Virus record (IMG/VR): IMGVR_UViG_3300031963_000166 | Span: 1 to 58,516 of that record | DNA length: 58,516 bases | Strand: one strand, 5' to 3' | Source: a virus | Lineage: Duplodnaviria > Caudoviricetes | In this document: one piece after another, positions 1-58,516 of the stretch | Layout: every line of letters starts with the position of its first letter | How positions within the stretch are numbered: the stretch's first letter is position 1 | Position numbers and translations under genes: made by a program | The notes under the pieces: model-generated | Told to the model about the DNA's origin: nothing | Databases searched by the model: none | Seen by the model: the letters and a program-made list of their open reading frames with translations, nothing else

Positions 1-670
1 GCGCTCTCCATGATCTGCGGCAGCCATGCTTTTTCCCCTCCAAAACCGAACATAATTTGGATTCCTAACGTAAATCGCATCAATTGTAACTGATTGATTC
101 TCAATAAAAGCATGACAGATTCTCCCGAGCGGAGACCATTTTATGGTTGGATTCCTGTTTGAGCATGATTTGCGTGCCTGTTGCCGAAGTGATGCCCGCC
201 CGAGCCTCCAAGAACCTGACGGCTTTATTGCAGGCCGCAGGATGGACGATGCATCTGCCTGCTTGGTTTATCCTGTGCGCAGATGAACGATCGGTTTATT
301 GTGCCCGCAGATGCCTGATCAGGGTTATTCCATTGGTCTGAGGTGTGCGGGCAATCTACATCAGCGCAAGGTGCAGGATCTCTCCTCGGCACGGGTGCAT
401 TCTATGCACGCACAGCATTACGACACTATGCACGCATAGCTTTATCTGCTATCCTCAATGAACTGACAGCTAGCTACTTATATCTACATGATTATCAGGG
501 CTTTATGTGTTTCCATTCACATCGGTACTGTCTCTCCCCGACAGCTATCTGGCTGCAAATCAATTGGTTGGCAATATATTGATCGTCAGCACGTTGGCCT
601 GACCCACCCCCTTTGCCAAGTCGACTTCGGAAGTTGCGGCGCCAGTGACGGTGTGGGGTAGACCCCCCGA

Positions 671-826
671 CCACAGACAGAAAGTAATTTTTCCAACCAG
701 GGACAGAAAGTAATTTTTCCAACCACAGACAGGAGGTGTTTTTTCGAGCCAGGGGCAGAAAGTAATTTTTCGAACCAGGAACAGAGCGGTGATTTTTGTA
801 CCGGTATTCACGGTGTATGTTTTTCG
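671..826. repeat. Degenerate 26-bp tandem repeat array (5 clear copies plus 1 decayed)
   Basis: Units start at 671, 697, 723, 749, 775 and 801; consensus approximately CCAsrGACAGAAAGTAATTTTTCsAA. Confidence 0.9.
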
Positions 827-880
827 GCGGTTGATTCGTTGACCCGTATTGGGTCGCTGGCCAAAAAAAATCAATTTTTT

Positions 881-912
881 TTTGCAAACAATGGCATTTT
901 GTGCTATGTTTG
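881..912 (+). promoter_or_regulatory. Bacteroidota sigma70-type promoter
   Basis: TTTG (881-884), 20-nt spacer, TATGTTTG (905-912), 14 nt before ATG 927. Confidence 0.75.
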
Positions 913-926
913 TCGAAAATAATTTT

Positions 927-1187
927 ATGAACGGTAAGCCAAAGAAAAAGACTACCGAGGGAGCTAACCAGGGCATGTCTTGTAGCAAGGATGGTTGTGG
1001 CGCGGTAAAAACTAACTCAAGCGTTGGTACCAACCGTCAGAACGCTGCTGGGGCAAAAGGTTTATCTTCCCGCCCTCAGTACGGCTCGAAGGTAGTTACC
1101 CCTCGGCAGGCTGAGAAGAGGGCTCAGAAAATGGCAAAAATTAGGTCTTCGGCTCCGTCTGGCAAGTCAAACAGGGATAAATTTTAA
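927..1187 (+). CDS. Small basic (K/R-rich) protein, possibly nucleic-acid binding
   Basis: ORF track 849..1187 trimmed to the ATG downstream of the promoter; strongly basic, low complexity. Confidence 0.7.
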   Translation: MNGKPKKKTTEGANQGMSCSKDGCGAVKTNSSVGTNRQNAAGAKGLSSRPQYGSKVVTPRQAEKRAQKMAKIRSSAPSGKSNRDKF

Positions 1188-1190
1188 AAC

Positions 1191-1460
1191 ATGAAGAAAG
1201 GAAACCCACAAAAGAAAGCGGAGAGGATCGACTCTCGGGCGTCAAAGAAAATGGACAAGGCCAAGTCTACATGGAATAAGGCAGAGGCCATGAGAAAGTC
1301 CCCCGTTGGATCCAACCGAACGTTTGCTCAGGAGGATTTCGGGAAAATGGCTCACCAGGTCAAGACCGAGAGGCTGTACGCAAAATCTGCAAGGCAGGCC
1401 GACAAGGCAAAAGAGTTGAAGACCCGGGCGGGGATCGTCAGAGCCGGGTCAAAGAAGTAA
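1191..1460 (+). CDS. Small basic K/A/R-rich protein
   Basis: 89 aa, 3 nt after the previous stop, followed by a terminator. Confidence 0.75.
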   Translation: MKKGNPQKKAERIDSRASKKMDKAKSTWNKAEAMRKSPVGSNRTFAQEDFGKMAHQVKTERLYAKSARQADKAKELKTRAGIVRAGSKK

Positions 1461-1503
1461 AGGCTTTTTTCATAGTTGAATTAAGGATAGGTTTTGGTAG
1501 CAA

Positions 1504-1536
1504 TGAAAAGCCCCTCAAACGTGAGGGGTTTTTTCA
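1504..1536. terminator. Bidirectional intrinsic terminator
   Basis: AAAAGCCCCTCA-AACG-TGAGGGGTTTTTT between convergent transcription units. Confidence 0.85.
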
Positions 1537-1609
1537 TCCATATCCACCCCAATCGGGCGTACTTGTGCAGGTTTGTCATCCATAGCCAATAGTTATCGGC
1601 AAATAAATT

Positions 1610-1810
1610 TTACTTCCTATCCCTCTCCGAAATGAACCTTGCATCGCCTTGTAAATACTTTACTGCATCCCAAAGGTCATCTAATACTATTGTCCCAAGT
1701 GGTAGCAAATTACCTTTACCATCTTTTACACCTGACAAGTAAATTGCAAGGTCACTTAGCGATTTTGTGTTAATCATTTTTCTTTCTTGAACTGGTTGTT
1801 TGTCTTCCAT
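1610..1810 (-). CDS. Hypothetical protein (cassette 1 ORF)
   Basis: 66-aa ORF filling the cassette body. Confidence 0.7.
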   Translation of the reverse strand: MEDKQPVQERKMINTKSLSDLAIYLSGVKDGKGNLLPLGTIVLDDLWDAVKYLQGDARFISERDRK

Positions 1811-1830
1811 AATCCGTAAAATTTATCAGC

Positions 1831-1962
1831 CTATAACATACGCTATACAAAAGTGGGGCTGTGTGCCAAATCTGTATAGTTGTGCATCTAATTTGCTTTT
1901 GTGCGGTAAGCAAGGGTTATGCATCTTATTCCCCACCTTCGTATAGCGTTTTGCCGTTAGCT
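1831..1962 (+). repeat. attC-like recombination site (132 bp)
   Basis: CTATAAC, 5 nt, CTATACAAAAGTGGGG ... CCCCACCTTCGTATAG, 9 nt, GTTAGCT; imperfect inverted repeat whose two A/C mismatches become G-T pairs on the bottom strand. Confidence 0.8.
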
Positions 1963-2352
1963 TCAATTGCCTGCCAACGCACGTTTATCCGTTAAAAATT
2001 TCATTAATAAATAAACACCATCATTTACGCCTGACCAATAGAAATCTTTATCTAAAGTCGGGTTTGCTTTGTGCCATTCATTTATAAAATCGTCAACAAG
2101 TTTTTTAGCTTCTTCATGGTTAGGTAACTTATTATGTTCTTCAATAATTGCTGCCGTTAATTCACGAGCTTTACCAAGTGAAATATTTTCATTGTGAACG
2201 TGTCCCCAAACATCTTGAATAATCCAACAAGCAGGTAAATGTTTGTGATAAATCGGATTTAAAACTTGTCCCGATTTTTGGCGTTCCATTAATTCTTCTA
2301 CGGTAATTTCTTTATCAAACCCGTATTTTTCGTGTAATTCTTCTACTGTCAT
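1963..2352 (-). CDS. Hypothetical protein (cassette 2 ORF)
   Basis: 129-aa AT-rich ORF; stop codon immediately beside the GTT site. Confidence 0.75.
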   Translation of the reverse strand: MTVEELHEKYGFDKEITVEELMERQKSGQVLNPIYHKHLPACWIIQDVWGHVHNENISLGKARELTAAIIEEHNKLPNHEEAKKLVDDFINEWHKANPTLDKDFYWSGVNDGVYLLMKFLTDKRALAGN

Positions 2353-2406
2353 TTGTTTATTTATTAATTGTTAATATTCATTCTAAAGCCAACGCAATGC
2401 AACTAA

Positions 2407-2470
2407 AGCTAACAGCACCTAAACCGCAACTCCGCTACGCTCCGCAGCGTTTAGCTGCAAACCGTTAGGT
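2407..2470 (+). repeat. attC-like recombination site (64 bp)
   Basis: AGCTAAC-AGCAC-CTAAACCG ... CGTTTAG-CTGCAAACC-GTTAGGT; 8-nt L'' with an extra C against a 7-nt L'; exact GTTRRRY. Confidence 0.85.
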
Positions 2471-2476
2471 GCAATG

Positions 2477-2863
2477 CTATCCGACTGACAACTCAAAATA
2501 ATAATGACCTCCAGTTCGCCACATGACATATCTCATTTGAAAGTGAGTAAGCCACATATTAGATGTGATGGCTGCAATAGTTTCTTCGTTGCCACTCCAT
2601 CCACCTGTATGTAATTCAAGTTTGTGTATGCCTTTGTATTTTCTGTGCAAAACAAATCCCCAATCTGACATATACCACCCATCAACAAGAACCTTTTTTA
2701 CAAAAGTGAGCAAAGGCAAACTTTCATCTGGCTTGTAAGTTTTAATAAATTGCAGCCATTCCTCCGTTGGATAACCTTCATCATCCAAAAGCACGGCAGG
2801 TAACACAGTGTTGCCGTCATTGCTGGCTTCTGTGCTATTTTGAAAGTTTTGTTCTGTATTCAT
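2477..2863 (-). CDS. Hypothetical protein (cassette 3 ORF); starts inside the attC-like site
   Basis: 128 aa with an LHTGGWSGNE motif; N-terminus encoded by the attC bottom strand. Confidence 0.8.
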   Translation of the reverse strand: MNTEQNFQNSTEASNDGNTVLPAVLLDDEGYPTEEWLQFIKTYKPDESLPLLTFVKKVLVDGWYMSDWGFVLHRKYKGIHKLELHTGGWSGNEETIAAITSNMWLTHFQMRYVMWRTGGHYYFELSVG

Positions 2864-2929
2864 CTTTCGTTTTTCAATTAAACATTTGTGCTAATAAACC
2901 GCCACTGCAGCAATGCCTTAACGTTAGTA
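2798..2929 (+). repeat. attC-like site, more degenerate or chimeric (132 bp)
   Basis: AGGTAAC-ACAGT-GTTGCCGTCATTGCTGG ... CCGCCACTGCAGCAAT-GCCTTAAC-GTTAGTA. Confidence 0.65.
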
Positions 2930-2947
2930 GCAAGCGGGCGGACACTC

Positions 2948-3169
2948 TTAATCATTTGCTTTACTCGCTTCGTTAATTCTTTGGTTAATCATCTGGTAGA
3001 TTTCATCTACAAGAGTATACTCTTTTTTGTTGAGTTCTCTGTACTTCCAGATTTGTCTAATATCCTCTCTGATATTATGCAAAGCAATGTAGTACTCCTG
3101 TCCATTAATAGCATAGCGGAAGTCATCTCCATCTTCAGGAAGATTAAACTCTAGTATTGCTTTACTCAT
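2948..3169 (-). CDS. Hypothetical phage protein (KAILEF.LPED family), paralog of 9948..10151
   Basis: Trimmed to ATG of MSKAILEFNLPED; shares its N-terminus with 9948..10151. Confidence 0.75.
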   Translation of the reverse strand: MSKAILEFNLPEDGDDFRYAINGQEYYIALHNIREDIRQIWKYRELNKKEYTLVDEIYQMINQRINEASKAND

Positions 3170-3290
3170 TTTTTTTTGAAATATAAAACTTGTCAAACAG
3201 ATATGCTATTATTCTAATAAGAATTTGTAGAATTAAAAATATACCAAACGGTAAACCGAACATAATAACTACTAATTCTTCTATTGTCAT
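3162..3290 (-). CDS. Small single-TM membrane peptide (42 aa, below ORF-track cutoff)
   Basis: Own translation: MTIEELVVIMFGLPFGIFLILQILIRIIAYLFDKFYISKKNE; ATGA overlap with the upstream stop; fills the gap exactly. Confidence 0.6.
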   Translation of the reverse strand: MTIEELVVIMFGLPFGIFLILQILIRIIAYLFDKFYISKKNE

Positions 3291-3559
3291 TTGTCACCTC
3301 CTTCATTTTTTGTAGTTAAAGTACATCTACTACCTGGTAAACTTGTTGTGTTAAGCATCTCAAGGTGATCCACAGAAGCAGTAAGTGTCACAGACTTGTG
3401 CTGGTCATCATGTGGAATACTCTTGTTGTCTCTAATCCTTTCAAGATTACCCAGTTGTTTTTTAAAGGCATCAAGTTCCGCACTTAGAATCATCTTTTCG
3501 TTTTGCAGGTTCTTGATATGCTCTTCACAATCTCTAATTGCAAATTCTATCTTGTTCAT
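3287..3559 (-). CDS. Hypothetical protein with N-terminal coiled coil
   Basis: 90 aa, ATGA-coupled to neighbours. Confidence 0.7.
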   Translation of the reverse strand: MNKIEFAIRDCEEHIKNLQNEKMILSAELDAFKKQLGNLERIRDNKSIPHDDQHKSVTLTASVDHLEMLNTTSLPGSRCTLTTKNEGGDK

Positions 3560-4173
3560 TGTTTAGATTGTTTAAGTGATTGAATAACTCTTTCTTTTGC
3601 TTTAGCTGATAAAACAGTACAATTCATAGCTTCCCTAACTTGTTCCTCTGTATATAGAGTTTCTTTGGCTTTGTTGTAACCTGCTTTGAATGCTTTTCTT
3701 ATTAAAGAAGAATTTGGATATAAATCATCATTTAATGGATAAAATTCCTCAGCCAACTTCTCTACATCTTCCACCATCTTCCCGACATCAGGAACATGGT
3801 TGACCATTTCGTTGACCTCACCAATATGGTTTATCATCTTGTTGCTGTCACCAAGTTGATCAATGACTTCATCCCATGCATCATAATTATTAACCGCATA
3901 TACCTCGCTGGTGTCAACAGGATGATGAATTAGTTTGGCATAGGTTAATCCATTTACGCCTACTTCACCATTTTCCCATTCTGTAACCATATCAAAATTT
4001 ATTTCTTTACCATCCCAATCAACTGAGTAATCACCATAGTCAATGCAGGTTTTCACATCAGCGGGATGCAATGGAAATGTTCCCCACCAAGACTTGTAAC
4101 CTATTGGTGTTTTTTCTGCTACTTTATGTTCCACCACCCACCCTTGGTCTGTTTTCACTAATGTTCCTTTCAT
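3556..4173 (-). CDS. Hypothetical mosaic protein with 10-aa repeats
   Basis: 205 aa; QLGDSNKMIN / HIGEVNEMVN / HVPDVGKMVE repeats. Confidence 0.75.
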   Translation of the reverse strand: MKGTLVKTDQGWVVEHKVAEKTPIGYKSWWGTFPLHPADVKTCIDYGDYSVDWDGKEINFDMVTEWENGEVGVNGLTYAKLIHHPVDTSEVYAVNNYDAWDEVIDQLGDSNKMINHIGEVNEMVNHVPDVGKMVEDVEKLAEEFYPLNDDLYPNSSLIRKAFKAGYNKAKETLYTEEQVREAMNCTVLSAKAKERVIQSLKQSKQ

Positions 4174-4409
4174 AGTTTTACCTCCTCATAAGTTGCTTCA
4201 AATATTTCCTTGTCAACTAACCACCTTTCCCCCTTGATCCCGACACACAAGTAGTGCTTGCCAAACTCGCCAATGTGATAAGGGTTTTCTAGTGTTTTGA
4301 TGTATGGCAGGTCACCACCAAACTCTTCGGTGTGAAGGATAAACCCATCCTCGTCCCCCTGTTCAAATAACTTAGCTTGTACTGTTGCTGTTTTTCTATA
4401 CGTTTTCAT
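4170..4409 (-). CDS. Conserved small phage protein (PGDYG-like beta domain)
   Basis: YRK..V.A ... IKTLE ... G.KGE.W ... IFEATYE pattern. Confidence 0.65.
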   Translation of the reverse strand: MKTYRKTATVQAKLFEQGDEDGFILHTEEFGGDLPYIKTLENPYHIGEFGKHYLCVGIKGERWLVDKEIFEATYEEVKL

Positions 4410-4720
4410 AGCTTTTGTATTTCTTGTTCTACTTGTTCTAAATACTCCAACATATCATACCCCGTCATGTGGTCTGGGTGTTCACCTTCAAAGGTAAATT
4501 TGCGTTCTCCAATGGCATCAAAGGCAAAATATTCAGGTTTGTGGAGTCCATCAAAGATGCCTTTCATGTGCTTTACTGCTATCAAAGCACATTGCTTGGC
4601 TTGATATAAACTCATTTCTGTGCAATCACAATATCTTTTATTTGGAAAATGCTCAATACCACAATGCTCTGTATTGTACATCTTATCTACTAATTCTTCT
4701 GCATATTGTTTTGGATTCAT
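4406..4720 (-). CDS. Hypothetical phage protein
   Basis: 104 aa, ATGA-coupled. Confidence 0.75.
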   Translation of the reverse strand: MNPKQYAEELVDKMYNTEHCGIEHFPNKRYCDCTEMSLYQAKQCALIAVKHMKGIFDGLHKPEYFAFDAIGERKFTFEGEHPDHMTGYDMLEYLEQVEQEIQKL

Positions 4721-4941
4721 TTGTCACCTCCGTATGTTTCGTTGTAAAAATCTTCAATTGTCATTTCACCAACTTCATATATCTGCCTAAGATAGTTGTT
4801 AGTAAATTGAATCATCTGCTCCTTGTCCATTTCTTTGGCTTCTGCTAAACACTTTCTAAAATGCTCTCTTTCTTTTGGGTCAGAGAACTCAAGGAATGGT
4901 AATAAATGTGCAAATAACCACTCTACTGCTGTTTGTTTCAT
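4717..4941 (-). CDS. Hypothetical phage protein (MKQTAVEWL type)
   Basis: 74 aa, ATGA-coupled. Confidence 0.75.
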   Translation of the reverse strand: MKQTAVEWLFAHLLPFLEFSDPKEREHFRKCLAEAKEMDKEQMIQFTNNYLRQIYEVGEMTIEDFYNETYGGDK

Positions 4942-4943
4942 AA

Positions 4944-5213
4944 TTATTTGTATTTTCTTATTAGTTCAAACGTCTTTTTTATATCCGTCCAATTGAGATG
5001 TATCTCCTCGCCACGCCTAACAGGATACCACGCTATGGTGTATCCGTGGTTAGCGTTGTAGAAGTCTTCCCTCTTTATAACATTGCCGTTAACCTTGTTA
5101 AGATATATCCAAGGTATGTTTCCTACAAGCTCAATGTTGACTCCTATCTTCTGAAGTCTCCTTACGAAAACACTCAGTTCATTTTCATCCTCCTGTTTAA
5201 GAAAATTTTTCAT
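4944..5213 (-). CDS. Hypothetical phage protein
   Basis: ORF track 4944..5339 trimmed to ATG of MKNFLKQ to avoid overlap with the cassette. Confidence 0.7.
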   Translation of the reverse strand: MKNFLKQEDENELSVFVRRLQKIGVNIELVGNIPWIYLNKVNGNVIKREDFYNANHGYTIAWYPVRRGEEIHLNWTDIKKTFELIRKYK

Positions 5214-5251
5214 TTTTCGGTGCAAGGGTACTGCATATATATATCTATCCG

Positions 5252-5660
5252 TTAGCGGCAACCTCACAGAAACTCCTCCACCTTGTGAGTGTCTAACCCA
5301 GTATAAGTGTGTATTAGTTTCCGTAAAGCCAAACCGCAACTTTCTGCCATTTTCATTCTATCCTCAACTGACATACCATCGTAATCTTGGTTGTCATACA
5401 TTTTGTCCATCAATGCAGTTTGGAAAATAATAGTAGCGTTCATGAAATCCCTGTTGGAATAATTAGGCTTGTTTTCATTCCCTTTTGCTTCTGCATTTTG
5501 CGTTAGCAAGTCGTTTGCTATTGCTTCAAGTGTTGTTTTATAACTTCTCATTGTGTATTAATTTGTGAAAAAGGGCAGCCGCCAACAAGTGCTATGCAAT
5601 ATGGCGGCTGACGTGCTTCGGTTAAACATTTTACTTAATTCAACTGTGGTGCACGGATTG
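5252..5660 (+). mobile_element. Isolated integron-like cassette with truncated attC (left arm only)
   Basis: G^TTAGCGGCAACCT at 5251 is reverse-complementary (10/14) to GGGCAGCCGCCAAC at 5573-5586, which is followed by AAGTG-CTATGCAATATGGCGG; no right arm found; right boundary approximate. Confidence 0.6.
5264..5551 (-). CDS. Hypothetical protein (cassette ORF)
   Basis: 95 aa, fills the cassette body. Confidence 0.75.
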   Translation of the reverse strand: MRSYKTTLEAIANDLLTQNAEAKGNENKPNYSNRDFMNATIIFQTALMDKMYDNQDYDGMSVEDRMKMAESCGLALRKLIHTYTGLDTHKVEEFL

Positions 5661-5672
5661 CTGTTTGCTGAC

Positions 5673-6701
5673 TCACCAAATGTCTTCCATTCCGGTTTCG
5701 ACGAAGTAGCTCCTTCCTGCGTTTTCGTTTTTACCCTGAGCTGGCAGGAATTCGGCGTAAGCGACGATCATCGGATCGTTTTCAAGCTGGGAGTTGTAGG
5801 TGATGACTTTTGTTTCTGGGTTATACGAGTCAACAGTTCCGGGAACCAACGTAATGGTGTTGTCCTGGGATGCGTTGAATCCGGCTGTTGCTGAAGCTCC
5901 GTAGGCGTTTGTGCCCGGTTGGTTGTACAGGTTCCACCTGAACGCAAACGATGGGCAAATTTTACCGTAAGAAGCAATTTTGTTTGGGGATCCCGTTGCC
6001 GGCTCGCCATTAATGTGGAAAATACCCTTGATCTGATTATCGGACACCTTTTCAATGTCCATGGCGATACTTGTAACGTGAGTTTGCGGATCTACGACAA
6101 CGCTATTGAACGTCATCCTTGTGTTGAACGCGATCTGCTCTTCCGTCATCCCGGTTATGGCCTTAAGCTGCTCAAGGCTCCATCTCACGAACTGGCGCTT
6201 GCTCGTCCATGTCCGAATGGTGCCTGATGAAGACCTTGTGATGGTCTTCTGAATTCGAAAAAACACACCTGGTCTTACAGGAGGGCTTGCCGGATCGCTC
6301 GGAAGCTTTGTCAGCGGATCCACATTGAGGCCAACGTCAGAAATGACGTCAAACGAATGCCCCGTCTCGTTGCTGTACAGCTCCACTTTTTGCCACGGAA
6401 ACCAGTGACCGCCCGTGCCGGTCTCCCTCGGCTTGGTGGTGACAATCATGTTCTCGTCAATCGAAACTATGTCGTGACCATATGCATGCAAGTAGTTGGA
6501 CAAAAGATTCAGCGTGTACGCCCCAAACAGCTCGGATGTGGTGGACACATACGTTTTTACCGATACGCTTTTGGGGGACACGGTAAAGTCGTGTGTCTCT
6601 TCGACAATCAGCGCCCGGTTGGTGCGGGTTTGGATTTGACCCTCGTACCTTGCGCATTCGTCGGGGAGCTGAAGAAGCTCTAACGCTTTTTGAATACTCA
6701 T
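5673..6701 (-). CDS. Hypothetical protein, 342 aa
   Basis: Long ORF with A-rich leader; no motif recognised. Confidence 0.8.
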   Translation of the reverse strand: MSIQKALELLQLPDECARYEGQIQTRTNRALIVEETHDFTVSPKSVSVKTYVSTTSELFGAYTLNLLSNYLHAYGHDIVSIDENMIVTTKPRETGTGGHWFPWQKVELYSNETGHSFDVISDVGLNVDPLTKLPSDPASPPVRPGVFFRIQKTITRSSSGTIRTWTSKRQFVRWSLEQLKAITGMTEEQIAFNTRMTFNSVVVDPQTHVTSIAMDIEKVSDNQIKGIFHINGEPATGSPNKIASYGKICPSFAFRWNLYNQPGTNAYGASATAGFNASQDNTITLVPGTVDSYNPETKVITYNSQLENDPMIVAYAEFLPAQGKNENAGRSYFVETGMEDIW

Positions 6702-6720
6702 TTTATTTTGTTTTTATGGA

Positions 6721-6912
6721 TTAACGCTGTTTTTTCGACTCTACGATATCCCACCTGTAGGAATACCAGTCTCTGTTCATGCCAAGCATTTTATCAAGCT
6801 TCCAGCAGTCGTTGAGACACTTGCTTTTCGCCTGCTCTGGGTTTTTCGCTCTTGTTTTCGCGTAGTGCACCCTATTGGCGCCGTCCCACACGGTTATTTC
6901 GTAATTAATCAT
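6721..6912 (-). CDS. Hypothetical protein
   Basis: 63 aa, ATGA-coupled to the upstream gene. Confidence 0.65.
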   Translation of the reverse strand: MINYEITVWDGANRVHYAKTRAKNPEQAKSKCLNDCWKLDKMLGMNRDWYSYRWDIVESKKQR

Positions 6913-7304
6913 TCTTCGCCCTCCCCTGATATCAATACGTCCGTACCGTCAGGAATAGGCGTTCCATTCGCTTCGGCCTCTGCGATCGCTTTTTTGACGT
7001 TTCGAATCGCCATTGTTATGGCGTACCAAAACTCCAGCGGCAGCCCCGACAGCTCCGCAAGCGTCTCGTCCATTGTGGCCAAGGCTCTTACATACTCGTC
7101 CCCGCCGTTTACCTGGCCAAGAGTGGTGTATAGGTGTTTGAACTTAGTTTCGAGCTTCGAAACCAGATTGTTTGATGACATTTTCAGGTCGTGAGTAAAA
7201 ATGCCCTTGGAAACGCCCTCATCATGGCAGTGGGTGTATATTTGCTGTGCAGCAAGACCTGTTACGACAACCCGATAGGATCTGATAGCTTGTTCTTTTG
7301 TCAT
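6909..7304 (-). CDS. Hypothetical protein
   Basis: Trimmed to ATG of MTKEQ; TAAATTTG box on the minus strand at 7352-7359. Confidence 0.7.
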   Translation of the reverse strand: MTKEQAIRSYRVVVTGLAAQQIYTHCHDEGVSKGIFTHDLKMSSNNLVSKLETKFKHLYTTLGQVNGGDEYVRALATMDETLAELSGLPLEFWYAITMAIRNVKKAIAEAEANGTPIPDGTDVLISGEGEE

Positions 7305-7377
7305 TTGTTTTGAAATATGTTGCAATCATACAACATAGTGATGCTTTTTTGCAAATTTATATGCAAAATTTAACAAT

Positions 7378-7635
7378 TTAATTCCTCAGAATCATAATGC
7401 TCTCTCTTGTCCGCCTGTCTATCTCTCTTTCCACCAGTGTTTGTGGTTTTCCAACGACAAATTGCGCGCCACCGGATCCTATTACGCAGAGATTTTCAAA
7501 GTCGTGATACGGACCTATGAAGTCCACAGAATAAAATACAAAGTCCTCAGTGTGAAATACTTCCGGTGTGCCGTACCCCTGCTCGTATTTATCTATTTCT
7601 TCGTCATTAACGACCGGGAGGCGGAGCTTAAGCAT
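7378..7635 (-). CDS. Hypothetical protein
   Basis: 85 aa; TAAATTTG box on the minus strand at 7655-7662. Confidence 0.7.
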   Translation of the reverse strand: MLKLRLPVVNDEEIDKYEQGYGTPEVFHTEDFVFYSVDFIGPYHDFENLCVIGSGGAQFVVGKPQTLVEREIDRRTRESIMILRN

Positions 7636-7701
7636 TGTGTGGTATTTTGTAAAGCAAATTTAATGAAAAGCATCCGCAAGGGAGCTGTTTTGGTAGAAAA
7701 A

Positions 7702-7728
7702 TAAAGCCCGCGCTGGCGGCGGGCTTTA
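7702..7728 (-). terminator. Intrinsic terminator hairpin
   Basis: TAAAGCCCGC-GCTGGCG-GCGGGCTTTA with a T-run on the minus strand, right after stop 7731. Confidence 0.75.
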
Positions 7729-7730
7729 AA

Positions 7731-8045
7731 TTACGCGTTAACAACCTCTGCCTGACCGTTCAGGGCAATTGGCGGAGGAATTACGTTAATCTCAAATCGG
7801 TATGCGGTTGCGTTGCTTTTTGAGTTGATCAATCTTACAACGCTTTTGCCTACATTTACGGCTTTCACGGACAGTTCCTGGCCGTTTTCAGTGACATCAA
7901 GGCACTTGTCGTTGGTGAGGCTCCACTCCAAATCTGGGGCAAATCCCTCGCTTACAACAACATCAAACGCTTGACCCTGAATGGCGTCTACAGACCCATT
8001 AAAGTCTCGTATGATGTTTCCTGAGATTAGAAAGTCAAGTTTCAT
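7731..8045 (-). CDS. Ig-like (Big_2-type) domain protein
   Basis: LEWSLTNDKCLDV ... SVKAVNVGKSVVRL pattern. Confidence 0.6.
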   Translation of the reverse strand: MKLDFLISGNIIRDFNGSVDAIQGQAFDVVVSEGFAPDLEWSLTNDKCLDVTENGQELSVKAVNVGKSVVRLINSKSNATAYRFEINVIPPPIALNGQAEVVNA

Positions 8046-8056
8046 GGTGCCGGATA

Positions 8057-8422
8057 TTAATTGATGTCGCTTTCAATTGTTACTGCGGCTCCAATGTTGT
8101 CGGCCTGTACGCCAACCATCAGTCCGGCAAACTCCTCTGAAAGCTCAATAACGCCATCTCCGCGATCGGCGTCAACCTTTACTTTCACAGAGTACGCACC
8201 CTCGTTGCCCGTGTTCAGGGATCGAACCCGGCATGTAAAAAAGCCTTCTGTGTTTTCGTCAACCTCCAGGAACACAATGTCTGACCCGGACGTCAGTTCC
8301 CATGTGGCGTTTCCGTCAACTTTTGCCGGAACAGGAGCCCCGGAAATAGGGTCGGTACCCGTGGGTGAAATGGAGAGTACCACTAATTGTCCTTGTGGTA
8401 AAATGTTTGGAATTGCAATCAT
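8057..8422 (-). CDS. Ig-like beta-sandwich protein
   Basis: ATWELTSGSDIV ... GAYSVKVKVDAD pattern; TATTTTTG box on the minus strand at 8457-8464. Confidence 0.55.
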   Translation of the reverse strand: MIAIPNILPQGQLVVLSISPTGTDPISGAPVPAKVDGNATWELTSGSDIVFLEVDENTEGFFTCRVRSLNTGNEGAYSVKVKVDADRGDGVIELSEEFAGLMVGVQADNIGAAVTIESDIN

Positions 8423-8507
8423 TGTGATAATTTTTTAATTGGGTGAATTTAGATCGCAAAAATAGATAGAACTTAAGTCGGTTGTGTGAATTCGGAAATA
8501 ATTTATG

Positions 8508-9494
8508 TCAGACAATTTTACCCCTGTGTATTCTGAAATTCTTCACATGAAATTCAGAGCCGTTTCTTGTGATAAAAGCAAAGCCGTGATTCCACTTGTT
8601 GTATGGTGAATAGTCGGGCGAAAGTTCACACAAACAACCAACGCTCCATGTGGTTATCATCTTGTCATTAACGTCACGTTCGGTATGCTCCGATGTCTGA
8701 TGGCTGTGTCCGCAAATGGCGTTGGCCTTTGCCCTCATATAAAGTCCTCGCGCCACGTTTACGGGACTGAATACCGTACTTCCGAACTCATGGCCGTGAA
8801 AGACTGACAGCTTCCCTATGTTGGCCTTTGTTCGGCCTCCAATGTATTCGATGTTGAACTCTGACAGCTTGAGTAATGCAGCCAAAGTGAACGCCTCGAT
8901 GTCGAGCAGTTCAGGTGCTTTGATCCGCATAAACCGCCAGTATCTTTCTTCGTGATTTCCCTCTTTGAAATAGATTTTGGCCTTCGGAAATTCACGCCTG
9001 AGTATCTCGAAGAACTTGTGAGCCTGTTTCAACTCATGGCTGAATCTGCGTTTCTTCGGGTCTTTCTCAAATGATGATAACTGATAACAGTCTATCACAT
9101 CACCGTTCAGATAGATGCAGTCTGCATCGTGTTCTTTCCCGTATTTCAGTGCCACTGTAATGCTTTCCTCGTCGTGATAAGGGAAGTGGACGTCGGATAA
9201 AAAAAGTATTCGAGTACCATCGACCTCAACGCTTTTACGAGGTTTTGAACTTGATTTAGGTATGTCGTCGAATGGGTTTGGCGATCGTGGTGGAACGTAC
9301 CGATCTTTATACTTAACCTTTGAATCCTTGGTGCCACCCTTACCTTCTATTCGCCTCAGTGCGCCCCTGCAACTCTCGACGCTAACATATAACGCCGGAT
9401 GTTCTTTGCAGATTTTCTTTGCGAGCGTCAGGTTTGGCGTGTTGGGAAACCTGTTTCGGTATTCAATCAGGACGTCGGTTCTTGTCATTGCCAT
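8508..9494 (-). CDS. Calcineurin-like metallophosphoesterase with N-terminal extension
   Basis: SDVH, GDVID, GNHE, HGH and GHSH motifs all present in order. Confidence 0.92.
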   Translation of the reverse strand: MAMTRTDVLIEYRNRFPNTPNLTLAKKICKEHPALYVSVESCRGALRRIEGKGGTKDSKVKYKDRYVPPRSPNPFDDIPKSSSKPRKSVEVDGTRILFLSDVHFPYHDEESITVALKYGKEHDADCIYLNGDVIDCYQLSSFEKDPKKRRFSHELKQAHKFFEILRREFPKAKIYFKEGNHEERYWRFMRIKAPELLDIEAFTLAALLKLSEFNIEYIGGRTKANIGKLSVFHGHEFGSTVFSPVNVARGLYMRAKANAICGHSHQTSEHTERDVNDKMITTWSVGCLCELSPDYSPYNKWNHGFAFITRNGSEFHVKNFRIHRGKIV

Positions 9495-9778
9495 AGTTTT
9501 ATTTGGTTTGAATAAGTATTTGCCCTTGCCTCGTTCCAAAGCAGGTATAAATCGTTTACATGAACATTCACAATTAACGGGGCTTCCGCATCCTCTCCCG
9601 ACACCCAAACACAACTCATGTTGCGGTACTCAATACTTTCCGCAATTCTGTAAATGTGATCTGCCCTGACGTAATGAATTAAGAACTCAGGCTTATCTTT
9701 TCCATGAGCCAAAACTTCTAAACATAAATCTTCTGAAAGTAGCTCAATCTCGTTTTTGGGTCTTCTCGGTGATGCCAT
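9485..9778 (-). CDS. Hypothetical protein
   Basis: 97 aa; TATTTTTG box on the minus strand at 9825-9832. Confidence 0.7.
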   Translation of the reverse strand: MASPRRPKNEIELLSEDLCLEVLAHGKDKPEFLIHYVRADHIYRIAESIEYRNMSCVWVSGEDAEAPLIVNVHVNDLYLLWNEARANTYSNQIKLWQ

Positions 9779-9947
9779 TGATTAATTTTTTATTTAAGAT
9801 ATTGATTACATACAAATAGATTCGCAAAAATAACGACTTGTTGCAATTGGTAGAATTTACAGCGAAATGAATTAATTCTAAAAAAATATACCCAGTTGGG
9901 TACAAAGCAGGGCATTAACCCGTTTTTAACACCTAATAGGGTATGAC

Positions 9948-10151
9948 TTAGTCAATCCCGACCTCGGAAACAAGGGAGCAAACAAATTCATAAGCCCCCA
10001 ACAACTCCTTATTGCGCCTCGGACAGTCCTTAACCCGCCTCCTTAAATTCTCCCTAATAGCAAGCAACGCCGAATGATACATCGAACCACCACTCGCCCA
10101 CTTAAACAAGTCCTGATCCTCAGGCAAATCAAATTCTAAAATTGCTTTCAT
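9948..10151 (-). CDS. Hypothetical phage protein (KAILEF.LPED family)
   Basis: MKAILEFDLPEDQDLF, paralog of 2948..3169. Confidence 0.75.
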   Translation of the reverse strand: MKAILEFDLPEDQDLFKWASGGSMYHSALLAIRENLRRRVKDCPRRNKELLGAYEFVCSLVSEVGID

Positions 10152-10176
10152 TTGAATTAATTTATCCGTTTACAAA

Positions 10177-10494
10177 CTATCTATCCCGTCCTCCGGCCAG
10201 TAAATTCTCTTTCTTCTTCAATCCGGCATCAGTGCTCGCGTTTTTTATTTTCTCAATCCTGTCCAATGAACCGCATAGCCACAGGTACATGTCGTTCCCG
10301 GTAAGCTCGTACAGCACTTCGTTTATCTTTCGCATAAGAACCCTCTCATGCCATTTTATAAGCATGCTTGGCTTGTGAGACGGATCTGACTGGATTGTGA
10401 GAAGGTGTCTTCTTAGCTCTCGATAAAAAACAACGTCTGGCTTTCCAGTTTTGTTTGCCGGAATTTCTGGATGCTTTTTTTCTAACCGGCTCAT
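10177..10494 (-). CDS. Hypothetical protein
   Basis: 105 aa, ATGA-coupled. Confidence 0.65.
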   Translation of the reverse strand: MSRLEKKHPEIPANKTGKPDVVFYRELRRHLLTIQSDPSHKPSMLIKWHERVLMRKINEVLYELTGNDMYLWLCGSLDRIEKIKNASTDAGLKKKENLLAGGRDR

Positions 10495-10910
10495 TGTCCA
10501 AGGTATTTGGAAATTGCCACCATTTCCGATGTTGGGAACGTTGATATCAGCCCCCTGATCATTTTTCTTCTTGCGGGGACGCAGAGATAATCGTTTTGAA
10601 CAGCCCGCTTTGCGTAAATAACGGTCGAGTGATCCCTGCCAACAATTGTCCCAATAGACTTCAAACTATCTCCGTAGCACACTTTTGAAAACGCCATAAA
10701 AACCTGCCTCGGGAACACCACTTCCTCGTTTTTCTTTTTGCTTTTTATTTGGTCTTGCGAGACGCCAAAATGAGAGCAAATTCGATCAAGCATCCATTCC
10801 TTTGTTCCGCCGTTTTCAAGATCGTGTATTTGATCGTACGCTAATTTAAATTCCTCAACGCACTCTTCTTTTACCATTGACAAAAGGTCTTCGTATTTGT
10901 ATCGCTTCAT
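10491..10910 (-). CDS. DnaA C-terminal (domain IV)-like HTH protein
   Basis: ICSHFGVS ... VVFPRQVFM ... SLKSIGTIVGRDHSTVIYA matches the DnaA domain IV signature; no AAA+ domain. Confidence 0.88.
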   Translation of the reverse strand: MKRYKYEDLLSMVKEECVEEFKLAYDQIHDLENGGTKEWMLDRICSHFGVSQDQIKSKKKNEEVVFPRQVFMAFSKVCYGDSLKSIGTIVGRDHSTVIYAKRAVQNDYLCVPARRKMIRGLISTFPTSEMVAISKYLGQ

Positions 10911-10928
10911 TTTTATTATTGATTTGTT

Positions 10929-10962
10929 AAAAAAAAAGGAATGGGGCGGTTTTTCCGCCCCA
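10929..10962 (-). terminator. Intrinsic terminator
   Basis: TGGGGCGG-N5-CCGCCCCA followed by a T9 run on the minus strand, after the SSB-like gene. Confidence 0.8.
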
Positions 10963-10968
10963 AAATGA

Positions 10969-11598
10969 TCAGAACGGGAGGTCATCCTCGTGTTGAGAAT
11001 CCGTCGCAGGCTCTGCTTGTTTTTCTGTTTTTCCAATGACTGTCGCTTCCATCTTGGGAATGAAAACTTTCGAAAGATAGTCTTCAAAAAATTGCTGGCG
11101 ATCAGTGTCGTCCCAAACAATTTCACCCTTCACCTTTACCTGAACCATTTGCGGCATTCCCTTTGGATCGTCTTTTGTCCAATACCAATCAACGTTGTTT
11201 TCTCCTTGACGGATGTACAGCATTGTTTTTTTCTGCCCATCAATCTCTTTCATCCACGGAGCAAGAGTAATGCTTTTTGACAGATCAATGTTTGGCATGC
11301 AGAGAAAGAATCCGGAAGAGTACCGGGAAGACCACGGCATCTGAACTTGAAACTTTTCTCCAATATCTTCAAGGACAATGCACAGTTGCGGGCCGTATCC
11401 CTTATCTGAGCTTCTCTTGAACACGTCTACAATTCTGCCCGTAACCGAAGGGTACCTTTTTTCGTACCAGATTCTCGATCCGTCTTTTGACCGGCACTCA
11501 ACGGCGCCTTCTGTTCCTTTTTCAACTCGTTTTGCAATACGTCCTTCAGATATGCTGAGGTACGTTTTGTCTGAACCACTGTTTGTGTCTAATCCCAT
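10969..11598 (-). CDS. Putative single-stranded DNA-binding protein
   Basis: Acidic C-terminal tail EDDLPF; replication-module context; own promoter and terminator. Confidence 0.65.
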   Translation of the reverse strand: MGLDTNSGSDKTYLSISEGRIAKRVEKGTEGAVECRSKDGSRIWYEKRYPSVTGRIVDVFKRSSDKGYGPQLCIVLEDIGEKFQVQMPWSSRYSSGFFLCMPNIDLSKSITLAPWMKEIDGQKKTMLYIRQGENNVDWYWTKDDPKGMPQMVQVKVKGEIVWDDTDRQQFFEDYLSKVFIPKMEATVIGKTEKQAEPATDSQHEDDLPF

Positions 11599-11630
11599 TT
11601 TTTTTATGATTAATTATTAATTGTGAAATG

Positions 11631-11662
11631 CAAACATATAACACGCAAGGCTTGTGACCAAA
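11631..11662 (-). promoter_or_regulatory. Bacteroidota sigma70-type promoter
   Basis: TTTG, 20-nt spacer, TATGTTTG on the minus strand. Confidence 0.8.
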
Positions 11663-11678
11663 TATTTTTTGTTAATTT

Positions 11679-13619
11679 TTATTCCCACGACTCTTTGTGC
11701 CCGTTTGGGTGGGTCTCCTCTTCCCATTCTTTGATGTCTTTAGAGTCTGTCCAGCTTCTGTTTGGCCTTATTGCCGACGGCTTTGGCTGCTCTATTGGGT
11801 ACTGAACATTTTTTCCATCAATTGCTTGCTGCAGGTAGTCTACGCCGTTAAATGTAAATCTCCTGATTCTTCTGTTAAGCTGAAAAATGCAAAATCCTTT
11901 TTGACCCACTATTTTTTGCTTCTTGATTTTTTTGCTGTGGAATTCGCACGTCGGATCATCCGGAGCCGTTTGGGCAAATGGCCTGTGATAAATCAGTATG
12001 TTGTCAACCTTGTTGTTCCACATCGCTCCGTCAGCCAAATCAAAAACGTCAGGGCACGGATAGTTTCCGTCATCGCCCTTCCTCATCTTGTGAGGGTGAA
12101 TAACAATGTCAAAGCAAACGTTGTTTTTTCTTGCGAAACGCGTGCAGTCCGACAAAAACGTTTCAAGGTACTTATCCGTTCTTCCCGAGCTCTTAGCATA
12201 ATCGTTGGCCATTTGGTTGAACGGATCTATGACGACCCTGTCTACGTTGAATTTTATTATCAAGCTGAGGAATATCTCCTTGACATAATCAGGGGTAGGG
12301 GCTACGTCTTTTGGGTAAACCATAAAAATGTGCTCGCCGATCATTTTGTACACCTTCATGTACGATTCGTATGGCGGTCTCCCTGGGTTGTTAGGAGTGC
12401 AGTCGCACCCAAAATATATCTCTACAAGATCGTGGTAAAACTGCTCCGCAGGAAGTTCTTCCGGCGTGAATATGGCCACCTTTTCGCCAAAAACAACCAT
12501 TCTGAAGATCATTTCCCACTTCATAAATGCCGATTTCCCGTAGTTTCCTATTCCTGATATCGCGGTAAGCTCCCCTTTTGCTCTTTTGAAATGTTTGTCA
12601 ATCTCCGGGACACCAAGCGGTTGGGCTGTCTTGTACCCATTAAGGTATATGCTTGCCGCCCGATCAGAAACCTCTTCCGCATAAATAACATCTTCTTTCG
12701 ACATTTCTGCGGCGTCTTCTTCCGTAATGATTATGTCGATCTCTCTCTTGGTTGTTCTTGTCACAAGTTTCTCGTTGGTAAACTCAGCGGTGTTCCATTG
12801 TGACTTATTCGCCCTGTAGGCGCTTCTTACGGCGTTTCTGCATTCTTTTTGACTAAAGCTTGCGTCTGGCACAACATATGTCATCATCATGTTGTAACAC
12901 GTTTCCTCAAGCATTCCAAACCTACAGCAACTCGCGGCGAGTTTGAACACAAAATGATTTCTCTCGCCTTCCCGAAAAGCATCTCCTCTTGATGCCATCC
13001 ATGTTAAAAGGTTGTTGAATATTTTGTCATCGTCGGTAACTGTAATTTGCTCCGTGTGTTGCCTCCTGTTTTCTACACGATCGGAGACCGGCAGCTTATC
13101 GAACGCCAGAGCCTGATGATTCATCAAAATATTCGGGTCAAACGACTCAAAACATAGTCTTGAAACGTTTCTGCCGGTCTTATCGGCATCTGGAAACTCC
13201 TGCATAAGCGCGTCAAAGTGCTCGGCATGCTTTGACTCCCATTCTATTTCAACCAAGGCTTTTACTCCGTTTCCAGAAGGAGAAATCCACGCGGCTAAAA
13301 CATACTTGGAAAGCGCCAACTCTTTCTTTTTTTGTTCAGCATCTGGCACCTTGTCAAAATCAAGCACAACATACCCGGAATGCTCCATCAGGCTTCCGTC
13401 TGCCCTTTTTGAAAACCTACCGCTAAAACACACTCCAGGTAGCGTTTTTTTGATTTCGTCAGCTTCTTCTTTTGTCTTGGCCGATCTGATCTTTTCGACA
13501 GTTTCACGAGACTTACCGTCTTTAATCCTGTCAAGAGCCTTGGAAATAGTGATCACGTCACCGGTAATGTCTCTTGAGTTTCTGTATATGGAAACCTTAC
13601 CATTTATTGTTTTCGTCAT
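11679..13619 (-). CDS. Primase-helicase: BT4734/VirE-N-like primase, PriCT domain and DnaB/RecA-type helicase
   Basis: SGYVVLDFD, SPSGNGVK, SRLCFESFDP (N-terminal); GERNHFVFKLA (PriCT); Walker A GIGNYGKS and Walker B VVIDP. Confidence 0.88.
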   Translation of the reverse strand: MTKTINGKVSIYRNSRDITGDVITISKALDRIKDGKSRETVEKIRSAKTKEEADEIKKTLPGVCFSGRFSKRADGSLMEHSGYVVLDFDKVPDAEQKKKELALSKYVLAAWISPSGNGVKALVEIEWESKHAEHFDALMQEFPDADKTGRNVSRLCFESFDPNILMNHQALAFDKLPVSDRVENRRQHTEQITVTDDDKIFNNLLTWMASRGDAFREGERNHFVFKLAASCCRFGMLEETCYNMMMTYVVPDASFSQKECRNAVRSAYRANKSQWNTAEFTNEKLVTRTTKREIDIIITEEDAAEMSKEDVIYAEEVSDRAASIYLNGYKTAQPLGVPEIDKHFKRAKGELTAISGIGNYGKSAFMKWEMIFRMVVFGEKVAIFTPEELPAEQFYHDLVEIYFGCDCTPNNPGRPPYESYMKVYKMIGEHIFMVYPKDVAPTPDYVKEIFLSLIIKFNVDRVVIDPFNQMANDYAKSSGRTDKYLETFLSDCTRFARKNNVCFDIVIHPHKMRKGDDGNYPCPDVFDLADGAMWNNKVDNILIYHRPFAQTAPDDPTCEFHSKKIKKQKIVGQKGFCIFQLNRRIRRFTFNGVDYLQQAIDGKNVQYPIEQPKPSAIRPNRSWTDSKDIKEWEEETHPNGHKESWE

Positions 13620-14409
13620 AAGTAGGGGCTTGTTTTTTCATGTTGACTATATCTGTTTCGGTGGAAAATTCTTGTTCCCAGCATCTTTGGTTTAACCATG
13701 TCTGTAGGTTTTTCCATTGTGGGAAAAATTCTTTTTTAGACCTTGCGGCCTCTCGCGCTGCCAACTCCTTATCAAGAGCCGGCATGAGTAGCGGGAGCGC
13801 TTCTTTCCAGTCCTTGTGCTTTTTGAACGTTCTGAACTCTGTCATAGACCCCTTCTTGGTTCCGCCATACTTTTTACGGAAATCCTCAAAGGATGCCGGC
13901 ACCTGATTTTTGACTTCCTCGCACAGCAGCGGTTTGGGGGCTGAATTTGAAAACTTCAAGCGATCAAACACATCTCTTTTGTATGTATTTTTATTTCTTT
14001 GTAAAGTTGTTTCTTTGTATATACCCGGTTCTACCGATTGTCGGTTTTCACCGATAACGGGAAAACCTGATATCGGTGAAAGCTCATCTTGGTTGAGCTC
14101 GTGCTGTGGGGAATCATAGATGACGTGATCCCAGCCAATTAGTTTACCGGTAGATTTGTCCGACGTCCTTTTGCTGAAGATGTACCCCTTGTCTTGAAGG
14201 GACTTAAAAACCCTGTCTATTGCATGCTTCCCATCAGGAAGGCGCTCATAAAGATTTTTTTTGTAAATCACCCAGTCGTCAGGAAGAGACAAAAGGAACG
14301 ACAACATCCCCTTCTCTTCAAGCGTTAGGCCAACGGACTGAGTCAGTTCGTTTGGCAAGACGGAGAACCCGTGTTTGCGCTTGGCTTTAATTATTTGTCC
14401 TGTATTCAT
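13597..14409 (-). CDS. Replication initiator (lambda-O-like organisation, N-terminal wHTH)
   Basis: FSVLPNEL ... LTLEEKGMLSFLLSLPDDW ... LQDKGYI; C-terminal QTWLNQRCWE; directly upstream of the helicase. Confidence 0.8.
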   Translation of the reverse strand: MNTGQIIKAKRKHGFSVLPNELTQSVGLTLEEKGMLSFLLSLPDDWVIYKKNLYERLPDGKHAIDRVFKSLQDKGYIFSKRTSDKSTGKLIGWDHVIYDSPQHELNQDELSPISGFPVIGENRQSVEPGIYKETTLQRNKNTYKRDVFDRLKFSNSAPKPLLCEEVKNQVPASFEDFRKKYGGTKKGSMTEFRTFKKHKDWKEALPLLMPALDKELAAREAARSKKEFFPQWKNLQTWLNQRCWEQEFSTETDIVNMKKQAPTYDENNKW

Positions 14410-14414
14410 AGAAG

Positions 14415-14508
14415 AAAAAAAACAAGCCCCGTGTGGAGTACCGGGGCTTGGGTTGGTCAAACTTGCGTTCAACTTGCCAAACCCTCATTTTGACTCCACT
14501 CAAAATGA
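14415..14508 (-). promoter_or_regulatory. Structured 5' leader or attenuator of the replication operon
   Basis: Three adjacent hairpins; the last is a terminator with T8; loops GTGGAGT and ACTCCAC are complementary. Confidence 0.7.
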
Positions 14509-14529
14509 CGGCCTGGCTGTAAGACTTTG

Positions 14530-14618
14530 CAAACATAGCAAAACAAAATCATCTTGTCAACATTTAATCGAAAATATTTTATCAACTATTGACACGTCGT
14601 TAATTGTATGTATATTTG
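14530..14618. promoter_or_regulatory. Divergent Bacteroidota-type promoters (replication arm and structural arm)
   Basis: Minus: TATGTTTG at 14530-14537 with TTGA about 20 nt upstream; plus: TTG at 14589-14591, 19-nt spacer, TATATTTG at 14611-14618. Confidence 0.75.
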
Positions 14619-14633
14619 CAAATAAAAAACGCA

Positions 14634-14846
14634 ATGCTTACACCGCCGGACGGAACTGTTTTTGTAGAGTCAGTAAACAACAAGGGCAAACACATTGAGG
14701 CCGTTATTGAGTCAATTGGGGCTGACGTTGATTATGAAGTAGGAACAAAGGTTGGCATTATTGGGCACATCGAAAAGCTTGAGATACAAGGGGAAACTAA
14801 GTTCTCAGTAAACGAAAAATACATAGCATTTATAATTGAACAATGA
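14634..14846 (+). CDS. GroES/Cpn10-like protein lacking most of the mobile loop
   Basis: P.DG.VFVE ... AVIESIG ... YEVGTKV ... LEIQGE ... VNEKYIAFI follows the GroES strand pattern. Confidence 0.65.
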   Translation: MLTPPDGTVFVESVNNKGKHIEAVIESIGADVDYEVGTKVGIIGHIEKLEIQGETKFSVNEKYIAFIIEQ

Positions 14847-15181
14847 GACATGTTAGCAACGCCCTTCGAATAATGAAGGAAAAAACAGGAACGGATTATT
14901 CACAATTTATCCGTATTCAAAACGAAGAAGACACGACCGGCGTTCCGCCGGTGGTAAGCTTTCAGGTACAGAGCGATCCAATATCGATTATTGGAATCAA
15001 TGGTATTCAGGCTGTCGACATAATCCGATACGCCGCGTGTCTTATCGAAAGTCTGAATACCGCATTTCCTTGTGATGAAAATTCGTCAACCATTTTTATG
15101 CTTGAAGAGGCTATTCACTGGCAAAACAAAAGAACTCAAAACAGGACAGAAAGGGGCGTTGAAGGAAAAAACGAAGCTTAA
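14843..15181 (+). CDS. Tad1-like anti-defence (cyclic-nucleotide sponge) protein
   Basis: FQ ... GINGIQ..DII ... FPCDEN ... LEEAIHWQNKRTQNR.ERGVEG resembles the Tad1 C-terminal motif as I recall it. Confidence 0.75.
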   Translation: MRHVSNALRIMKEKTGTDYSQFIRIQNEEDTTGVPPVVSFQVQSDPISIIGINGIQAVDIIRYAACLIESLNTAFPCDENSSTIFMLEEAIHWQNKRTQNRTERGVEGKNEA

Positions 15182-15489
15182 TGAATACTGCTTGCATAAT
15201 AATAATTTTTTGCGCTTTAGCGCTTATTCTGTCAATGTTTTGGCAGGAACTCAAGATGTTTACCTTGAGTGCTTTTGATTTTAGATCGAAAAACCAGTAC
15301 AGGATATGTAGGTTTAAAAATGTTTTTACGGTGCAATACAGGTCTCGCCAGCACGGGTTGTGGGAGGTTTATTACTCGCATTTGTTCAATACATGGATGT
15401 TTGACACGCAGGAAGACGCCGAAATAGCACTCCGAGAATGCATGGATTATTTTAAAGCCAAGCAAGCACACGATAACAGAAAGAATTAA
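15181..15489 (+). CDS. Membrane-anchored hypothetical protein
   Basis: N-terminal hydrophobic helix. Confidence 0.65.
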   Translation: MNTACIIIIFCALALILSMFWQELKMFTLSAFDFRSKNQYRICRFKNVFTVQYRSRQHGLWEVYYSHLFNTWMFDTQEDAEIALRECMDYFKAKQAHDNRKN

Positions 15490-15492
15490 AAG

Positions 15493-15813
15493 ATGAGCAA
15501 TAAAAAGGTTTGGTCAAGAGCAAAGCAATTACTTCAGACAATGATTGACGACAGGATTGAGATATACGAGGTGACTCGCATACTCAACCCAATGTCTAAC
15601 GAGTCAAGAAAGAAGCTGTCTTTGTGCAGGACGGACATAACAGACGAAGATCTCGATCAAATTGAAGAAACGATAAAAAGGTATAAGGAGACCCTTATCG
15701 ACATGTCTTCTACGGTTGTCACGCAAAGAGTGAAGAGGTCTGAGTTTTTCAAAAAACTTGAACAACATTATGATAAGAACAAAAACAAAAAGTCAGTACG
15801 AAAAAGGAATTAG
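15493..15813 (+). CDS. Hypothetical protein
   Basis: 106 aa, in operon. Confidence 0.7.
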   Translation: MSNKKVWSRAKQLLQTMIDDRIEIYEVTRILNPMSNESRKKLSLCRTDITDEDLDQIEETIKRYKETLIDMSSTVVTQRVKRSEFFKKLEQHYDKNKNKKSVRKRN

Positions 15814-16027
15814 CGTCTACGATTACTACATCCGCAGAGAGGTAGTTGAAAAAAGCAAGCTTGATTCTCTCGTGACGAATCCTGAAGTCGTGGCTATTTT
15901 TGACGGATCTTACGCATCCATAAGAAGGGCTATCGTAAAGATGAGGGACAAGAAAAGTGTCGGGAAAAAATTCTTTGAAAAGCAAATGGCTTTTCTTGAG
16001 GTGTATGAAAAAAACTTTGTAAAATGA
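15770..16027 (+). CDS. Hypothetical protein
   Basis: Trimmed to ATG; ATGA-coupled to the next gene. Confidence 0.6.
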   Translation: MIRTKTKSQYEKGISVYDYYIRREVVEKSKLDSLVTNPEVVAIFDGSYASIRRAIVKMRDKKSVGKKFFEKQMAFLEVYEKNFVK

Positions 16028-16836
16028 ATTTTACAGGAATTGACATAGACAAGCTTAAGTTGCTCAATGGCTGCTGCCTTGTTCAGCTTCACTCTTATAC
16101 AGAGGATGAGATTTCATTTAATGGCGGAACACTGAAGCTTGTTCACAAGGTAAAAACATACGCCTCAGAGGCCGACCCAAGGGATATCGTAAGCGCCGTG
16201 AAGGGGATGAAAAAGTTTCGGTATAAGGACAAGGAGGCAATGAAGGAATATCAGTCGATGGCGGCTGAGTTGAATAAAAAGGTTGACGAAAACAAGGAGA
16301 GCCAGCAGGACAAGCAGGCCGTAAGAAGAGGAGTAATCGTGAAACTCCCGCATGCATGCCTTGGTGATTCCGGGTGGGACTATGAATGCGAGTTTGATGG
16401 AAACGTGGGGGACGAAGTATGGTTTGACGCCACCTACACCAGGGAAATGATAACCGAAGGAGAGGGAGGGTTCGAAATTGACGGAAAAATATTCCTGATG
16501 ATTCCCGTTAAGTCAATTTATGCGGTTAAAAAAGATGACGAAATATTGGGGCTGAACGGTTTTGTGATAGGGAAAAGGCTGCCGAACGACAGGAAGCAGG
16601 GGTCGCTATATCTGCCTGACACGAAAACAGCAAGGGTCGAGGTTGTTGTGCCAAACGCAAGAACGCCGATATACAAAGAAAACTCTCCGTGGACAAACAC
16701 CGTTGTGAAAAAGGGAGACATTGTTTTGATGAGAGACATCTTTGCTATACCTCTTGACGCAACACTTGCAAAAAGCACTGACTTGGTCAGATTTCAAACA
16801 AGGGTAATAAGAGCTTACGAGCATGATCAAGCTTGA
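16024..16836 (+). CDS. Tandem GroES-like domain protein
   Basis: Two GroES-like units: RGVIVKLP ... VGDEVWF ... EIDGKIFLMIPVKSI and NGFVIG ... GSLYLP ... VKKGDIVLM. Confidence 0.65.
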   Translation: MNFTGIDIDKLKLLNGCCLVQLHSYTEDEISFNGGTLKLVHKVKTYASEADPRDIVSAVKGMKKFRYKDKEAMKEYQSMAAELNKKVDENKESQQDKQAVRRGVIVKLPHACLGDSGWDYECEFDGNVGDEVWFDATYTREMITEGEGGFEIDGKIFLMIPVKSIYAVKKDDEILGLNGFVIGKRLPNDRKQGSLYLPDTKTARVEVVVPNARTPIYKENSPWTNTVVKKGDIVLMRDIFAIPLDATLAKSTDLVRFQTRVIRAYEHDQA

Positions 16837-17476
16837 TTTCAGTAAAATAGCGTATAACATTGAGGCTATCCCGGAGGGTCAGGCGGTTATATACGGCTTT
16901 TCCGACCTCGCAAGCCAGTCCCATGTGTTTGATCGCAGTGACGATCTACCGCATGGGGTTGACGCAGACAAGGTGTTGAGGTACCTGATATACATGTTTG
17001 CTCCCGGTACGCCGGTGAGGGACGCATACCCGGACATTAATCAGCGGAAGAGGTATACCCTTAACAAGTTAAATATTGTTATCGATGAAAACGATACAGA
17101 CGAAGGGTACGCTCAGCTTTGCTTGATGAATGCCACGTGGGCGGTAGAAAGGTACATAGCCTTCACGAGACTTCAGTGTTCCGAGGACTACTCGATCATG
17201 AGCACTGCCGATATTCGAATAGCAGCTCTTCAGAGAGCGCTATTGACACAACCGGTTGACAAGTCTGGGGATGACAAAAATTTCCAAGAAGGTCTTGAAA
17301 GATGGAGGCAAACGCTTGTTGATGCGCGGGGTCGCATAATGAATGACGAGACGAGCATAACTCTTCAGAAGGCGATCACGTTTTCTGTTAGGGCTGAAAA
17401 CCTCGGGATACAACCCGAGTATTATGCCAGGGTGTGGAGGGAGAAGAAAGAAATATTTCCAGACGTTATACCATAG
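16823..17476 (+). CDS. Hypothetical protein, candidate terminase small subunit
   Basis: Helical 217-aa ORF directly upstream of TerL; call is by synteny only. Confidence 0.45.
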   Translation: MIKLDFSKIAYNIEAIPEGQAVIYGFSDLASQSHVFDRSDDLPHGVDADKVLRYLIYMFAPGTPVRDAYPDINQRKRYTLNKLNIVIDENDTDEGYAQLCLMNATWAVERYIAFTRLQCSEDYSIMSTADIRIAALQRALLTQPVDKSGDDKNFQEGLERWRQTLVDARGRIMNDETSITLQKAITFSVRAENLGIQPEYYARVWREKKEIFPDVIP

Positions 17477-19939
17477 ATGGAGCACGAATACCAACAGGAG
17501 GACGAGTACGTTATTTTTCATGAAAATGACCCGGATCTTGATACAATCAAGATTAAACTACCAAGGCTTGAGGAGTGGTATAGTGACGTTTTGAAAAGAC
17601 CGGTCTCAAGGGAAGAGGCGCTAACATTTGTTGATGGGTACGGGCTGCCTCCTGAAAAACAAAAGTTTACCCACCAAGAGATGCCCGAAAAACTCAAGCT
17701 CATCTATGAGGTTGTTTTTAATAAAAAGCACGCCACCAACAGAACCAGGTACAAGGAGGCCACAGACGTGAGGCTTGAGGATCTCTACGAAGAGATAGAG
17801 ACAAATCAAAAATACTACGCTTCTGAAATCGTATGGATTAAGACGCAGATAAAAAGAAGGTATATTGGATACTGGTGTTTTATCAAGGGGAAGCCAACGT
17901 ATCTTAATGGCGCCAATTATTTTTTTCTAAACTTTTGGCCGGTAAAAAACTTTGGGAAAAACAACAACAGGGCTGATTACAGGGATTATCAACGGCAGAT
18001 ATTTCACTTTTTGATGTACTGCTACACTACCCATGAAGCGTTTTACAAACACAGGATCACATACAGGGAAAACGGCGCTGTAAAGGTTCGGTATTCAAAC
18101 CGAGATGTAAGGGACGTAGTGGAGGAGATGAAGGAAATGGATGTTGAATATTATGTGGAGCCCAACATTGCAATATCCATTGACATGGGCAGGAGGACTG
18201 TGCACGGCGCGAACTTTGTGTCCGGAAGACGAATAGCGAAGACGGCTATTTCTTGCTGCTTCTGCACATGGGGGACGCTCAATATGCCTGATCAGACATT
18301 CATCATCCAGGCAATGAATGAAGATCAGGCCATAAACAAAATATTTGTTAAACAAATCCAAACGCCGGTTAGCAAGCTGCCGTTTTTCTTCAGGCCGCAC
18401 TATCGCGGGAAGCTTGAGGCAAAGCAGGGGTTAAGATTTCAGTACGAGGGGTCTGTGGCCGCCGCAGCAAGAGCCGGGATGATTCCCGAGCAGATGGAGT
18501 GTTTTATAACGCCGTTGACATCAAATGAAAAAGCGGCGGACGGCGAGGCTGAAATTGCTTTTGTCTACCGGGATGAACCGGCAAAAAAGACAGATGCAAA
18601 GGCCGCTGACCAAAACATACCGACGTGGTGGTACAACACCATGAAGCCGGCCATAGAGCGAGGAAGAAATATTCGTGGTTTTTGCGTCATGCCCTCGACT
18701 GTTGGCGACATGGAGAGTGGCGGTGGATCTCAGTTTTTCGAAATAGCAAATGAGTCTCATTTTTCGGACAGGAACGAAAACGGCACGACAGCGTCTGGCC
18801 TTATCAATTTTTTCCTGCCCGGATATTATGCTCTTGAGGGCTATATTGACGAGTACGGAGCAAGCGTTGTCGAGGATCCGCCGGAACCGGTAATGTCCAA
18901 TGATGGCAAGTGGATAAAAGAGGGTGCAAAAACGCATCTTTTAAATCAGGCTGAGTATTTTGAAAAAAAGAAACAGTGGGGTAACCTGATTAAATTGCAG
19001 CAAAACTTTCCGATGTCGTGGAAGCAGGCTTTTGCTGTCATACCCAAAGACATGGGCATGCCGATTGAAAAAATGAGAGACAGGATATCTGAACTCAAAT
19101 TTTCAAAGACTCCTCTTTCGACAAAAATCAACTTAAAGTGGGTAGGAAACAAGTTTGGTGGGGATGTGTTTATTGAAAATGATCCAAAGGGAAAATGGAC
19201 AATGACATTCCTTCCTCCAATTGAGCAAAGAAACCTTCGGGTCGTTGTTTCTGCAGAAGAGGGTTATGTGCCACCAAAGGAGAAGGGTCTTATTTACGCC
19301 CCCGACCCGTCAGTTATGAATAAGTTTTTCCTGGCGTGTGACCCTGTGAAATTCCATAGAAGAAACACGGTTGGGAAAAAAAAGTCCAATGCCGCCGCCG
19401 CAATATTTTATAAGCGGGATTCCCAGGTAGACCCAGACACGAAGCCTCGCAACGAATGGGTGTCAAACGATTGGGTGATGATATATAATCACCCGGTTGA
19501 CGACAAGGAGGAGTACCACGAGGAATGGCTGAAGGCGGCCATATTGTTTGGCGCCTACGTTTACCCAGAATGGCCTGACGGAGAGTCTATCGTTGAGTAT
19601 TTTAGAGAAAATGGATTTGACGGATACCTATTGAAGGATGTCGGCGCCGACGGCAAGCAAGATTCAAGACCCGGGGTTTGGGCTGGCGTTGCTGAGCAAA
19701 ATGAAATGGCCGGTGATATAATGACGTTTTTCTACAACAATGCAAGGTATGTAAAGATATGGGAAATACTTGACGAATGGACTCAAATGAGAGGCATTGA
19801 CGATCTTACCAATCATGACTTGTGCGCTGCGACTGGCTGGTGCATGAGGGCGATAAAAAGCAGGATGCCTGATATTTACAAAGATGTTTATCGTCCAATT
19901 GAGGTTACGGGTGGATTTGACACATACAGTATAGACTGA
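17477..19939 (+). CDS. terL: Terminase large subunit
   Basis: 820 aa; Walker A-like SGRRIAKT, Walker B VYRDE, PST motif, nuclease ACDP and HDL; precedes the portal. Confidence 0.88.
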   Translation: MEHEYQQEDEYVIFHENDPDLDTIKIKLPRLEEWYSDVLKRPVSREEALTFVDGYGLPPEKQKFTHQEMPEKLKLIYEVVFNKKHATNRTRYKEATDVRLEDLYEEIETNQKYYASEIVWIKTQIKRRYIGYWCFIKGKPTYLNGANYFFLNFWPVKNFGKNNNRADYRDYQRQIFHFLMYCYTTHEAFYKHRITYRENGAVKVRYSNRDVRDVVEEMKEMDVEYYVEPNIAISIDMGRRTVHGANFVSGRRIAKTAISCCFCTWGTLNMPDQTFIIQAMNEDQAINKIFVKQIQTPVSKLPFFFRPHYRGKLEAKQGLRFQYEGSVAAAARAGMIPEQMECFITPLTSNEKAADGEAEIAFVYRDEPAKKTDAKAADQNIPTWWYNTMKPAIERGRNIRGFCVMPSTVGDMESGGGSQFFEIANESHFSDRNENGTTASGLINFFLPGYYALEGYIDEYGASVVEDPPEPVMSNDGKWIKEGAKTHLLNQAEYFEKKKQWGNLIKLQQNFPMSWKQAFAVIPKDMGMPIEKMRDRISELKFSKTPLSTKINLKWVGNKFGGDVFIENDPKGKWTMTFLPPIEQRNLRVVVSAEEGYVPPKEKGLIYAPDPSVMNKFFLACDPVKFHRRNTVGKKKSNAAAAIFYKRDSQVDPDTKPRNEWVSNDWVMIYNHPVDDKEEYHEEWLKAAILFGAYVYPEWPDGESIVEYFRENGFDGYLLKDVGADGKQDSRPGVWAGVAEQNEMAGDIMTFFYNNARYVKIWEILDEWTQMRGIDDLTNHDLCAATGWCMRAIKSRMPDIYKDVYRPIEVTGGFDTYSID

Positions 19940-20005
19940 TTATTTTGAACATTTTATGAAAAAATGTTATAAATTTGCCGTTATCAAAATAACTTCGCAC
20001 AAAGT

Positions 20006-22402
20006 ATGCTTTTACCACAATTAGCTGGAGGGATCTTATTCCCTGATGACAATATCCCCGAAAAGGATAAGCTTGATCCGAGTTTCGGTTTGAAGTGCGG
20101 AAGGGCGCTTTATTCAAGATTTTGCGCTGGAGGGACATATTTTTCGATGCCCCAACTACCAGAGATGCAGGACACACGAAACTACGGAGCCGGGATGCAG
20201 TCTACCGAAAGATATAAAAGTCGTTTTTTCAACGGGTCTCCAGTCGGCAGCAAGGGAAGCAAGCAAGCTCCGTCCGGCGCTCCTATCGGCGATATGACAA
20301 AGGCTCAAAGAAAAGCACTTGTTAACATTAGTTATGATATTTTTTCTCCGATGAGAAAAATGACCAATGTTCTTTTGTCTGTACTTGCCGACAATGACTA
20401 CAAGGTAGACTGTCTGTCGCTTGACAGAAGTGTGATAGAAACAAAAAGGCGATCCAAGGCCACGATACTTGCAAGAAGCAAGGTGGTGAATCCCTTTCTT
20501 GAATCTATCGGATTAAAAAAGCTGCATGTTCCGTTTGTTGCAAGAGATCAGTCAACGGTTGATATGGCCGACAGGCTTGGGTTTTTTAAGGCCAGATATG
20601 AAGTCGCCCTTGAGAAGCTTGCCGAGTCTGGTTTCCGCGCTGGGAAATACAAAGATCAGCGAATGGCTTACAATCGCGATGCGATTGATTACCACATTCG
20701 CATAGGAAAGATTTACAACGACGAAAAAACGGGACAGGTAAAGCCGCAGTATATTGATCCCGCAAGAACCGTTATGTTGTGGAACGAAGACAACGAGAGC
20801 GACCCCGTGGCGATAGGCCACATTGAGGTTGAGATGATACAATCGATTTACCCCAAGCTAAAGGAAGCTGGTTTTTCTGATAAAGAAATCCAGTCTATGG
20901 CAAAATCGTATGTTCCGTATCAAACAGACGTCTCATCAATCCCTGCGTGGGCATTTGAAAGAAAAGACCCGACAACAAACAAGTGGGTATGGATGGACTT
21001 TAAGGTGTATGTTTTAAAGTTTGAGTATTTGTCAACTGATTATTCTCAGTACGTTGAGAGAACGAACAAAAAAGGAGTTAAAACGTTCTTGAAAAACAAC
21101 GTTCCTGTCGAGGATAAAAAGAAGAATCCAAACGAAAATTACCACGAGGTGTCTTGCAATTACTGGTATGAGGGAAGTTACATAATATCTGGCACCGGAC
21201 AGGATCGGATATACGGGTGGAGAAAAAAACCCAACCAAATGCAGGGCGGCCTCACGCCAAAATGCTCGTATGTGGTTGACAGGATTTACGGGCAAAGCCC
21301 AACGAGAAGCGTAAAGGGTCTTCTTGATGACCTGATGATCGCCGTCCTTAAGCTCAGGGCTGCCGTTTTTGTTGCTGCCCCGAAAGGATACAGAATAGAC
21401 ATTGGCGAGGCCGCAAACATCAAGATCGGGGGCGTGGAATACGACTTGTTCGACCTGGTGCACGTTCACCGGCAAAACGGCATTCTTGTCGCCGCAACCA
21501 AATTCAATGCGGCAACAGGCAAGTACGTTTCCCAACCGTTGGTAGAGATGGACAATGGTCTTGGTCCTCAGGGTCAAGAGTGGCTTGCTCAGATAGCCAA
21601 TATTCAATTAATGATTAAGGATATTCTCGGCATTCCGGATGCTATGGCTGCGAGCCCCGATCAAAGCGCAGAAAGGCTCGTCGGAGTCATGGAGGCCGAC
21701 TACAACGCTGGCAACCATGCCAACTGGCCGTTAAAAGAGTCCGAAAGAAGGTTTAAGGAAAAGATGGCGGAAAGAATGATTCATCAAGCCAGGATAGATA
21801 TTCAGTTTGATCCGGATATTGAAGAGTTTTACAGAGCAATCATTGGAGACAACTTGGTAAACGCCCTCCATGAAATAGAGGATCTGTCTCTTGACGATTT
21901 GGCAATAACCTGTAGATCTTTGCCAAACGAAAAGGAAAAAGATGCTATTCTGCAAAGGGCAATTCAGATGTCTCAAATACCGACAAAGGACGGCTCCGTT
22001 TTGCTTTCCCCTTCAAGCGTTGAGCGGGTTGCTCAAATGCTTAAAAACGGAGATGTGGACGAGGCCCTGTGGTTCATGGCGAAGTCTGAGATGGAGGCAA
22101 GGGATCGCGAGGAAACGCACGCTAAAGAAATGCTTCAGCAAACCATTCAGGGTCAGCAACAAACGGCGATCATGACGGAGCAGGAGAAGCTCAAGTCGGC
22201 AATGAAGCTTGCGGAAGTGGAGGTTAAGAAGTATGCGGCTATGGCAAACGTGGATCTTCAAAAAGAAAAAGAGCTATCAAGCCTCAAGGCCGACCAGGAT
22301 TATGACATCCAATTGCTAAAGGGTGAGCAAGTTCTTGAACAAATAAACCTTGAGGCTACCCTTGAGTCTCAGTACGGAAACGAAATAACAGGAAGAGTAT
22401 AA
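20006..22402 (+). CDS. Portal protein
   Basis: 798 aa after TerL; YIDPA and ILGIPDAM motifs; C-terminal coiled coil; TAAATTTG box at 19970-19977. Confidence 0.82.
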   Translation: MLLPQLAGGILFPDDNIPEKDKLDPSFGLKCGRALYSRFCAGGTYFSMPQLPEMQDTRNYGAGMQSTERYKSRFFNGSPVGSKGSKQAPSGAPIGDMTKAQRKALVNISYDIFSPMRKMTNVLLSVLADNDYKVDCLSLDRSVIETKRRSKATILARSKVVNPFLESIGLKKLHVPFVARDQSTVDMADRLGFFKARYEVALEKLAESGFRAGKYKDQRMAYNRDAIDYHIRIGKIYNDEKTGQVKPQYIDPARTVMLWNEDNESDPVAIGHIEVEMIQSIYPKLKEAGFSDKEIQSMAKSYVPYQTDVSSIPAWAFERKDPTTNKWVWMDFKVYVLKFEYLSTDYSQYVERTNKKGVKTFLKNNVPVEDKKKNPNENYHEVSCNYWYEGSYIISGTGQDRIYGWRKKPNQMQGGLTPKCSYVVDRIYGQSPTRSVKGLLDDLMIAVLKLRAAVFVAAPKGYRIDIGEAANIKIGGVEYDLFDLVHVHRQNGILVAATKFNAATGKYVSQPLVEMDNGLGPQGQEWLAQIANIQLMIKDILGIPDAMAASPDQSAERLVGVMEADYNAGNHANWPLKESERRFKEKMAERMIHQARIDIQFDPDIEEFYRAIIGDNLVNALHEIEDLSLDDLAITCRSLPNEKEKDAILQRAIQMSQIPTKDGSVLLSPSSVERVAQMLKNGDVDEALWFMAKSEMEARDREETHAKEMLQQTIQGQQQTAIMTEQEKLKSAMKLAEVEVKKYAAMANVDLQKEKELSSLKADQDYDIQLLKGEQVLEQINLEATLESQYGNEITGRV

Positions 22403-22403
22403 C

Positions 22404-23441
22404 ATGGAAGACAACACAAACGCTGGTCAGCAGAATGATCCAGCAAACACAGCGGCACAATCGGCGCAACCCCAGGAATGGTACAGTGCTTTTGGATTTG
22501 AAAGCGAAGACGCGTTCAAGCAAGAGTTCGAGCAGCTAAAAGGCTACAAGACGCTCGCCTCAGAGTTGGACGAAAGAGCAAAAGATGTTGAGGAGGGATT
22601 CGCTATCCTTCAGGCGGCCGAAGACCCGTACGCGGGGAATGAAGAGGCAAGGATGCTCGTAGAATTTTCTAAAAAAGGCATCCCATCATCTGTGGCAAAC
22701 AAGCTGATGAAGATGGACGTTGACTTGGTAATGAGCGACCCGCTTTCTGCCATCGTCGCTGCCGAGGCTATTAAAAATGCCGAGAAATTCAAAAAGCTCG
22801 GAGAAGAGGTCATCGAAGAGGCTGTGCGGGAAAAGTATGGCATCGGCCCGGGCGATTATGATCCGACGGCACTAATGAAGTCTGATGCTCTTGATGCTGC
22901 CGAGCTGATTGTAAAATTGAAAAAAGATGTTGCAGAAAGCAAAAATCCGTTTATATTTGCAAAAGAATTGAAAACCCAGAACGAAAAGACGTTCGCGGAA
23001 AGGCAGACCTTAGCATTTTCAGAGGCCGAAAACTTCTCAAAACAGCTCAAGGAAGTGCCGTACAAGTTTGGTGAAAATCAAGTGTCGCTGAAAGTTTCGA
23101 GCGAAGAGACTGAGTCAATCTTGAAATCGCAATACGCATCGTATCTGGGAAGGGCTTTTGACCCTACGACTCAGGAAGGCAAAAAACAAATCCAGGATTG
23201 GGTGTCCAATCAAATCCTCGTTCATAAGGTTCAGACCGGGGAGCTTGGGATTCAAATCCAGGAAGCTATTCAGAGCGGAGCGTTGAAAGCGGCTGTTCAA
23301 ACCGTCTACAATGGTCAGCCAAAAATGGTTAACAGAGTAGGCAAAGTCATAACGGACGCAAAGAATCTCACGCCGGCACAGAAAGATTTGCTTGCACGAG
23401 GAGTTCCTTTGCCGTCTCAACAAATTCAGTCTAACCCCTAA
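22404..23441 (+). CDS. Putative capsid scaffolding protein
   Basis: Acidic, helical, between portal and MCP. Confidence 0.65.
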   Translation: MEDNTNAGQQNDPANTAAQSAQPQEWYSAFGFESEDAFKQEFEQLKGYKTLASELDERAKDVEEGFAILQAAEDPYAGNEEARMLVEFSKKGIPSSVANKLMKMDVDLVMSDPLSAIVAAEAIKNAEKFKKLGEEVIEEAVREKYGIGPGDYDPTALMKSDALDAAELIVKLKKDVAESKNPFIFAKELKTQNEKTFAERQTLAFSEAENFSKQLKEVPYKFGENQVSLKVSSEETESILKSQYASYLGRAFDPTTQEGKKQIQDWVSNQILVHKVQTGELGIQIQEAIQSGALKAAVQTVYNGQPKMVNRVGKVITDAKNLTPAQKDLLARGVPLPSQQIQSNP

Positions 23442-23453
23442 AAAAATTGAAAA

Positions 23454-24869
23454 ATGGGATTTACACCTAATGGAAATATAGCGCCTATTGCAGCCCCCGG
23501 CGGGATGACATATGGCGGCATCCAGAATAACTGGGATGCACTCATGGAGGACTTCGACGCGGTAGCGTACCTCCCTTTTGGCGACGAGTATTGGGACGCC
23601 ATGAACCAAATTATGAACGCGATTGGAAACCGGGAGATTGCAAAGCAGCCAACTGTACGTTGGTTTGAGTTGACTCGCCAGGAGGTTCCGCTCACGATCA
23701 ACGATACAGCAACTATTACTGATGCGGGCGTAGCTGTAGACGTTGCGGCCTCAGATGTTGTTACAGTTGGCGGCACCAGATATCTTTGGGCTGCGAAAAA
23801 CGAGATTTACCGACATGCAAAAACAGGTAAGCTTGTTCAGGTTATTGCAAAAGATGCGAGCACCACTCCAGCTACTGTAACGCTCAAGACCCTGAAGGCG
23901 TCACCAGGCGGCAACATTAGTGTTGTGCCGAATGACAAGTTCTTCTATATTGGCGTGAGTGTTCCGGAGAACTCTTCTGCTCAGGAAGCGAAGTTCACCT
24001 TCGATACCTTGCATTCTGCGAAGATCCAAACAATGCGCCATGATGGCTTGACAAGCTCCGAGGCGCTGTACAATCAGCTTTGGTATAGCCAAATTGAAAA
24101 CGGCATGCAAACGCCGTATTCGAACTCTCGTGACGTCCTGTATTTGCAGCGCGAGCACCAGGTGTCTATTGTGAACTCGTTCCTTGGAATGGACACGGAC
24201 AACACCTTGACTGCATCGGAATCGTTCCAAACAACAACCGGTTTGATTCCTTCCATCATCGCCTCTGGTCAGGTTCATGACGCTGCGGGATTTGTCGATC
24301 AGACAGACTTTTACACTCTTGAAGCAATGCTGACCTCTCAGGATGCATCGATCAAGAATTACATGGTCTGGACTACCGGCAAAACATCAGCCAACATCGA
24401 GCAGGCAATGTTTGAATACAACAAGAACGCAAACATCACTTTGAATAAGGTTCAAATGGAGAAGACGTTCTGGGGCGAGGGTGCTTATGCCGACCTCATG
24501 CGCTCGACTTACTCGTTCAACAATCTTGTCTTCAACAACAAGAACTTTGGACTTGTTCGTATGGGTATTTTCGACAACCCTCAGACGTTTGCGACGACTG
24601 ACTCTAACTGGTTGGACTACGCTGTGTTCCTCCCATTGAGTTCAGGCAACATCGATGATGGTCTCGGAAACATGGGTAAGTATGTTCGCTTGTGCCACAA
24701 GCCGGGCGCGTTCATGAACATGTGGCAGACCGGCGGTCGTGCTGCGGCAAACAAGACCGAAAAGTGGGAACTTGGAATTCACATTGTTTCCGAAATCGGA
24801 TTTAAGTTTGTGAATGCAAACAAGTACGGAATGTTCATCAATGCTTCAGCCCCTGGTCCTGAAGTATAA
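23454..24869 (+). CDS. Major capsid protein
   Basis: 471 aa after the scaffold gene; followed by a strong terminator. Confidence 0.82.
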   Translation: MGFTPNGNIAPIAAPGGMTYGGIQNNWDALMEDFDAVAYLPFGDEYWDAMNQIMNAIGNREIAKQPTVRWFELTRQEVPLTINDTATITDAGVAVDVAASDVVTVGGTRYLWAAKNEIYRHAKTGKLVQVIAKDASTTPATVTLKTLKASPGGNISVVPNDKFFYIGVSVPENSSAQEAKFTFDTLHSAKIQTMRHDGLTSSEALYNQLWYSQIENGMQTPYSNSRDVLYLQREHQVSIVNSFLGMDTDNTLTASESFQTTTGLIPSIIASGQVHDAAGFVDQTDFYTLEAMLTSQDASIKNYMVWTTGKTSANIEQAMFEYNKNANITLNKVQMEKTFWGEGAYADLMRSTYSFNNLVFNNKNFGLVRMGIFDNPQTFATTDSNWLDYAVFLPLSSGNIDDGLGNMGKYVRLCHKPGAFMNMWQTGGRAAANKTEKWELGIHIVSEIGFKFVNANKYGMFINASAPGPEV

Positions 24870-24882
24870 TCAGAATCAAGAT

Positions 24883-24912
24883 AAAAAGGGGGCAATGTCG
24901 CCCCCTTTTTTT
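24883..24912 (+). terminator. Intrinsic terminator after MCP
   Basis: AAAAAGGGGGC-AATGTC-GCCCCCTTTTTTT. Confidence 0.88.
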
Positions 24913-24928
24913 AAAACCAATATACGTT

Positions 24929-25861
24929 ATGCTTTTCGATATAAGCACCATGCAACCGGTCTCTATCCCGCAGTGGGCTGAAGACCAAATGAAAGAGGAT
25001 TTTCCCGAGTTTTACAAAGGCAAGTCCGTACAAATTATAATAGGCGAAGACAAAAGGGTTAAAACCCTGAAGGTTCCGTCCAACTCTCACGACAACGAGC
25101 CGAGGCCGTACTACGAGGTACGAAGCAATTCAAGGAAAGCGAGAGGTGTACTTATTGACCCGGAAACCGGAGAGCAGTACCACATTCAATACACGTCTGC
25201 CGCTCCTCGGCCAGGTGCGAGCGGGATTCAATTCGCCTACCCGCACTGCAACGTGACTGTAAGTGATGGCATGCGCATTCAGCCAGGGCAAAAAGACTTG
25301 CTGTTTTACCTGCATTACCTGTGTCCTGTCATTAAGAACAACAGGTGTGCTTTCCGTTCCGCTGACCCCTGGTACGAGTATTACAAGCCAGAGATTGAAG
25401 CTGCTGACCGGATCAACCAGGCCAAGGAACGTGTGGATCTCGAAAAACTCGTGTACTTCGACACGCCTTACGAAACAGTTCTTAAGGCAATTGACGGGCT
25501 CGCAATGAAGAGAACCGGCAACGAGGAGCGAGACAGGGTTGCGCTGAGAGACGCCATAGCTAAGGGCTCCGACACGTTTAAAAGAAACGCGTTTGGCATC
25601 CTCGGGTCTTTCCAAAAGAAGGCAGCCGCACAGGAACCAGAGGCAGAGACTGTCAGCGAGATGCTCAATCGTCTTTTGAATGAAAAAATTATCAAAAATG
25701 ACGAAGGAAAGTGGTATCTTCGCGACAAAAGAGGGGATGGTGATAAATGGTTAAAGGCGCCGTTTTATGAGACTCAAGGAGACTTGAAAGAGGCGTTTTT
25801 CGAACTGTCTGATCACCTTTCCGCGAACAATGAATTGCTTGTTAAACTCAGAAAACAATAA
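24929..25861 (+). CDS. Hypothetical morphogenesis protein
   Basis: 310 aa directly after MCP. Confidence 0.7.
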   Translation: MLFDISTMQPVSIPQWAEDQMKEDFPEFYKGKSVQIIIGEDKRVKTLKVPSNSHDNEPRPYYEVRSNSRKARGVLIDPETGEQYHIQYTSAAPRPGASGIQFAYPHCNVTVSDGMRIQPGQKDLLFYLHYLCPVIKNNRCAFRSADPWYEYYKPEIEAADRINQAKERVDLEKLVYFDTPYETVLKAIDGLAMKRTGNEERDRVALRDAIAKGSDTFKRNAFGILGSFQKKAAAQEPEAETVSEMLNRLLNEKIIKNDEGKWYLRDKRGDGDKWLKAPFYETQGDLKEAFFELSDHLSANNELLVKLRKQ

Positions 25862-25864
25862 AAG

Positions 25865-27595
25865 ATGTTAAGTACCGTCACTCTTACGCTCGACTTGTCG
25901 TATAAAAATCCGCTAACGGGAGCCCCAGAACCTCGAGGAATCGTCAAAGACTCCACAGATTATGCGGGTCTTGGTGTTGATTTGGCAACATTTAAAGCGA
26001 AGGGTCTCGGGACAATTTCTTTTAATGGGGATATTATTGAAGACCAAAATACGGTCGGTAGCCCCATGATTGATCTTGAAAACTGGGAGTCTCTTCACCC
26101 TGGAGAGACTCCTGTTTTCTATTTCCCGATCGTTGTTGACGCTAACGGGAATCCGGCACATGGCGTTTACGCCTTGCAGTACTCGTTAAGGCTGTTGTCC
26201 AATCCTCTCGATGGTGGAGTTTCTATTTTTGCGGAAACACCACCGAACCAAGTCGAGACAGATGGTGACGAGTGGCTTTCCCAATTCCTTGTCTCAGGGA
26301 ATCAAATGACTCTTGTAACCGGGTCTCCGAACCTCAGCGTAACAGTCTCTTCTGTTTCTGAAGGCGACAACGGGGCGATAATTGTGGTTAACGAAGCCCT
26401 TGATCCGGAAGCTCCGCATGACGACATTGCTTTTGACATTACAAATGTTCAGTTACAGGCTTCTTATTTGTTCTCTGGATGTGAACTAACTCCTGCGGAC
26501 GTCTCTTTTGTATACGATTGCGAATATGGAGACCACGGAACATGGGCGGCGGCAAATACCACAGATTTGGCAACTGGCGAGTCCGTGAAAAGCCTTTCGT
26601 GCACAATTACTTATCCCGGTTGGACTTTCAGCACGCCTGGATTTACTCCGTCGATAACAACGACTTCACTCCCTTATCCATCAATTGAGACAGACAACCC
26701 TCTTGCTACGGGTACCTATACAGTAGCCCTTTCTGAGGTGATTGAAAAAACCCAACAGGACGGACTGATTATTCAGTACACGTCTTCAGTTAAAAAGGAG
26801 TTTCAGGTTTCTTGCTCTGGGTCTTTGTGCGGTCTCGCGCCGTGCATTGAGAATCTCAGGAAGGCTCACGAGGCTGAGTTGAGGGCTAACGGCGTTTCGA
26901 AATACCAGGTGTATGTAGACAACATCCTTTTCTATTACATGGAGGCGCAGAACTATAAGATATGCGGCGACCTCGATAAATACAAAGAGGCTGTGTCTCT
27001 GATTAAATCATCCCTCGACGCTTCCGGATGCGAATGTGCGTGCTGCGATGACGAGACGTACTATTGGGTTTCAAATAATTCCGGCCAGTCAATAATCGAT
27101 CAGCTTATCGCCACGATTCAGTACAAGCTTTACGATGGGGTTCCTGGAGCAACTCAGGACGAGACAGCTGGTGTCCTGGTCGGAGCGATCTGGCAAGACT
27201 TCAACACGGGTATTGAGTACAGGTGCACCGACAACACCCCGGGCGCGGCAGTGTGGGTGATGTATTACAATCCTGCTGAGCCGTATCTTGTCTACGAAGC
27301 TCTTCTGACACAGTCAAGCGCAGATTCTCCAACGGCAATCGTAATGAAGAACACCTACGGTTCAGACCCGATTTTATCGAGAGCTGCTTCAGGGGTGTAC
27401 ACCGTGTCGCTCACTGGTGCTTTCACTTCTGGTGGAACAGCCGTTTTGATAGCGAACAATAGCTTCAACCCTCAGGTAACAATACAGGCGCTCTGGAATG
27501 ATGTTGACAGCATTGCTGTACTGACGTCAGACGGCGGGGTGAGCAATGACGGCTTGTTGGGTAGAACATACCTTATGATTAAGACATTGGTTTAA
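25865..27595 (+). CDS. Virion structural protein (beta-rich, acidic, Cys cluster)
   Basis: 576 aa; CECACCD; fibre-like C-terminal module. Confidence 0.65.
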   Translation: MLSTVTLTLDLSYKNPLTGAPEPRGIVKDSTDYAGLGVDLATFKAKGLGTISFNGDIIEDQNTVGSPMIDLENWESLHPGETPVFYFPIVVDANGNPAHGVYALQYSLRLLSNPLDGGVSIFAETPPNQVETDGDEWLSQFLVSGNQMTLVTGSPNLSVTVSSVSEGDNGAIIVVNEALDPEAPHDDIAFDITNVQLQASYLFSGCELTPADVSFVYDCEYGDHGTWAAANTTDLATGESVKSLSCTITYPGWTFSTPGFTPSITTTSLPYPSIETDNPLATGTYTVALSEVIEKTQQDGLIIQYTSSVKKEFQVSCSGSLCGLAPCIENLRKAHEAELRANGVSKYQVYVDNILFYYMEAQNYKICGDLDKYKEAVSLIKSSLDASGCECACCDDETYYWVSNNSGQSIIDQLIATIQYKLYDGVPGATQDETAGVLVGAIWQDFNTGIEYRCTDNTPGAAVWVMYYNPAEPYLVYEALLTQSSADSPTAIVMKNTYGSDPILSRAASGVYTVSLTGAFTSGGTAVLIANNSFNPQVTIQALWNDVDSIAVLTSDGGVSNDGLLGRTYLMIKTLV

Positions 27596-28350
27596 TGGAC
27601 ACTACACTCGGAAAAATATATGACGAGCTTTTGTTCCGTGCTGGGAAAGATCTCCGGGGCGGGTTTGTCACCCCGAGCGATTTTAACAGGGCGATAGGAA
27701 TCGTTAATCAGCGATACCTCAACACCCTTGTGAGTAACTTTGAAAAAAACAGAAAGGTTACCAGTGACTTGCAACCGTTCATAAAAACACTCGGCTCCCC
27801 GCAGTACGCTCCTTTAAAGTTCACCCCGGTTTTGCCGGGCAACCCTAAGAAAGGAGGGTACGCAGACATACCGGAAGACATTTGGTACGAGGCGGAATCG
27901 AGCTATCTTGAGCTTTTAAACGACGGTTGCTCCACGGATTCCAATTATCGGTCGGTCGATTTTGTGAGTCAGCACCAGTTCAATGCCGTGATGCGCAGTT
28001 CTGTTTTGAGTCCGGTTGACAATCCGCAAGAAAACGACCCGGTGCTTGTCACAAGAAACGACAAGTATTTCATATACCCGTTTCTTGACCGGATATCATT
28101 TACATACATCAGAAGACCGAAGGTTCCGTACTTCGATTATGATTTGGTGAATAGGGTCGCTGTTTACCTTCCGCCTGGAAGCGTGCACACAAACAACTCG
28201 GTAGCGCCAGCGGGCAGCCCGAGTCAAAGCGTCGAATTTGAGTACCCGGAAAGCACTGTCGATCACATTACCGACATGATTAAGACTTACATCGGAATAG
28301 GAAACGAAAATCAGTGGAACATTCAAACTCAAATGCCAGATAGAGTATGA
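27595..28350 (+). CDS. Putative tail ring or head-tail adaptor protein
   Basis: GFVTPSDFN ... FTYIRRP ... EFEYP pattern; synteny. Confidence 0.6.
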   Translation: MDTTLGKIYDELLFRAGKDLRGGFVTPSDFNRAIGIVNQRYLNTLVSNFEKNRKVTSDLQPFIKTLGSPQYAPLKFTPVLPGNPKKGGYADIPEDIWYEAESSYLELLNDGCSTDSNYRSVDFVSQHQFNAVMRSSVLSPVDNPQENDPVLVTRNDKYFIYPFLDRISFTYIRRPKVPYFDYDLVNRVAVYLPPGSVHTNNSVAPAGSPSQSVEFEYPESTVDHITDMIKTYIGIGNENQWNIQTQMPDRV

Positions 28351-28940
28351 TAACCAAGAGACAGGCCATAGAGTTTATTCAGCACAGGCTTAGCGGCGGA
28401 GATACTCCGGAGGACTTGCGCCGTCTTTACCCCAGGTCGATTATTGCCCGGGTAATAAATTACGCCTTGTCGGATGCGGTCACAAGAGACCCGTACCTAT
28501 TGGAAGACGTTGCCGTTCCGTATGACTTTGCCGTGTCTTCTGATTCAAAGGGTTACTATGTGTCGCTTTCCCCGCAGCCGATTTCTGGATCTCTCGCAAT
28601 CTACTCCGTAACAGATGAGTCGGATAGCGATAACCGGTATTTTGTTCAGTCAAAGATCGACGCGTCTACAATGGAGGTTTTAAGGGGGAAAAATAAAAAC
28701 GGCGCAGTATTTTATAAGAACGCGCTCAGGTTTAATAAAAAGCCCGTCGGCACGGTCACGGTCACTATGATTCCGAATGTTTATCAAATGGAAGATGACG
28801 ACCCTTTGATTATCCCGATGCAAGACGGCTTTGGTGAAATGGCATTTTTCCAGTTGTGTCTACAGGCTCTTTCAACTCAGGGCTATCAAGACGATCTGAA
28901 TGACAGCTCTGTGGACGCTCAAAATATTCAAAGAGGATGA
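28347..28940 (+). CDS. Putative tail ring protein
   Basis: 197 aa, coupled, in the tail module. Confidence 0.55.
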   Translation: MITKRQAIEFIQHRLSGGDTPEDLRRLYPRSIIARVINYALSDAVTRDPYLLEDVAVPYDFAVSSDSKGYYVSLSPQPISGSLAIYSVTDESDSDNRYFVQSKIDASTMEVLRGKNKNGAVFYKNALRFNKKPVGTVTVTMIPNVYQMEDDDPLIIPMQDGFGEMAFFQLCLQALSTQGYQDDLNDSSVDAQNIQRG

Positions 28941-29668
28941 TCATAAAAGATATTCGATATATTGCTACATCCGCGTTGTACAGGCTCGGCAAATCACCCA
29001 GCGGCAGAGAGCTTAACTGGATGGTTCAGGTGGCTATTGACTATATGAGCGAAAAAGCGCCGCTTGACGGGTTAGTTAGTCTCAAGACGATTCATACCAA
29101 GCTGGATACCGGCGCAAGGGTATTCACGCTCCCGCCCGACTGCATGCGGATTGTGAAAATCGGAATGAAGTCAGGAAAGAGGATATGGACTCTTACTCCA
29201 GACACGTCTCTTGTTTTTCCCGATTCGGCCTTTTCTTGTGAAAGCGACTCTACGGATCCGGTTATTACCGACGGGTATTATCCGTCGGGTTATTTTGGGT
29301 ATTTTTACGGGTATCAAAACTACACCAGAGGCAGCGGAAGAAATGAGAATTATTACCGAATAGACGGCAGAAATATTTTGTTTGACCACAACATGGATGG
29401 CGGACAGGTGGTTATTGAATATCTGTCCAATGGGTCAAACATTAGCGACAAGACATTGATCGATATGGCTTATGCCGAGCCTTTCAGGCTTTACTTGATG
29501 AGCGAATATTGCTTTCACAAGGGCAACGCCATGGATCGACCAAAATATAAAGAGCTTCAAATGCAATACGAGGCCGCCCAGTGGAGCGCAAATCTCCTTG
29601 TGAAGGCTCCGAGGCTTTACGAAACAATAGACGCGCTTGCTCAAAGCTCGGCTCTAAATCTTGGGTAA
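28937..29668 (+). CDS. Putative tail ring (tubular A-like) protein
   Basis: FTLPPDC.RIVKI ... YRIDG ... VVIEY pattern. Confidence 0.6.
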   Translation: MIIKDIRYIATSALYRLGKSPSGRELNWMVQVAIDYMSEKAPLDGLVSLKTIHTKLDTGARVFTLPPDCMRIVKIGMKSGKRIWTLTPDTSLVFPDSAFSCESDSTDPVITDGYYPSGYFGYFYGYQNYTRGSGRNENYYRIDGRNILFDHNMDGGQVVIEYLSNGSNISDKTLIDMAYAEPFRLYLMSEYCFHKGNAMDRPKYKELQMQYEAAQWSANLLVKAPRLYETIDALAQSSALNLG

Positions 29669-32600
29669 TGGATTTTAATGAGCAAATAATATTTACCGGT
29701 GGGATCAACACCGACGATGACACAAGGTCAATACCGCAAGGTGACTACAGGGACTTCAATTATTGTAGGCTCGGGCAGGCGGCGGGGCAGGGCGCTTCCG
29801 TTATTACTTCTTGGGGCACTGTCGATATTTCGAACCCAGAAGTAGACCCTCGCGATCAAGTGATAGGAGCCACAATATGGGATAGGGCGCAAGGAGCGTC
29901 GAGATCGATCGTTTACTTTGTTTGGGCGTATGACAATGATCATGAAATATGGGTTTTTGACATCAACACAGAAACGCACCAACTTGCTGTCAGATCTCAG
30001 CACCTAAATTTTTCGAAAGACTTCCCGATTATTCACGCCAACACGTTTGACGACATATTAAAGTTCACAGACGGAAGATGGAACGACCAAATGTACATTG
30101 ATGGCAACAGGGTTTTCAATCCTCCGTACCAGATCAATCTCGAAAAGGCAATCAGCGGCTTTTACACGAATATCAGCCTGCAAACAATCGATGCAATTAA
30201 GTGGCCACCTATACCTCCATACGTTCAATATATCACTGATATCTCAAGGAACGACAACAAGATTTCAAAGAAGCTTTTTAAGTTCTGCGTTCAGTACATT
30301 TATGAGAACAACGAGTTGAGCTCGTGGTCGATGTATAGCAATCTTCCTCTTCCGGATCAGTCGGAATTTGTCACCGGCTCGAACTGGCTCAGAACGAATT
30401 ATGACAACGGAATATCGATCACGTTTCCAACAGGGCCGAAGGAAGTTATTGGATTTAATATTGCCGTGCAGCAATTCGACGAAAGCACGGGTGGAGCGGA
30501 AGGCCCGTTTTCTGTTTTTGCCGAAAAAAACAAAGAAAGAGACAGCATCTCTGATGACGTTAATTACACGCTGAATTTTTATGGCAATGTTTCGTCAAAG
30601 GTCGCTGTTGATTTCCAAAAAAATTACGACAGGTTACCTATCGCCGCCAGGTGTCAGGAGTATTTGCCTACCAGCCAAGTCGCTTACATTAACTTCAGGG
30701 AAGGCTACAACAAAATAGAAATTGCCGCAGAAGCGGATTACGTCATAAAAGGCGTGAAGTGGTCCGCGTTTTCCGGCCTGATATTCACGGCTGTTTGGGA
30801 CGGAGTCGGCGGGGGGACGCTAAAGACTGGTGTGGATTTATGGGATGTAAATACAGAGTTCCCGTACAGCGCAGGTATGGTCATAACCATAAATGGCCCA
30901 ACGACCATACCTACTCTTCTCGGGTATATTGTGACCCAAGAAGACGTTGATGCCGCGTTGGCTCTACCTACCGTTCTTGATCAGAACGAATACATGTTTC
31001 AGTTGATAGGGGACTTTTTTATGTCCGCTCTTGGTCAACCGGCCGGGACGATAGCCGTTGTTGGCAGTATTTTGGAATATTACTTCACCGACATCCCGAG
31101 CGACATCAACATAACAAAGAGCAAATTTACAAGGCTCAACGACGCGAGGCCGACGTTGAAAACGGGCGCAACGCATGAGTTCGGGATAGTTTATGGAGAC
31201 AGGGCTTTCAGGGACGGTACTGTTCAAACTTCTGATCAAATGAGCGTTTTTGTGCCGTTCTTTTTTGACATAGACAGAACGTCCCTTGACAATAGTTACG
31301 ATCCATTCACTGTTTCCCCAAAGATTTCGATAAACCACACCCCGCCGGTTTGGGCTGATCGGTACTGGATTGTCGCAAAGCCAGCCACTGAGATATTGAG
31401 TTTTGGGCACTACATGGTTTCTGTTGAAAACATCTACGCCGAGCCCGCTGTCATATTGGATTCTGCAAGTCAAGAGACAAGGTACAAGATAATTTTAGAC
31501 AACAAGTACACCAATGTTTACAACATAGGCGCAACTATAAATCACGTTCCTCAAAAAGGAGACAAGCTCCGATTCGTAAGGAGACGATCTCCCGAGGTGT
31601 GGGATAATTTTAGCAGCGTGCTTGGCGGATATGCTCAGTACGTTGAGGTGGATGTTCTTGACTACTTCCCGGCTGATGGTCCAGGCGGACGCCCGGTTGT
31701 CTACACAACCCTTTTCGACATTGGTCTCATTGAGAACTTTGACAATATTGAAAACCCGGGCGGATACATTGTTGAGATATACACCCCGCGCCCGTTTGTT
31801 GATGATGACGGGGGCTTGTTTATTTCCGGGTGGAAGGACATAACCCCGTCGATCCCAATTATTGATCCTCACACCCCTGACAGGAGACATGGTGCCCCGT
31901 TTGACTACACGGCTCAATGCATTGAGATCGCTCCTGATAGCTACGTTTTCTCAATGACAAGCGACAGAACCGATTTGATTGGGCAATCTTTTAACCTTGT
32001 TATTTATTACAACGACGGATCAACCGAGACCGTGAATTCTGAGCAGATAGTCTCGGCCGAATATCGCGTTGACAACAATACGACTTATATCACGTTTTTG
32101 AATCAGGACGCATTTGACCAGATATCGTATATTACGATGTCTTACAGCTCTCCCCAACAAATAGCTCCGCAGCCGGTGCTTCCGGCATACATTTACCCTT
32201 CGTATGGAGACGTGTACCTTAGAATGAGGAATTTCGGAACCGGTTACGCCGGCGTTTCGTCTCAGTATTATTATTACATTGAAGATCCTCACTATTCGGA
32301 CTATTGGCTTAGCGACGTGCACAATACGGGCAGAACCAGGATTGAGTCTCCCACGTTTCAAATGGTGCACCGTAAGGCTGACGCCATTCATTCCAATCCC
32401 TATGGAGGCTTAAACAGGTCTGTAAACGGAACCTCTACCTTTGTCCTTGACAACTCAAATATTATTGAGATGAACCCTCTTTTTGGAGAGGTGGTTAGGG
32501 CTATCATGGCCGGCAGAGAGGGTAAAACGCTTAAATGCATTCAGCCGTTTAAGGAAAACTCTATTTACATACAGTTCTACCCCAACGAGGTCGGATCGGA

Positions 32601-33990
32601 CTCTTCGGTAAGGGTTAGTAAGGCCACGTTCGCGTCATGGTTTGACTACAAGTCTCGATTTGGAACAACCGATCCCGGTTCTGTAGCTCTTTTGCCAAAC
32701 GGCGAAATTGCTTATTTTGACGCAAATTCCGGCGTATTTGTTTTGTCTCAAACCAACGGTCAAACAATCATCAGCGAGATTGATCCGTCAAGCAGGGTTG
32801 ATTTTAAGTTCAGGACTGAAACAAAAAGAATTGCGGGCTTGTTTTCAAAAGGCAGCGGCTCGAAATGCAGGGCATACGTCAACGAGCTTTTGGGCGAGGT
32901 CGGTTTTGCCTTCGATCTCGTAGAGAGTTCGGAGTCTGCTACAGGTCTCATTTCTTTTGCGGACGCCGGGACAAATTACTTTATTGCCGCAGGATCAGAA
33001 GAGGACATACTTCCTCTTTTAGGCAATGAGATTACGATTTACCTCCCTCTCCCGGATTCTCCGTACAATCTCGCTCCGCAAACAACAATTGTTGATTATG
33101 TGGCGTCTTTTGGTTCGAGTGTCGTGATTTTTATTCGAGATCCGCTGCTTTACACTTATTCCGGCGAGCCAAGGCCAGTCGGAGAAGATCCGTATTACTA
33201 CATATCGCCCAAAAAAGAACGAAAGCATGTTGTTTTCGATTATTTGTCAATGAGGTGGAGATCGACTTACGATTATCCGTTCACAAATTTTGTTAACTAC
33301 GGACAACTATTGTTCGGGTGGGATGAGCAGGCGAGATTTTACAAGCACAACGAAAAGTCCTCTTATCAATTTCACGGAAAGGACTTCGTTCAAAAGATAA
33401 CGTTTGTTTCGAACGAGCGCCCTCTTGATGTCAAAAGGTATCAGAATTTTTCTCAAATGGGATCTCAGCCGTTTACGGTTGAGGCTTCATCTGAGCCAAA
33501 TTTGAGCTACACGTCAGGCATGTACACAATAATAGCTCCTCAGGAGATGAGCCAATACGAGGGCTACACGAGGTGTTATTACAAGAAAAATTTGTACGAC
33601 CCAGTATTTTTAAATTCCGCTATTCAGTCGACATCTTTTGTTGGTATAGATCCTGATATCGACGACTTTGTTGCTGGCTGGGAGCTTGCCGGAAATCAAA
33701 CTGGGCTACTTGGTGTCGAGGTGGTTATTATTCAGCCGAACGGAAACTTCATAGGGGTCGTTACCTCCGCCGATTACGACTCCGTCTCTGACATTACTTT
33801 TATTGAAACGACATATGGGAACCCTGTTGATACCGGGATTCCTGGCCTTCTTTATTCTGCCGATTTAGCAATATCCGCAGGCGAAGACATGAGGTCTTAT
33901 TCGTTAACACATACGCTGAGTTATCCTGTTTCGGAAAATGAATTGCCGGCACAGCTATTTGGTGTTGCAATTAAGGGCGTACTTTCATAA
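29668..33990 (+). CDS. Tail nozzle or stabilisation protein (tubular B-like)
   Basis: Start trimmed to ATG in the TAATG overlap; N-terminal FTGGINTDDD ... GDYRD; about 1440 aa, beta-rich; LKTGATHEFGIVY. Confidence 0.72.
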   Translation: MDFNEQIIFTGGINTDDDTRSIPQGDYRDFNYCRLGQAAGQGASVITSWGTVDISNPEVDPRDQVIGATIWDRAQGASRSIVYFVWAYDNDHEIWVFDINTETHQLAVRSQHLNFSKDFPIIHANTFDDILKFTDGRWNDQMYIDGNRVFNPPYQINLEKAISGFYTNISLQTIDAIKWPPIPPYVQYITDISRNDNKISKKLFKFCVQYIYENNELSSWSMYSNLPLPDQSEFVTGSNWLRTNYDNGISITFPTGPKEVIGFNIAVQQFDESTGGAEGPFSVFAEKNKERDSISDDVNYTLNFYGNVSSKVAVDFQKNYDRLPIAARCQEYLPTSQVAYINFREGYNKIEIAAEADYVIKGVKWSAFSGLIFTAVWDGVGGGTLKTGVDLWDVNTEFPYSAGMVITINGPTTIPTLLGYIVTQEDVDAALALPTVLDQNEYMFQLIGDFFMSALGQPAGTIAVVGSILEYYFTDIPSDINITKSKFTRLNDARPTLKTGATHEFGIVYGDRAFRDGTVQTSDQMSVFVPFFFDIDRTSLDNSYDPFTVSPKISINHTPPVWADRYWIVAKPATEILSFGHYMVSVENIYAEPAVILDSASQETRYKIILDNKYTNVYNIGATINHVPQKGDKLRFVRRRSPEVWDNFSSVLGGYAQYVEVDVLDYFPADGPGGRPVVYTTLFDIGLIENFDNIENPGGYIVEIYTPRPFVDDDGGLFISGWKDITPSIPIIDPHTPDRRHGAPFDYTAQCIEIAPDSYVFSMTSDRTDLIGQSFNLVIYYNDGSTETVNSEQIVSAEYRVDNNTTYITFLNQDAFDQISYITMSYSSPQQIAPQPVLPAYIYPSYGDVYLRMRNFGTGYAGVSSQYYYYIEDPHYSDYWLSDVHNTGRTRIESPTFQMVHRKADAIHSNPYGGLNRSVNGTSTFVLDNSNIIEMNPLFGEVVRAIMAGREGKTLKCIQPFKENSIYIQFYPNEVGSDSSVRVSKATFASWFDYKSRFGTTDPGSVALLPNGEIAYFDANSGVFVLSQTNGQTIISEIDPSSRVDFKFRTETKRIAGLFSKGSGSKCRAYVNELLGEVGFAFDLVESSESATGLISFADAGTNYFIAAGSEEDILPLLGNEITIYLPLPDSPYNLAPQTTIVDYVASFGSSVVIFIRDPLLYTYSGEPRPVGEDPYYYISPKKERKHVVFDYLSMRWRSTYDYPFTNFVNYGQLLFGWDEQARFYKHNEKSSYQFHGKDFVQKITFVSNERPLDVKRYQNFSQMGSQPFTVEASSEPNLSYTSGMYTIIAPQEMSQYEGYTRCYYKKNLYDPVFLNSAIQSTSFVGIDPDIDDFVAGWELAGNQTGLLGVEVVIIQPNGNFIGVVTSADYDSVSDITFIETTYGNPVDTGIPGLLYSADLAISAGEDMRSYSLTHTLSYPVSENELPAQLFGVAIKGVLS

Positions 33991-34001
33991 ATTTGCCACT
34001 T

Positions 34002-34436
34002 GTGAGCAGCAAGATTAAGATAAAGCCGATTTTGTCCGCTTTTTCGGGTGATCGAGAAATAGAAAATTTTTGCGATCCAAACAGCCACGACAAAACGGGC
34101 AGCGGCGTTGCTGTTGACACGTTTAATAAACTCAGGGCTTGGGACGAGCTTAGTGATGATGGGGTTTTTACCGAGGTTTTTAACGGGGGCAACGTTGTTG
34201 GGTTTATTTACACCGTCCCGGGCAGGCTTGTTAGTTTCGGGGTATCCCCAAACCACAGGGTAAAACCGGTTTTAAAAAAGGTGTTTGAAGATATTGTTGA
34301 GATGGCGGGAGATGAGTTTTTGTGCGCTATGTGGACGAGAAATTCAAGAGGAATTCAGTGGTTGCAGCGGTGCGGGATGGAGATTTTAACTTGTGATGAC
34401 GTTGTCACAGAATTAATTTATAAAAAATGCCAGTAA
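34002..34436 (+). CDS. GNAT-like protein at the internal-virion-protein position
   Basis: SFGVSPNHR ... N.RGIQWLQRCG; GTG start downstream of TAAATTTG at 33988-33995. Confidence 0.55.
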   Translation: MSSKIKIKPILSAFSGDREIENFCDPNSHDKTGSGVAVDTFNKLRAWDELSDDGVFTEVFNGGNVVGFIYTVPGRLVSFGVSPNHRVKPVLKKVFEDIVEMAGDEFLCAMWTRNSRGIQWLQRCGMEILTCDDVVTELIYKKCQ

Positions 34437-35161
34437 CAGCAGCAATAGTAGCAGGGACGATCGCAGCGGGCAAGGGGGTTCAGTCTCTTGTTCGTGCGAA
34501 TCGCGCAAAAAAAGAAATGGAAAGACTCGGAAAGGGCTTGAAAGACCCTTCTTTTTCCATGCCAGCCGAGCTGATGCAAGCATACGATGCCGCGAAGGCT
34601 ATGCCGGTTTCCAGAAATATGCCCGGATACGGAGCTATTCAAAACATGGCAAGCATGCAGCAGCAAGGGGCTCTTGGCGATATCTCAAAGTATGGCACCG
34701 GGCTTGACGCCGTCGCTGCCATGACGAACCTCGGAACGCAGTCCATGGCTCAGCAGCAGGAGATCGGTATTCAAAACAGCCAAAACTATCAGTCTCAACT
34801 CGAGAACAGACAGCAAAACATGGCCGGTATCGCAAATCAGCTCGCCGGCTTTAGGCAATACGAGTATGAGCAAAATGTCTTGAATCCATTCCTTAGAACA
34901 AGCGCCGCTATTTCTGCGTTAAGAAGAAAAAGATACCAGGAGTCAAATCTTGCATTTGACTCTTTTGCCAACGTTTTGCAGGCTGGCGCAGGGGCTATTA
35001 ACCCAGCTTCGATAACCGACACCGGCGGTGGTATGGCCGGCAATATTGCAGCTGGCGGCGGAACGTCTGGCGGCGGAACGTCTGGCGGCGCCAACACCGG
35101 GGCAAGAGGGTGGTCGAGCGCTCAAAATATGGTTGATGAATTTGGAAACGTTATTTTTTAA
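34427..35161 (+). CDS. Putative DNA ejection (pilot) protein
   Basis: A/G-rich hydrophobic N-terminus, Q/A-rich helical body, Gly-rich tail. Confidence 0.65.
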   Translation: MPVTAAIVAGTIAAGKGVQSLVRANRAKKEMERLGKGLKDPSFSMPAELMQAYDAAKAMPVSRNMPGYGAIQNMASMQQQGALGDISKYGTGLDAVAAMTNLGTQSMAQQQEIGIQNSQNYQSQLENRQQNMAGIANQLAGFRQYEYEQNVLNPFLRTSAAISALRRKRYQESNLAFDSFANVLQAGAGAINPASITDTGGGMAGNIAAGGGTSGGGTSGGANTGARGWSSAQNMVDEFGNVIF

Positions 35162-35167
35162 TTTAAA

Positions 35168-36379
35168 ATGGCAGTAAGCGCATCAGTTGTATACACAGGC
35201 GAGTCGGGCAATATGTCTGGCGACAACACCGGTGCCGCGTTTTTTGAGCGCGGAGACGCCCTTGATATCTCACAACAGGAGATAGCCCGATCAAGGGAGC
35301 TTGCAAGGGAAAAAAGAGACAGAGAAAAAGAAGTGAGAGAGCAGTGGCGAAACGCCATAATGCCCACAGAGGATCTATGGCTCGACGAGGAAGAAGAGGA
35401 GCTCAACGCTGTGATCAATGAGTACGACAATATGATTTCCGGTTTCGCTCAACGCGGGGCGGAATTTGCCGACCTTAGCTCGGACGAGATCAAGCAGAAG
35501 AAGCAATTGGAGGCAAGAATCAAGCTTTTAAGAACTCAGTCCGATCAGAACAAGGCGTATTACGACCAGATCATGTCAGAGTTTCAAAAAGATCCGGACG
35601 GCCTTATTTATGATCCTGAAAAATCGACAAAAATGCTCGAGGAGTTTCGTGGATCAGGCAAAAGCATCGAGGCGAGGAATGAGGTCGCGAGAAAAAATGG
35701 CGTCTTGCCTAAAAGATATGACTTCTCTGGGGTGACCACGAACCTTGCCAAGGTTCTGCCAGATACCGATTTGCCTGGAAATAAAACAGGGAAAAATCCA
35801 AAGGCTTTTGAGCTTGTTCTTGATGATTTTCTCGCAAGCCCCGAGGGAGATCTTATGATCAGAGAGACCAATGAAGCAGAAGGGGATATAAAGAAAAGAC
35901 TTCTTGATGAGTTCAATGTTATTTACAGACCGAAAAGCAAGCCTGTCGTTAAGACGTCTACCAAGGCGCCGACCGCTCCAAAAAGTGACTTTTCTCTCAC
36001 TCCGACCGCAACAGGTACTGGGGTCGGGAAGTATAAAAACCTTGAGTTCAACGTTATGACCACCCCTAATTCGCCAGGGCAATCTGATTTATTTTGGGAT
36101 TCAGGGTACAACACTATTAACATTCCGCACAAGGCGCTATCCCTTTATGACAACTCCGGGAATCCCCAGCAAGTTACGGTTCAGTCGGTATACCAAGGTC
36201 CGAACGGCACCGTATTAAGAACGACAGACAGTCATAATGAAGAGATATGGATTGATTATTCGAATCCAAGAAATAAATCAACAGTAGACGGCGCTTATCA
36301 GGTTGACTTTAATGATGTCTTTGAAAAGGTCAGATCAACAGCTCCTTCAGACGGCGGATCTGGTGTGCCTTGGCTATAA
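35168..36379 (+). CDS. Putative ejection or internal virion protein
   Basis: 403 aa, charged helical; synteny. Confidence 0.6.
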   Translation: MAVSASVVYTGESGNMSGDNTGAAFFERGDALDISQQEIARSRELAREKRDREKEVREQWRNAIMPTEDLWLDEEEEELNAVINEYDNMISGFAQRGAEFADLSSDEIKQKKQLEARIKLLRTQSDQNKAYYDQIMSEFQKDPDGLIYDPEKSTKMLEEFRGSGKSIEARNEVARKNGVLPKRYDFSGVTTNLAKVLPDTDLPGNKTGKNPKAFELVLDDFLASPEGDLMIRETNEAEGDIKKRLLDEFNVIYRPKSKPVVKTSTKAPTAPKSDFSLTPTATGTGVGKYKNLEFNVMTTPNSPGQSDLFWDSGYNTINIPHKALSLYDNSGNPQQVTVQSVYQGPNGTVLRTTDSHNEEIWIDYSNPRNKSTVDGAYQVDFNDVFEKVRSTAPSDGGSGVPWL

Positions 36380-36403
36380 CAACACGAAATAAAAAAAACA
36401 AAT

Positions 36404-39400
36404 ATGGCTGTCCCAGCAAATGTAAAATATTACGAGTATCTCAAGTCAAAAAAGCTCGATGTGCCACCGACGTACGATTCGTTTCAAAAAACCCTCTCGG
36501 ACAAAGAGAAGGCGATGAAGTACTATTCCTATCTTTCATCCAAAAAGTCCCAGGGCATGGACGTCGACATCCCTGCTTCTTTTGACTCTTTTTACAACAC
36601 GTTAAACCCAAAGGGGGCATCATCAGAGGTTGGCGCGGCTTCTGGAGAAGATTTAAACGCGCCGCAGCAGCCTTCCGCTCCGAGTTTTACGGGGGCGAAA
36701 GGAATGAAGCCAAGGGGAATTCAGCCCGCCTTAAAACAAGAAGCTGAAAAGCCACGGCCAACCAAACCGTATCAAGATATCATGCCAAAGATGGAGGAAG
36801 CTCCATCCGAAACAACGCAGGCCGCAGTTCCCGCTCCTATATCGTTTGCCGAGCAGGAGCAAGAAAAGGCAAACGAAAGCATAAGGAGAGGATATCTACC
36901 ATCGAATCCAGCGATAGTTAACGACCGTGTAATTAGCGAGGTAGAGAAGGTCAGAGAAGAGGAGGGGATGGAGCCTATAGAGGACGTTTTGTCGAGAAGG
37001 GTTGCCCTCAATCAGATAGACGACGTAATGGAGACTTTCGGTCTATCAAGCGAACAGGTTGACGACTATATGGAAAATTCGGCAAGAGACATTGACTCGA
37101 TGGCTCTTGACCAGATAACCCAGGCGGCGGGCATGGACAGTGAATTTCTTGAATACAAGAAATCATTAAAGACGGGAGACGCCATAAGCCCCATCTATCA
37201 AGGAAGGATGAGGGAGAGTCAAAAAAAGGTTTTTGACGCAGCTATGGGCGACTATTGGAATTTCTTGGCGAGAAGCAATTACGGGGCATACAAGGACAAC
37301 AAGGACAAGTATGATGCGCTGAAGGCAAAGACTGCCGAGGAGAGAACGACTGAAGACGAAAGATGGTTAAAGCTCACGGAAGACAGAGCCACGGCTCTCT
37401 ATTCCGCTGCGGCAAAGAAGGAGGCTATTGGTTTGAAGGATAATATTTCCCAAAAACTAAAATCTGTTGCCGGCGTTGATTACGGAAAGTATCTTTCTGC
37501 GACAAAAGACTTCAATGCCAAGGCTTCTGCTCTTGAAAAAGAGCACGCCGCCGGGAAGATAAACGACCAACAGTACGAGGAAAAATACAATGCTGCGTAC
37601 GATGAATTAGAGGCCATCAAGAGAGACTCGGGCGTGAATGATAGCACAATGGCTACACTCAATGAGATTGACGACCTGACGTCAAAATACGGGCGGACAC
37701 TCCTGAAAGACGTAGCGGTAAAAACTTCAGGTTTTTCCGAGACTCGTAGCTACGATAAGTGGCTCGAGGAACTGGAAGAGAAGAAAAGGAATTCGGAAGA
37801 CTATGAGAGGTTGTGGAAGGAGTCTGGGGCGTTCGGTAAAGCGGTGCTTGGAGGTTATGAGTTTACCAGGAAATTGGGTGGCAGCGTATTTAATTCCGCT
37901 ATGGACGTGGCTGGGGGTCTCGTGAGAGTTCTTGATGCTGCGGACGCCAAGGGGCTTTACCAAGGTGTTGGCTATGATTTTTCGGATCAGATGTACGACA
38001 AAATCATGAACATGAAGGCCGTAACAGAATCCAAAAGGTTTGATGCGGACGCCGATTCTGTTCTTTATAATTTGGCCGACATGACCGGAAACGGATTTGG
38101 TTCTGTTGTTGCTTTTGGTCTTGGCGGATCTGCGGCACTTGCTTTAAAGGCGCCGGCAGCCGCTGGCACGTTCGTCACAGGATACCTCATGGCCGAGTCA
38201 TCTACTTATCAAGAGTTGATGGATAGCGGCGTCGTGTCAAGCCAGGAGGCCACCTTGATCTCAAATGCCGTAGCGCCAGTGGTAGCCTCCATAGAACTTC
38301 TTGTCCCTGACTCAAAAGTTATCCAGGGGTATGTTCGACCGGCCATAAGAGCTGCCGTTGTTCAGGGAAAGCCTCTTTTGAAGGCTGTTGACGAATCCTT
38401 GCAAACATACGCAAAGTCATTTGGCAAAGAGGCGTTCGAAGAGGGACTTGGATATGTGGGTGAGGTGTCGGCAAAAAACATTGTTGACGCGGTTGGCGGC
38501 TACGATTATTTCAATCAAGAGTTTTCACTGAAGGACTTGGTGATCAATTCTCTTGGCGGCGGGCTTACCGGCGGCTTGATGAATTTCTTCAGCTACTCAT
38601 CAACTCCATCTCCCGTTAAAGAGAGGGCGGTTCTTGAGATGGCTGAAAACGGGCAGCAGATTATAGATTCACACAAAAACGAAAGAACCATATCGGATCT
38701 CAGGACCACGCTGAGCAAGCCGATGGAAGATTTGCGCGGGCTTAAAGCCCATCCAAATTGGAACAATCTCGACAGAAGCAAGCAAGCCCGGGTTTTTTCC
38801 ATTAGTCAGCAAATAAGATCCCTCGAAGAGTCATCCGTACAAGACCCGATCGTTAAGGCTCAGGTCGGCAGATTGAAGGCTGAGCAGCAAGAAATATTGT
38901 CTCTTGGCGCGAACGGAATGGACGCAAAGGCTGTTGGTGTTTCGACTGACAAGCAGAGGGTTTTTATTGGTGATCAGCAGGCGTTTTTTTACATAAACGA
39001 GGACGGCGATTACGAGATAGAGTACAATGACGGCAGAAGCGTTGTTGTGTCTAAGGGCGAAGGCGCAGCCGAAAAGGTTCGTGCCATGGGGATAAGGGCC
39101 GACGACGGAGAGGTCGCGGCAATGAATAAAGAGAATCAAAACACACTCATTACCCCAAGGCTCGAAAGAGGTGCTACTGTTGACTACAACGGAAAGAACG
39201 CAACGGTAAATAGCTACAAAGAAAAAGACGGCAAGGTGGTGTATGTAAATTTGACCACCGAAGACGGAAGGACTCTGCAGATCAGGGAAGGTCAGGCAGG
39301 GGTGGGACAAGAATTATTAAATAATTTAAATAATCTACCTTATGATCAAAAAGACCAAACAAGGATATCAGGTGAAGTCGGAAAAGGGCAAGAACCTGTC

Positions 39401-42400
39401 ACAACCCAACCTGTCGAAAGCACAAGCGAAGAAGCGCCTGCAACAGGTGGAGTTCTTCAAGCACAAGAAGAAATAGACTCTGTAAGACAGCGGATAAATG
39501 CAATTGAAGCCGCAAGAAGAGAGGGCAGAATCCTTGAAGATGAAAAGCCTAATGAATTAAAGGGACTTAAGGCAAGGGAAAAAGAATTATTGTCCCAAGA
39601 GACCAAACCGTCTGGACAAAAATTAACCGTTGGAAGCAAAATTCAATGGGACGTATTCGGCAATGAATCAATGAATGAATGGACTGTTGCTGAAGAAACT
39701 ACAACTAAAGGCGGACAACCAGCGGTAAGGCTTACTCGGTTTATAGAACAGGGCGTTGCCGAAGGCGGCGGAGTTGCGGGGTACACTCAAGAACATATTG
39801 TGCCAATCGCTGACTTGCAAGGCAAGCCGGCCGCCGAAGCCGCCCCCCAAACACAAGGGCAAGAAGAAGTAATAGCTCCACAAGCAACAGAAGAAGCCGC
39901 TCCAAAGACCGAAGAAAAACCAACCCGTAAGACTCGACTCGCCAAATTATTTGAGGTATCCGAAGGAGAGGAGGCCGTGCCAGCAATTGAGCAGGCCCTT
40001 TCTGAAACCGGCATAAAGGTAGAAGTTATGGACGATGCCGAATACAACGAGGACAATCGCATAAAAGACAGTCAAGGTCGCGGTTCAGAAGGTATGTTTG
40101 TGGCTGATGACGGAACGATTATCTTAAACCGAGATAAGATTAAGGGCGAATGGGGTAAAACTATCGTGTTCCACGAAGGTATTCACCCCGTGGTAAACAT
40201 CATTCGCAACACTGATCCGAAACGATACAAGGCAATCGTGGAAGGACTAAAGGCAGAAGCTGCGAGGAACAACGATGTTGCCAGAGTTGCTGCCGACATT
40301 GCTGCTTCTGAAGAGTATCAAAGAAGAGGTCCTGAGAGTATTGAAGACGAGACCGTTGTTGAAACCATGGCTCGCGTGGCTACAGGGGATGTCAATATCG
40401 ATAAGTTTGAACCTACCTTCCGCGAGAAGTTCATTGAATTCATGAACGACATAGCTAAGGCACTTGGATTGAGACCTATCCTCACAAATTCTCCACGAGT
40501 TGAGGTGAAGCGTTTGGCTGATCAGATCAACAAAATGTTGAATGAGGGCGGTAAAATTAGCGATGTTGTAGGGAAGAAAAATGTAGGTGAATTTCAGAAC
40601 AAGATAACTTTAACCGATACAAACTCTGTTTTTTCAAATACAAGCTCTCAAGCCAGATTTGAAATGAAGTTTTTGGAAGACTCTGAAGACTTTACCAAAT
40701 TAATAGAAGAAGGGCGCGTAGTTCATAACGCAAGTTTAGATGACATAAACGGAGAAACTGTTGTTATTCATAATCCGGATAACTTTTCAACTGGAGAAAT
40801 AAAGTTCAGAGGAAAGGATCTTGTGAAGGGCGAAGGTGGTGTTTACTTTGTTTTGCTGTACGATGATGTATGGGCCTCTGGTAAAAAATCAAGTGCTTCG
40901 CAATTAGCTTCTTTGATAAATGAGTCATTACAAAAATCAACTGATGGTAAAGGTCGATTAGTTCTGGTAAAAGGAGACGCAAGCAAGAATTTAACAAGTG
41001 TAAAGGGAGCCAAGGCTCTTATGGGTGTTATGGAGATATTGGCGGATGATGGATTGATTCCGCTAAGTGCTTTTAGAAAAGCATTGAACATTGCCGGAAA
41101 GAAGTACGGTATCAATTTCGACGGAAGAAACGATGCTAAATCTATCCACAAGGATATTCAGGATAAATTTATGAATGTATCCAATTCATCTTTCGAAAGA
41201 AGAGGTGATTTCGTTCGTGATGTAATTGATGCCATAGCCAATCAAAATGTATTGTCCAAGGAGGCTATAGCGGAAATCGCTGAATCTATTGGAGCTAAAA
41301 GGAAAATGACCACGTTCTCTAAGGCGAGCATCCTTGATTCTGTTGCGTATGCGACCAGCGAAAGGATGCTCAGAGATATTCCTAATTCTCATGTATACGC
41401 TGTAATAGAAACGTCTTCAAAAGTAAAGCCTGAATTTGTAGGCAAGCATGAGTCTTACCCATGGCATATAGTTACTGAGGACGGAAGCAAACCTATTCTT
41501 TATATACTTAAGGACAGACCATTCTATAACGATGCATTTGTAGCCGCTAAAAGCACTGAGAAAGTAAAAGAAGGGGAAAGATTTGGTGACGTAAGCCGTG
41601 CTGGATTGGCTCAAAGAGGCATGGGGCTTGCTAAAGTGGAAACGAAACCGACTGGCCAACCGTCCAAGGGCATCAAACGCGGCAGAAACTTAGTCAAGGA
41701 CACCTACTACGAAGCCGGCCTGACCGAAGACAAGAATGACTATGTATTCTTCCATGTATCGTCAGCTCCCAAGGCTTCGATTATGAAGGGTATTGATAGT
41801 ACCAAGTATACCTCGCTTAGAACGGCAAGAGAAGAGAAGGGCCTACAATATGGTGTTGCCTCTTATTACACTCGTCCGGAAGATGGAGAAAGAATGGTGG
41901 GTGGTGAAAAGTATGCGGTTCGCGTACCTAAGGGCAAGGTTTATCCTATCGATTCCGATCCAATGGGATACGGAGAAAAGGCTGAGGAAAATGTACCACA
42001 AGGTACACCATTCCGTGGAGAGGCCGTGAAGCGTGAGATCGCAGACATGGCTAAGAAGGATGGATACCAAATGATTGTTGGCGAGTGGTCTTACAGCCGC
42101 ACTGGAAAGCCAGCAGGAGAGATTCCTGAGTTCCGCGCAGACGCACTTGTGCCACTCAAGCCTACTGCCGAGAAGCCAACGTCGTTCACATCAAACGCCG
42201 AGAAGGGCATGGAGAGAATTCCGTTCCCAAGTCAGCAGAGCGAACAGGCTAAGCAGGAACTTGAGAACATCGCCTCTGAGGTGCGTGATATTATGTCGAG
42301 CAAGAAGAAGTTCTCAAGCAAGGAATACCAGCTTGCCGACAGCGTTTACATGAGCGGTCAGGTTACGGAAAATAAGTACGAAGACAACGAATTCAAGCGC

Positions 42401-44185
42401 GACATCACTCCAGAAGAGTACGACATGATGACCAAAGTTCTTCCTAAGAATATGCAGGAAGACGCAGCCCGTGTGCGTGGACTGTTGTTCGGTGGTAAGA
42501 AAAAAGGACAGGCTTCTAAGGGTATTCCAAGAACATCTAAAGAGTTCGCAGGGAATGTGGGAGAGACGATCGACCGCATCAAGGCTGCAACATCGGAGGA
42601 CGGGGCAACGCTCAACCTCGATGGTACAACTTACGAAGACGGAGGTCTTGTGGTTCCTGCCGGTTCATTGAACGTGGCCCAGGATGAGGTTACTGCCGAG
42701 GGCTTGTTTGACTTCTTGAAGGACAACGAGGAGAATATTTCCAGCGACATATTCAAGATTGGACTTTACAAGTTCCCAGACCGTCCAGAGGTTTCTTATG
42801 ACTTGAACATCGTGATTCCAAGGGAGTACCGTGATGTGGCCTTGAAGTTTGGTGAGTTATCTGGACAGGAATCACTGTTTGACCTTGACACATTCGAGAA
42901 CATCAAGACCGGATCGGACGGTAAGAATCCACGCAAATTCACGGCCCAAGAGCTTGCTGAGATTGCTAAGGATTTGTCTGAGGGCAGACTTCCAAAGATT
43001 GTTGGAGGCAAGGGACAGCCATCAATGATGAAGCGTACTCCAGCCTTGGCATCCGTAGAGAGTACGGCTAAGGCGTTGGGAGGGATGAAGGATGACGCTG
43101 AAAATATATTTAGTAAATACAAAATACAAGGGTATGGTAGTAGATTTACATATCCAAACAAGATAAATATAAGCAGAATATCTGATTTAGAGTATCTAAA
43201 AGAATGGGTAAAGGGCGTTAACCCTAATTTGGATATTGATTTTGAAAAAAATGACCCCGAATATAGGAGTATCGCAGACAAGCAGATTGATTGGAATATA
43301 AAAGAGCTTTCAAGCATACTTAGTAATGCAAAAAATAAGGGTTATATTATTGGCAAGAGGGTAATAAATACGGATGGTACTCCAATAGATATAAAAAACA
43401 TAGGTCATTCTTTTTCGGTAGATGATTCTAATTTGCCGTCTTTTGGTAATTCCGATAAGTTAAAAACAAAAACAACTGTAAAAATACCATTTGAGGCTAT
43501 AAATTTAGAGGCTACCACTGATAGGTTTGCGTATTATGGTAACTCGGAGTATGAGATTGTTGTTAAGCCTAATGAAAAACTTGAACTATTAAAGTACGAA
43601 GAAGTGGACAGAAGTAATAGATATGCTTCTAAGCCAATAACAGAAAAAGAAATCTCAAGTGGTTTCTATAGAATAGAAAAACAAGTCTCCGAAGCCTACC
43701 ACAAAGCCAAAGCAGACGGCAGCAATCCTGAACTTGTAAAAGCAGTAGAAGATTTAATCGGCAAGCCAAAACAAGGACAGCCATCAAGACTAAAGCGCAC
43801 CCCAGCCCAAATCAGACAAGCTGTAGAAGATGGGGTAGATGCAGTTGAAGCAGCGATCGCTGAGAGCATGGATCCACAGCAGGCCGTTGACGAGAACATC
43901 TCAAACCAGGAATGGTACGGTGATTTGAGTGCTGCCCAGAAGGAACAGTTGAATGAAATCCTTCAAGATGAGTTCGGCGCATCAGTTAGGGAGAAAAATG
44001 CCGTCAACGACAAGGCCAGGGCGGTGTCTGATTTGTGGGCGGAAGGAAGCCGCGAATCTAAGAAGAGAATAACTGATATTTTGGAAGATGAGCCTGAGCT
44101 TTCGTACATTTACGCCAATTATCCAAAAATACTAAAACAGCTTGAGTCGGCTGGGTTGATAACAAAAACAGACGGATGTCCATGA
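36404..44185 (+). CDS. Giant polyvalent ejection or cargo protein (2593 aa)
   Basis: Helical N-terminal half with A/G-rich hydrophobic segments; zincin HEGIH at 40172-40186; several C-terminal modules separated by GQ[PA]S linkers. Confidence 0.8.
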   Translation: MAVPANVKYYEYLKSKKLDVPPTYDSFQKTLSDKEKAMKYYSYLSSKKSQGMDVDIPASFDSFYNTLNPKGASSEVGAASGEDLNAPQQPSAPSFTGAKGMKPRGIQPALKQEAEKPRPTKPYQDIMPKMEEAPSETTQAAVPAPISFAEQEQEKANESIRRGYLPSNPAIVNDRVISEVEKVREEEGMEPIEDVLSRRVALNQIDDVMETFGLSSEQVDDYMENSARDIDSMALDQITQAAGMDSEFLEYKKSLKTGDAISPIYQGRMRESQKKVFDAAMGDYWNFLARSNYGAYKDNKDKYDALKAKTAEERTTEDERWLKLTEDRATALYSAAAKKEAIGLKDNISQKLKSVAGVDYGKYLSATKDFNAKASALEKEHAAGKINDQQYEEKYNAAYDELEAIKRDSGVNDSTMATLNEIDDLTSKYGRTLLKDVAVKTSGFSETRSYDKWLEELEEKKRNSEDYERLWKESGAFGKAVLGGYEFTRKLGGSVFNSAMDVAGGLVRVLDAADAKGLYQGVGYDFSDQMYDKIMNMKAVTESKRFDADADSVLYNLADMTGNGFGSVVAFGLGGSAALALKAPAAAGTFVTGYLMAESSTYQELMDSGVVSSQEATLISNAVAPVVASIELLVPDSKVIQGYVRPAIRAAVVQGKPLLKAVDESLQTYAKSFGKEAFEEGLGYVGEVSAKNIVDAVGGYDYFNQEFSLKDLVINSLGGGLTGGLMNFFSYSSTPSPVKERAVLEMAENGQQIIDSHKNERTISDLRTTLSKPMEDLRGLKAHPNWNNLDRSKQARVFSISQQIRSLEESSVQDPIVKAQVGRLKAEQQEILSLGANGMDAKAVGVSTDKQRVFIGDQQAFFYINEDGDYEIEYNDGRSVVVSKGEGAAEKVRAMGIRADDGEVAAMNKENQNTLITPRLERGATVDYNGKNATVNSYKEKDGKVVYVNLTTEDGRTLQIREGQAGVGQELLNNLNNLPYDQKDQTRISGEVGKGQEPVTTQPVESTSEEAPATGGVLQAQEEIDSVRQRINAIEAARREGRILEDEKPNELKGLKAREKELLSQETKPSGQKLTVGSKIQWDVFGNESMNEWTVAEETTTKGGQPAVRLTRFIEQGVAEGGGVAGYTQEHIVPIADLQGKPAAEAAPQTQGQEEVIAPQATEEAAPKTEEKPTRKTRLAKLFEVSEGEEAVPAIEQALSETGIKVEVMDDAEYNEDNRIKDSQGRGSEGMFVADDGTIILNRDKIKGEWGKTIVFHEGIHPVVNIIRNTDPKRYKAIVEGLKAEAARNNDVARVAADIAASEEYQRRGPESIEDETVVETMARVATGDVNIDKFEPTFREKFIEFMNDIAKALGLRPILTNSPRVEVKRLADQINKMLNEGGKISDVVGKKNVGEFQNKITLTDTNSVFSNTSSQARFEMKFLEDSEDFTKLIEEGRVVHNASLDDINGETVVIHNPDNFSTGEIKFRGKDLVKGEGGVYFVLLYDDVWASGKKSSASQLASLINESLQKSTDGKGRLVLVKGDASKNLTSVKGAKALMGVMEILADDGLIPLSAFRKALNIAGKKYGINFDGRNDAKSIHKDIQDKFMNVSNSSFERRGDFVRDVIDAIANQNVLSKEAIAEIAESIGAKRKMTTFSKASILDSVAYATSERMLRDIPNSHVYAVIETSSKVKPEFVGKHESYPWHIVTEDGSKPILYILKDRPFYNDAFVAAKSTEKVKEGERFGDVSRAGLAQRGMGLAKVETKPTGQPSKGIKRGRNLVKDTYYEAGLTEDKNDYVFFHVSSAPKASIMKGIDSTKYTSLRTAREEKGLQYGVASYYTRPEDGERMVGGEKYAVRVPKGKVYPIDSDPMGYGEKAEENVPQGTPFRGEAVKREIADMAKKDGYQMIVGEWSYSRTGKPAGEIPEFRADALVPLKPTAEKPTSFTSNAEKGMERIPFPSQQSEQAKQELENIASEVRDIMSSKKKFSSKEYQLADSVYMSGQVTENKYEDNEFKRDITPEEYDMMTKVLPKNMQEDAARVRGLLFGGKKKGQASKGIPRTSKEFAGNVGETIDRIKAATSEDGATLNLDGTTYEDGGLVVPAGSLNVAQDEVTAEGLFDFLKDNEENISSDIFKIGLYKFPDRPEVSYDLNIVIPREYRDVALKFGELSGQESLFDLDTFENIKTGSDGKNPRKFTAQELAEIAKDLSEGRLPKIVGGKGQPSMMKRTPALASVESTAKALGGMKDDAENIFSKYKIQGYGSRFTYPNKINISRISDLEYLKEWVKGVNPNLDIDFEKNDPEYRSIADKQIDWNIKELSSILSNAKNKGYIIGKRVINTDGTPIDIKNIGHSFSVDDSNLPSFGNSDKLKTKTTVKIPFEAINLEATTDRFAYYGNSEYEIVVKPNEKLELLKYEEVDRSNRYASKPITEKEISSGFYRIEKQVSEAYHKAKADGSNPELVKAVEDLIGKPKQGQPSRLKRTPAQIRQAVEDGVDAVEAAIAESMDPQQAVDENISNQEWYGDLSAAQKEQLNEILQDEFGASVREKNAVNDKARAVSDLWAEGSRESKKRITDILEDEPELSYIYANYPKILKQLESAGLITKTDGCP
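39342..39476 (+). CDS. Overprinted small basic protein (44 aa) in the +1 frame of the giant gene
   Basis: Own translation: MIKKTKQGYQVKSEKGKNLSQPNLSKAQAKKRLQQVEFFKHKKK; AT-rich leader immediately upstream. Confidence 0.6.
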   Translation: MIKKTKQGYQVKSEKGKNLSQPNLSKAQAKKRLQQVEFFKHKKK

Positions 44186-44682
44186 TTAAAAAACTTGACA
44201 AAAAGGTTGTAGATCTTCTTCTCCCTCGGATGAAAGATGAATACAGCGCATTTTACTTTTATCGCGCCGCCAGCAATTGGTGCCAAGGGGTTGGCTTTTT
44301 TCAAGCCGCCAAGTTTTTTGCCGCTGAGTCGCAGGACGAGCTTGAGCATGCAAAGAAAATTGAAAAATACATCACCGATTGGAACGTAATCCCGGAACTG
44401 CCGACTGTAAATCGCCCGCAGATTGAGTTTTCGGGCATCATGGAGGTGTTGGAAGAGGCTTACAAGCTTGAATACGACCTGTACGAGGCTTACGAAGAAA
44501 CGTCTAAGAAGCTTTTTGAGATTGATCTGTGCGCGTTTGATTTTCTCCAACCGTTGCGATTGATCCAGAACGATTCCGTATCCGAGTATAGCGACAAGCT
44601 GAACCTGCTCGAAGGAGTAGACGTTGCCGATAAGTTCAAAGTTTTATTGTTGGAAGAAAAGTTGTTTTCCGTAAATGGCTAA
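44182..44682 (+). CDS. Ferritin (non-heme type)
   Basis: DE.SAFYFY ... AAKFF ... QDELEHAKKI ... EEAYKLE ... FDFLQ ... IQ; ATGA overlap with the upstream stop (alternative start 44176). Confidence 0.88.
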   Translation: MIKKLDKKVVDLLLPRMKDEYSAFYFYRAASNWCQGVGFFQAAKFFAAESQDELEHAKKIEKYITDWNVIPELPTVNRPQIEFSGIMEVLEEAYKLEYDLYEAYEETSKKLFEIDLCAFDFLQPLRLIQNDSVSEYSDKLNLLEGVDVADKFKVLLLEEKLFSVNG

Positions 44683-47600
44683 TCCTTGCAAAATAACATA
44701 CACACCCAAGGGAGGGAATCCGCGAGAATATGACTATGCCGAATTCATGACCGCCCTTAAGGACGGTCTTTTTGCTGAATTAACAAGGTCAGGCGCGATA
44801 AACCCAAATGCAATGAAGGGCGAAAACCCATTTGTTGCCACCAAACAAAAGCCAAGCCCAAAACAAACGGCTCAGGATCGAGCCGTGCAGAGCATGCATG
44901 AGTTCATGAAGGACGGGATAAGTGCGGCCTACGGGGATGTCAAAGGAGGCGCTTACGCGTCAAGAGCAAGGGAGCAGCGCGGGATGAAGGATAAGGATTA
45001 CGTCTCTTATAATCAGGACTCGTTAAACCTTCTTGGTCAGCAAAAGTTTCAAGAGCTTCTTGACAGATATAATTCGGGAGAAAAGGACGTGTTCGATACG
45101 GTTCTCGAGGCCATGGACAACATGACCGATAGAGAGAGAAAGAATTCTCCGGTGCTGAGTCCGCTTTATAGTGTGGTGCTGACTAAAGCTGCCCACCATT
45201 TCTTTATGACTGGCAACATGGCTGCGGCTAATAAGATATACAGCGAACTATCGGCATCCCTTTCAGCAAAGGGTCAGGACATATCAACCGCCAGCGCACT
45301 ATCTGCGCCCGAGCAATTGGCAAATAGATTGATGTTTGAGGATACAGGCCGCCAATCATTTTTGAATCGGGTAATATCCGGGGAAATGACCATTGGAGAA
45401 GCCATATCGGAAATAATTGCCATTGCAAGACTTGACCGAGATCAGGTAACCAGCATCGTTGCAAGGGTGGTCCCGAAGGTTGGTAAAAAAATCGTCGTCC
45501 CAACAAAAAGCAAGCAGTCCGATAAAAGAAGGGCAGAGGTTCAGGCGATTAAGGACATTCTTGATAAAATGAAGTCCGGACAGCCTTCCGCAATGAGAAG
45601 AGGAGGGCAACCATCCCCTTCTCGTCAAAACAGGATCCCCGCAGAGATAATTCCTCACATTGAGGAGCTCGCGAGGTCTTATGCGGAAGACGGTGCTGTA
45701 TCGGTTAATCAAATAAAGTCAAGAGTGTGGGCGAACCTGAAGGGGCTGATACCTGGGTACAAGACAGATGTTGATGAGCTTATCGACCAGGCTGCCCAAT
45801 CGCTTGAGTCAACCATAAAGTCAAACAAGAAGGCTTCCTCCGAGGCTCGACTCATTAGTGCGCTCGAGGGGGTCATTGACGATATGGATGCTTCTCGAAA
45901 AAAGGCGGTAAAAATACTTTCGGACATGATTCTGGAGAATGATCCGGGATATGTTGCCGCCAGAAGCAGGGGCGAAAAGGTAAAGGCAAGAGAAAGGCTT
46001 CAAAAAATTCTTGCCAACAAAACAGAGGCTGTTGGCATTTTATCATCCGCAAGAGCGATAGCAGAGGCTCAGATCATGGGTAATGAAAATATCGATCCCG
46101 CAACAAAACAGGCTATCATAAACGGGATTGATGACATGGTTTCCGATATTCTTGATATGCCCGTTGGCAAATCTGAACTCAGAGCCGCGAGCTCGGCTCT
46201 TTCCGACGAATCTGTTAAGGACGCCATAATCGATATCGCCATAAAGCATTACGGAGACCCGCAGCCGGGTATAGAAAATCTTGCCGCCCAACTCGTGTCA
46301 GACCTTGGTGTGGATCCCGCTTATGCAAATGAATTGCAGCAGCTTCTTCAATCAGAGATTGCTGACGCGGTTTCCAAGAAAATGGACAAGGAGGCCGCGA
46401 GGATTGATCGGATTGTCGGCAACGTTCTCGCGGGGAAAGAAGTGAGAAAAGCGGTTGTTAACGCCATTACTAAAGGGGAGCTCACCGACACCATGCTTGG
46501 AGATGCCTTGATGAACGCCCTTGATTATAGGGGTTTTTCAGCAAAGGATATTGAAACTCTCAGAAACTATTTCACAAGACTTCAGCAACTAACCCCTGGA
46601 GAAGAGCTTTATCAGCAGATAAATCGATATATTAACGACGTTCTTTCCGATTACGACGAAACCACTGCGGCAATGATCGGCAGGTGGCTTACGGAGCAGA
46701 TGTATATTTCCGCCCTCTCAAGCGTTATGAATACAGCCGTGATGGCATCTGGTGTTGGAGCCGTTGTGTCAACTATCCAACACGGGATTTTTACAGCCAT
46801 AATGAATCCATCGAGAATGGCAAGAGCACTAAAGCATGCGCGGAGTATGAGGAAGGCTAAGGCAACAATGGGATGGGAGACTGTTGCTGCAAAATGGAGC
46901 AAGCCAGAGTCTCAATTTGGCGAAACCACCCTACTGGAGAGACCGGAAGAAAAGTCTCACGGGGCGGTTGTCAGGGTTACCCAGAAGACGTTTGCTCAAA
47001 TATTCGAAGACATCGCAAAGGCCAAGGGGAATAGAAAAGGGTATTTTATCGCTCAGGCAGTATTGAAGGCGATCAATCATTCTGTTACCATGTCGGGTGC
47101 AAGAAAAAGAAAGTGGATGCCGTCTTTTTCTCAAATATCTATGACTATGATGTCCGCCCAGGATATTTTAATGGGGGGCTTCTTGCAAGACATGTACTCC
47201 TACATCGAGGCTGATCGTTATGTCCATAATTTGAATCGCTTATCAGGAGTTCCTATGAAGAAGGGCACGGAGGCGTGGAGCCAGTATAAGAAGGCTAAAT
47301 TGGACGAGATCCTGTCTGCCGGTTCGGGCGCTATTGAAAAAATGCAACTTGAGGTGGAAGAAGAAGCTATGGATTTAATTCGAAAGGGAGAGGAATTACC
47401 GAAGGGGTGGAGAAGGCGTCGTCTCAGGGACAAGATTCATAAAGCCATGCCAGCGGAGGTTGTAAACGAGATGGCTCATCAGGCTAAAAAAGCGCTTTTG
47501 CTTCAGAAACCGGAGACATCTCTCGGGGCATGGATTTTTGACGGGGTCTCTCGGGCGCAGGGCATCAAGGACTCGGACAACGCAGGAAGAGTGTTTGGCA

Positions 47601-48904
47601 AGACTATACTGAACATGACCCTTGGCTTCATGCGTCTAAACATCATAACCGCCGAGTACGCATGGAAGTCTGTGCCGGTAATCCCTGCTGCGGCTAAAAT
47701 TGCCAAAGGAACCAATATCCGGTATGTGGACGGCAAACAGACAGAGGTGCCGATGACCACGGAAGACAAGGTAAACGTGATTTTGAAAAACGCTGCGGCA
47801 ACAATGGTGTGGGCGGGGCTGATGGCGTCCATGTTTGATTACGATGAAGAAGAGGAGAAAATTGTTCTTGACCCAGACTCCCCAATCAAGTTCTATGGAT
47901 CAGCAGAAGATTCTAAACAGCGTGCCGAAATAGAGGCTGAAGGTGGCAAGGAGAATTCTATTAACGTTTTTGGAGTCAACATACCATTGCTTACACTTGG
48001 TTTTGCAATCGGTTCCGTTGGGAAGGTTCTTGGCGAAGTCTCTAACGACATCAGGTTCTCCAAAGACGGATCGTCTGAATTGACCTTCGACAAAATGCTC
48101 GCGCTTGTTGTAGGCCAGATGACAGGCAGTGAGATGTCTGCTCCAAAAAGAGCCCTGGATAAGGTTTACCGAGGGTATGGTGAGCCAAAGGCCGGCGAAG
48201 CTCTCGAAATTTTGATGCTCGACGGAATCGAGACAGCGCTGTCTCCGTCTCAGATCGAGCAAATCAAAAATGACTACGAAGCGTGGAAAGGGTATCAAAA
48301 AGAAAAGAGGTCAGGAGTTGTTGACAATATTGTGGAAGACATATACTTCCTTGATGCCTTCATGGATACCAAGGGTGGCAAAATGTACGACCATTTTGGG
48401 CAGCCGGTGTATGTGACACCGAAGACCGACATTGTTACGTTTTTAATGCCCGAAAAAGTGTGGAAGGACGGGACAAGTCACGTTGAAAATAGTCCGTACT
48501 ACAATCTCACAGAGCAAAAGTGGTTTCCAAAAAATTATTCGTCATGGAACGCTAAGGCATGGAATGAAGTTCGTATCTTTGGCAAGACATACGAGGTGCC
48601 TATCGAGGATGAATTCAAGCAGTCGATCGGACTTGTGATTGACAAGGAGACATCTGCGGTTATCGATAGTCACCTTGATGTTATCAAGGGCTTGAATACC
48701 GACGACAGAAAGGTCGAAATGCTTAAGGACTACAGGCAACGTGCAGTGGACACTGTTCGAAGCGAGTTTGAGAGATTGACCGCCCGCGAAATATCCAAGT
48801 CTGTATCTCCAGGCATGCCCGAAGATCAGATCAGGGTCGCCGTAAGCAATGCCCGAGAAAAAGTGATTCTTGAAATGAGGACAAAATACAAAATAGATCA
48901 ATGA
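44675..48904 (+). CDS. Large ejection or internal virion protein (1409 aa)
   Basis: All-helical with hydrophobic segments; C-terminal YDHFGQPV; synteny. Confidence 0.7.
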   Translation: MANPCKITYTPKGGNPREYDYAEFMTALKDGLFAELTRSGAINPNAMKGENPFVATKQKPSPKQTAQDRAVQSMHEFMKDGISAAYGDVKGGAYASRAREQRGMKDKDYVSYNQDSLNLLGQQKFQELLDRYNSGEKDVFDTVLEAMDNMTDRERKNSPVLSPLYSVVLTKAAHHFFMTGNMAAANKIYSELSASLSAKGQDISTASALSAPEQLANRLMFEDTGRQSFLNRVISGEMTIGEAISEIIAIARLDRDQVTSIVARVVPKVGKKIVVPTKSKQSDKRRAEVQAIKDILDKMKSGQPSAMRRGGQPSPSRQNRIPAEIIPHIEELARSYAEDGAVSVNQIKSRVWANLKGLIPGYKTDVDELIDQAAQSLESTIKSNKKASSEARLISALEGVIDDMDASRKKAVKILSDMILENDPGYVAARSRGEKVKARERLQKILANKTEAVGILSSARAIAEAQIMGNENIDPATKQAIINGIDDMVSDILDMPVGKSELRAASSALSDESVKDAIIDIAIKHYGDPQPGIENLAAQLVSDLGVDPAYANELQQLLQSEIADAVSKKMDKEAARIDRIVGNVLAGKEVRKAVVNAITKGELTDTMLGDALMNALDYRGFSAKDIETLRNYFTRLQQLTPGEELYQQINRYINDVLSDYDETTAAMIGRWLTEQMYISALSSVMNTAVMASGVGAVVSTIQHGIFTAIMNPSRMARALKHARSMRKAKATMGWETVAAKWSKPESQFGETTLLERPEEKSHGAVVRVTQKTFAQIFEDIAKAKGNRKGYFIAQAVLKAINHSVTMSGARKRKWMPSFSQISMTMMSAQDILMGGFLQDMYSYIEADRYVHNLNRLSGVPMKKGTEAWSQYKKAKLDEILSAGSGAIEKMQLEVEEEAMDLIRKGEELPKGWRRRRLRDKIHKAMPAEVVNEMAHQAKKALLLQKPETSLGAWIFDGVSRAQGIKDSDNAGRVFGKTILNMTLGFMRLNIITAEYAWKSVPVIPAAAKIAKGTNIRYVDGKQTEVPMTTEDKVNVILKNAAATMVWAGLMASMFDYDEEEEKIVLDPDSPIKFYGSAEDSKQRAEIEAEGGKENSINVFGVNIPLLTLGFAIGSVGKVLGEVSNDIRFSKDGSSELTFDKMLALVVGQMTGSEMSAPKRALDKVYRGYGEPKAGEALEILMLDGIETALSPSQIEQIKNDYEAWKGYQKEKRSGVVDNIVEDIYFLDAFMDTKGGKMYDHFGQPVYVTPKTDIVTFLMPEKVWKDGTSHVENSPYYNLTEQKWFPKNYSSWNAKAWNEVRIFGKTYEVPIEDEFKQSIGLVIDKETSAVIDSHLDVIKGLNTDDRKVEMLKDYRQRAVDTVRSEFERLTAREISKSVSPGMPEDQIRVAVSNAREKVILEMRTKYKIDQ

Positions 48905-48905
48905 T

Positions 48906-49130
48906 ATGCACATAATAGATCAAGCGACACATCCTTCTGACAACCCTGGAGAGCAGGCTTTCGCAATTATCGTGACAGCTATTGCTGCCGTTGTCTCTTG
49001 GCAAGAGCAGTCCGAGTGGTTTTTTAGAATATTGTCACTATTGCTGGCTTCAGTGGTCTCTGCGATCGTCTTGATTAAGCACTACAATGAGCTTTCTAAG
49101 AAAAACGGGCGCAGGCGTAGAACAAAATAA
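48906..49130 (+). CDS. Small two-TM membrane protein (holin-like)
   Basis: Two hydrophobic helices and a basic C-terminus. Confidence 0.5.
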   Translation: MHIIDQATHPSDNPGEQAFAIIVTAIAAVVSWQEQSEWFFRILSLLLASVVSAIVLIKHYNELSKKNGRRRRTK

Positions 49131-49270
49131 ATGCCGCGAACATGCTGGTTCAGCGGCAAATATTAGTTTCGTCTCCCGACGTGTTGTTAAACTTTTGCAA
49201 AAATATCAAAAAACACACTAAAAATCCAAATTAAATTAATTAGTGTTAATTTTGCAGCAGTAAGTCTGAT

Positions 49271-49924
49271 ATGATAAAAATTAACATTGCCAACCCTGAG
49301 TTCCCTGAGTTGTCCGAATACAACCGAATCATGGGGTATCTCAAGGGGCAGTACCCTGAGCTATCCGTGTCTGTGGTTCGATCTGGCGACAATTATGCTA
49401 TGAGCAAGGTGTCTGTATCGAGAGTTCGAGAGACTCATGTTCTTGCGGAGGGGTTCGCTATATATCCGCACTCACCAAACGCGGCTATCGGGCAATTAAA
49501 AGCCGATATTATCGCGATCACTCGATGCATGAAAGAGCTCGGTATTGAGTTTGAGTACATAGACTTTCACGTTTCTCGCCCCGAGCAAGTGCACGTTACG
49601 CGCTCAAAAATGAACTCTTGCGTATCTGTAAGACAGCTTGTCTCTGTTTTAGAGGATGCCAATCACGAAAAACTACCAGAGGTATTAGCGTTTGTTGAGT
49701 CAAAGAGAGCCAAAGGTGGCCGCCCGAGTAAGAAGTCTATTATCGACATGGTTTTCTCTTCTCAAGAGGTAGACAAGAGGTCTTCGCCGTTGAGAACTGG
49801 AATTGAATGGGCAAACGTAAAGAGGTTGTGGGCAGATAAATTTCAGTCTTCAAAGTTTGTCAAACAATACAAAAGTCTTGATGAATTTTGTACATTTGCA
49901 ACCGAAGAAGAGGTTAGCCAATGA
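49271..49924 (+). CDS. Hypothetical protein
   Basis: 217 aa; TAATTTTG box at 49247-49254; KGGRPSKK motif. Confidence 0.7.
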
Positions 49925-52900
49925 ATTTAGATTCGGTGGTAAAAATACAAGTTGAAGGAAACGACATGGTGTCGTTTCTTGACTCGTCGAACGACTATGT
50001 GCATTCGGTTAACCAAGTCATTCCTACCAATACTCCTACATACCTATCTTACAGGTACGATAGGATTACTATATCTCAAGACCCGGGTAGTTCTATTTCT
50101 TTTTCCGTTTATGCGATCCAAGAGGTTGGGGGAAACTCATTCACTCCGCTTTCGTTTCAGAGTCCTGCGGAAGATGTCTTAAAGAGAACAAAGGATATTT
50201 ACAAACTACTCGTCTCTTCTGTTTTCAAGGGGTGTTGCGACTGCGGTGACTCTTCCCAAGAGTGTTCCATACATTATACGCATGGAGACGCCACTGTAGA
50301 TGGCCATTTTTTGTACGATCCCGGCAATGCTATTAAATTTTCGTATGTTACTGGCGGCAACCAGGATTTCTCAGGGTTTTTCCCGATTGTTCAGGATGGA
50401 TCTTGGGTTTTTGTCTTTAGCAAAACTGACCCAACGGTGTATGCCGTTCTTCAATTGTCTTCTTTTGTTGATGCCGGCACCTACTGTGTTTTTAGCGCCA
50501 CTGAGCTTAATGCTAACGGGGTGCCGTTTGTTGATGGAACTGAGTTTTGCATTCAGTTTACCAGCGTAGGCGGAAGCTTGGTTCAGGGTCTTCAGGATGT
50601 CATCACTCACGACCCGGTTTTAACAACAGACAATTCGGTAGACGGCAACAGCACGGACATGAACTGGATCGATTTTGATACGTTCACTGTAACCGGAACC
50701 TCTGCTGTAGAGCTTGAGGTGCATAACGGAACAGGGAGAGCTTCTGTTCTTGCGGGGACAGGGGAGGCCGAGGTTTTGTACTACACGTCTGGAGTCCCCA
50801 TTGGCTTCATTGCTACGTCTACAGAGACGAAGGTTGTAACACCCGCCGTAAGCACAGGCGCGGCAACGCCAGGACAGGTATTGACCCTTGTGTCGATCGA
50901 TGGGTCTGCGGAATGGCAAACACCCGCGTCAGGATCTGGAACGGTTACGTCAGTAGACATAACTGTGCCGTCTGCCTTCTCCGCTTCCGGCGGCCCGATC
51001 ACATCCGCAGGAACGATTGCTATATCCGCCGTTGGTACGTCGGGTCAATACATTAAGGGGGACGGAACGCTTGGTAATTTTCCTGATCTTGGCGGTGGCG
51101 CCTCTGTGAATTATTACCTTAACGGCTCTGTTAACCAGGGCGTTTTTGGCGGAGATACTTATTACGAAATGAACAGGGTGCCTGTCGTTGGATCGGGTAC
51201 TAACTTTACAATAGCAACCAACGGATATATAGCTCAATTTATAACAGATGCAAACGACCCGTCTCAACTTAATATACCAGCGGGCAATTGGAATTTTGAG
51301 ATGTATTTCCAAGCGTCAAGCGCAGGCGGGAGCCCTTCATTTTATGTAGAGCTATACAAATGGGATGGAGCGGCTTTTACTTTAATAGCATCAAGTTCTG
51401 CTAGCCCTGAAGGAATAACTAATGGCACAACACTAGATTTATATCTTACCGCATTGGCTGTACCCGCCACCACTTTGGCTCTCACAGATAGATTAGCGGT
51501 AAGGGTGTATGTAAATAATAGCGGTAGGACAATTACCCTGCATACGGAAGACAACAATCTGTGTCAAGTTATAACCACTTTTACAACGGGTTTAACCGCA
51601 TTGAATGGACTTACTGCACAAGTACAGAATTTAGCAGTAGGAACATCGGGAACTGACTTTAATATTAGTTCTGTTACAGCAACACACACGTTTAATTTAC
51701 CAACGGCCTCAGCTACGAACAGAGGTGCCTTATCTTCTTCCGACTGGACAACATTTAATTCGAAGGAGCCCGCGATAGCTGCCGGCACTACGGCTCAGTA
51801 TTGGAGGGGTGACAAGACGTGGCAAACTCTCGACACTCTTGTTGTTCCTGAAAACACCAATCTTTACTTCACCAACTCAAGGGCAAGGCTTTCTATCAGC
51901 CTGACAACTACGGGAACAAGCGGTGCGGCCACTTACGATAACACTACCGGGGTGTTAAATATCCCGCAATATTCGTCTGGTGGGGGAGGTGGTATATCGT
52001 CTCTTAATGGCCTTACCGCAGCGACACAGACGTTTGCTGTTGGCACATCAGGCACAGATTTTGGCATATCTTCCACTTCTTCGACTCACACATTTAATTT
52101 GCCGACAGCCTCAGCCACAAACAGAGGTGCGCTTTCTTCTACCGACTGGACTACATTTAACGACAAGGCTCCAACAAGTTCCCCTGCGTTCACAGGCGTC
52201 CCAACAGCGCCTACCGCAGCGTCTGGAACGAGTACCACCCAAATAGCCACTACGGCATTTGTTCAGAACGCAGTAGCGCAGTCGGCCTCTCCTGAGTCAA
52301 CATTTGGTGATGGATCTGACGGAAACGTCACGGTAACCGGACCTATCAGCCTGACGTCCGACATGTACTACAACGACCTGACCATCTCTGGTGCGGGGTC
52401 AATCAATATGGCTGGGTACAGGGTGTTTGTGACCGGCAATCTTGACTTATCGAACGCAGGCGCAAGTGCTCTCCATGCTAATGGTACAAGCGGGATAAAC
52501 AACGCTACATCAGCAGCCGCTGCCGGGCAGCGCGGAGGAGTCGGGGTGACCTCCCCAGGATGGGGAACCGCCGAGTCGGGCGTCGCGCTTGGAGGCACGA
52601 GCGGGGCTGGTGGTACGTCACCTACAGGAAACGGAGCAAACGGCTCTGCCCCTACAAGTATAGGGGCCAACACGAGACATACAAGCGGTGGACCCGGTGG
52701 AGCCGGTGGAGCCGGTGGAGCTGCGACAGGAACCGGGGGAACCGGAGGCGCAGCACAGTCAACCTCAACATCTCCTGTGGCAAACGTGATAAGAACATTT
52801 ATACACGCGGCAAGAAATCTTGACTTCACAAGGTATACAATTAATTCTTCGAGCGGCGGTGCTTATGTTGCTGTCAATACTTGCGGCGGTAGACATGGCG

Positions 52901-53400
52901 GAGGCGGTGCCGGTGGCGGTGCCTCGACCGGTAACGGCAAGTCTGGCGGATCTGGTGGAGGAGGAGGCGGTATAGCTGTGATATACGCAAGGCAAATTAC
53001 AGTCGGAGCCTCCACTAATTCGGCGGCGATTTCTGCCCTTGGTGGGAATGGCGGTGCTGGCGGAACATCTGCGTTCAATAGCGGTGGCGGCGGCGGCGGT
53101 GGTGCCGGCGGCGGCGGTTATGTGTACCTTGTTTTTGGATCTGTCACCGGTGGTTCGTATACGTTTGTATCAGCGGCCGGAGGAACAGGCGGAACGGGTA
53201 GTGACGGGACCGGACCGGGGGCTATTGGCGGAACAGGCGGAACAGGCGGGTCGGGGGGAAGAATAACGGCTATAAACCTGTCAACAGGAGATATGACGCA
53301 CGTCGATGGGACAGGAAATGCGGCTTCAGCCCCGGTGACCGCAACAACATCTACAGGAACCGCAGGGACCGTCGGAGGCACCTGCACATTCTCTTCTTGA
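49921..53400 (+). CDS. Tail fibre or receptor-binding protein with glycine-rich C-terminal domain
   Basis: T/G/S-rich; [12 protein letters not shown] ... [10 protein letters not shown] fibre motif; FGDGSDGNV followed by a Gly-rich domain. Confidence 0.82.
51601..52167 (+). repeat. Internal 55-aa duplication in the tail fibre (51601-51765 and 52003-52167)
   Basis: LNGLTA ... [12 protein letters not shown] ... [26 protein letters not shown] occurs twice. Confidence 0.9.
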
Positions 53401-53402
53401 TA

Positions 53403-53612
53403 ATGGAAAGGATAATAATGATATGCAGTAATTGCTCGACAGAACTCGGATATGTTGAAGTATCCGAGGTGAGCCAAGGATTTTATCGTAAGTATATTTG
53501 CGGGGTGTGTATGGCTAACCTTGTGCCAGACAGCAATAGCCCGATAGAGGATATTCCTGAGGAACCCCCTATTGATGAAGAGCCAATAAATGAAGAGCCA
53601 ATAAACGAATAA
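53403..53612 (+). CDS. Small zinc-ribbon-like protein with acidic EEPI repeats
   Basis: CSNC ... CGVC; EEPPIDEEPINEEPINE. Confidence 0.6.
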   Translation: MERIIMICSNCSTELGYVEVSEVSQGFYRKYICGVCMANLVPDSNSPIEDIPEEPPIDEEPINEEPINE

Positions 53613-53623
53613 GGGCAATAAAG

Positions 53624-55708
53624 ATGAAAATTAACTCAGTAAAATTTAAGGATAAAAATTCCTTTAATAAAAACAAGTCTAAAAGGAATGTTATTGAATT
53701 CCATGAGCCTTTTGGTATAATTGTATTTGCAGACGAGCAGCCAGTTGAGCCAGATGTGCAAAAGGTTTCATGTGTCACCGAAGTTACTTCTGATCTTGAG
53801 GAAATACCGTCAGGACTTGCTGTAGTAAGGGCTAATGATTACGCCAAGGCTATTGAATTAGTAAAATCTTTAGGATATAATATAGTTGAAGAGTTTAAAG
53901 CACTGTCTCAATTTGTAGTAGACATGCCTGAGTTTACTGAATTTAAAGATTTCAAAAATACTCTTATTTCTGACTCTATATCAGAAGTAATAGAGGACAT
54001 GATTGTAAAAGTAGTAGAACAAGGTGATACTACCCCGTATTCTGGTCACTGGCACTTTGCTAATTTAAAGGCTCAGCAGGCTTGGGATCAATTGCCCGCC
54101 GGTGTTGTAAAAGATATCGCTGTTCTTGATATTGCCTGCGATGTTAATCATGAAGACCTTATTGGAAGAACTAATTTAAACTGGAATTGTGTTACTGACA
54201 CTCCTGACGTAGCCCCGGTTTCGGTAAACGAAAAACATGGAACTTGCTGTGCTGGAATTATAGCTGCAGCCACTAATAATAATGTTGGCGTAGCTTCACT
54301 TGGTAATAATCAACTTAGAGTACAATTTTTACATATAGGGTATAATTCAACTTCTTCTGGCTCATTTAGTACATCAGATAGTATTTTAACAAGAGCTGTA
54401 AATAAAGCAATGGCAAATCCTGATTGTGTAGGAATTTCTATGTCTTTTGGTGGTGGTGGATACCGCACCGCTTTTGCTCAAGCTTTACTATTAGCCTCTA
54501 CAACAGGGAGAGAAGGTAAGGGTATTCCTTGTATGGCTTCTTCAGGAAATAGTAATTCAAATGAATTTACTCAATATCCTGCTTGCTATCCAGGGGTAAT
54601 GGCAATTGGGGCATCCACTTCAGCAAACACAAGAGCTTCTTTTAGTAATTACGGAACAAAACTCTTTGCTTCTGCCCCAGGAACCTCTGTAATAACAACA
54701 GACAGAACTGGAGCTGATGGATATCACCCAACTAATTATCATTATTTTTCTGGAACATCAGCAGCTTGCCCTGTTTTTGCTGCTGTTGTTGGGGCTTGTT
54801 TGATTAAAAACCCAAACTTGACAGATTCTCAATTGAAGGTAGTTCTTGCAAATTCATGTAGAAAAATTGGCGGATATGTTTATGATACAAATGGAAAATC
54901 CTTAGAGTTAGGATACGGTATTATAGATATGGATCTTGCTGTTAGAAACGCTGGCCAAGCAGTGGTTACACCTCCGCCACCCCCACCTCCAGCACCTATT
55001 AATGTAGATATTACTTCATCAATAACAGCAAATAGTATTGCTACAATAGGAACACCATTGAGTGTATTTTTGTCGATTAGCATGAATCAGGAACCTGGAT
55101 TTGCATTAACAAATATTCCTTTTAGGTTTTTTGTTAACCAAGGAACAAGTTCTGAATTTAGTTCCGCGTCTTATGCCATTACCAGTGCTTTTCTTCAGCT
55201 TGGAAATGGGTTGTATTCTGCAAATACAACGATTAACTTTATTATCCCTACAAATTTTACTACTGGTCAATACACCTTGGTTTGTCAAGTAGATCATACT
55301 AATGTTGTTAACGAAACCAATGAAAGCAACAATACATTTTCAAGAGCTATTACTTTGGTGTCCCCAATACCAGAACCCCCTGTTGGTACTGTTGATTTAG
55401 GGATTGTGCTAAAAGACTTCTCTTGGTCAAGTGGTAGATTAAGAATCGGCTATGACTTAAAAAACAATGGTTCAGCCACAATTAACTCTTTCACATTGGT
55501 TAGAGGATTTGAAGGCAATACTCAATTGACATCGAACAGTAATCAGACCCTTAGACCCGGGCAGTCTGTTTACATTAACACTAATTGGCCGACAACCCTC
55601 ACCCCTCAATTACCTGCGGTTTTTAGAGCTACATTAACTAAGGTTAACGGGCAAAATGCGGATAGTAATGCAGCTAACAATGTGTCAACATTATTAATTA
55701 CTACATGA
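53624..55708 (+). CDS. Subtilisin-like serine protease (S8) with C-terminal CARDB/Ig-like domains
   Basis: IAVLD, HGTCCAG, SSGN, SGTSAACP; Pro linker; VDHTNVVNETNESNN and DSNAANN. Confidence 0.92.
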   Translation: MKINSVKFKDKNSFNKNKSKRNVIEFHEPFGIIVFADEQPVEPDVQKVSCVTEVTSDLEEIPSGLAVVRANDYAKAIELVKSLGYNIVEEFKALSQFVVDMPEFTEFKDFKNTLISDSISEVIEDMIVKVVEQGDTTPYSGHWHFANLKAQQAWDQLPAGVVKDIAVLDIACDVNHEDLIGRTNLNWNCVTDTPDVAPVSVNEKHGTCCAGIIAAATNNNVGVASLGNNQLRVQFLHIGYNSTSSGSFSTSDSILTRAVNKAMANPDCVGISMSFGGGGYRTAFAQALLLASTTGREGKGIPCMASSGNSNSNEFTQYPACYPGVMAIGASTSANTRASFSNYGTKLFASAPGTSVITTDRTGADGYHPTNYHYFSGTSAACPVFAAVVGACLIKNPNLTDSQLKVVLANSCRKIGGYVYDTNGKSLELGYGIIDMDLAVRNAGQAVVTPPPPPPPAPINVDITSSITANSIATIGTPLSVFLSISMNQEPGFALTNIPFRFFVNQGTSSEFSSASYAITSAFLQLGNGLYSANTTINFIIPTNFTTGQYTLVCQVDHTNVVNETNESNNTFSRAITLVSPIPEPPVGTVDLGIVLKDFSWSSGRLRIGYDLKNNGSATINSFTLVRGFEGNTQLTSNSNQTLRPGQSVYINTNWPTTLTPQLPAVFRATLTKVNGQNADSNAANNVSTLLITT

Positions 55709-55709
55709 A

Positions 55710-56105
55710 ATGAAGAAAATCTTAAAATATTTACAACTATTTGACGGTATATGGTCAATACCGCTGTCGTTTTTTTTATTCTTTCTTATTGGGAGATTGG
55801 GGTATGAGTATTTTGGAGACGCATTAATATCTACAGAATACATTCAAATTGTTGCTATGGCAGCCCTTGTATTGATTCTTGGTAATTTCGTAGTATTCTT
55901 AGGGATTAACTTTAATTTTAGAAGGCTGCAAAAATATATTTACGGGGATAGTATTAAGACTGATTTAACGTATATTGAACCATGGAAAAAAATAAAGTTG
56001 TATTTTATTGTCTATTTTTCCTATTTGCTATTATTCCTGTTTATCCTGTGGTTGCTAATGACGGCTACTGCGTCCGCGCTACCTCTGAATATTATGTCGG
56101 AGTAA
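55710..56105 (+). CDS. Three-TM membrane protein, probable holin
   Basis: Three hydrophobic helices; directly upstream of the endolysin. Confidence 0.6.
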   Translation: MKKILKYLQLFDGIWSIPLSFFLFFLIGRLGYEYFGDALISTEYIQIVAMAALVLILGNFVVFLGINFNFRRLQKYIYGDSIKTDLTYIEPWKKIKLYFIVYFSYLLLFLFILWLLMTATASALPLNIMSE

Positions 56106-56551
56106 GGGAAAAGGGAGGGAACAACAACGGTTTTACCAGCAGGGAATTACAGCGTGAAATGACAAAGGCCGGATGGCGCCCAGGCTATGCGTGGTGCTCT
56201 TTCTTTGTGAAGGCTGTCCTCGATGCATGCGGTGTCCAAAACTCCATCACCGGATGGTCGCCTTCTGCTTACAACAGAAAGGATGTTATTTATACAGACG
56301 GCAGGTTTAAAAAGTCTTTCTCTAACGGCGACGTTTTGATATTCACCTTGAGCTATCAAAAGTTCTTGGGTAAAAGATACAAGGGGATAGGCCACACCGG
56401 GGTCGTTGACTGGGTCGGGAAATATTCCGTTAGGACTATAGAAGGGAACACGAATGATCAGGGGATGCGTGACAGCAGGACTGGAGACGGGGTATACATA
56501 AAGATTCGCCCGTTAAACTCCAGCCTCCATATCACAAGGTGGGGAAAGTAA
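55982..56551 (+). CDS. CHAP-domain endolysin with N-terminal signal-like segment
   Basis: AWCSFFV, GHTGVV, TIEGNT. Confidence 0.88.
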   Translation: MEKNKVVFYCLFFLFAIIPVYPVVANDGYCVRATSEYYVGVREKGGNNNGFTSRELQREMTKAGWRPGYAWCSFFVKAVLDACGVQNSITGWSPSAYNRKDVIYTDGRFKKSFSNGDVLIFTLSYQKFLGKRYKGIGHTGVVDWVGKYSVRTIEGNTNDQGMRDSRTGDGVYIKIRPLNSSLHITRWGK

Positions 56552-56554
56552 TCA

Positions 56555-56971
56555 TCAGAACACAGCAAGGTATATGACCCCGGCCGTAGCGATTACGCCA
56601 TAGCACTTCCAAAAGATCTTCTTTCTCTTTTCTGACTTGAATTTCGACTTCTCTTCAAGGTACTGGGTCTTGAGGAACCGGATTTCAGCGTTAGCGTTAT
56701 CAAGAGATTCCTTGCATAAATCTCCATTTTCGATCGCTAAATCAAGCGCTTTTTGGGCTGCGTCGAGCTGATCCTTGTACATTCGGATTCTTTCTGACCT
56801 GGCGTCCAGGCTGATTTTGTCAACCCGAATCGTTTCGGCAGCAGCCGATATTACCTCCTGAGCTTCCCGGGGCACTTTTGGCGCATTATTCGCTTGGCAT
56901 AAGCCTTCCTGAGCGATACTCGTTAAGAAGATAATTCCAAGAATTGTTGTAAGTTTTTTGAAGTGAGTCAT
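56555..56971 (-). CDS. Spanin-like envelope protein (signal, coiled coil, C-terminal TM)
   Basis: Trimmed to ATG of MTHFKK; overlaps the 3' end of the upstream gene. Confidence 0.5.
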   Translation of the reverse strand: MTHFKKLTTILGIIFLTSIAQEGLCQANNAPKVPREAQEVISAAAETIRVDKISLDARSERIRMYKDQLDAAQKALDLAIENGDLCKESLDNANAEIRFLKTQYLEEKSKFKSEKRKKIFWKCYGVIATAGVIYLAVF

Positions 56972-57284
56972 TTGATAAATGTGGTATTTGTGATACATAG
57001 TTTCTTGATGTTTTAATCATAGCGGCCTCTTGCTCTCTCATGATTTGGTCGTAGGCCATAAACGAATCTATGGCTGCCTTGGTTTCGATAATGATCTGGG
57101 TATTGTTATTCATGCTTTCGAGGTTCTCCTGATTAATTTCCCTAAGCCTTTCTATGGCCTCAGACTCTTGGCTGCCAGTATTTCTTAGCACCCCCATATT
57201 GAATACGACGATAAATGTCCCCACAAGAATAGCGACCGATATTGAGAGCGTCAGCAGAACGTATATGTTTCTCGTTTTGTCCAT
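56886..57284 (-). CDS. i-spanin-like protein (N-terminal TM and coiled coil)
   Basis: Single N-terminal TM; TAAATTTG box at 57289-57296 just upstream. Confidence 0.5.
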   Translation of the reverse strand: MDKTRNIYVLLTLSISVAILVGTFIVVFNMGVLRNTGSQESEAIERLREINQENLESMNNNTQIIIETKAAIDSFMAYDQIMREQEAAMIKTSRNYVSQIPHLSNDSLQKTYNNSWNYLLNEYRSGRLMPSE

Positions 57285-57478
57285 GTTGCAAATTTACTCA
57301 AAGTTTGAATAGCCTAAGTCTTCCCATTTCGGCCTCTGTTTTGCTGCCTCTTTTAGCTCTTGCTTCATAATCAACCAAGACAGCGGAAGCTCGTTAGGGG
57401 AGATGTGCTTGTTCGGTTTGACACTTGGTATTTTTTTCTTTTTTTTTTTTGCCTTCCATTTGATTGCGTTAACATTTG

Positions 57479-57835
57479 TTAATAAAAAATAAAACGAAGA
57501 GTTTGTATCTGCCTGTTCAGCACAGCGATGCCAGTTTCTTCCCGGTATTCTTTTTTTGCTTGAATTGAGTCAGTTTTATTCATGGCCTTCAGCCATTCTT
57601 TGTAACCACCATTAATCTGCTCAATTCTTCGGGAGAGGCGTTCGATTTCTTCCTTAACAAACTCTTCTCTGGGGGCGGTCTCGAGATATAGCTTCACCTC
57701 TTTGAGCCTCTTGACTTCCTTTTTTATCCGCGCCAATTGTTTTTTTGATTTGACGTCATTCTTGAGTAGTCTCAACTCATTTGCCCCTTGATAGGCAATG
57801 GTCATCATTTCGTTAATTTCTGATTTTGTTTTCAT
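57479..57835 (-). CDS. Hypothetical helical protein
   Basis: 118 aa, 3 nt downstream of ninG. Confidence 0.7.
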   Translation of the reverse strand: MKTKSEINEMMTIAYQGANELRLLKNDVKSKKQLARIKKEVKRLKEVKLYLETAPREEFVKEEIERLSRRIEQINGGYKEWLKAMNKTDSIQAKKEYREETGIAVLNRQIQTLRFIFY

Positions 57836-57838
57836 GTT

Positions 57839-58378
57839 CTACCTTGATAAGTTTTTGATTTTGTCTTTGTATTCCTGGATTTTCTCTTTGATTTGATCAA
57901 GAGGCAGGCTCAGTCTTTCGTTTCTAATTGCCATAAGTTCTTCGATCCTCTTTTTGCCTATCCTCGCCTCAAGACCGTTCCTGTACTCAATAAGATTGCC
58001 GTGCTTGTGCTGGTTGCACTCGACGCACTGACCGTGCACGTTATCTTCGTGAAACCGCAGGTTCGGGTACGATCCAACGGAAAAGTAGTGGCCAGCATCA
58101 TATTTGCCGGTTAATTTTTTACCGCAAGAAATACATGGCCTTCCTTCATCCCTTAGCCTAATGTATTTATTGAACCACTGTTGAAGTTCTCTTCTCCATT
58201 GAGATATAGACTTCATTCTTTCCTTGGCCAGCGCCAGTTCGAGTTTTGTTTTCTTTTTCTTTTTAGCCTCAGAAAATGATATGATGCAATCTGTTTTTTC
58301 GCACGTCTGCTGCATGGTGGAGTACTTCGGAAAAAACAACTCCTTGCACACCTTGCATTTTTTTTCTCTAATCTTCAT
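57839..58378 (-). CDS. ninG: NinG/Rap-like recombination endonuclease
   Basis: CKVC ... FNKYIRLRD ... CISCG ... DAGHY ... HGQCVECN. Confidence 0.9.
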   Translation of the reverse strand: MKIREKKCKVCKELFFPKYSTMQQTCEKTDCIISFSEAKKKKKTKLELALAKERMKSISQWRRELQQWFNKYIRLRDEGRPCISCGKKLTGKYDAGHYFSVGSYPNLRFHEDNVHGQCVECNQHKHGNLIEYRNGLEARIGKKRIEELMAIRNERLSLPLDQIKEKIQEYKDKIKNLSR

Positions 58379-58516
58379 TTGTTTTGATTGTGCGCTAATT
58401 TAATCACGATCTGCGTCCATCAATCGGCTTTTGTCGTATTTAATTTATTCATTTTCTATATGTCAATTTTTTGTATGTCTTTACAAAATACCACTGTGTT
58501 GATAATCTTTATTGAA

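Follow-up and report, generated by a model that had tools for sequence, protein, structure and literature searches.

A probable integron-like cassette array in a phage of Bacteroidota and its hairpin-site relatives in Bacteroidia

Cassette systems described so far

Integron chemistry is thought to depend on a domain that is specific to the integrase IntI. Mobile units that use Xer and dif, including IMEX (for example CTX phage) and the pdif modules of Acinetobacter plasmids, have short inverted sites at their boundaries. As described in PMC5027507, attC sites carry AAC and GTT triplets, are folded and recombined as the bottom strand, and have unpaired central spacers of 5–6 nt on each arm together with extrahelical bases near L′′. 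Clusters of attC sites without an integrase have been reported in phages by Qi et al. 2023, who list 17 of them in 10,705 phage genomes, including one in a phage of Bacteroidota, Polaribacter phage P12002L; in that phage, one of the two attC sites underwent recombination with attI1, with IntI1 as the integrase, at the expected G|TTRRRY (PMC9892861). Bacteroidota are regarded as having few integrons or none, and IntegronFinder 2.0 detected almost none in Bacteroidetes (PMC9024848). For the PeSL (promoter/stem-loop) cassettes of T4-type phages, shuffling has been ascribed to recombination between repeats (PMC2839356, PMC4122927).

Here we analyze positions 1592–2923 of a viral sequence of 58,516 nt, the whole of which is referred to as the window. 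The phage that carries this segment is a phage of Bacteroidota. The segment is probably an array of three cassettes from an integron-like system for gene capture found widely in Bacteroidia and in their phages. It resembles integrons in its single-ORF cassettes, imperfect-palindromic sites, invariant AAC and GTT triplets and ends at G|TT; in addition, each cassette opens with bases that can pair with the arm preceding its own site, and one strand folds better than the other. Also as in integrons, long same-strand arrays of the family run up to a tyrosine recombinase gene, next to which lies a junction that has no hairpin. The closest counterparts are sedentary chromosomal integrons whose long attC sites are homogeneous, as well as integrons whose integrase is co-oriented with the cassettes. 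In contrast to integrons, the array-linked recombinase has no IntI insertion and scores below the integron-integrase cut-off, and the phage ORFs lie on the folding (bottom) strand. The sites differ from attC in their asymmetric spacers (5 nt and 1–2 nt), in arms of 12–22 nt rather than 7, and in the absence of a visible L box or extrahelical bases.

The locus shares with the phage CALINs of PMC9892861 an attC-like cluster, small accessory genes, no integrase and a virulent-looking phage. Qi et al. tie their sites to IntI1, and the accessible portions of that paper name no Bacteroidota platform (PMC9892861), whereas the linkage seen here is to another recombinase family and to arrays in chromosomes. 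The initial annotation had proposed an undescribed system. This does not hold for phage attC clusters without an integrase, which are already known (PMC9892861), but may hold for a Bacteroidia-wide platform with a non-IntI recombinase, of which our literature searches found no description. Similarity to Xer/dif units is seen in the array-linked recombinase, which is closest to Xer/XerA, and in modules bounded by inverted short sites; hairpin sites, split arms and directly oriented arrays set the present family apart from them, and no 11-6-11 dif-like core was seen on reading the junctions. As in the published accounts of PeSL, small accessory phage genes occupy a hyperplastic region with conserved stem-loop separators, and the content varies between close relatives; unlike PeSL in those accounts, the sites here show the footprint of a split palindrome and are linked to a site-specific recombinase.

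Layout and folding of the phage array

Three single-ORF units occupy 1592–2923, with ends at + strand G|TT 1592, 1956, 2464 and 2923, and in all three the sequence following each GTT is complementary to the stretch ending at the next TAAC. A repeat search paired 1592–1613 with 1816–1837 (22 nt, 86%; 19/22 complementary) and 1952–1970 with 2399–2417 (19 nt, 84%), within which the arms 1956–1970 and 2399–2413 match at 13/15. The third pair, 2464–2478 and 2790–2804, was read from the sequence (11/15). The units, coordinates and complementarity counts given in the initial annotation were thus borne out. As a chance control, the 15-mer at each of the 1072 + strand GTT triplets of the window was assigned its best complement among AAC-ending 15-mers located 150–700 nt downstream. 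A score of at least 12/15 was reached at 9 of the 1072 triplets, including 1592 (12) and 1956 (13, the sole 13). Because 49 of the 1072 reached 11/15, the third pair by itself does not exceed chance. AAC and GTT were present at every site read; the GTT heptamer at 2464–2470 fits the R-box consensus RYYYAAC/GTTRRRY, and 1831–1837 and 1956–1962 deviate from it. With three sites inside 1.4 kb and no recombinase in 58.5 kb, attC status hinges on attC models. Rfam, which holds no attC family, gave no hits on the window at gathering score, and those at E ≤ 5 were no better than chance.

The backbone meets the first cassette at an attI-like junction (1585–1598), where G 1592 is the last backbone base and TT 1593–1594 opens cassette 1. 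On the fold strand, the last arm ends in ..TAAC at this point and joins the backbone without a hairpin. Cassette 1 (1593–1956, + strand), delimited by its alignment to the phage record L027, consists of the start arm, ORF1, a long hairpin site and the final G 1956. ORF1 (1610–1810, − strand) encodes 66 aa according to the ORF list, and L027 contains a near-identical 66-aa ORF. Site 1 (1827–1960) is an attC-like hairpin element of ∼133 nt that folds on the − strand, its stem being formed by 1840–1858 and 1931–1949 (19 nt, 89% in the repeat search). Cassette 2 (1957–2464, + strand), with boundaries from contigs L162 and L163, comprises arm 1956–1970, ORF2, arm 2399–2413, a short hairpin and the final G 2464. 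For ORF2 (1963–2352, − strand; 129 aa in the ORF list), relatives with 81–100% identity were found in three metagenome contigs and none in viral contigs, and the protein atlas returned unnamed clusters only, with scores <0.9. Site 2 (2399–2470, − strand) is a short attC-like site that reads on the fold strand as TAAC, 5 nt, stem-loop, 1 nt and GTTA.

Cassette 3 (2465–2923, + strand), whose boundaries are seen in contigs L143–L149, contains start arm 2464–2478, ORF3, site 3 and the final G 2923. ORF3 (2477–2863, − strand; 128 aa) has a mosaic joint at 2809–2815 and belongs to a family seen mostly in viruses, with relatives in seven viral contigs at 79–84% amino-acid identity and atlas clusters that are 85–100% viral. 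Site 3 (2790–2929, − strand) is degenerate and holds the start of ORF3, the first codons of which fall within it. Its arm 2790–2804 lies inside the ORF, a layout that is also present in L162, and a second arm-like stretch at 2908–2922 abuts G 2923. Scans of ORF1, ORF2 and ORF3 against Pfam, PHROG and the atlas yielded no function.

To the right of the array lies a block with a low GC content (2924–5646, − strand; GC 0.34–0.38 versus 0.42–0.50 elsewhere) that contains about 10 tightly packed small genes. The ORFs in this block overlap or abut, there are no sites between them, and the block is not counted within the cassette array. Neither a further cassette right of 2923 nor a site at 5560–5646 was found, only a terminator-like hairpin at 5572–5610 without matching arms. 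Another terminator-like hairpin is located just past the array at 1506–1533 (inverted repeat of 12 nt, 92%, flanked by T runs) and would end leftward transcription through the cassettes. No tRNA was found in the window. The phage record is linear and 89% complete (CheckV).

With DNA parameters, the fold energy of site 1 was −21.3 kcal/mol on the − strand versus −16.7 kcal/mol on the + strand, and that of site 2 was −15.6 versus −12.4 kcal/mol. Sites 1 and 2 thus fold as hairpins and prefer the − strand; site 3 gave no single clean hairpin. Two invariant G.T pairs in the long-element family are possible only on the folding strand (the − strand at site 1). On this strand, the spacers of the sites are 5 nt after TAAC and 1–2 nt before GTTA, and no extrahelical bases or bulge were seen by eye in the 19–20-bp stem of the phage type. 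The array ends are compatible with an AA|C cut on the folding strand. The opposite polarity, in which the ORF strand is the top strand and the longer spacer falls on the ′′ side, was rejected on two observations: at the end that lies downstream of the ORFs, arrays stop at ..TAAC with no hairpin, and at 26/26 loci the subfamily of a hairpin tracks the arm that follows it. Taking the + strand as the top strand, as in the initial annotation, agrees with the way in which the arrays are bounded. In 26/26 phage units the ORF is on the folding strand, opposite to chromosomal cassettes: in bacterial arrays, 29 of the 32 ORFs of at least 80 aa are on the other, non-folding strand.

Each cassette is composed of one small ORF and an imperfect-palindromic site in which outer arms ..TAAC/GTTA.. 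enclose a − strand hairpin. In the mechanism that we propose, the array-linked recombinase, or a phage-borne relative of it, would act on the folded single strand, cutting it 5′ of the hairpin at AA|C. This cut, analogous to that of integron integrases, would release circular cassettes and allow them to insert where the array meets the backbone (1592 here). With no recombinase of its own, this phage would depend for exchange on an enzyme in trans, which could come from the host chromosome or a co-infecting phage. The location of the ORFs on the folding strand would make read-through possible, so that they could be co-read with the leftward operon of the phage, ending at the terminator at 1506–1533.

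Relatives of the cassettes and the hairpin-site family

Related contigs contain the same units in other backbones, and their homology to the window starts or stops at the G|TT points. L027, a complete 33.7-kb phage record with a different backbone, aligns with 1592–1959 (94.0% over 368 nt). The alignment of L162 starts at 1956 and that of L163 at 1957, and in both the flanks past ..TAAC are unrelated to the window. The alignments begin at 2463 for L144, L147 and L148 and at 2464 for L145 (87–90%). In L143–L147 and L149, conservation upstream of the ORF begins right after ..TAAC and conservation downstream ends at ..TAAC. Pieces of Logan contigs begin exactly at 1592 in three runs (X7, X12, X15) from three studies. 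A distant blastn search of 1400–3400 against the phage collection returned no match.

Two phages that are 98–99.7% identical to the window in the flanks hold different arrays. L001 is 98.5% identical over 1269–1602 and then unrelated, with homology back only at 5646; it is 98% identical outside 1603–5645 and carries three different long elements of the R1 type defined below. L161 is 99.7% identical over 466–2418 and then diverges, with a different stem-loop at site 2. The breakpoint between the window and L161, at 2413–2418, is on the opposite edge of site 2, and a second off-edge breakpoint is the ORF3 joint at 2805–2815, where the match to L143–L149 ends at 2809–2812 and L151–L153 match 2801/2815–2867. 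The prediction that breakpoints in relatives coincide with G|TT was therefore realized in L027, L162, L163, L144, L145, L147 and L148, whereas 2413–2418 and 2805–2815 fall at the other site edge. These two breakpoints indicate that some exchanges either did not occur at the proposed cut point or came from homologous recombination in repeated sites. Because 2924–5646 differs from L001 without any sites, not all variation in this region is cassette exchange. Circles or excision joints at G|TT were not found in the contig data, in which rare forms cannot appear, nor were joints that remove a whole cassette, the listed joints being short with sides <35 letters. As far as sequence comparison goes, these boundaries support the view that the cassettes in the window are real mobile cassettes with an integron footprint.

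R1 is a covariance model of the ∼133-nt element, made up of TAAC, 5 nt, a 19-bp covarying stem, a conserved centre, 2 nt and GTTA. Site 1 falls within this family (137.3 bits, E = 2.3e-34). Sites 2 and 3 were not detected with R1, and neither were the sites of Polaribacter phage P12002L (∼10 bits). Sites with the short layout of site 2 occur alongside long elements within single viral arrays, and the methyltransferase region of P12002L has two sites of the same short type and loop as this family, which are presumably the attC sites of Qi et al. 2023. Among 119 viral-contig loci that matched a 15-base pattern, 26 (all besides the window) had the full element; the other 93 were discarded as chance matches in which the partner arm is absent. 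A search by nhmmer with the A1 profile was dropped, as it recovered far fewer elements than the covariance model. The full element was also present in six genome contigs, five of them named Bacteroidota, and among the R1 matches listed, at least 76 of 151 genomes in an even sample of the class Bacteroidia were represented. Bacterial arrays have up to 17 same-strand copies and end beside a tyrosine recombinase; one example of a bacterial array is G016:C12:212000–230000.

Covariation in the family stem extended to 19/19 pairs, with 95.4% of cells paired versus 38–46% when slid. Hairpins are near-uniform within a genome, and the arms are cassette-specific. In bacterial arrays, the arm after element i scored a mean of 9.9/12 against the arm before element i+1, with 32 of the 37 pairs at 9 or higher, as compared with control means of 6.0/12 for arms of the same element and 6.3/12 for random pairs. 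CCAAC/GTTGG variants of the arms occur in bacterial arrays, and the arms covary down to these variants. R1 combined with this arm rule provides annotators with a concrete model for finding such arrays.

The array-linked recombinase and alternative readings

In agreement with the initial annotation, no tyrosine recombinase was detected in six frames of the window, either with PF00589 (0 matches at E ≤ 0.1) or with the Olivibacter recombinase as a query; a Y1 transposase (PF01797, 0 matches) and a serine recombinase were likewise not found there. A recombinase may be encoded in the missing part of the 89%-complete window. None was found in the complete relative G163 or in the complete cassette-1 record G165. 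The gene adjoining six bacterial arrays and six viral contigs is a tyrosine recombinase; phage-borne recombinases of the same kind adjoin arrays in 2/5 whole viral records and 4/38 loci, and the bacterial form has ∼80 extra N-terminal residues. The Olivibacter-type gene is at 7697–8764 of L139, and one of the phage genes is at 1368–2261 of L159. In the alignment with VchIntIA/IntI4 (2a3v), the array-linked recombinase has 19 residues where the integrase has 61, and it therefore lacks the IntI-defining insertion. It scored 202 bits with TIGR02249 against a cut-off of 265, and 230 bits with NF040815 (XerA type) against a cut-off of 220. None of five element-bearing Bacteroidota genomes contained a TIGR02249 match above the curated cut-off. 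Judged by these models, the enzyme is an XerA-like simple tyrosine recombinase without the IntI-specific insertion.

When presence was defined by E ≤ 1e-40, with genome completeness unstated, the recombinase was found in 80 of the 151 sampled Bacteroidia genomes. Among the R1 matches listed, both element and recombinase were present in 55 genomes, the element only in 21, the recombinase only in 25 and neither in 50, giving an odds ratio of 5.2 (Fisher p 1.8e-6, kinship ignored); 64 of the 214 R1 matches fall outside those listed. On the same scope, 30 of the 34 genomes with strong recombinase orthologues had elements. The array and the recombinase were arranged in the same geometry on one contig in at least 17 sampled genomes and in G003. 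Two orthologues that were compared are 58% identical and their adjoining ORFs are unrelated, and in 3/6 arrays the last ..TAAC is 104–105 nt past the recombinase stop, an attI-like spacing. We tentatively assign the recombinase to the cassettes through linkage only. A host integrase acting in trans, as the initial annotation had it, is what we infer for this phage; some related phages bring their own recombinase.

An unlikely reading is that the phage array is an ordinary CALIN of canonical integron cassettes, with true attC sites and a host IntI that has the integron-specific domain. The AAC/GTT triplets, split-arm footprint, cut polarity and better-folding bottom strand match attC (PMC5027507), and one attC site of P12002L, a phage whose methyltransferase region has short-type sites as here, recombined with attI1 under IntI1 (PMC9892861). 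However, the TIGR02249 cut-off was exceeded in 0/5 genomes and missed by the insertion-less recombinase at the array end, the spacers are 5 and 1–2 nt instead of 5–6 nt each, the 19–20-bp stem has no extrahelical bases, and almost no integrons were detected in Bacteroidetes by IntegronFinder 2.0 (PMC9024848). What remains of the IntI-type cassettes first proposed is a mobile unit with an integron footprint, but one with a XerA-like recombinase without the insertion and a non-canonical site geometry.

It is even less probable, and on balance improbable, that the sites are regulatory repeats (terminator or promoter stem-loops) between which cassettes shuffle by homologous recombination, as for PeSL. 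Consistent with such a role, the element precedes each phage ORF on the coding strand, its centre is highly conserved and includes a repeated 8-mer whose two copies have changed in concert in L089 and L108, and the two off-edge breakpoints are inside or at the far edge of sites. Recombination between repeats nevertheless leaves unexplained the arms, which are specific to each cassette, pair across its ORF and covary to GTTGG/CCAAC, the array ends at ..TAAC without a hairpin, and the constant tyrosine recombinase at the array end; a regulatory 5′ leader is also at odds with the strand of 29/32 ORFs in bacterial arrays. Insertion beside TAAC by a single-strand transposon like IS200/IS605 or REP/RAYT would account for hairpins that are specific to one strand and for a tetranucleotide that is fixed at either end of the unit but is hardly credible, given the lack of a Y1 transposase in the window and a tyrosine recombinase as the array-adjoining gene in six bacterial arrays and six viral contigs.

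We give even chances to a broader proposal, in which Bacteroidia and their phages share an integron analogue missed by standard tools. Hairpin-site arrays of single-gene cassettes would be run by XerA-like recombinases that never acquired the IntI domain, and phages would draw on the same cassette pool with their genes reversed in orientation, either through a recombinase of their own or, as in this phage, through one acting in trans. If this is true, cassette capture by single-strand hairpins would be independent of the IntI insertion, and in Bacteroidota the accessory genes of phages would circulate as discrete cassettes between viruses and chromosomes. A site family with the full integron footprint is found in half of the sampled Bacteroidia (at least 76/151), beside a recombinase without the IntI domain and with cassettes shared with phages. 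If the linked enzyme moves the cassettes, the known range of hairpin-site recombination would be wider, part of the hypervariable ‘ORFan’ regions in Bacteroidota phages would consist of discrete exchangeable units, and genes would have a direct route between phage and host chromosome. A phage-type cassette is present within a chromosomal array of Olivibacter (L139, 5244–5377 together with its ORF).

Anatomy of the array in the phage record

The window, a linear viral contig of 58,516 bases (89% complete by CheckV), has genes for the large terminase (17477-19939), the portal protein (20006-22402) and a primase/helicase whose N-domain is BT4734-like (11679-13619); a tRNA search of it found none. 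It contains a genuine array of three cassettes from an integron-like system, located at the 3′ terminus of a leftward run of small genes inside a low-GC island (GC 0.34-0.38 at 2001-5000 versus 0.42-0.50 in the rest of the window). All three cassette ORFs (1610-1810, 1963-2352 and 2477-2863) are encoded by the − strand; none had a Pfam or PHROG match. The palindromic arms described in the initial annotation are present: an inverted-repeat search of the window recovered arms at 1592-1613/1816-1837 (19/22) and 1952-1970/2399-2417 (16/19), together with the stem of site 1 (1840-1858/1931-1949, 17/19 paired), and a third arm pair was read from the sequence (2464-2478/2790-2804, 11/15). As a chance control, every + strand GTT 15-mer (n = 1072) was compared with 15-mers ending in AAC 150-700 nt downstream. 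Complementarity of at least 12/15 was found at just 9 of the 1072 GTTs, among them 1592 (12) and 1956 (13, the single best). Because 49/1072 GTTs in the window attained 11/15, the third pair is not significant by itself. Two adjacent GTT/AAC pairs at 12/15 (8309 with 8635, 8653 with 9081), within or adjoining a metallophosphoesterase gene, are probably due to chance.

Fold energies of both strands favoured hairpins of sites 1 and 2 on the − strand, and site 3 (2790-2929) gave no single clean hairpin. Six-frame searches of the window for a tyrosine recombinase, a Y1 transposase or a serine recombinase found none, in agreement with the initial annotation as to the first.

Several features lie near the array. 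In the GC-richer left end of the window, a ~26-nt unit (variants of a 'cagaaagtaatttttcc' core) is repeated five times in tandem at 660-800; the repeats are iteron-like and may mark an origin or bind a regulator. The array junction is adjoined by a pair of small, strongly basic proteins (112 and 89 aa; 849-1460) that are conserved in 62%-identity relatives, which have additional genes of this kind (L002, 10918-11866). On the − strand, a strong hairpin with a T run after it (5572-5610), directly past a 342-aa gene, is likely a terminator dividing that gene from the low-GC block.

Cassette boundaries and the hairpin site family

Exact cassette boundaries and array turnover were demonstrated by comparison with relatives. 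The viral contig L001 is 98.1% identical to the window over 9000-5646 and 98.5% over 1602-1269, and the intervening 1603-5645 is replaced by 2.7 kb of different DNA bearing three elements of the site-1 family. The metagenome contig L161 matches the window at 99.7% identity across 466-2418 and diverges from there on. Cassette 1 also occurs in a complete 33.7-kb phage record with a different backbone (L027), aligned exactly over 1592-1959 at 94%. For cassette 2, alignment begins at 1956 in L162 and at 1957 in L163, and the DNA of both beyond the ..TAAC is unrelated to the window. Cassette 3 is shared with seven viral contigs: the alignment begins at 2463 or 2464 in four, and in six of the seven conservation upstream of the ORF begins directly after ..TAAC and downstream stops at ..TAAC. 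Match pieces starting exactly at 1592 were found in Logan contigs from three runs in three studies; in one of these, 495 letters ahead of the match are absent from the window. A check set in advance by the initial annotation, that indel boundaries in relatives coincide with GTT, was borne out in these cassette-sharing records and Logan pieces with two exceptions: the window/L161 break at 2413-2418 is at the opposite edge of site 2, and a mosaic joint in ORF3 (2809-2815) is at the inner edge of site 3. The low-GC block at 2924-5646 (about ten packed small genes) is missing from L001, which has opposite it two GC-rich small ORFs (L001 11057-11433) with no bounding cassette sites.

A 15-base pattern from site 1 matched 119 viral loci; 26 have the complete ~133-nt element and the remainder are chance matches. 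Of the six genome contigs matched by a 19-base pattern, five carry Bacteroidota names (Olivibacter, Pedobacter, Chryseobacterium, Chitinophagales and a Bacteroidetes MAG). The sixth, a 3.6-kb contig from a MAG labelled Gammaproteobacteria (L125), is either mis-binned phage DNA or an extension of the family past Bacteroidota.

The conserved hairpin is strand-specific. Site 1 scored 137.3 bits against a covariance model of the element (R1) built on 31 copies. In an alignment of 53 phage and bacterial-array copies, which was itself fitted to the model, compensatory change was seen at all 19 stem pairs, and 95.4% of stem cells were paired versus 38-46% with the partner slid. Two G.T pairs never vary within the phage type and one is almost constant across the family (50/52), and because of these pairs the window − strand was marked as the folding strand. 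The 5′ end of the element is sharp at TAAC. The hairpin subfamily tracks the following arm in 26/26 loci and the preceding arm is variable; the same hairpin and arms recur beside unrelated ORFs. A short site type (TAAC, 5 nt, an 11-12-bp stem, a conserved 11-nt loop, 1-2 nt, GTTA) was found within viral arrays bearing long elements, this layout being present in 12 of 13 loop matches; site 2 of the window has it with a different loop.

An 8-mer occurs twice in the centre of the long element (alignment A1; window ~1862-1925). In L089 and L108 both copies are changed to one variant and a small inner hairpin is altered in a compensatory way as well, which suggests a protein-binding or second structural feature besides the main stem. 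In many viral loci the cassette ORF ends in N-A-L and the conserved far arm encodes the final codons and the stop, so the protein C-terminus is constrained by the site. Some ORFs start within the central region of a site, with the GTTA arm in coding sequence (L162 841-960 and 1264-1278; window 2790-2863).

Chromosomal arrays and the linked recombinase

In an even sample of 151 genomes from the class containing Olivibacter, which we take to be Bacteroidia (GTDB), R1 had matches in 76. The elements are clustered, with 17 same-strand copies in 14 kb of one genome (G016) and 12 in another (G153). The arm after one element and the arm before the next were complementary at a mean of 9.9/12 positions (at least 9 in 32/37 pairs), versus 6.0/12 for arms of the same element and 6.3/12 for random pairs, and their covariation reaches GTTGG/CCAAC variants.

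Linkage to a tyrosine recombinase was also demonstrated. The Olivibacter array terminates at a 355-aa tyrosine recombinase that has ordinary metabolic genes around it. An orthologue in a second genome (58% identity) has the same placement, and the neighbouring ORFs are unrelated between the two. With the Olivibacter protein as query, 80/151 genomes matched at E ≤ 1e-40. Element and recombinase co-occurred in 55 genomes, including the unpublished G099, with 21 having the element only, 25 the recombinase only and 50 neither (odds ratio 5.2, Fisher p = 1.8e-6, uncorrected for kinship); of the 34 genomes whose match reached E ≤ 1e-100, 30 had elements. In at least 17 sampled genomes (at least 18 loci) and in G003, among the matches listed, both lie on one contig in a shared geometry, with the recombinase 3′ end towards the array and the elements' folding strand opposite the recombinase coding strand. 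At least three loci among the matches listed (in G059, G086 and G114) have the other geometry, as in phages; these counts cover 150 of 214 element matches. In three of six arrays examined, the final ..TAAC is 104-105 nt from the end of the recombinase gene and is followed by similar T/A-rich sequence without a hairpin, an attI-like junction.

The array-linked recombinase is not IntI. Its best curated family was NF040815 (XerA type; 230 bits, cut-off 220), it reached only 202 bits in two pieces against TIGR02249 (cut-off 265), and none of five element-bearing genomes had a TIGR02249 match over the cut-off. In a comparison with solved structures it aligned end to end with archaeal XerA, and it has 19 residues where VchIntIA (2a3v) has the 61 of the integron-specific insertion region. 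That insertion is described as not fully conserved in an 'integron-like' subgroup (Smyshlyaev et al., PMC8138268), to which the enzyme may belong.

Phage arrays and a proposed mechanism

The longest ORF was on the folding strand in 26/26 phage-type units with a clear far arm (2 of 28 units, with no clear arm, were dropped), whereas 29 of 32 ORFs of at least 80 aa in bacterial arrays were on the opposite strand. A XerA-like recombinase lies a few kb from the array in two of five whole viral records (one 100%, one 67% complete) and within the 2-kb flank in 4/38 viral loci. In the three loci whose strand was read (L159, L160 and L145), it lies downstream of the cassettes and is encoded by the folding strand. 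One phage enzyme is 32% identical to that of Olivibacter, and both phage enzymes compared lack the N-terminal extension of the bacterial form. In the window's own lineage, no recombinase was found in the window, a 100% complete relative (G163) or a complete record sharing cassette 1 (G165). The Olivibacter array includes a phage-type element with a folding-strand ORF among resident elements of merely 45-54 bits, the clearest sign of phage/chromosome traffic.

We propose a mechanism in which the recombinase attaches to the folded strand and carries out its exchange at AA|C, 5′ of the hairpin, the place and polarity described for integrons (PMC5027507). Cassettes would leave as circles, pairing of two arms would complete the site, and entry would be at the junction that lacks a hairpin (position 1592 of the window). 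Because the window phage has no enzyme of its own, it would depend on one supplied by the host or a co-infecting phage; alternatively, its array may now be altered solely by homologous exchange. The cassette ORFs are positioned for read-through with the leftward operon, as far as a terminator at 1506-1533.

The initial interpretation, an undescribed integron-type cassette array, was partly supported: its footprint and mobility held, but the array-linked recombinase is XerA-like rather than IntI. The phage-CALIN aspect is already known, attC clusters without an integrase having been reported in phages (17 in 10,705 genomes; Qi et al. 2023, PMC9892861). In the same report IntI1 was active on five of six tested phage sites, including one of two from Polaribacter phage P12002L, whose methyltransferase region has two short-type sites of the present family that may be the same. 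IntegronFinder 2.0 recorded just a single complete integron in Bacteroidetes (PMC9024848). A search of full-text literature, with most subscription journals outside it, turned up no published Bacteroidota array family with a linked Xer-like recombinase. What appears to be a new variation on the integron consists of the site family with its non-IntI recombinase, its wide occurrence in Bacteroidia and the inverted orientation of the phage genes. Elsewhere, the window encodes a 2593-aa ORF (36404-44185) and a subtilase with a CARDB domain (53624-55708).

Follow-up and report, generated by a model that had tools for sequence, protein, structure and literature searches.

An orphan, probably integron-like array of hairpin-first cassettes in a Bacteroidota phage

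In known cases of single-strand recombination by Xer enzymes, whole phage genomes integrate at dif; the 'reverse integrons' of Treponema have a true IntI, with intI upstream of the array and each ORF followed by its attC. In these, as in inverted-integrase integrons, the integrase and the cassette ORFs point in the same direction. A canonical integron cassette has no promoter of its own, is expressed from Pc and carries its ORF 5′ of attC on the top strand. Integrons and CALINs carry single-ORF units between AAC/GTT cores (passages of PMC9892861, PMC5027507 and PMC4889954). The relevant passages of PMC5027507 give the attC R-box consensus as RYYYAAC / GTTRRRY, with an unpaired central spacer of 5–6 nt on each arm, and name XerC/XerD as the only other tyrosine recombinases that use both single- and double-stranded substrates. 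Cassettes are transcribed away from intI (a passage of PMC4889954), and the I2 region of IntI has been linked to single-strand recombination (a passage of Escudero 2020). The PeSLs of T4-type phages place a stem-loop repeat before each small ORF of a hyperplastic region, with mini-circles proposed (sections of PMC2839356 and PMC4122927); they are described as promoter and terminator units swapped by homologous recombination (a section of PMC2839356). Literature searches gave no description of the hairpin-first cassette system analysed below.

We analysed a window of 58,516 nt, positions 1–58,516 of IMG/VR virus record IMGVR_UViG_3300031963_000166. In what is probably a Bacteroidota phage, positions 1593–5645 probably make up a block of variable accessory content, the left part of which (1593–2472) would be an orphan integron-like array of hairpin-first cassettes. 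This left part holds two complete units, each with a minus-strand ORF, a hairpin 5′ of the ORF and a 9-nt box after the stop, which complements the box beside the unit's own hairpin. Its features are as follows (slashes mark the putative crossover).

1575–1593, minus strand: backbone side of the array junction, a putative attI-like remnant; in sense the last cassette ends ...GATAA/C, then TATTGGCTATGG
1593–1601, plus strand: terminal box of cassette 1, GTTATCGGC (sense GCCGATAAC), crossover at G1593/T1594
1610–1810, minus strand: ORF of cassette 1, 66 aa, from the ORF list, no family in family searches
1829–1837, plus strand: own box of cassette 1 (sense GTTATAGGC), from hairpin-ascertained contexts
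1838–1955, minus strand: hairpin site B, with spacer 1838–1840, arms 1841–1858 and 1931–1948, spacer 1949–1955 and two minus-strand G-T pairs
1956–1964, plus strand: terminal box of cassette 2, GTTAGCTTC, overlapping the stop of its ORF, crossover at G1956/T1957
1963–2352, minus strand: ORF of cassette 2, 129 aa, from the ORF list, no family in family searches
2405–2413, plus strand: own box of cassette 2 (sense GTTAGCTTT), read from the sequence and pairing with 1956–1964
2414–2463, minus strand: hairpin site C, with spacer 2414, arms 2415–2427 and 2447–2458, spacer 2459–2463
2464–2472, plus strand: box after the stop of ORF3, GTTAGGTGC, from comparison of metagenome contigs

The first-pass annotation had proposed four cassettes whose ORFs all lie on the minus strand (1610–1810, 1963–2352, 2477–2863 and 5264–5551) and stop close to a GTT. 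The strand and the spacing hold, with stops 17, 7, 13 and 13 nt past the G of GTT at 1593, 1956, 2464 and 5251. A hairpin with matched boxes is found only in the units of ORFs 1610 and 1963, which stand as cassettes, whereas those at 2477 and 5264 are without verifiable sites. The box at 1593–1601 is complementary to the own box of cassette 1 at 8/9 positions, with the 9/9 version present in two related loci, L012 and L069; box 1956–1964 likewise complements 2405–2413 at 8/9.

Comparison between loci indicated that such units move. In a three-way alignment of the window with L012 and L069, the hairpin at 1838–1955, ORF 1610–1810 and the box behave as one moving unit: beyond TAAC the DNA on either side of the common unit is unrelated in all three, and the common homology stops precisely at the terminal box 1593–1601. 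The cassette 1 ORF lies behind the same hairpin in L012, in L069 and in metagenome run X20, each time in a different context; the X20 contig carries 1592–1949 and departs from the window at 1949–1956. Contigs of runs X16 and X19 stop at 1592, where one X20 contig also departs, and contigs of all three runs match from 2451 rightwards and are unlike the window to the left. Locus L001 matches the window at 98% identity on either flank (on the left over 1269–1602) and differs in the content between them. Loci share 21 internal segments, at least 14 of which terminate within 3 nt of a box. For the cassette 2 ORF we found no close relative in viral contigs. The unit boundaries rest on comparison throughout, with the metagenome runs compared as contigs, not reads, and we saw no excised or circular form. 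The motif CGTTAG was not enriched across the whole window (18 observed versus 18.5 expected); significance comes from the comparison between contigs and not from motif counts. An Rfam search gave no match.

We took a census of related contexts. A 19-mer of site B is present without mismatch in 64 viral contigs, and the site B family was found in these and in 6 contigs of Bacteroidota genomes. Among contexts picked by the hairpin alone (n = 58, with complete ORFs in 56), a sense ATG ORF lies downstream in all 58, starting 6–45 nt, mostly 28–33 nt, past the GTT box. The post-stop box is complementary at 9/9 positions in 48 of the 56 complete ORFs and at 8/9 in 4; a matched box is absent in 4 cassettes. 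The adjacent upstream box scores 4–8 of 9 and 9/9 in none (n = 56), and box variants in L078 and L079 are compensatory. Because the post-stop box matches the box of its own hairpin and the upstream box never does so at 9/9, the crossover would fall on the plus strand at G/TT, which places the ORFs on the integron 'bottom' strand. The unit boundaries and the census thereby back the earlier reading of plus as the 'top' strand; we infer the exact cut position within TAAC from sequence.

Conservation around the hairpin is directional. The first 7 nt past the stem, TATGTTA, are invariant in 56/56 hairpin-ascertained contexts, and the full 11-nt TATGTTATAGG is found in 52/56. On the right, conservation extends to +23, whereas on the left it begins only from the T of TAAC inward. 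The A+T-rich leader is conserved too, and its distance to the ATG is fixed at 28–33 nt. The hairpin-adjacent box is variable on the ORF-upstream side and invariant on the ORF side. These patterns argue against a reversed polarity, in which the hairpin would belong to the preceding minus-strand ORF and the cassettes would be canonical (ORF then attC). Such an order would suit stops that lie only 7–17 nt from the next AAC box, and in an element of L001 (9796–9935) it is the 5′ arm, read in sense, that holds the extra base, the opposite arm from site C. However, the ORF1 copies in L012 and L069 keep the upstream hairpin, common to both, and have no hairpin 3′ of the ORF; at the end facing the backbone or recombinase, arrays have only a box and not a hairpin; and the 58 contexts chosen by hairpin alone contradict it also. 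We consider canonical order extremely improbable.

The sites themselves resemble attC in part. With boxes, site B (1829–1964) is 136 nt and site C (2405–2472) is 68 nt, inside the attC range of 57–141 bp, and like attC they vary in their terminal structure. AAC/GTT triplets stand in paired R boxes as expected for A/C exchange, TAAC delimits the shared units at either end, and every junction has (T)AAC and GTT(A). The R boxes of site B, CTATAAC/GTTATAG, are two to three positions off RYYYAAC / GTTRRRY, and those of site C, AGCTAAC/GTTAGCT, one position off. As the first-pass annotation had noted, A/C mismatches, two in number, in the 1841–1858/1931–1948 stem of site B become G-T pairs on the minus strand, which folds at −21.3 kcal/mol (z −2.65) versus −16.7 kcal/mol (z −1.43) for plus; folding of site C alone was insignificant (z about −0.9). 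The extra base in the left arm of site C was also correctly seen (2415–2427, 13 nt, versus 2447–2458, 12 nt). The 5-nt spacer had been placed on the left in error: it lies on the right of site C (2459–2463), with 1 nt (2414) on the left, and site B has 3 nt left (1838–1840) and 7 nt right (1949–1955). The 5-nt/1-nt architecture of site C recurs in L001, L037, L014 and many surveyed junctions. When junctions are read in ORF sense, 73/83 have their longer spacer next to TAAC and 6/83 have it opposite; where one strand folds better by at least 4 bp, the long spacer of that strand lies 5′, next to TAAC, in 109/123 and opposite in 13/123, and some of the opposite-polarity junctions may be crude strand calls. 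These two independent polarity markers agree with the 58/58 count for the family of site 1829–1964, and bear out the claim that the ORFs run opposite to canonical integron cassettes.

In most elements, G-T (G-U) pairs are restricted to the ORF-sense strand, which would suit an RNA structure equally well. Hairpins acting solely as RNA, in processing or stability between cistrons, with DNA mobility incidental, would nevertheless not account for boundaries set so sharply at TAAC, for boxes that are complementary across the ORF or for the recombinase linkage, and we regard this explanation as very unlikely; an RNA role could coexist with a DNA role. A PeSL-like explanation, with promoter/terminator repeats and genes shuffled by homologous and not site-specific recombination, has in its favour that each hairpin lies immediately 5′ of a small ORF, in a part of the phage that is hyperplastic, along with the conserved leader with its fixed distance to ATG and the mini-circles documented for PeSLs (a section of PMC2839356). 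In contrast to PeSLs, the unit boundaries here lie at TAAC, beyond the repeat, and every cassette carries a 9-nt box complement of its own, compensatory variants included. Unique hairpin elements numbered 148, and the listed ones differ in stem sequence within a single architecture; exchange inside near-identical repeats is not what we observe. No T-run follows the hairpins, and a scan, which did not cover Bacteroidota promoter types, found no sigma-70-like or terminator-like site in 1811–1962 or 2353–2476. Together with the fixed geometry of array and linked tyrosine recombinase described below, this makes PeSL-like shuffling unlikely.

Arrays of related viral contigs are linked to a tyrosine recombinase that is short, Xer-like and devoid of the IntI insertion. 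The enzyme (~266 aa) aligns over its full length to archaeal XerA, is without about 43 residues of VchIntIA (alignment to 2a3v), and scores 86–185 bits against the integron-integrase model TIGR02249 (cut-off 265), with the match split over two stretches. Among recombinase-ascertained loci, forward junctions lie upstream in 54/65; over all these loci, 204 junctions upstream are forward and 4 reverse, compared with 1 forward and 0 reverse downstream. The recombinase is co-oriented with the array, 50–60 nt past the last TAAC in L007, L014, L037 and L082; the nearest TAAC is 51–52 nt 5′ of its ATG in 17/35 loci, and the cultured phages Freya_1 and Freya_10 part exactly at an AAC junction ~55 nt 5′ of the integrase ATG. 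Relatives thus have an attI-like junction beside the recombinase gene, at which arrays terminate in a box. In the window, 1575–1593 resembles this junction (TAAC followed by TA..ATAT, 51–52 nt 5′ of the recombinase gene in relatives), as a remnant with no enzyme: no tyrosine recombinase (PF00589) was found in the phage record, itself 89% complete, and only 1/15 near-complete related viral records has one.

Likeness to integrons and CALINs extends to single-ORF units, an imperfect hairpin, half-boxes of a unit that are complementary as if circle-joined, a docking junction beside a tyrosine recombinase gene, and the existence of enzyme-less orphan arrays. The sites could accordingly be ordinary attC sites used by a host IntI, a phage CALIN with ORFs inverted via top-strand recombination or secondary events. 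The AAC/GTT cores, paired boxes, hairpins of 68–128 nt and cassette logic are as this would have it; Qi et al. 2023 (PMC9892861) describe CALINs of phages, one of them a Polaribacter phage whose attC sites lie 'in divergent directions', and recombination of 5/6 phage sites by IntI1. We nonetheless judge it improbable. Stems of the B family are bulge-free over 19–22 bp and so have no extrahelical bases, and site C has one, whereas attC has two or three near L″; the central spacers are asymmetric (6–7/3 or 5/1 nt; 7/3 at B, 5/1 at C) versus 5–6 nt per arm (a passage of PMC5027507). The orientation is uniform (58/58), not sporadic, and 0/5 hairpin-holding Bacteroidota genomes have a match above the TIGR02249 cut-off. 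The hairpin stands before the ORF, on the strand with the AAC crossover box 5′, which puts the ORFs on the 'bottom' strand and points them toward the recombinase gene, not away from it; the arrays are upstream of that gene, its product has no I2 segment, and there is no Pc logic. The idea of a phage-specific inverted class survives in that arrays occur mainly in viral contigs, but these are not ordinary attC cassettes merely inverted and missing a host Pc. The hairpin-first system is distinct: it has an attI-like junction of its own, and its Xer-like recombinase is without the IntI insertion. As the first-pass annotation proposed, minus-strand transcription of the phage may read the cassettes. 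Treponema 'reverse integrons' share the common direction of integrase and cassette ORFs and differ from the present arrays, in which the recombinase lies on the downstream side and the site before the ORF. By analogy with Xer, a hairpin without extrahelical bases could be a substrate for a Xer-type enzyme that has no IntI helix, although the known Xer cases are not gene-cassette arrays.

The unit boundaries, the box complementarity with its compensatory variants, the ORF orientation, the spacer and G-T polarity and the recombinase–array linkage are all observed, and enter the following model. On the sense (minus) strand, a unit would run from C through a 5–7-nt spacer, an imperfect hairpin, a 1–3-nt spacer, a GTTA box, a leader of ~20 nt and the ORF to the complement of the GTTA box, ending in TAA. 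Excision would release each unit as a circle, its two boxes pairing so as to lengthen the hairpin, with exchange at TAA/C on the sense strand, equivalent to G/TT on plus. The putative catalyst is the short Xer-like tyrosine recombinase, whose gene lies ~52 nt 3′ of the attI-like junction in related phages. The DNA would fold single-stranded, although the absence of the I2 region from the recombinase counts against such a substrate, and expression would come from a cassette-borne promoter. With no recombinase gene in the phage record, the array would be serviced in trans or be a fossil. Taken whole, we give about an even chance to the reading that Bacteroidota phages run a self-contained 'mirror integron', in which an I2-less Xer-like recombinase takes up and shuffles single-gene cassettes via folded hairpins without extrahelical bases, the hairpin stands before the gene and probably supplies its promoter, and orphan arrays are serviced in trans at co-infection. 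If so, single-strand hairpin cassette recombination arose, or is maintained, in the absence of what is regarded as the defining feature of integron integrases. The arrangement itself, a mirror image of the bacterial integron with site before gene, recurs in many Bacteroidota phages.

The rightward remainder of the variable block has the following features.

2477–2863, minus strand: ORF3, 128 aa, with an 89% DNA homolog in L034; cassette status only half supported
2914–2931, plus strand: hairpin-less AAC–GTT junction, TGCCTTAAC then directly GTTAGTAGC
2948–5214, minus strand: tightly packed or overlapping small ORFs from the ORF list, without hairpin sites; putative cassettes at most
5251–5259, plus strand: box after the stop of ORF 5264–5551, GTTAGCGGC, read from the sequence
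5264–5551, minus strand: ORF of 95 aa (ORF list, family searches), the candidate fourth cassette of the first-pass annotation
5567–5619, minus strand: G+C hairpin then T-run, downstream of gene 5673–6701, terminator-like
5646: far end of the variable block, where identity resumes in the L001 alignment; no AAC/GTT here

ORF3, ORF 5264 and the block 2948–5214 fall outside the unit model, and the far boundary at 5646 is off AAC. No matched box was found on the upstream side of ORF3, whose homolog in L034 likewise has a decayed upstream element. Neither the junction at 2914–2931 nor that at 5251 has a significant hairpin (folding z +1.1 and −0.9, respectively) or a matched box, a partner for box 5251–5259 having been looked for without success. 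Within 2948–5214, 2/10 ORFs match PHROGs of unknown function. Metagenome contigs show many joints away from AAC. We rejected 5567–5619 as a recombination site because its hairpin and minus-strand T-run are terminator-like; the terminator scan probably missed it owing to its long loop.

The window is a linear 58.5-kb IMG/VR virus record, 89% complete by CheckV, with terminase, portal and primase/helicase genes; searches across it returned no tRNA and no Rfam match, with no relevant Rfam family either at the gathering threshold or by E-value. Small minus-strand ORFs fill an A+T-rich block (34–37% G+C versus 45–49%) that has a conserved flank on each side. A viral contig, L001, is 98% identical to window 9000–5646 and 1602–1269 and carries 2.7 kb of other small ORFs between these shared flanks. 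We regard the variable block as a swap region because L001 matches both flanks but differs between them; the far boundary between the two sequences (5646) is not at an AAC. None of ten small ORFs of the block reached the Pfam cut-off, and two of the ten matched a PHROG, of unknown function. The features of the block to which we refer are:

1610–1810, minus strand: ORF1
1829–1964: site B, a hairpin (1838–1955) with its boxes, stem arms 1841–1858 and 1931–1948
1963–2352, minus strand: ORF2
2405–2472: site C
2477–2863, minus strand: ORF3
5264–5551, minus strand: fourth ORF
5567–5619, minus strand: hairpin then T-run, downstream of gene 5673–6701

Blastn found no match in GenBank phages to window 1–8000 or to site B, and no relatives of ORF2 were found in viral contigs. 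The first-pass annotation had read the block as four cassettes with attC-like sites. The four ORFs stop where it had placed them relative to a GTT (the stops begin 17, 7, 13 and 13 nt away from the G), and two of the A/C mismatches that it had seen in the stem of site B do become G–T pairs on the minus strand. Owing to these two changes, site B folds better on the minus strand (-21.3 kcal/mol, z -2.65, 5/200 shuffles) than on the plus strand (-16.7 kcal/mol, z -1.43). The extra base is present in the left arm of site C (2415–2427; arms of 13 and 12 nt); the 5-nt spacer had been put on the wrong side, since in site C it is on the right (2459–2463), and the spacers of site B measure 3 nt (left) and 7 nt (right). 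Only two of the four cassettes, those of ORF1 and ORF2, are complete units. For ORF3 a box follows the stop, and one of the compared contigs, L034, holds a homolog; in neither copy is an upstream site recognisable. The ORF at 5264–5551 and the block 2948–5214 are outside the unit model, and a folding test revealed no hairpin at junctions 2914–2931 and 5251. The hairpin at 5567–5619 was ruled out as an attC and is terminator-like. CGTTAG was found 18 times window-wide against 18.5 expected, showing no enrichment, and CCGTTAGS was likewise not above chance; with both counts at chance level, the motif enrichment argument was dropped. The CGTTAG motifs at the right end of the window (55.6–58.5 kb) are within ordinary genes.

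The complete units consist, on the sense strand (minus in the window), of a hairpin, the ORF downstream of it and a box after the stop. The block common to the window and to the compared loci L012 and L069 extends from a TAAC, across the hairpin and ORF1, precisely to a box whose last bases are ATAAC, and beyond these limits the DNA differs in all three; in L012 and L069 no hairpin follows the ORF1 copy. When all loci were compared with one another, 21 shared segments had both ends internal; hairpin–ORF–box units ending no more than 3 nt from a box make up at least 14 of them. Among metagenome contigs, one from run X20 has window 1592–1949 between unrelated flanks, those from runs X16 and X19 stop at 1592, and contigs of three runs match the window from 2451 rightwards and diverge leftwards. 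No TAAC-to-TAAC joint left by deletion of a unit was found in metagenome contigs, which cannot show rare forms. PeSL-like shuffling by homologous recombination would suit hairpins that each stand ahead of a small ORF; set beside boundaries that fall at TAAC, outside the hairpin, we consider it unlikely.

One 19-mer of site B is exact in 64 viral contigs. A pattern built on the stem arms only recovered 57 viral stretches and six true matches in Bacteroidota genome contigs (Olivibacter, Pedobacter, Chryseobacterium, Chitinophagales and others); two chance matches, L070 and L072, were dropped. With this hairpin-only ascertainment, flank conservation was assessed in 56 unique contexts. The ORF-side flank reads TATGTTATAGG in 52 of the 56 and its conservation reaches +23, and on the opposite side conservation starts at the T of TAAC and goes inward only, with no more than 0.26 bits at positions -11 to -15. 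A targeted census of the cassette signature covered 58 hairpin contexts, counting as an ORF a sense ATG frame of at least 25 codons; it replaced an untargeted census of box pairs (9-mers, one mismatch allowed), whose 3951 pairs were swamped by chance. A sense ATG ORF begins 6–45 nt (mostly 28–33 nt) past the GTT box in all 58 contexts. When -12 to +60 nt of the stop was scanned, a perfect 9-nt complement of the box of the ORF's own hairpin was present in 48 of the 56 ORFs complete in the available sequence; four others match at 8/9 and four at no more than 5 positions. Across the hairpin, the opposite box agrees at 4–8 of 9 positions, never 9 (n = 56), and variant boxes covary (loci L078 and L079). 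The pairing rule holds twice in the window, where box 1829–1837 pairs with 1593–1601 (8/9 here, 9/9 in L012 and L069) and box 2405–2413 with 1956–1964 (8/9). In integron cassettes the two box halves are joined in the circular form; the phage units show the same logic but differ in having the hairpin upstream of the ORF.

Nivina et al. 2016 (PMC5027507) describe the recombined bottom strand of integrons as a 5′ AAC crossover box, the hairpin and a GTT box; the opposite strand is the one from which the cassette gene is read. In the phage units it is the ORF-sense strand that shows the order AAC box–hairpin–GTT box. The plus strand was therefore rightly called 'top', with inverted ORFs, in the two testable units of the window and in 58/58 family members. 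Hairpin adjacency was rejected as a polarity test because each ORF within an array has hairpins on both sides. In ORF sense, the TAAC side has the longer spacer at 73 of the 83 junctions with a callable coding strand (6 reversed, 4 equal), comprising 24/27 inside the family of site B and 49/56 outside it. Through G–T pairs, one strand gains at least 4 bp of stem over the other in 123 of 148 unique elements; in 109 of the 123, the long spacer is 5′ on this better-folding strand (13 reverse, 1 equal). Spacer side and G–T folding strand are two independent markers that agree on polarity across sequence-diverse hairpins. A wrong polarity is extremely improbable. The hairpins could instead be purely RNA in role, as folding of the ORF-sense strand would permit; alongside the paired boxes and the unit boundaries, we judge this very unlikely.

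No tyrosine recombinase was found in the window, and PF00589 matched in 8 of 44 hairpin-bearing contigs but in only 1 of 15 near-complete records. Where a recombinase lies near a hairpin (loci L007, L014, L037, L022 and L009), it follows the array and shares the strand of the ORFs, starting 50–60 nt after the last TAAC in L007, L014, L037 and the small bacterial contig L082. These array-linked enzymes, of 265–297 aa, carry PF00589 and PF13495, are below cut-off on XerA/integron-integrase and TIGR02249 (a TIGR02249 match occurs in two stretches) and can be aligned over their full length with archaeal XerA structures. In alignment with VchIntIA (2a3v), recombinase residues 14–175 and 198–272 match 13–178 and 244–318, and about 43 IntI residues are without counterpart. 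A four-sequence recombinase profile found 198 relatives in viral contigs, the best 80 of which were kept. Of this set, 65 loci offered at least 1 kb of upstream sequence, and 54 of them have one or more forward hairpin junctions there. Over 208 kb of upstream DNA the totals are 204 forward and 4 reverse junctions; 261 kb of downstream DNA has 1 and 0. In 17 of 35 loci the nearest TAAC stands 51–52 nt ahead of the ATG and is followed by TA..ATAT; this attI-like TAAC|TA..ATAT near that position is visible by eye in most of the others.

The sites are not canonical attC. In contrast to canonical attC, the main family, that of site B, has an uninterrupted stem of 19–22 bp and no extrahelical bases; the phage-site spacers are 6–7/3 or 5/1 nt against 5–6 nt per arm, and the attC box consensus is only loosely followed. 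That the sites form an IntI-dependent CALIN would fit the box logic, and attC clusters in phages have already been published, as Qi et al. 2023 (PMC9892861) report. The integron-integrase cut-off was reached in 0/5 hairpin-bearing Bacteroidota genomes and also in 0/14 control genomes, in a search without a positive control. Together with the stem and spacer differences, we hold the CALIN reading to be improbable. Literature searches, supplements aside, did not bring up any account that pairs a hairpin-first system with a Xer-like enzyme.

From the observed units, boundaries, paired boxes, polarity and enzyme–array geometry, we propose that units excise as circles whose sense strand would fold, the boxes extending the hairpin, and that strand exchange would occur at TAA|C with the attI-like junction, the Xer-like enzyme being the probable catalyst. 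Each ORF would be transcribed from a conserved A+T-rich leader or by read-through. The array of the window would be an orphan, ending at a putative remnant junction (1575–1593) beside the terminator of convergent genes. Should this mechanism hold, Bacteroidota phages own a dedicated capture system for small accessory genes. Such phage genes often serve anti-defence and host takeover; no ORF of the window array has a known family. It would also mean that integron-style cassette exchange is independent of the IntI-specific helix and of extrahelical bases, which bears on how integrons arose from Xer-like recombinases, and that tools assuming ORF-then-attC mis-orient or miss hairpin-first arrays.

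The question is directly testable because cultured relatives exist. In GenBank, Polaribacter phages Freya and Leef and Cellulophaga phage Ingeline have annotated integrases that are relatives of the recombinase at 34–37% identity. In Freya_10, a series of ten small ORFs precedes the integrase in the same orientation. Freya_10 and Freya_1, cultured isolates of one phage species, part at an AAC about 55 nt ahead of the integrase ATG: they are 99.7% identical on the integrase side of that point and unrelated on the other (region 4080–4147 of Freya_10). Across ten Freya records the integrase is 71 to 4168 nt from the record start. In bacteria, the recombinase profile matched 113 of 301 sampled Bacteroidota genomes at E ≤ 1e-50. 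Forward junctions were found upstream in 0 of the 30 best bacterial loci (28 with 1500 nt of sequence), so arrays are a feature of viral DNA in the data examined; one of the 30 (L180) has the attI-like junction. Genome relatives of the short recombinase are mostly longer forms (open frames of 350–600 aa) with no arrays upstream. The unit that directly precedes the short recombinase in L082 (positions 1–1220 of a 3.5-kb contig from a Chitinophagales MAG) is a long ORF whose sequence resembles, on visual inspection, a DNA cytosine methyltransferase.

Other hairpin forms were also seen. Mini-hairpin sites of about 45 nt occur in seven loci (L007 minus strand, oriented 401–445 and 1393–1440; L017, L020, L028, L057, L062 and L067); most copies keep an 11-nt loop, TCGTTTTAATG, and the stems vary between copies yet stay complementary. 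A motif similar to this loop, CGTTTTAAT, comes after the GTT box of the site B family. One unit, in L014 (4866–5300, plus strand), has its ORF inside the hairpin loop, with a 24-nt arm before the ORF and its complement, with G–T changes, after it; the second arm is followed by a nearly empty box-to-box segment with only a small hairpin.

Within the window, a TAAC at 5250–5253 (minus strand) followed by GGATAGATATATATATG resembles the attI-like junction (region 5215–5253), and the next gene is a 90-aa ORF, not a recombinase. Just outside the array end, 28-nt direct repeats at 1519–1546 and 1561–1588 are 75% identical and 42 nt apart, the second abutting the junction at 1593. In 3300–4940, contigs of four metagenome runs have many skips and replacements away from AAC/GTT (3828 to 4724 and 3844 to 4726 are two of them), which is ordinary mosaicism within the multi-ORF block. 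Near the left record end, a direct repeat of about 26 nt (…CAGAAAGTAATTTTTC.AACCA…) is present three to four times in non-coding positions 655–790; the copies appear iteron-like and may mark an origin.
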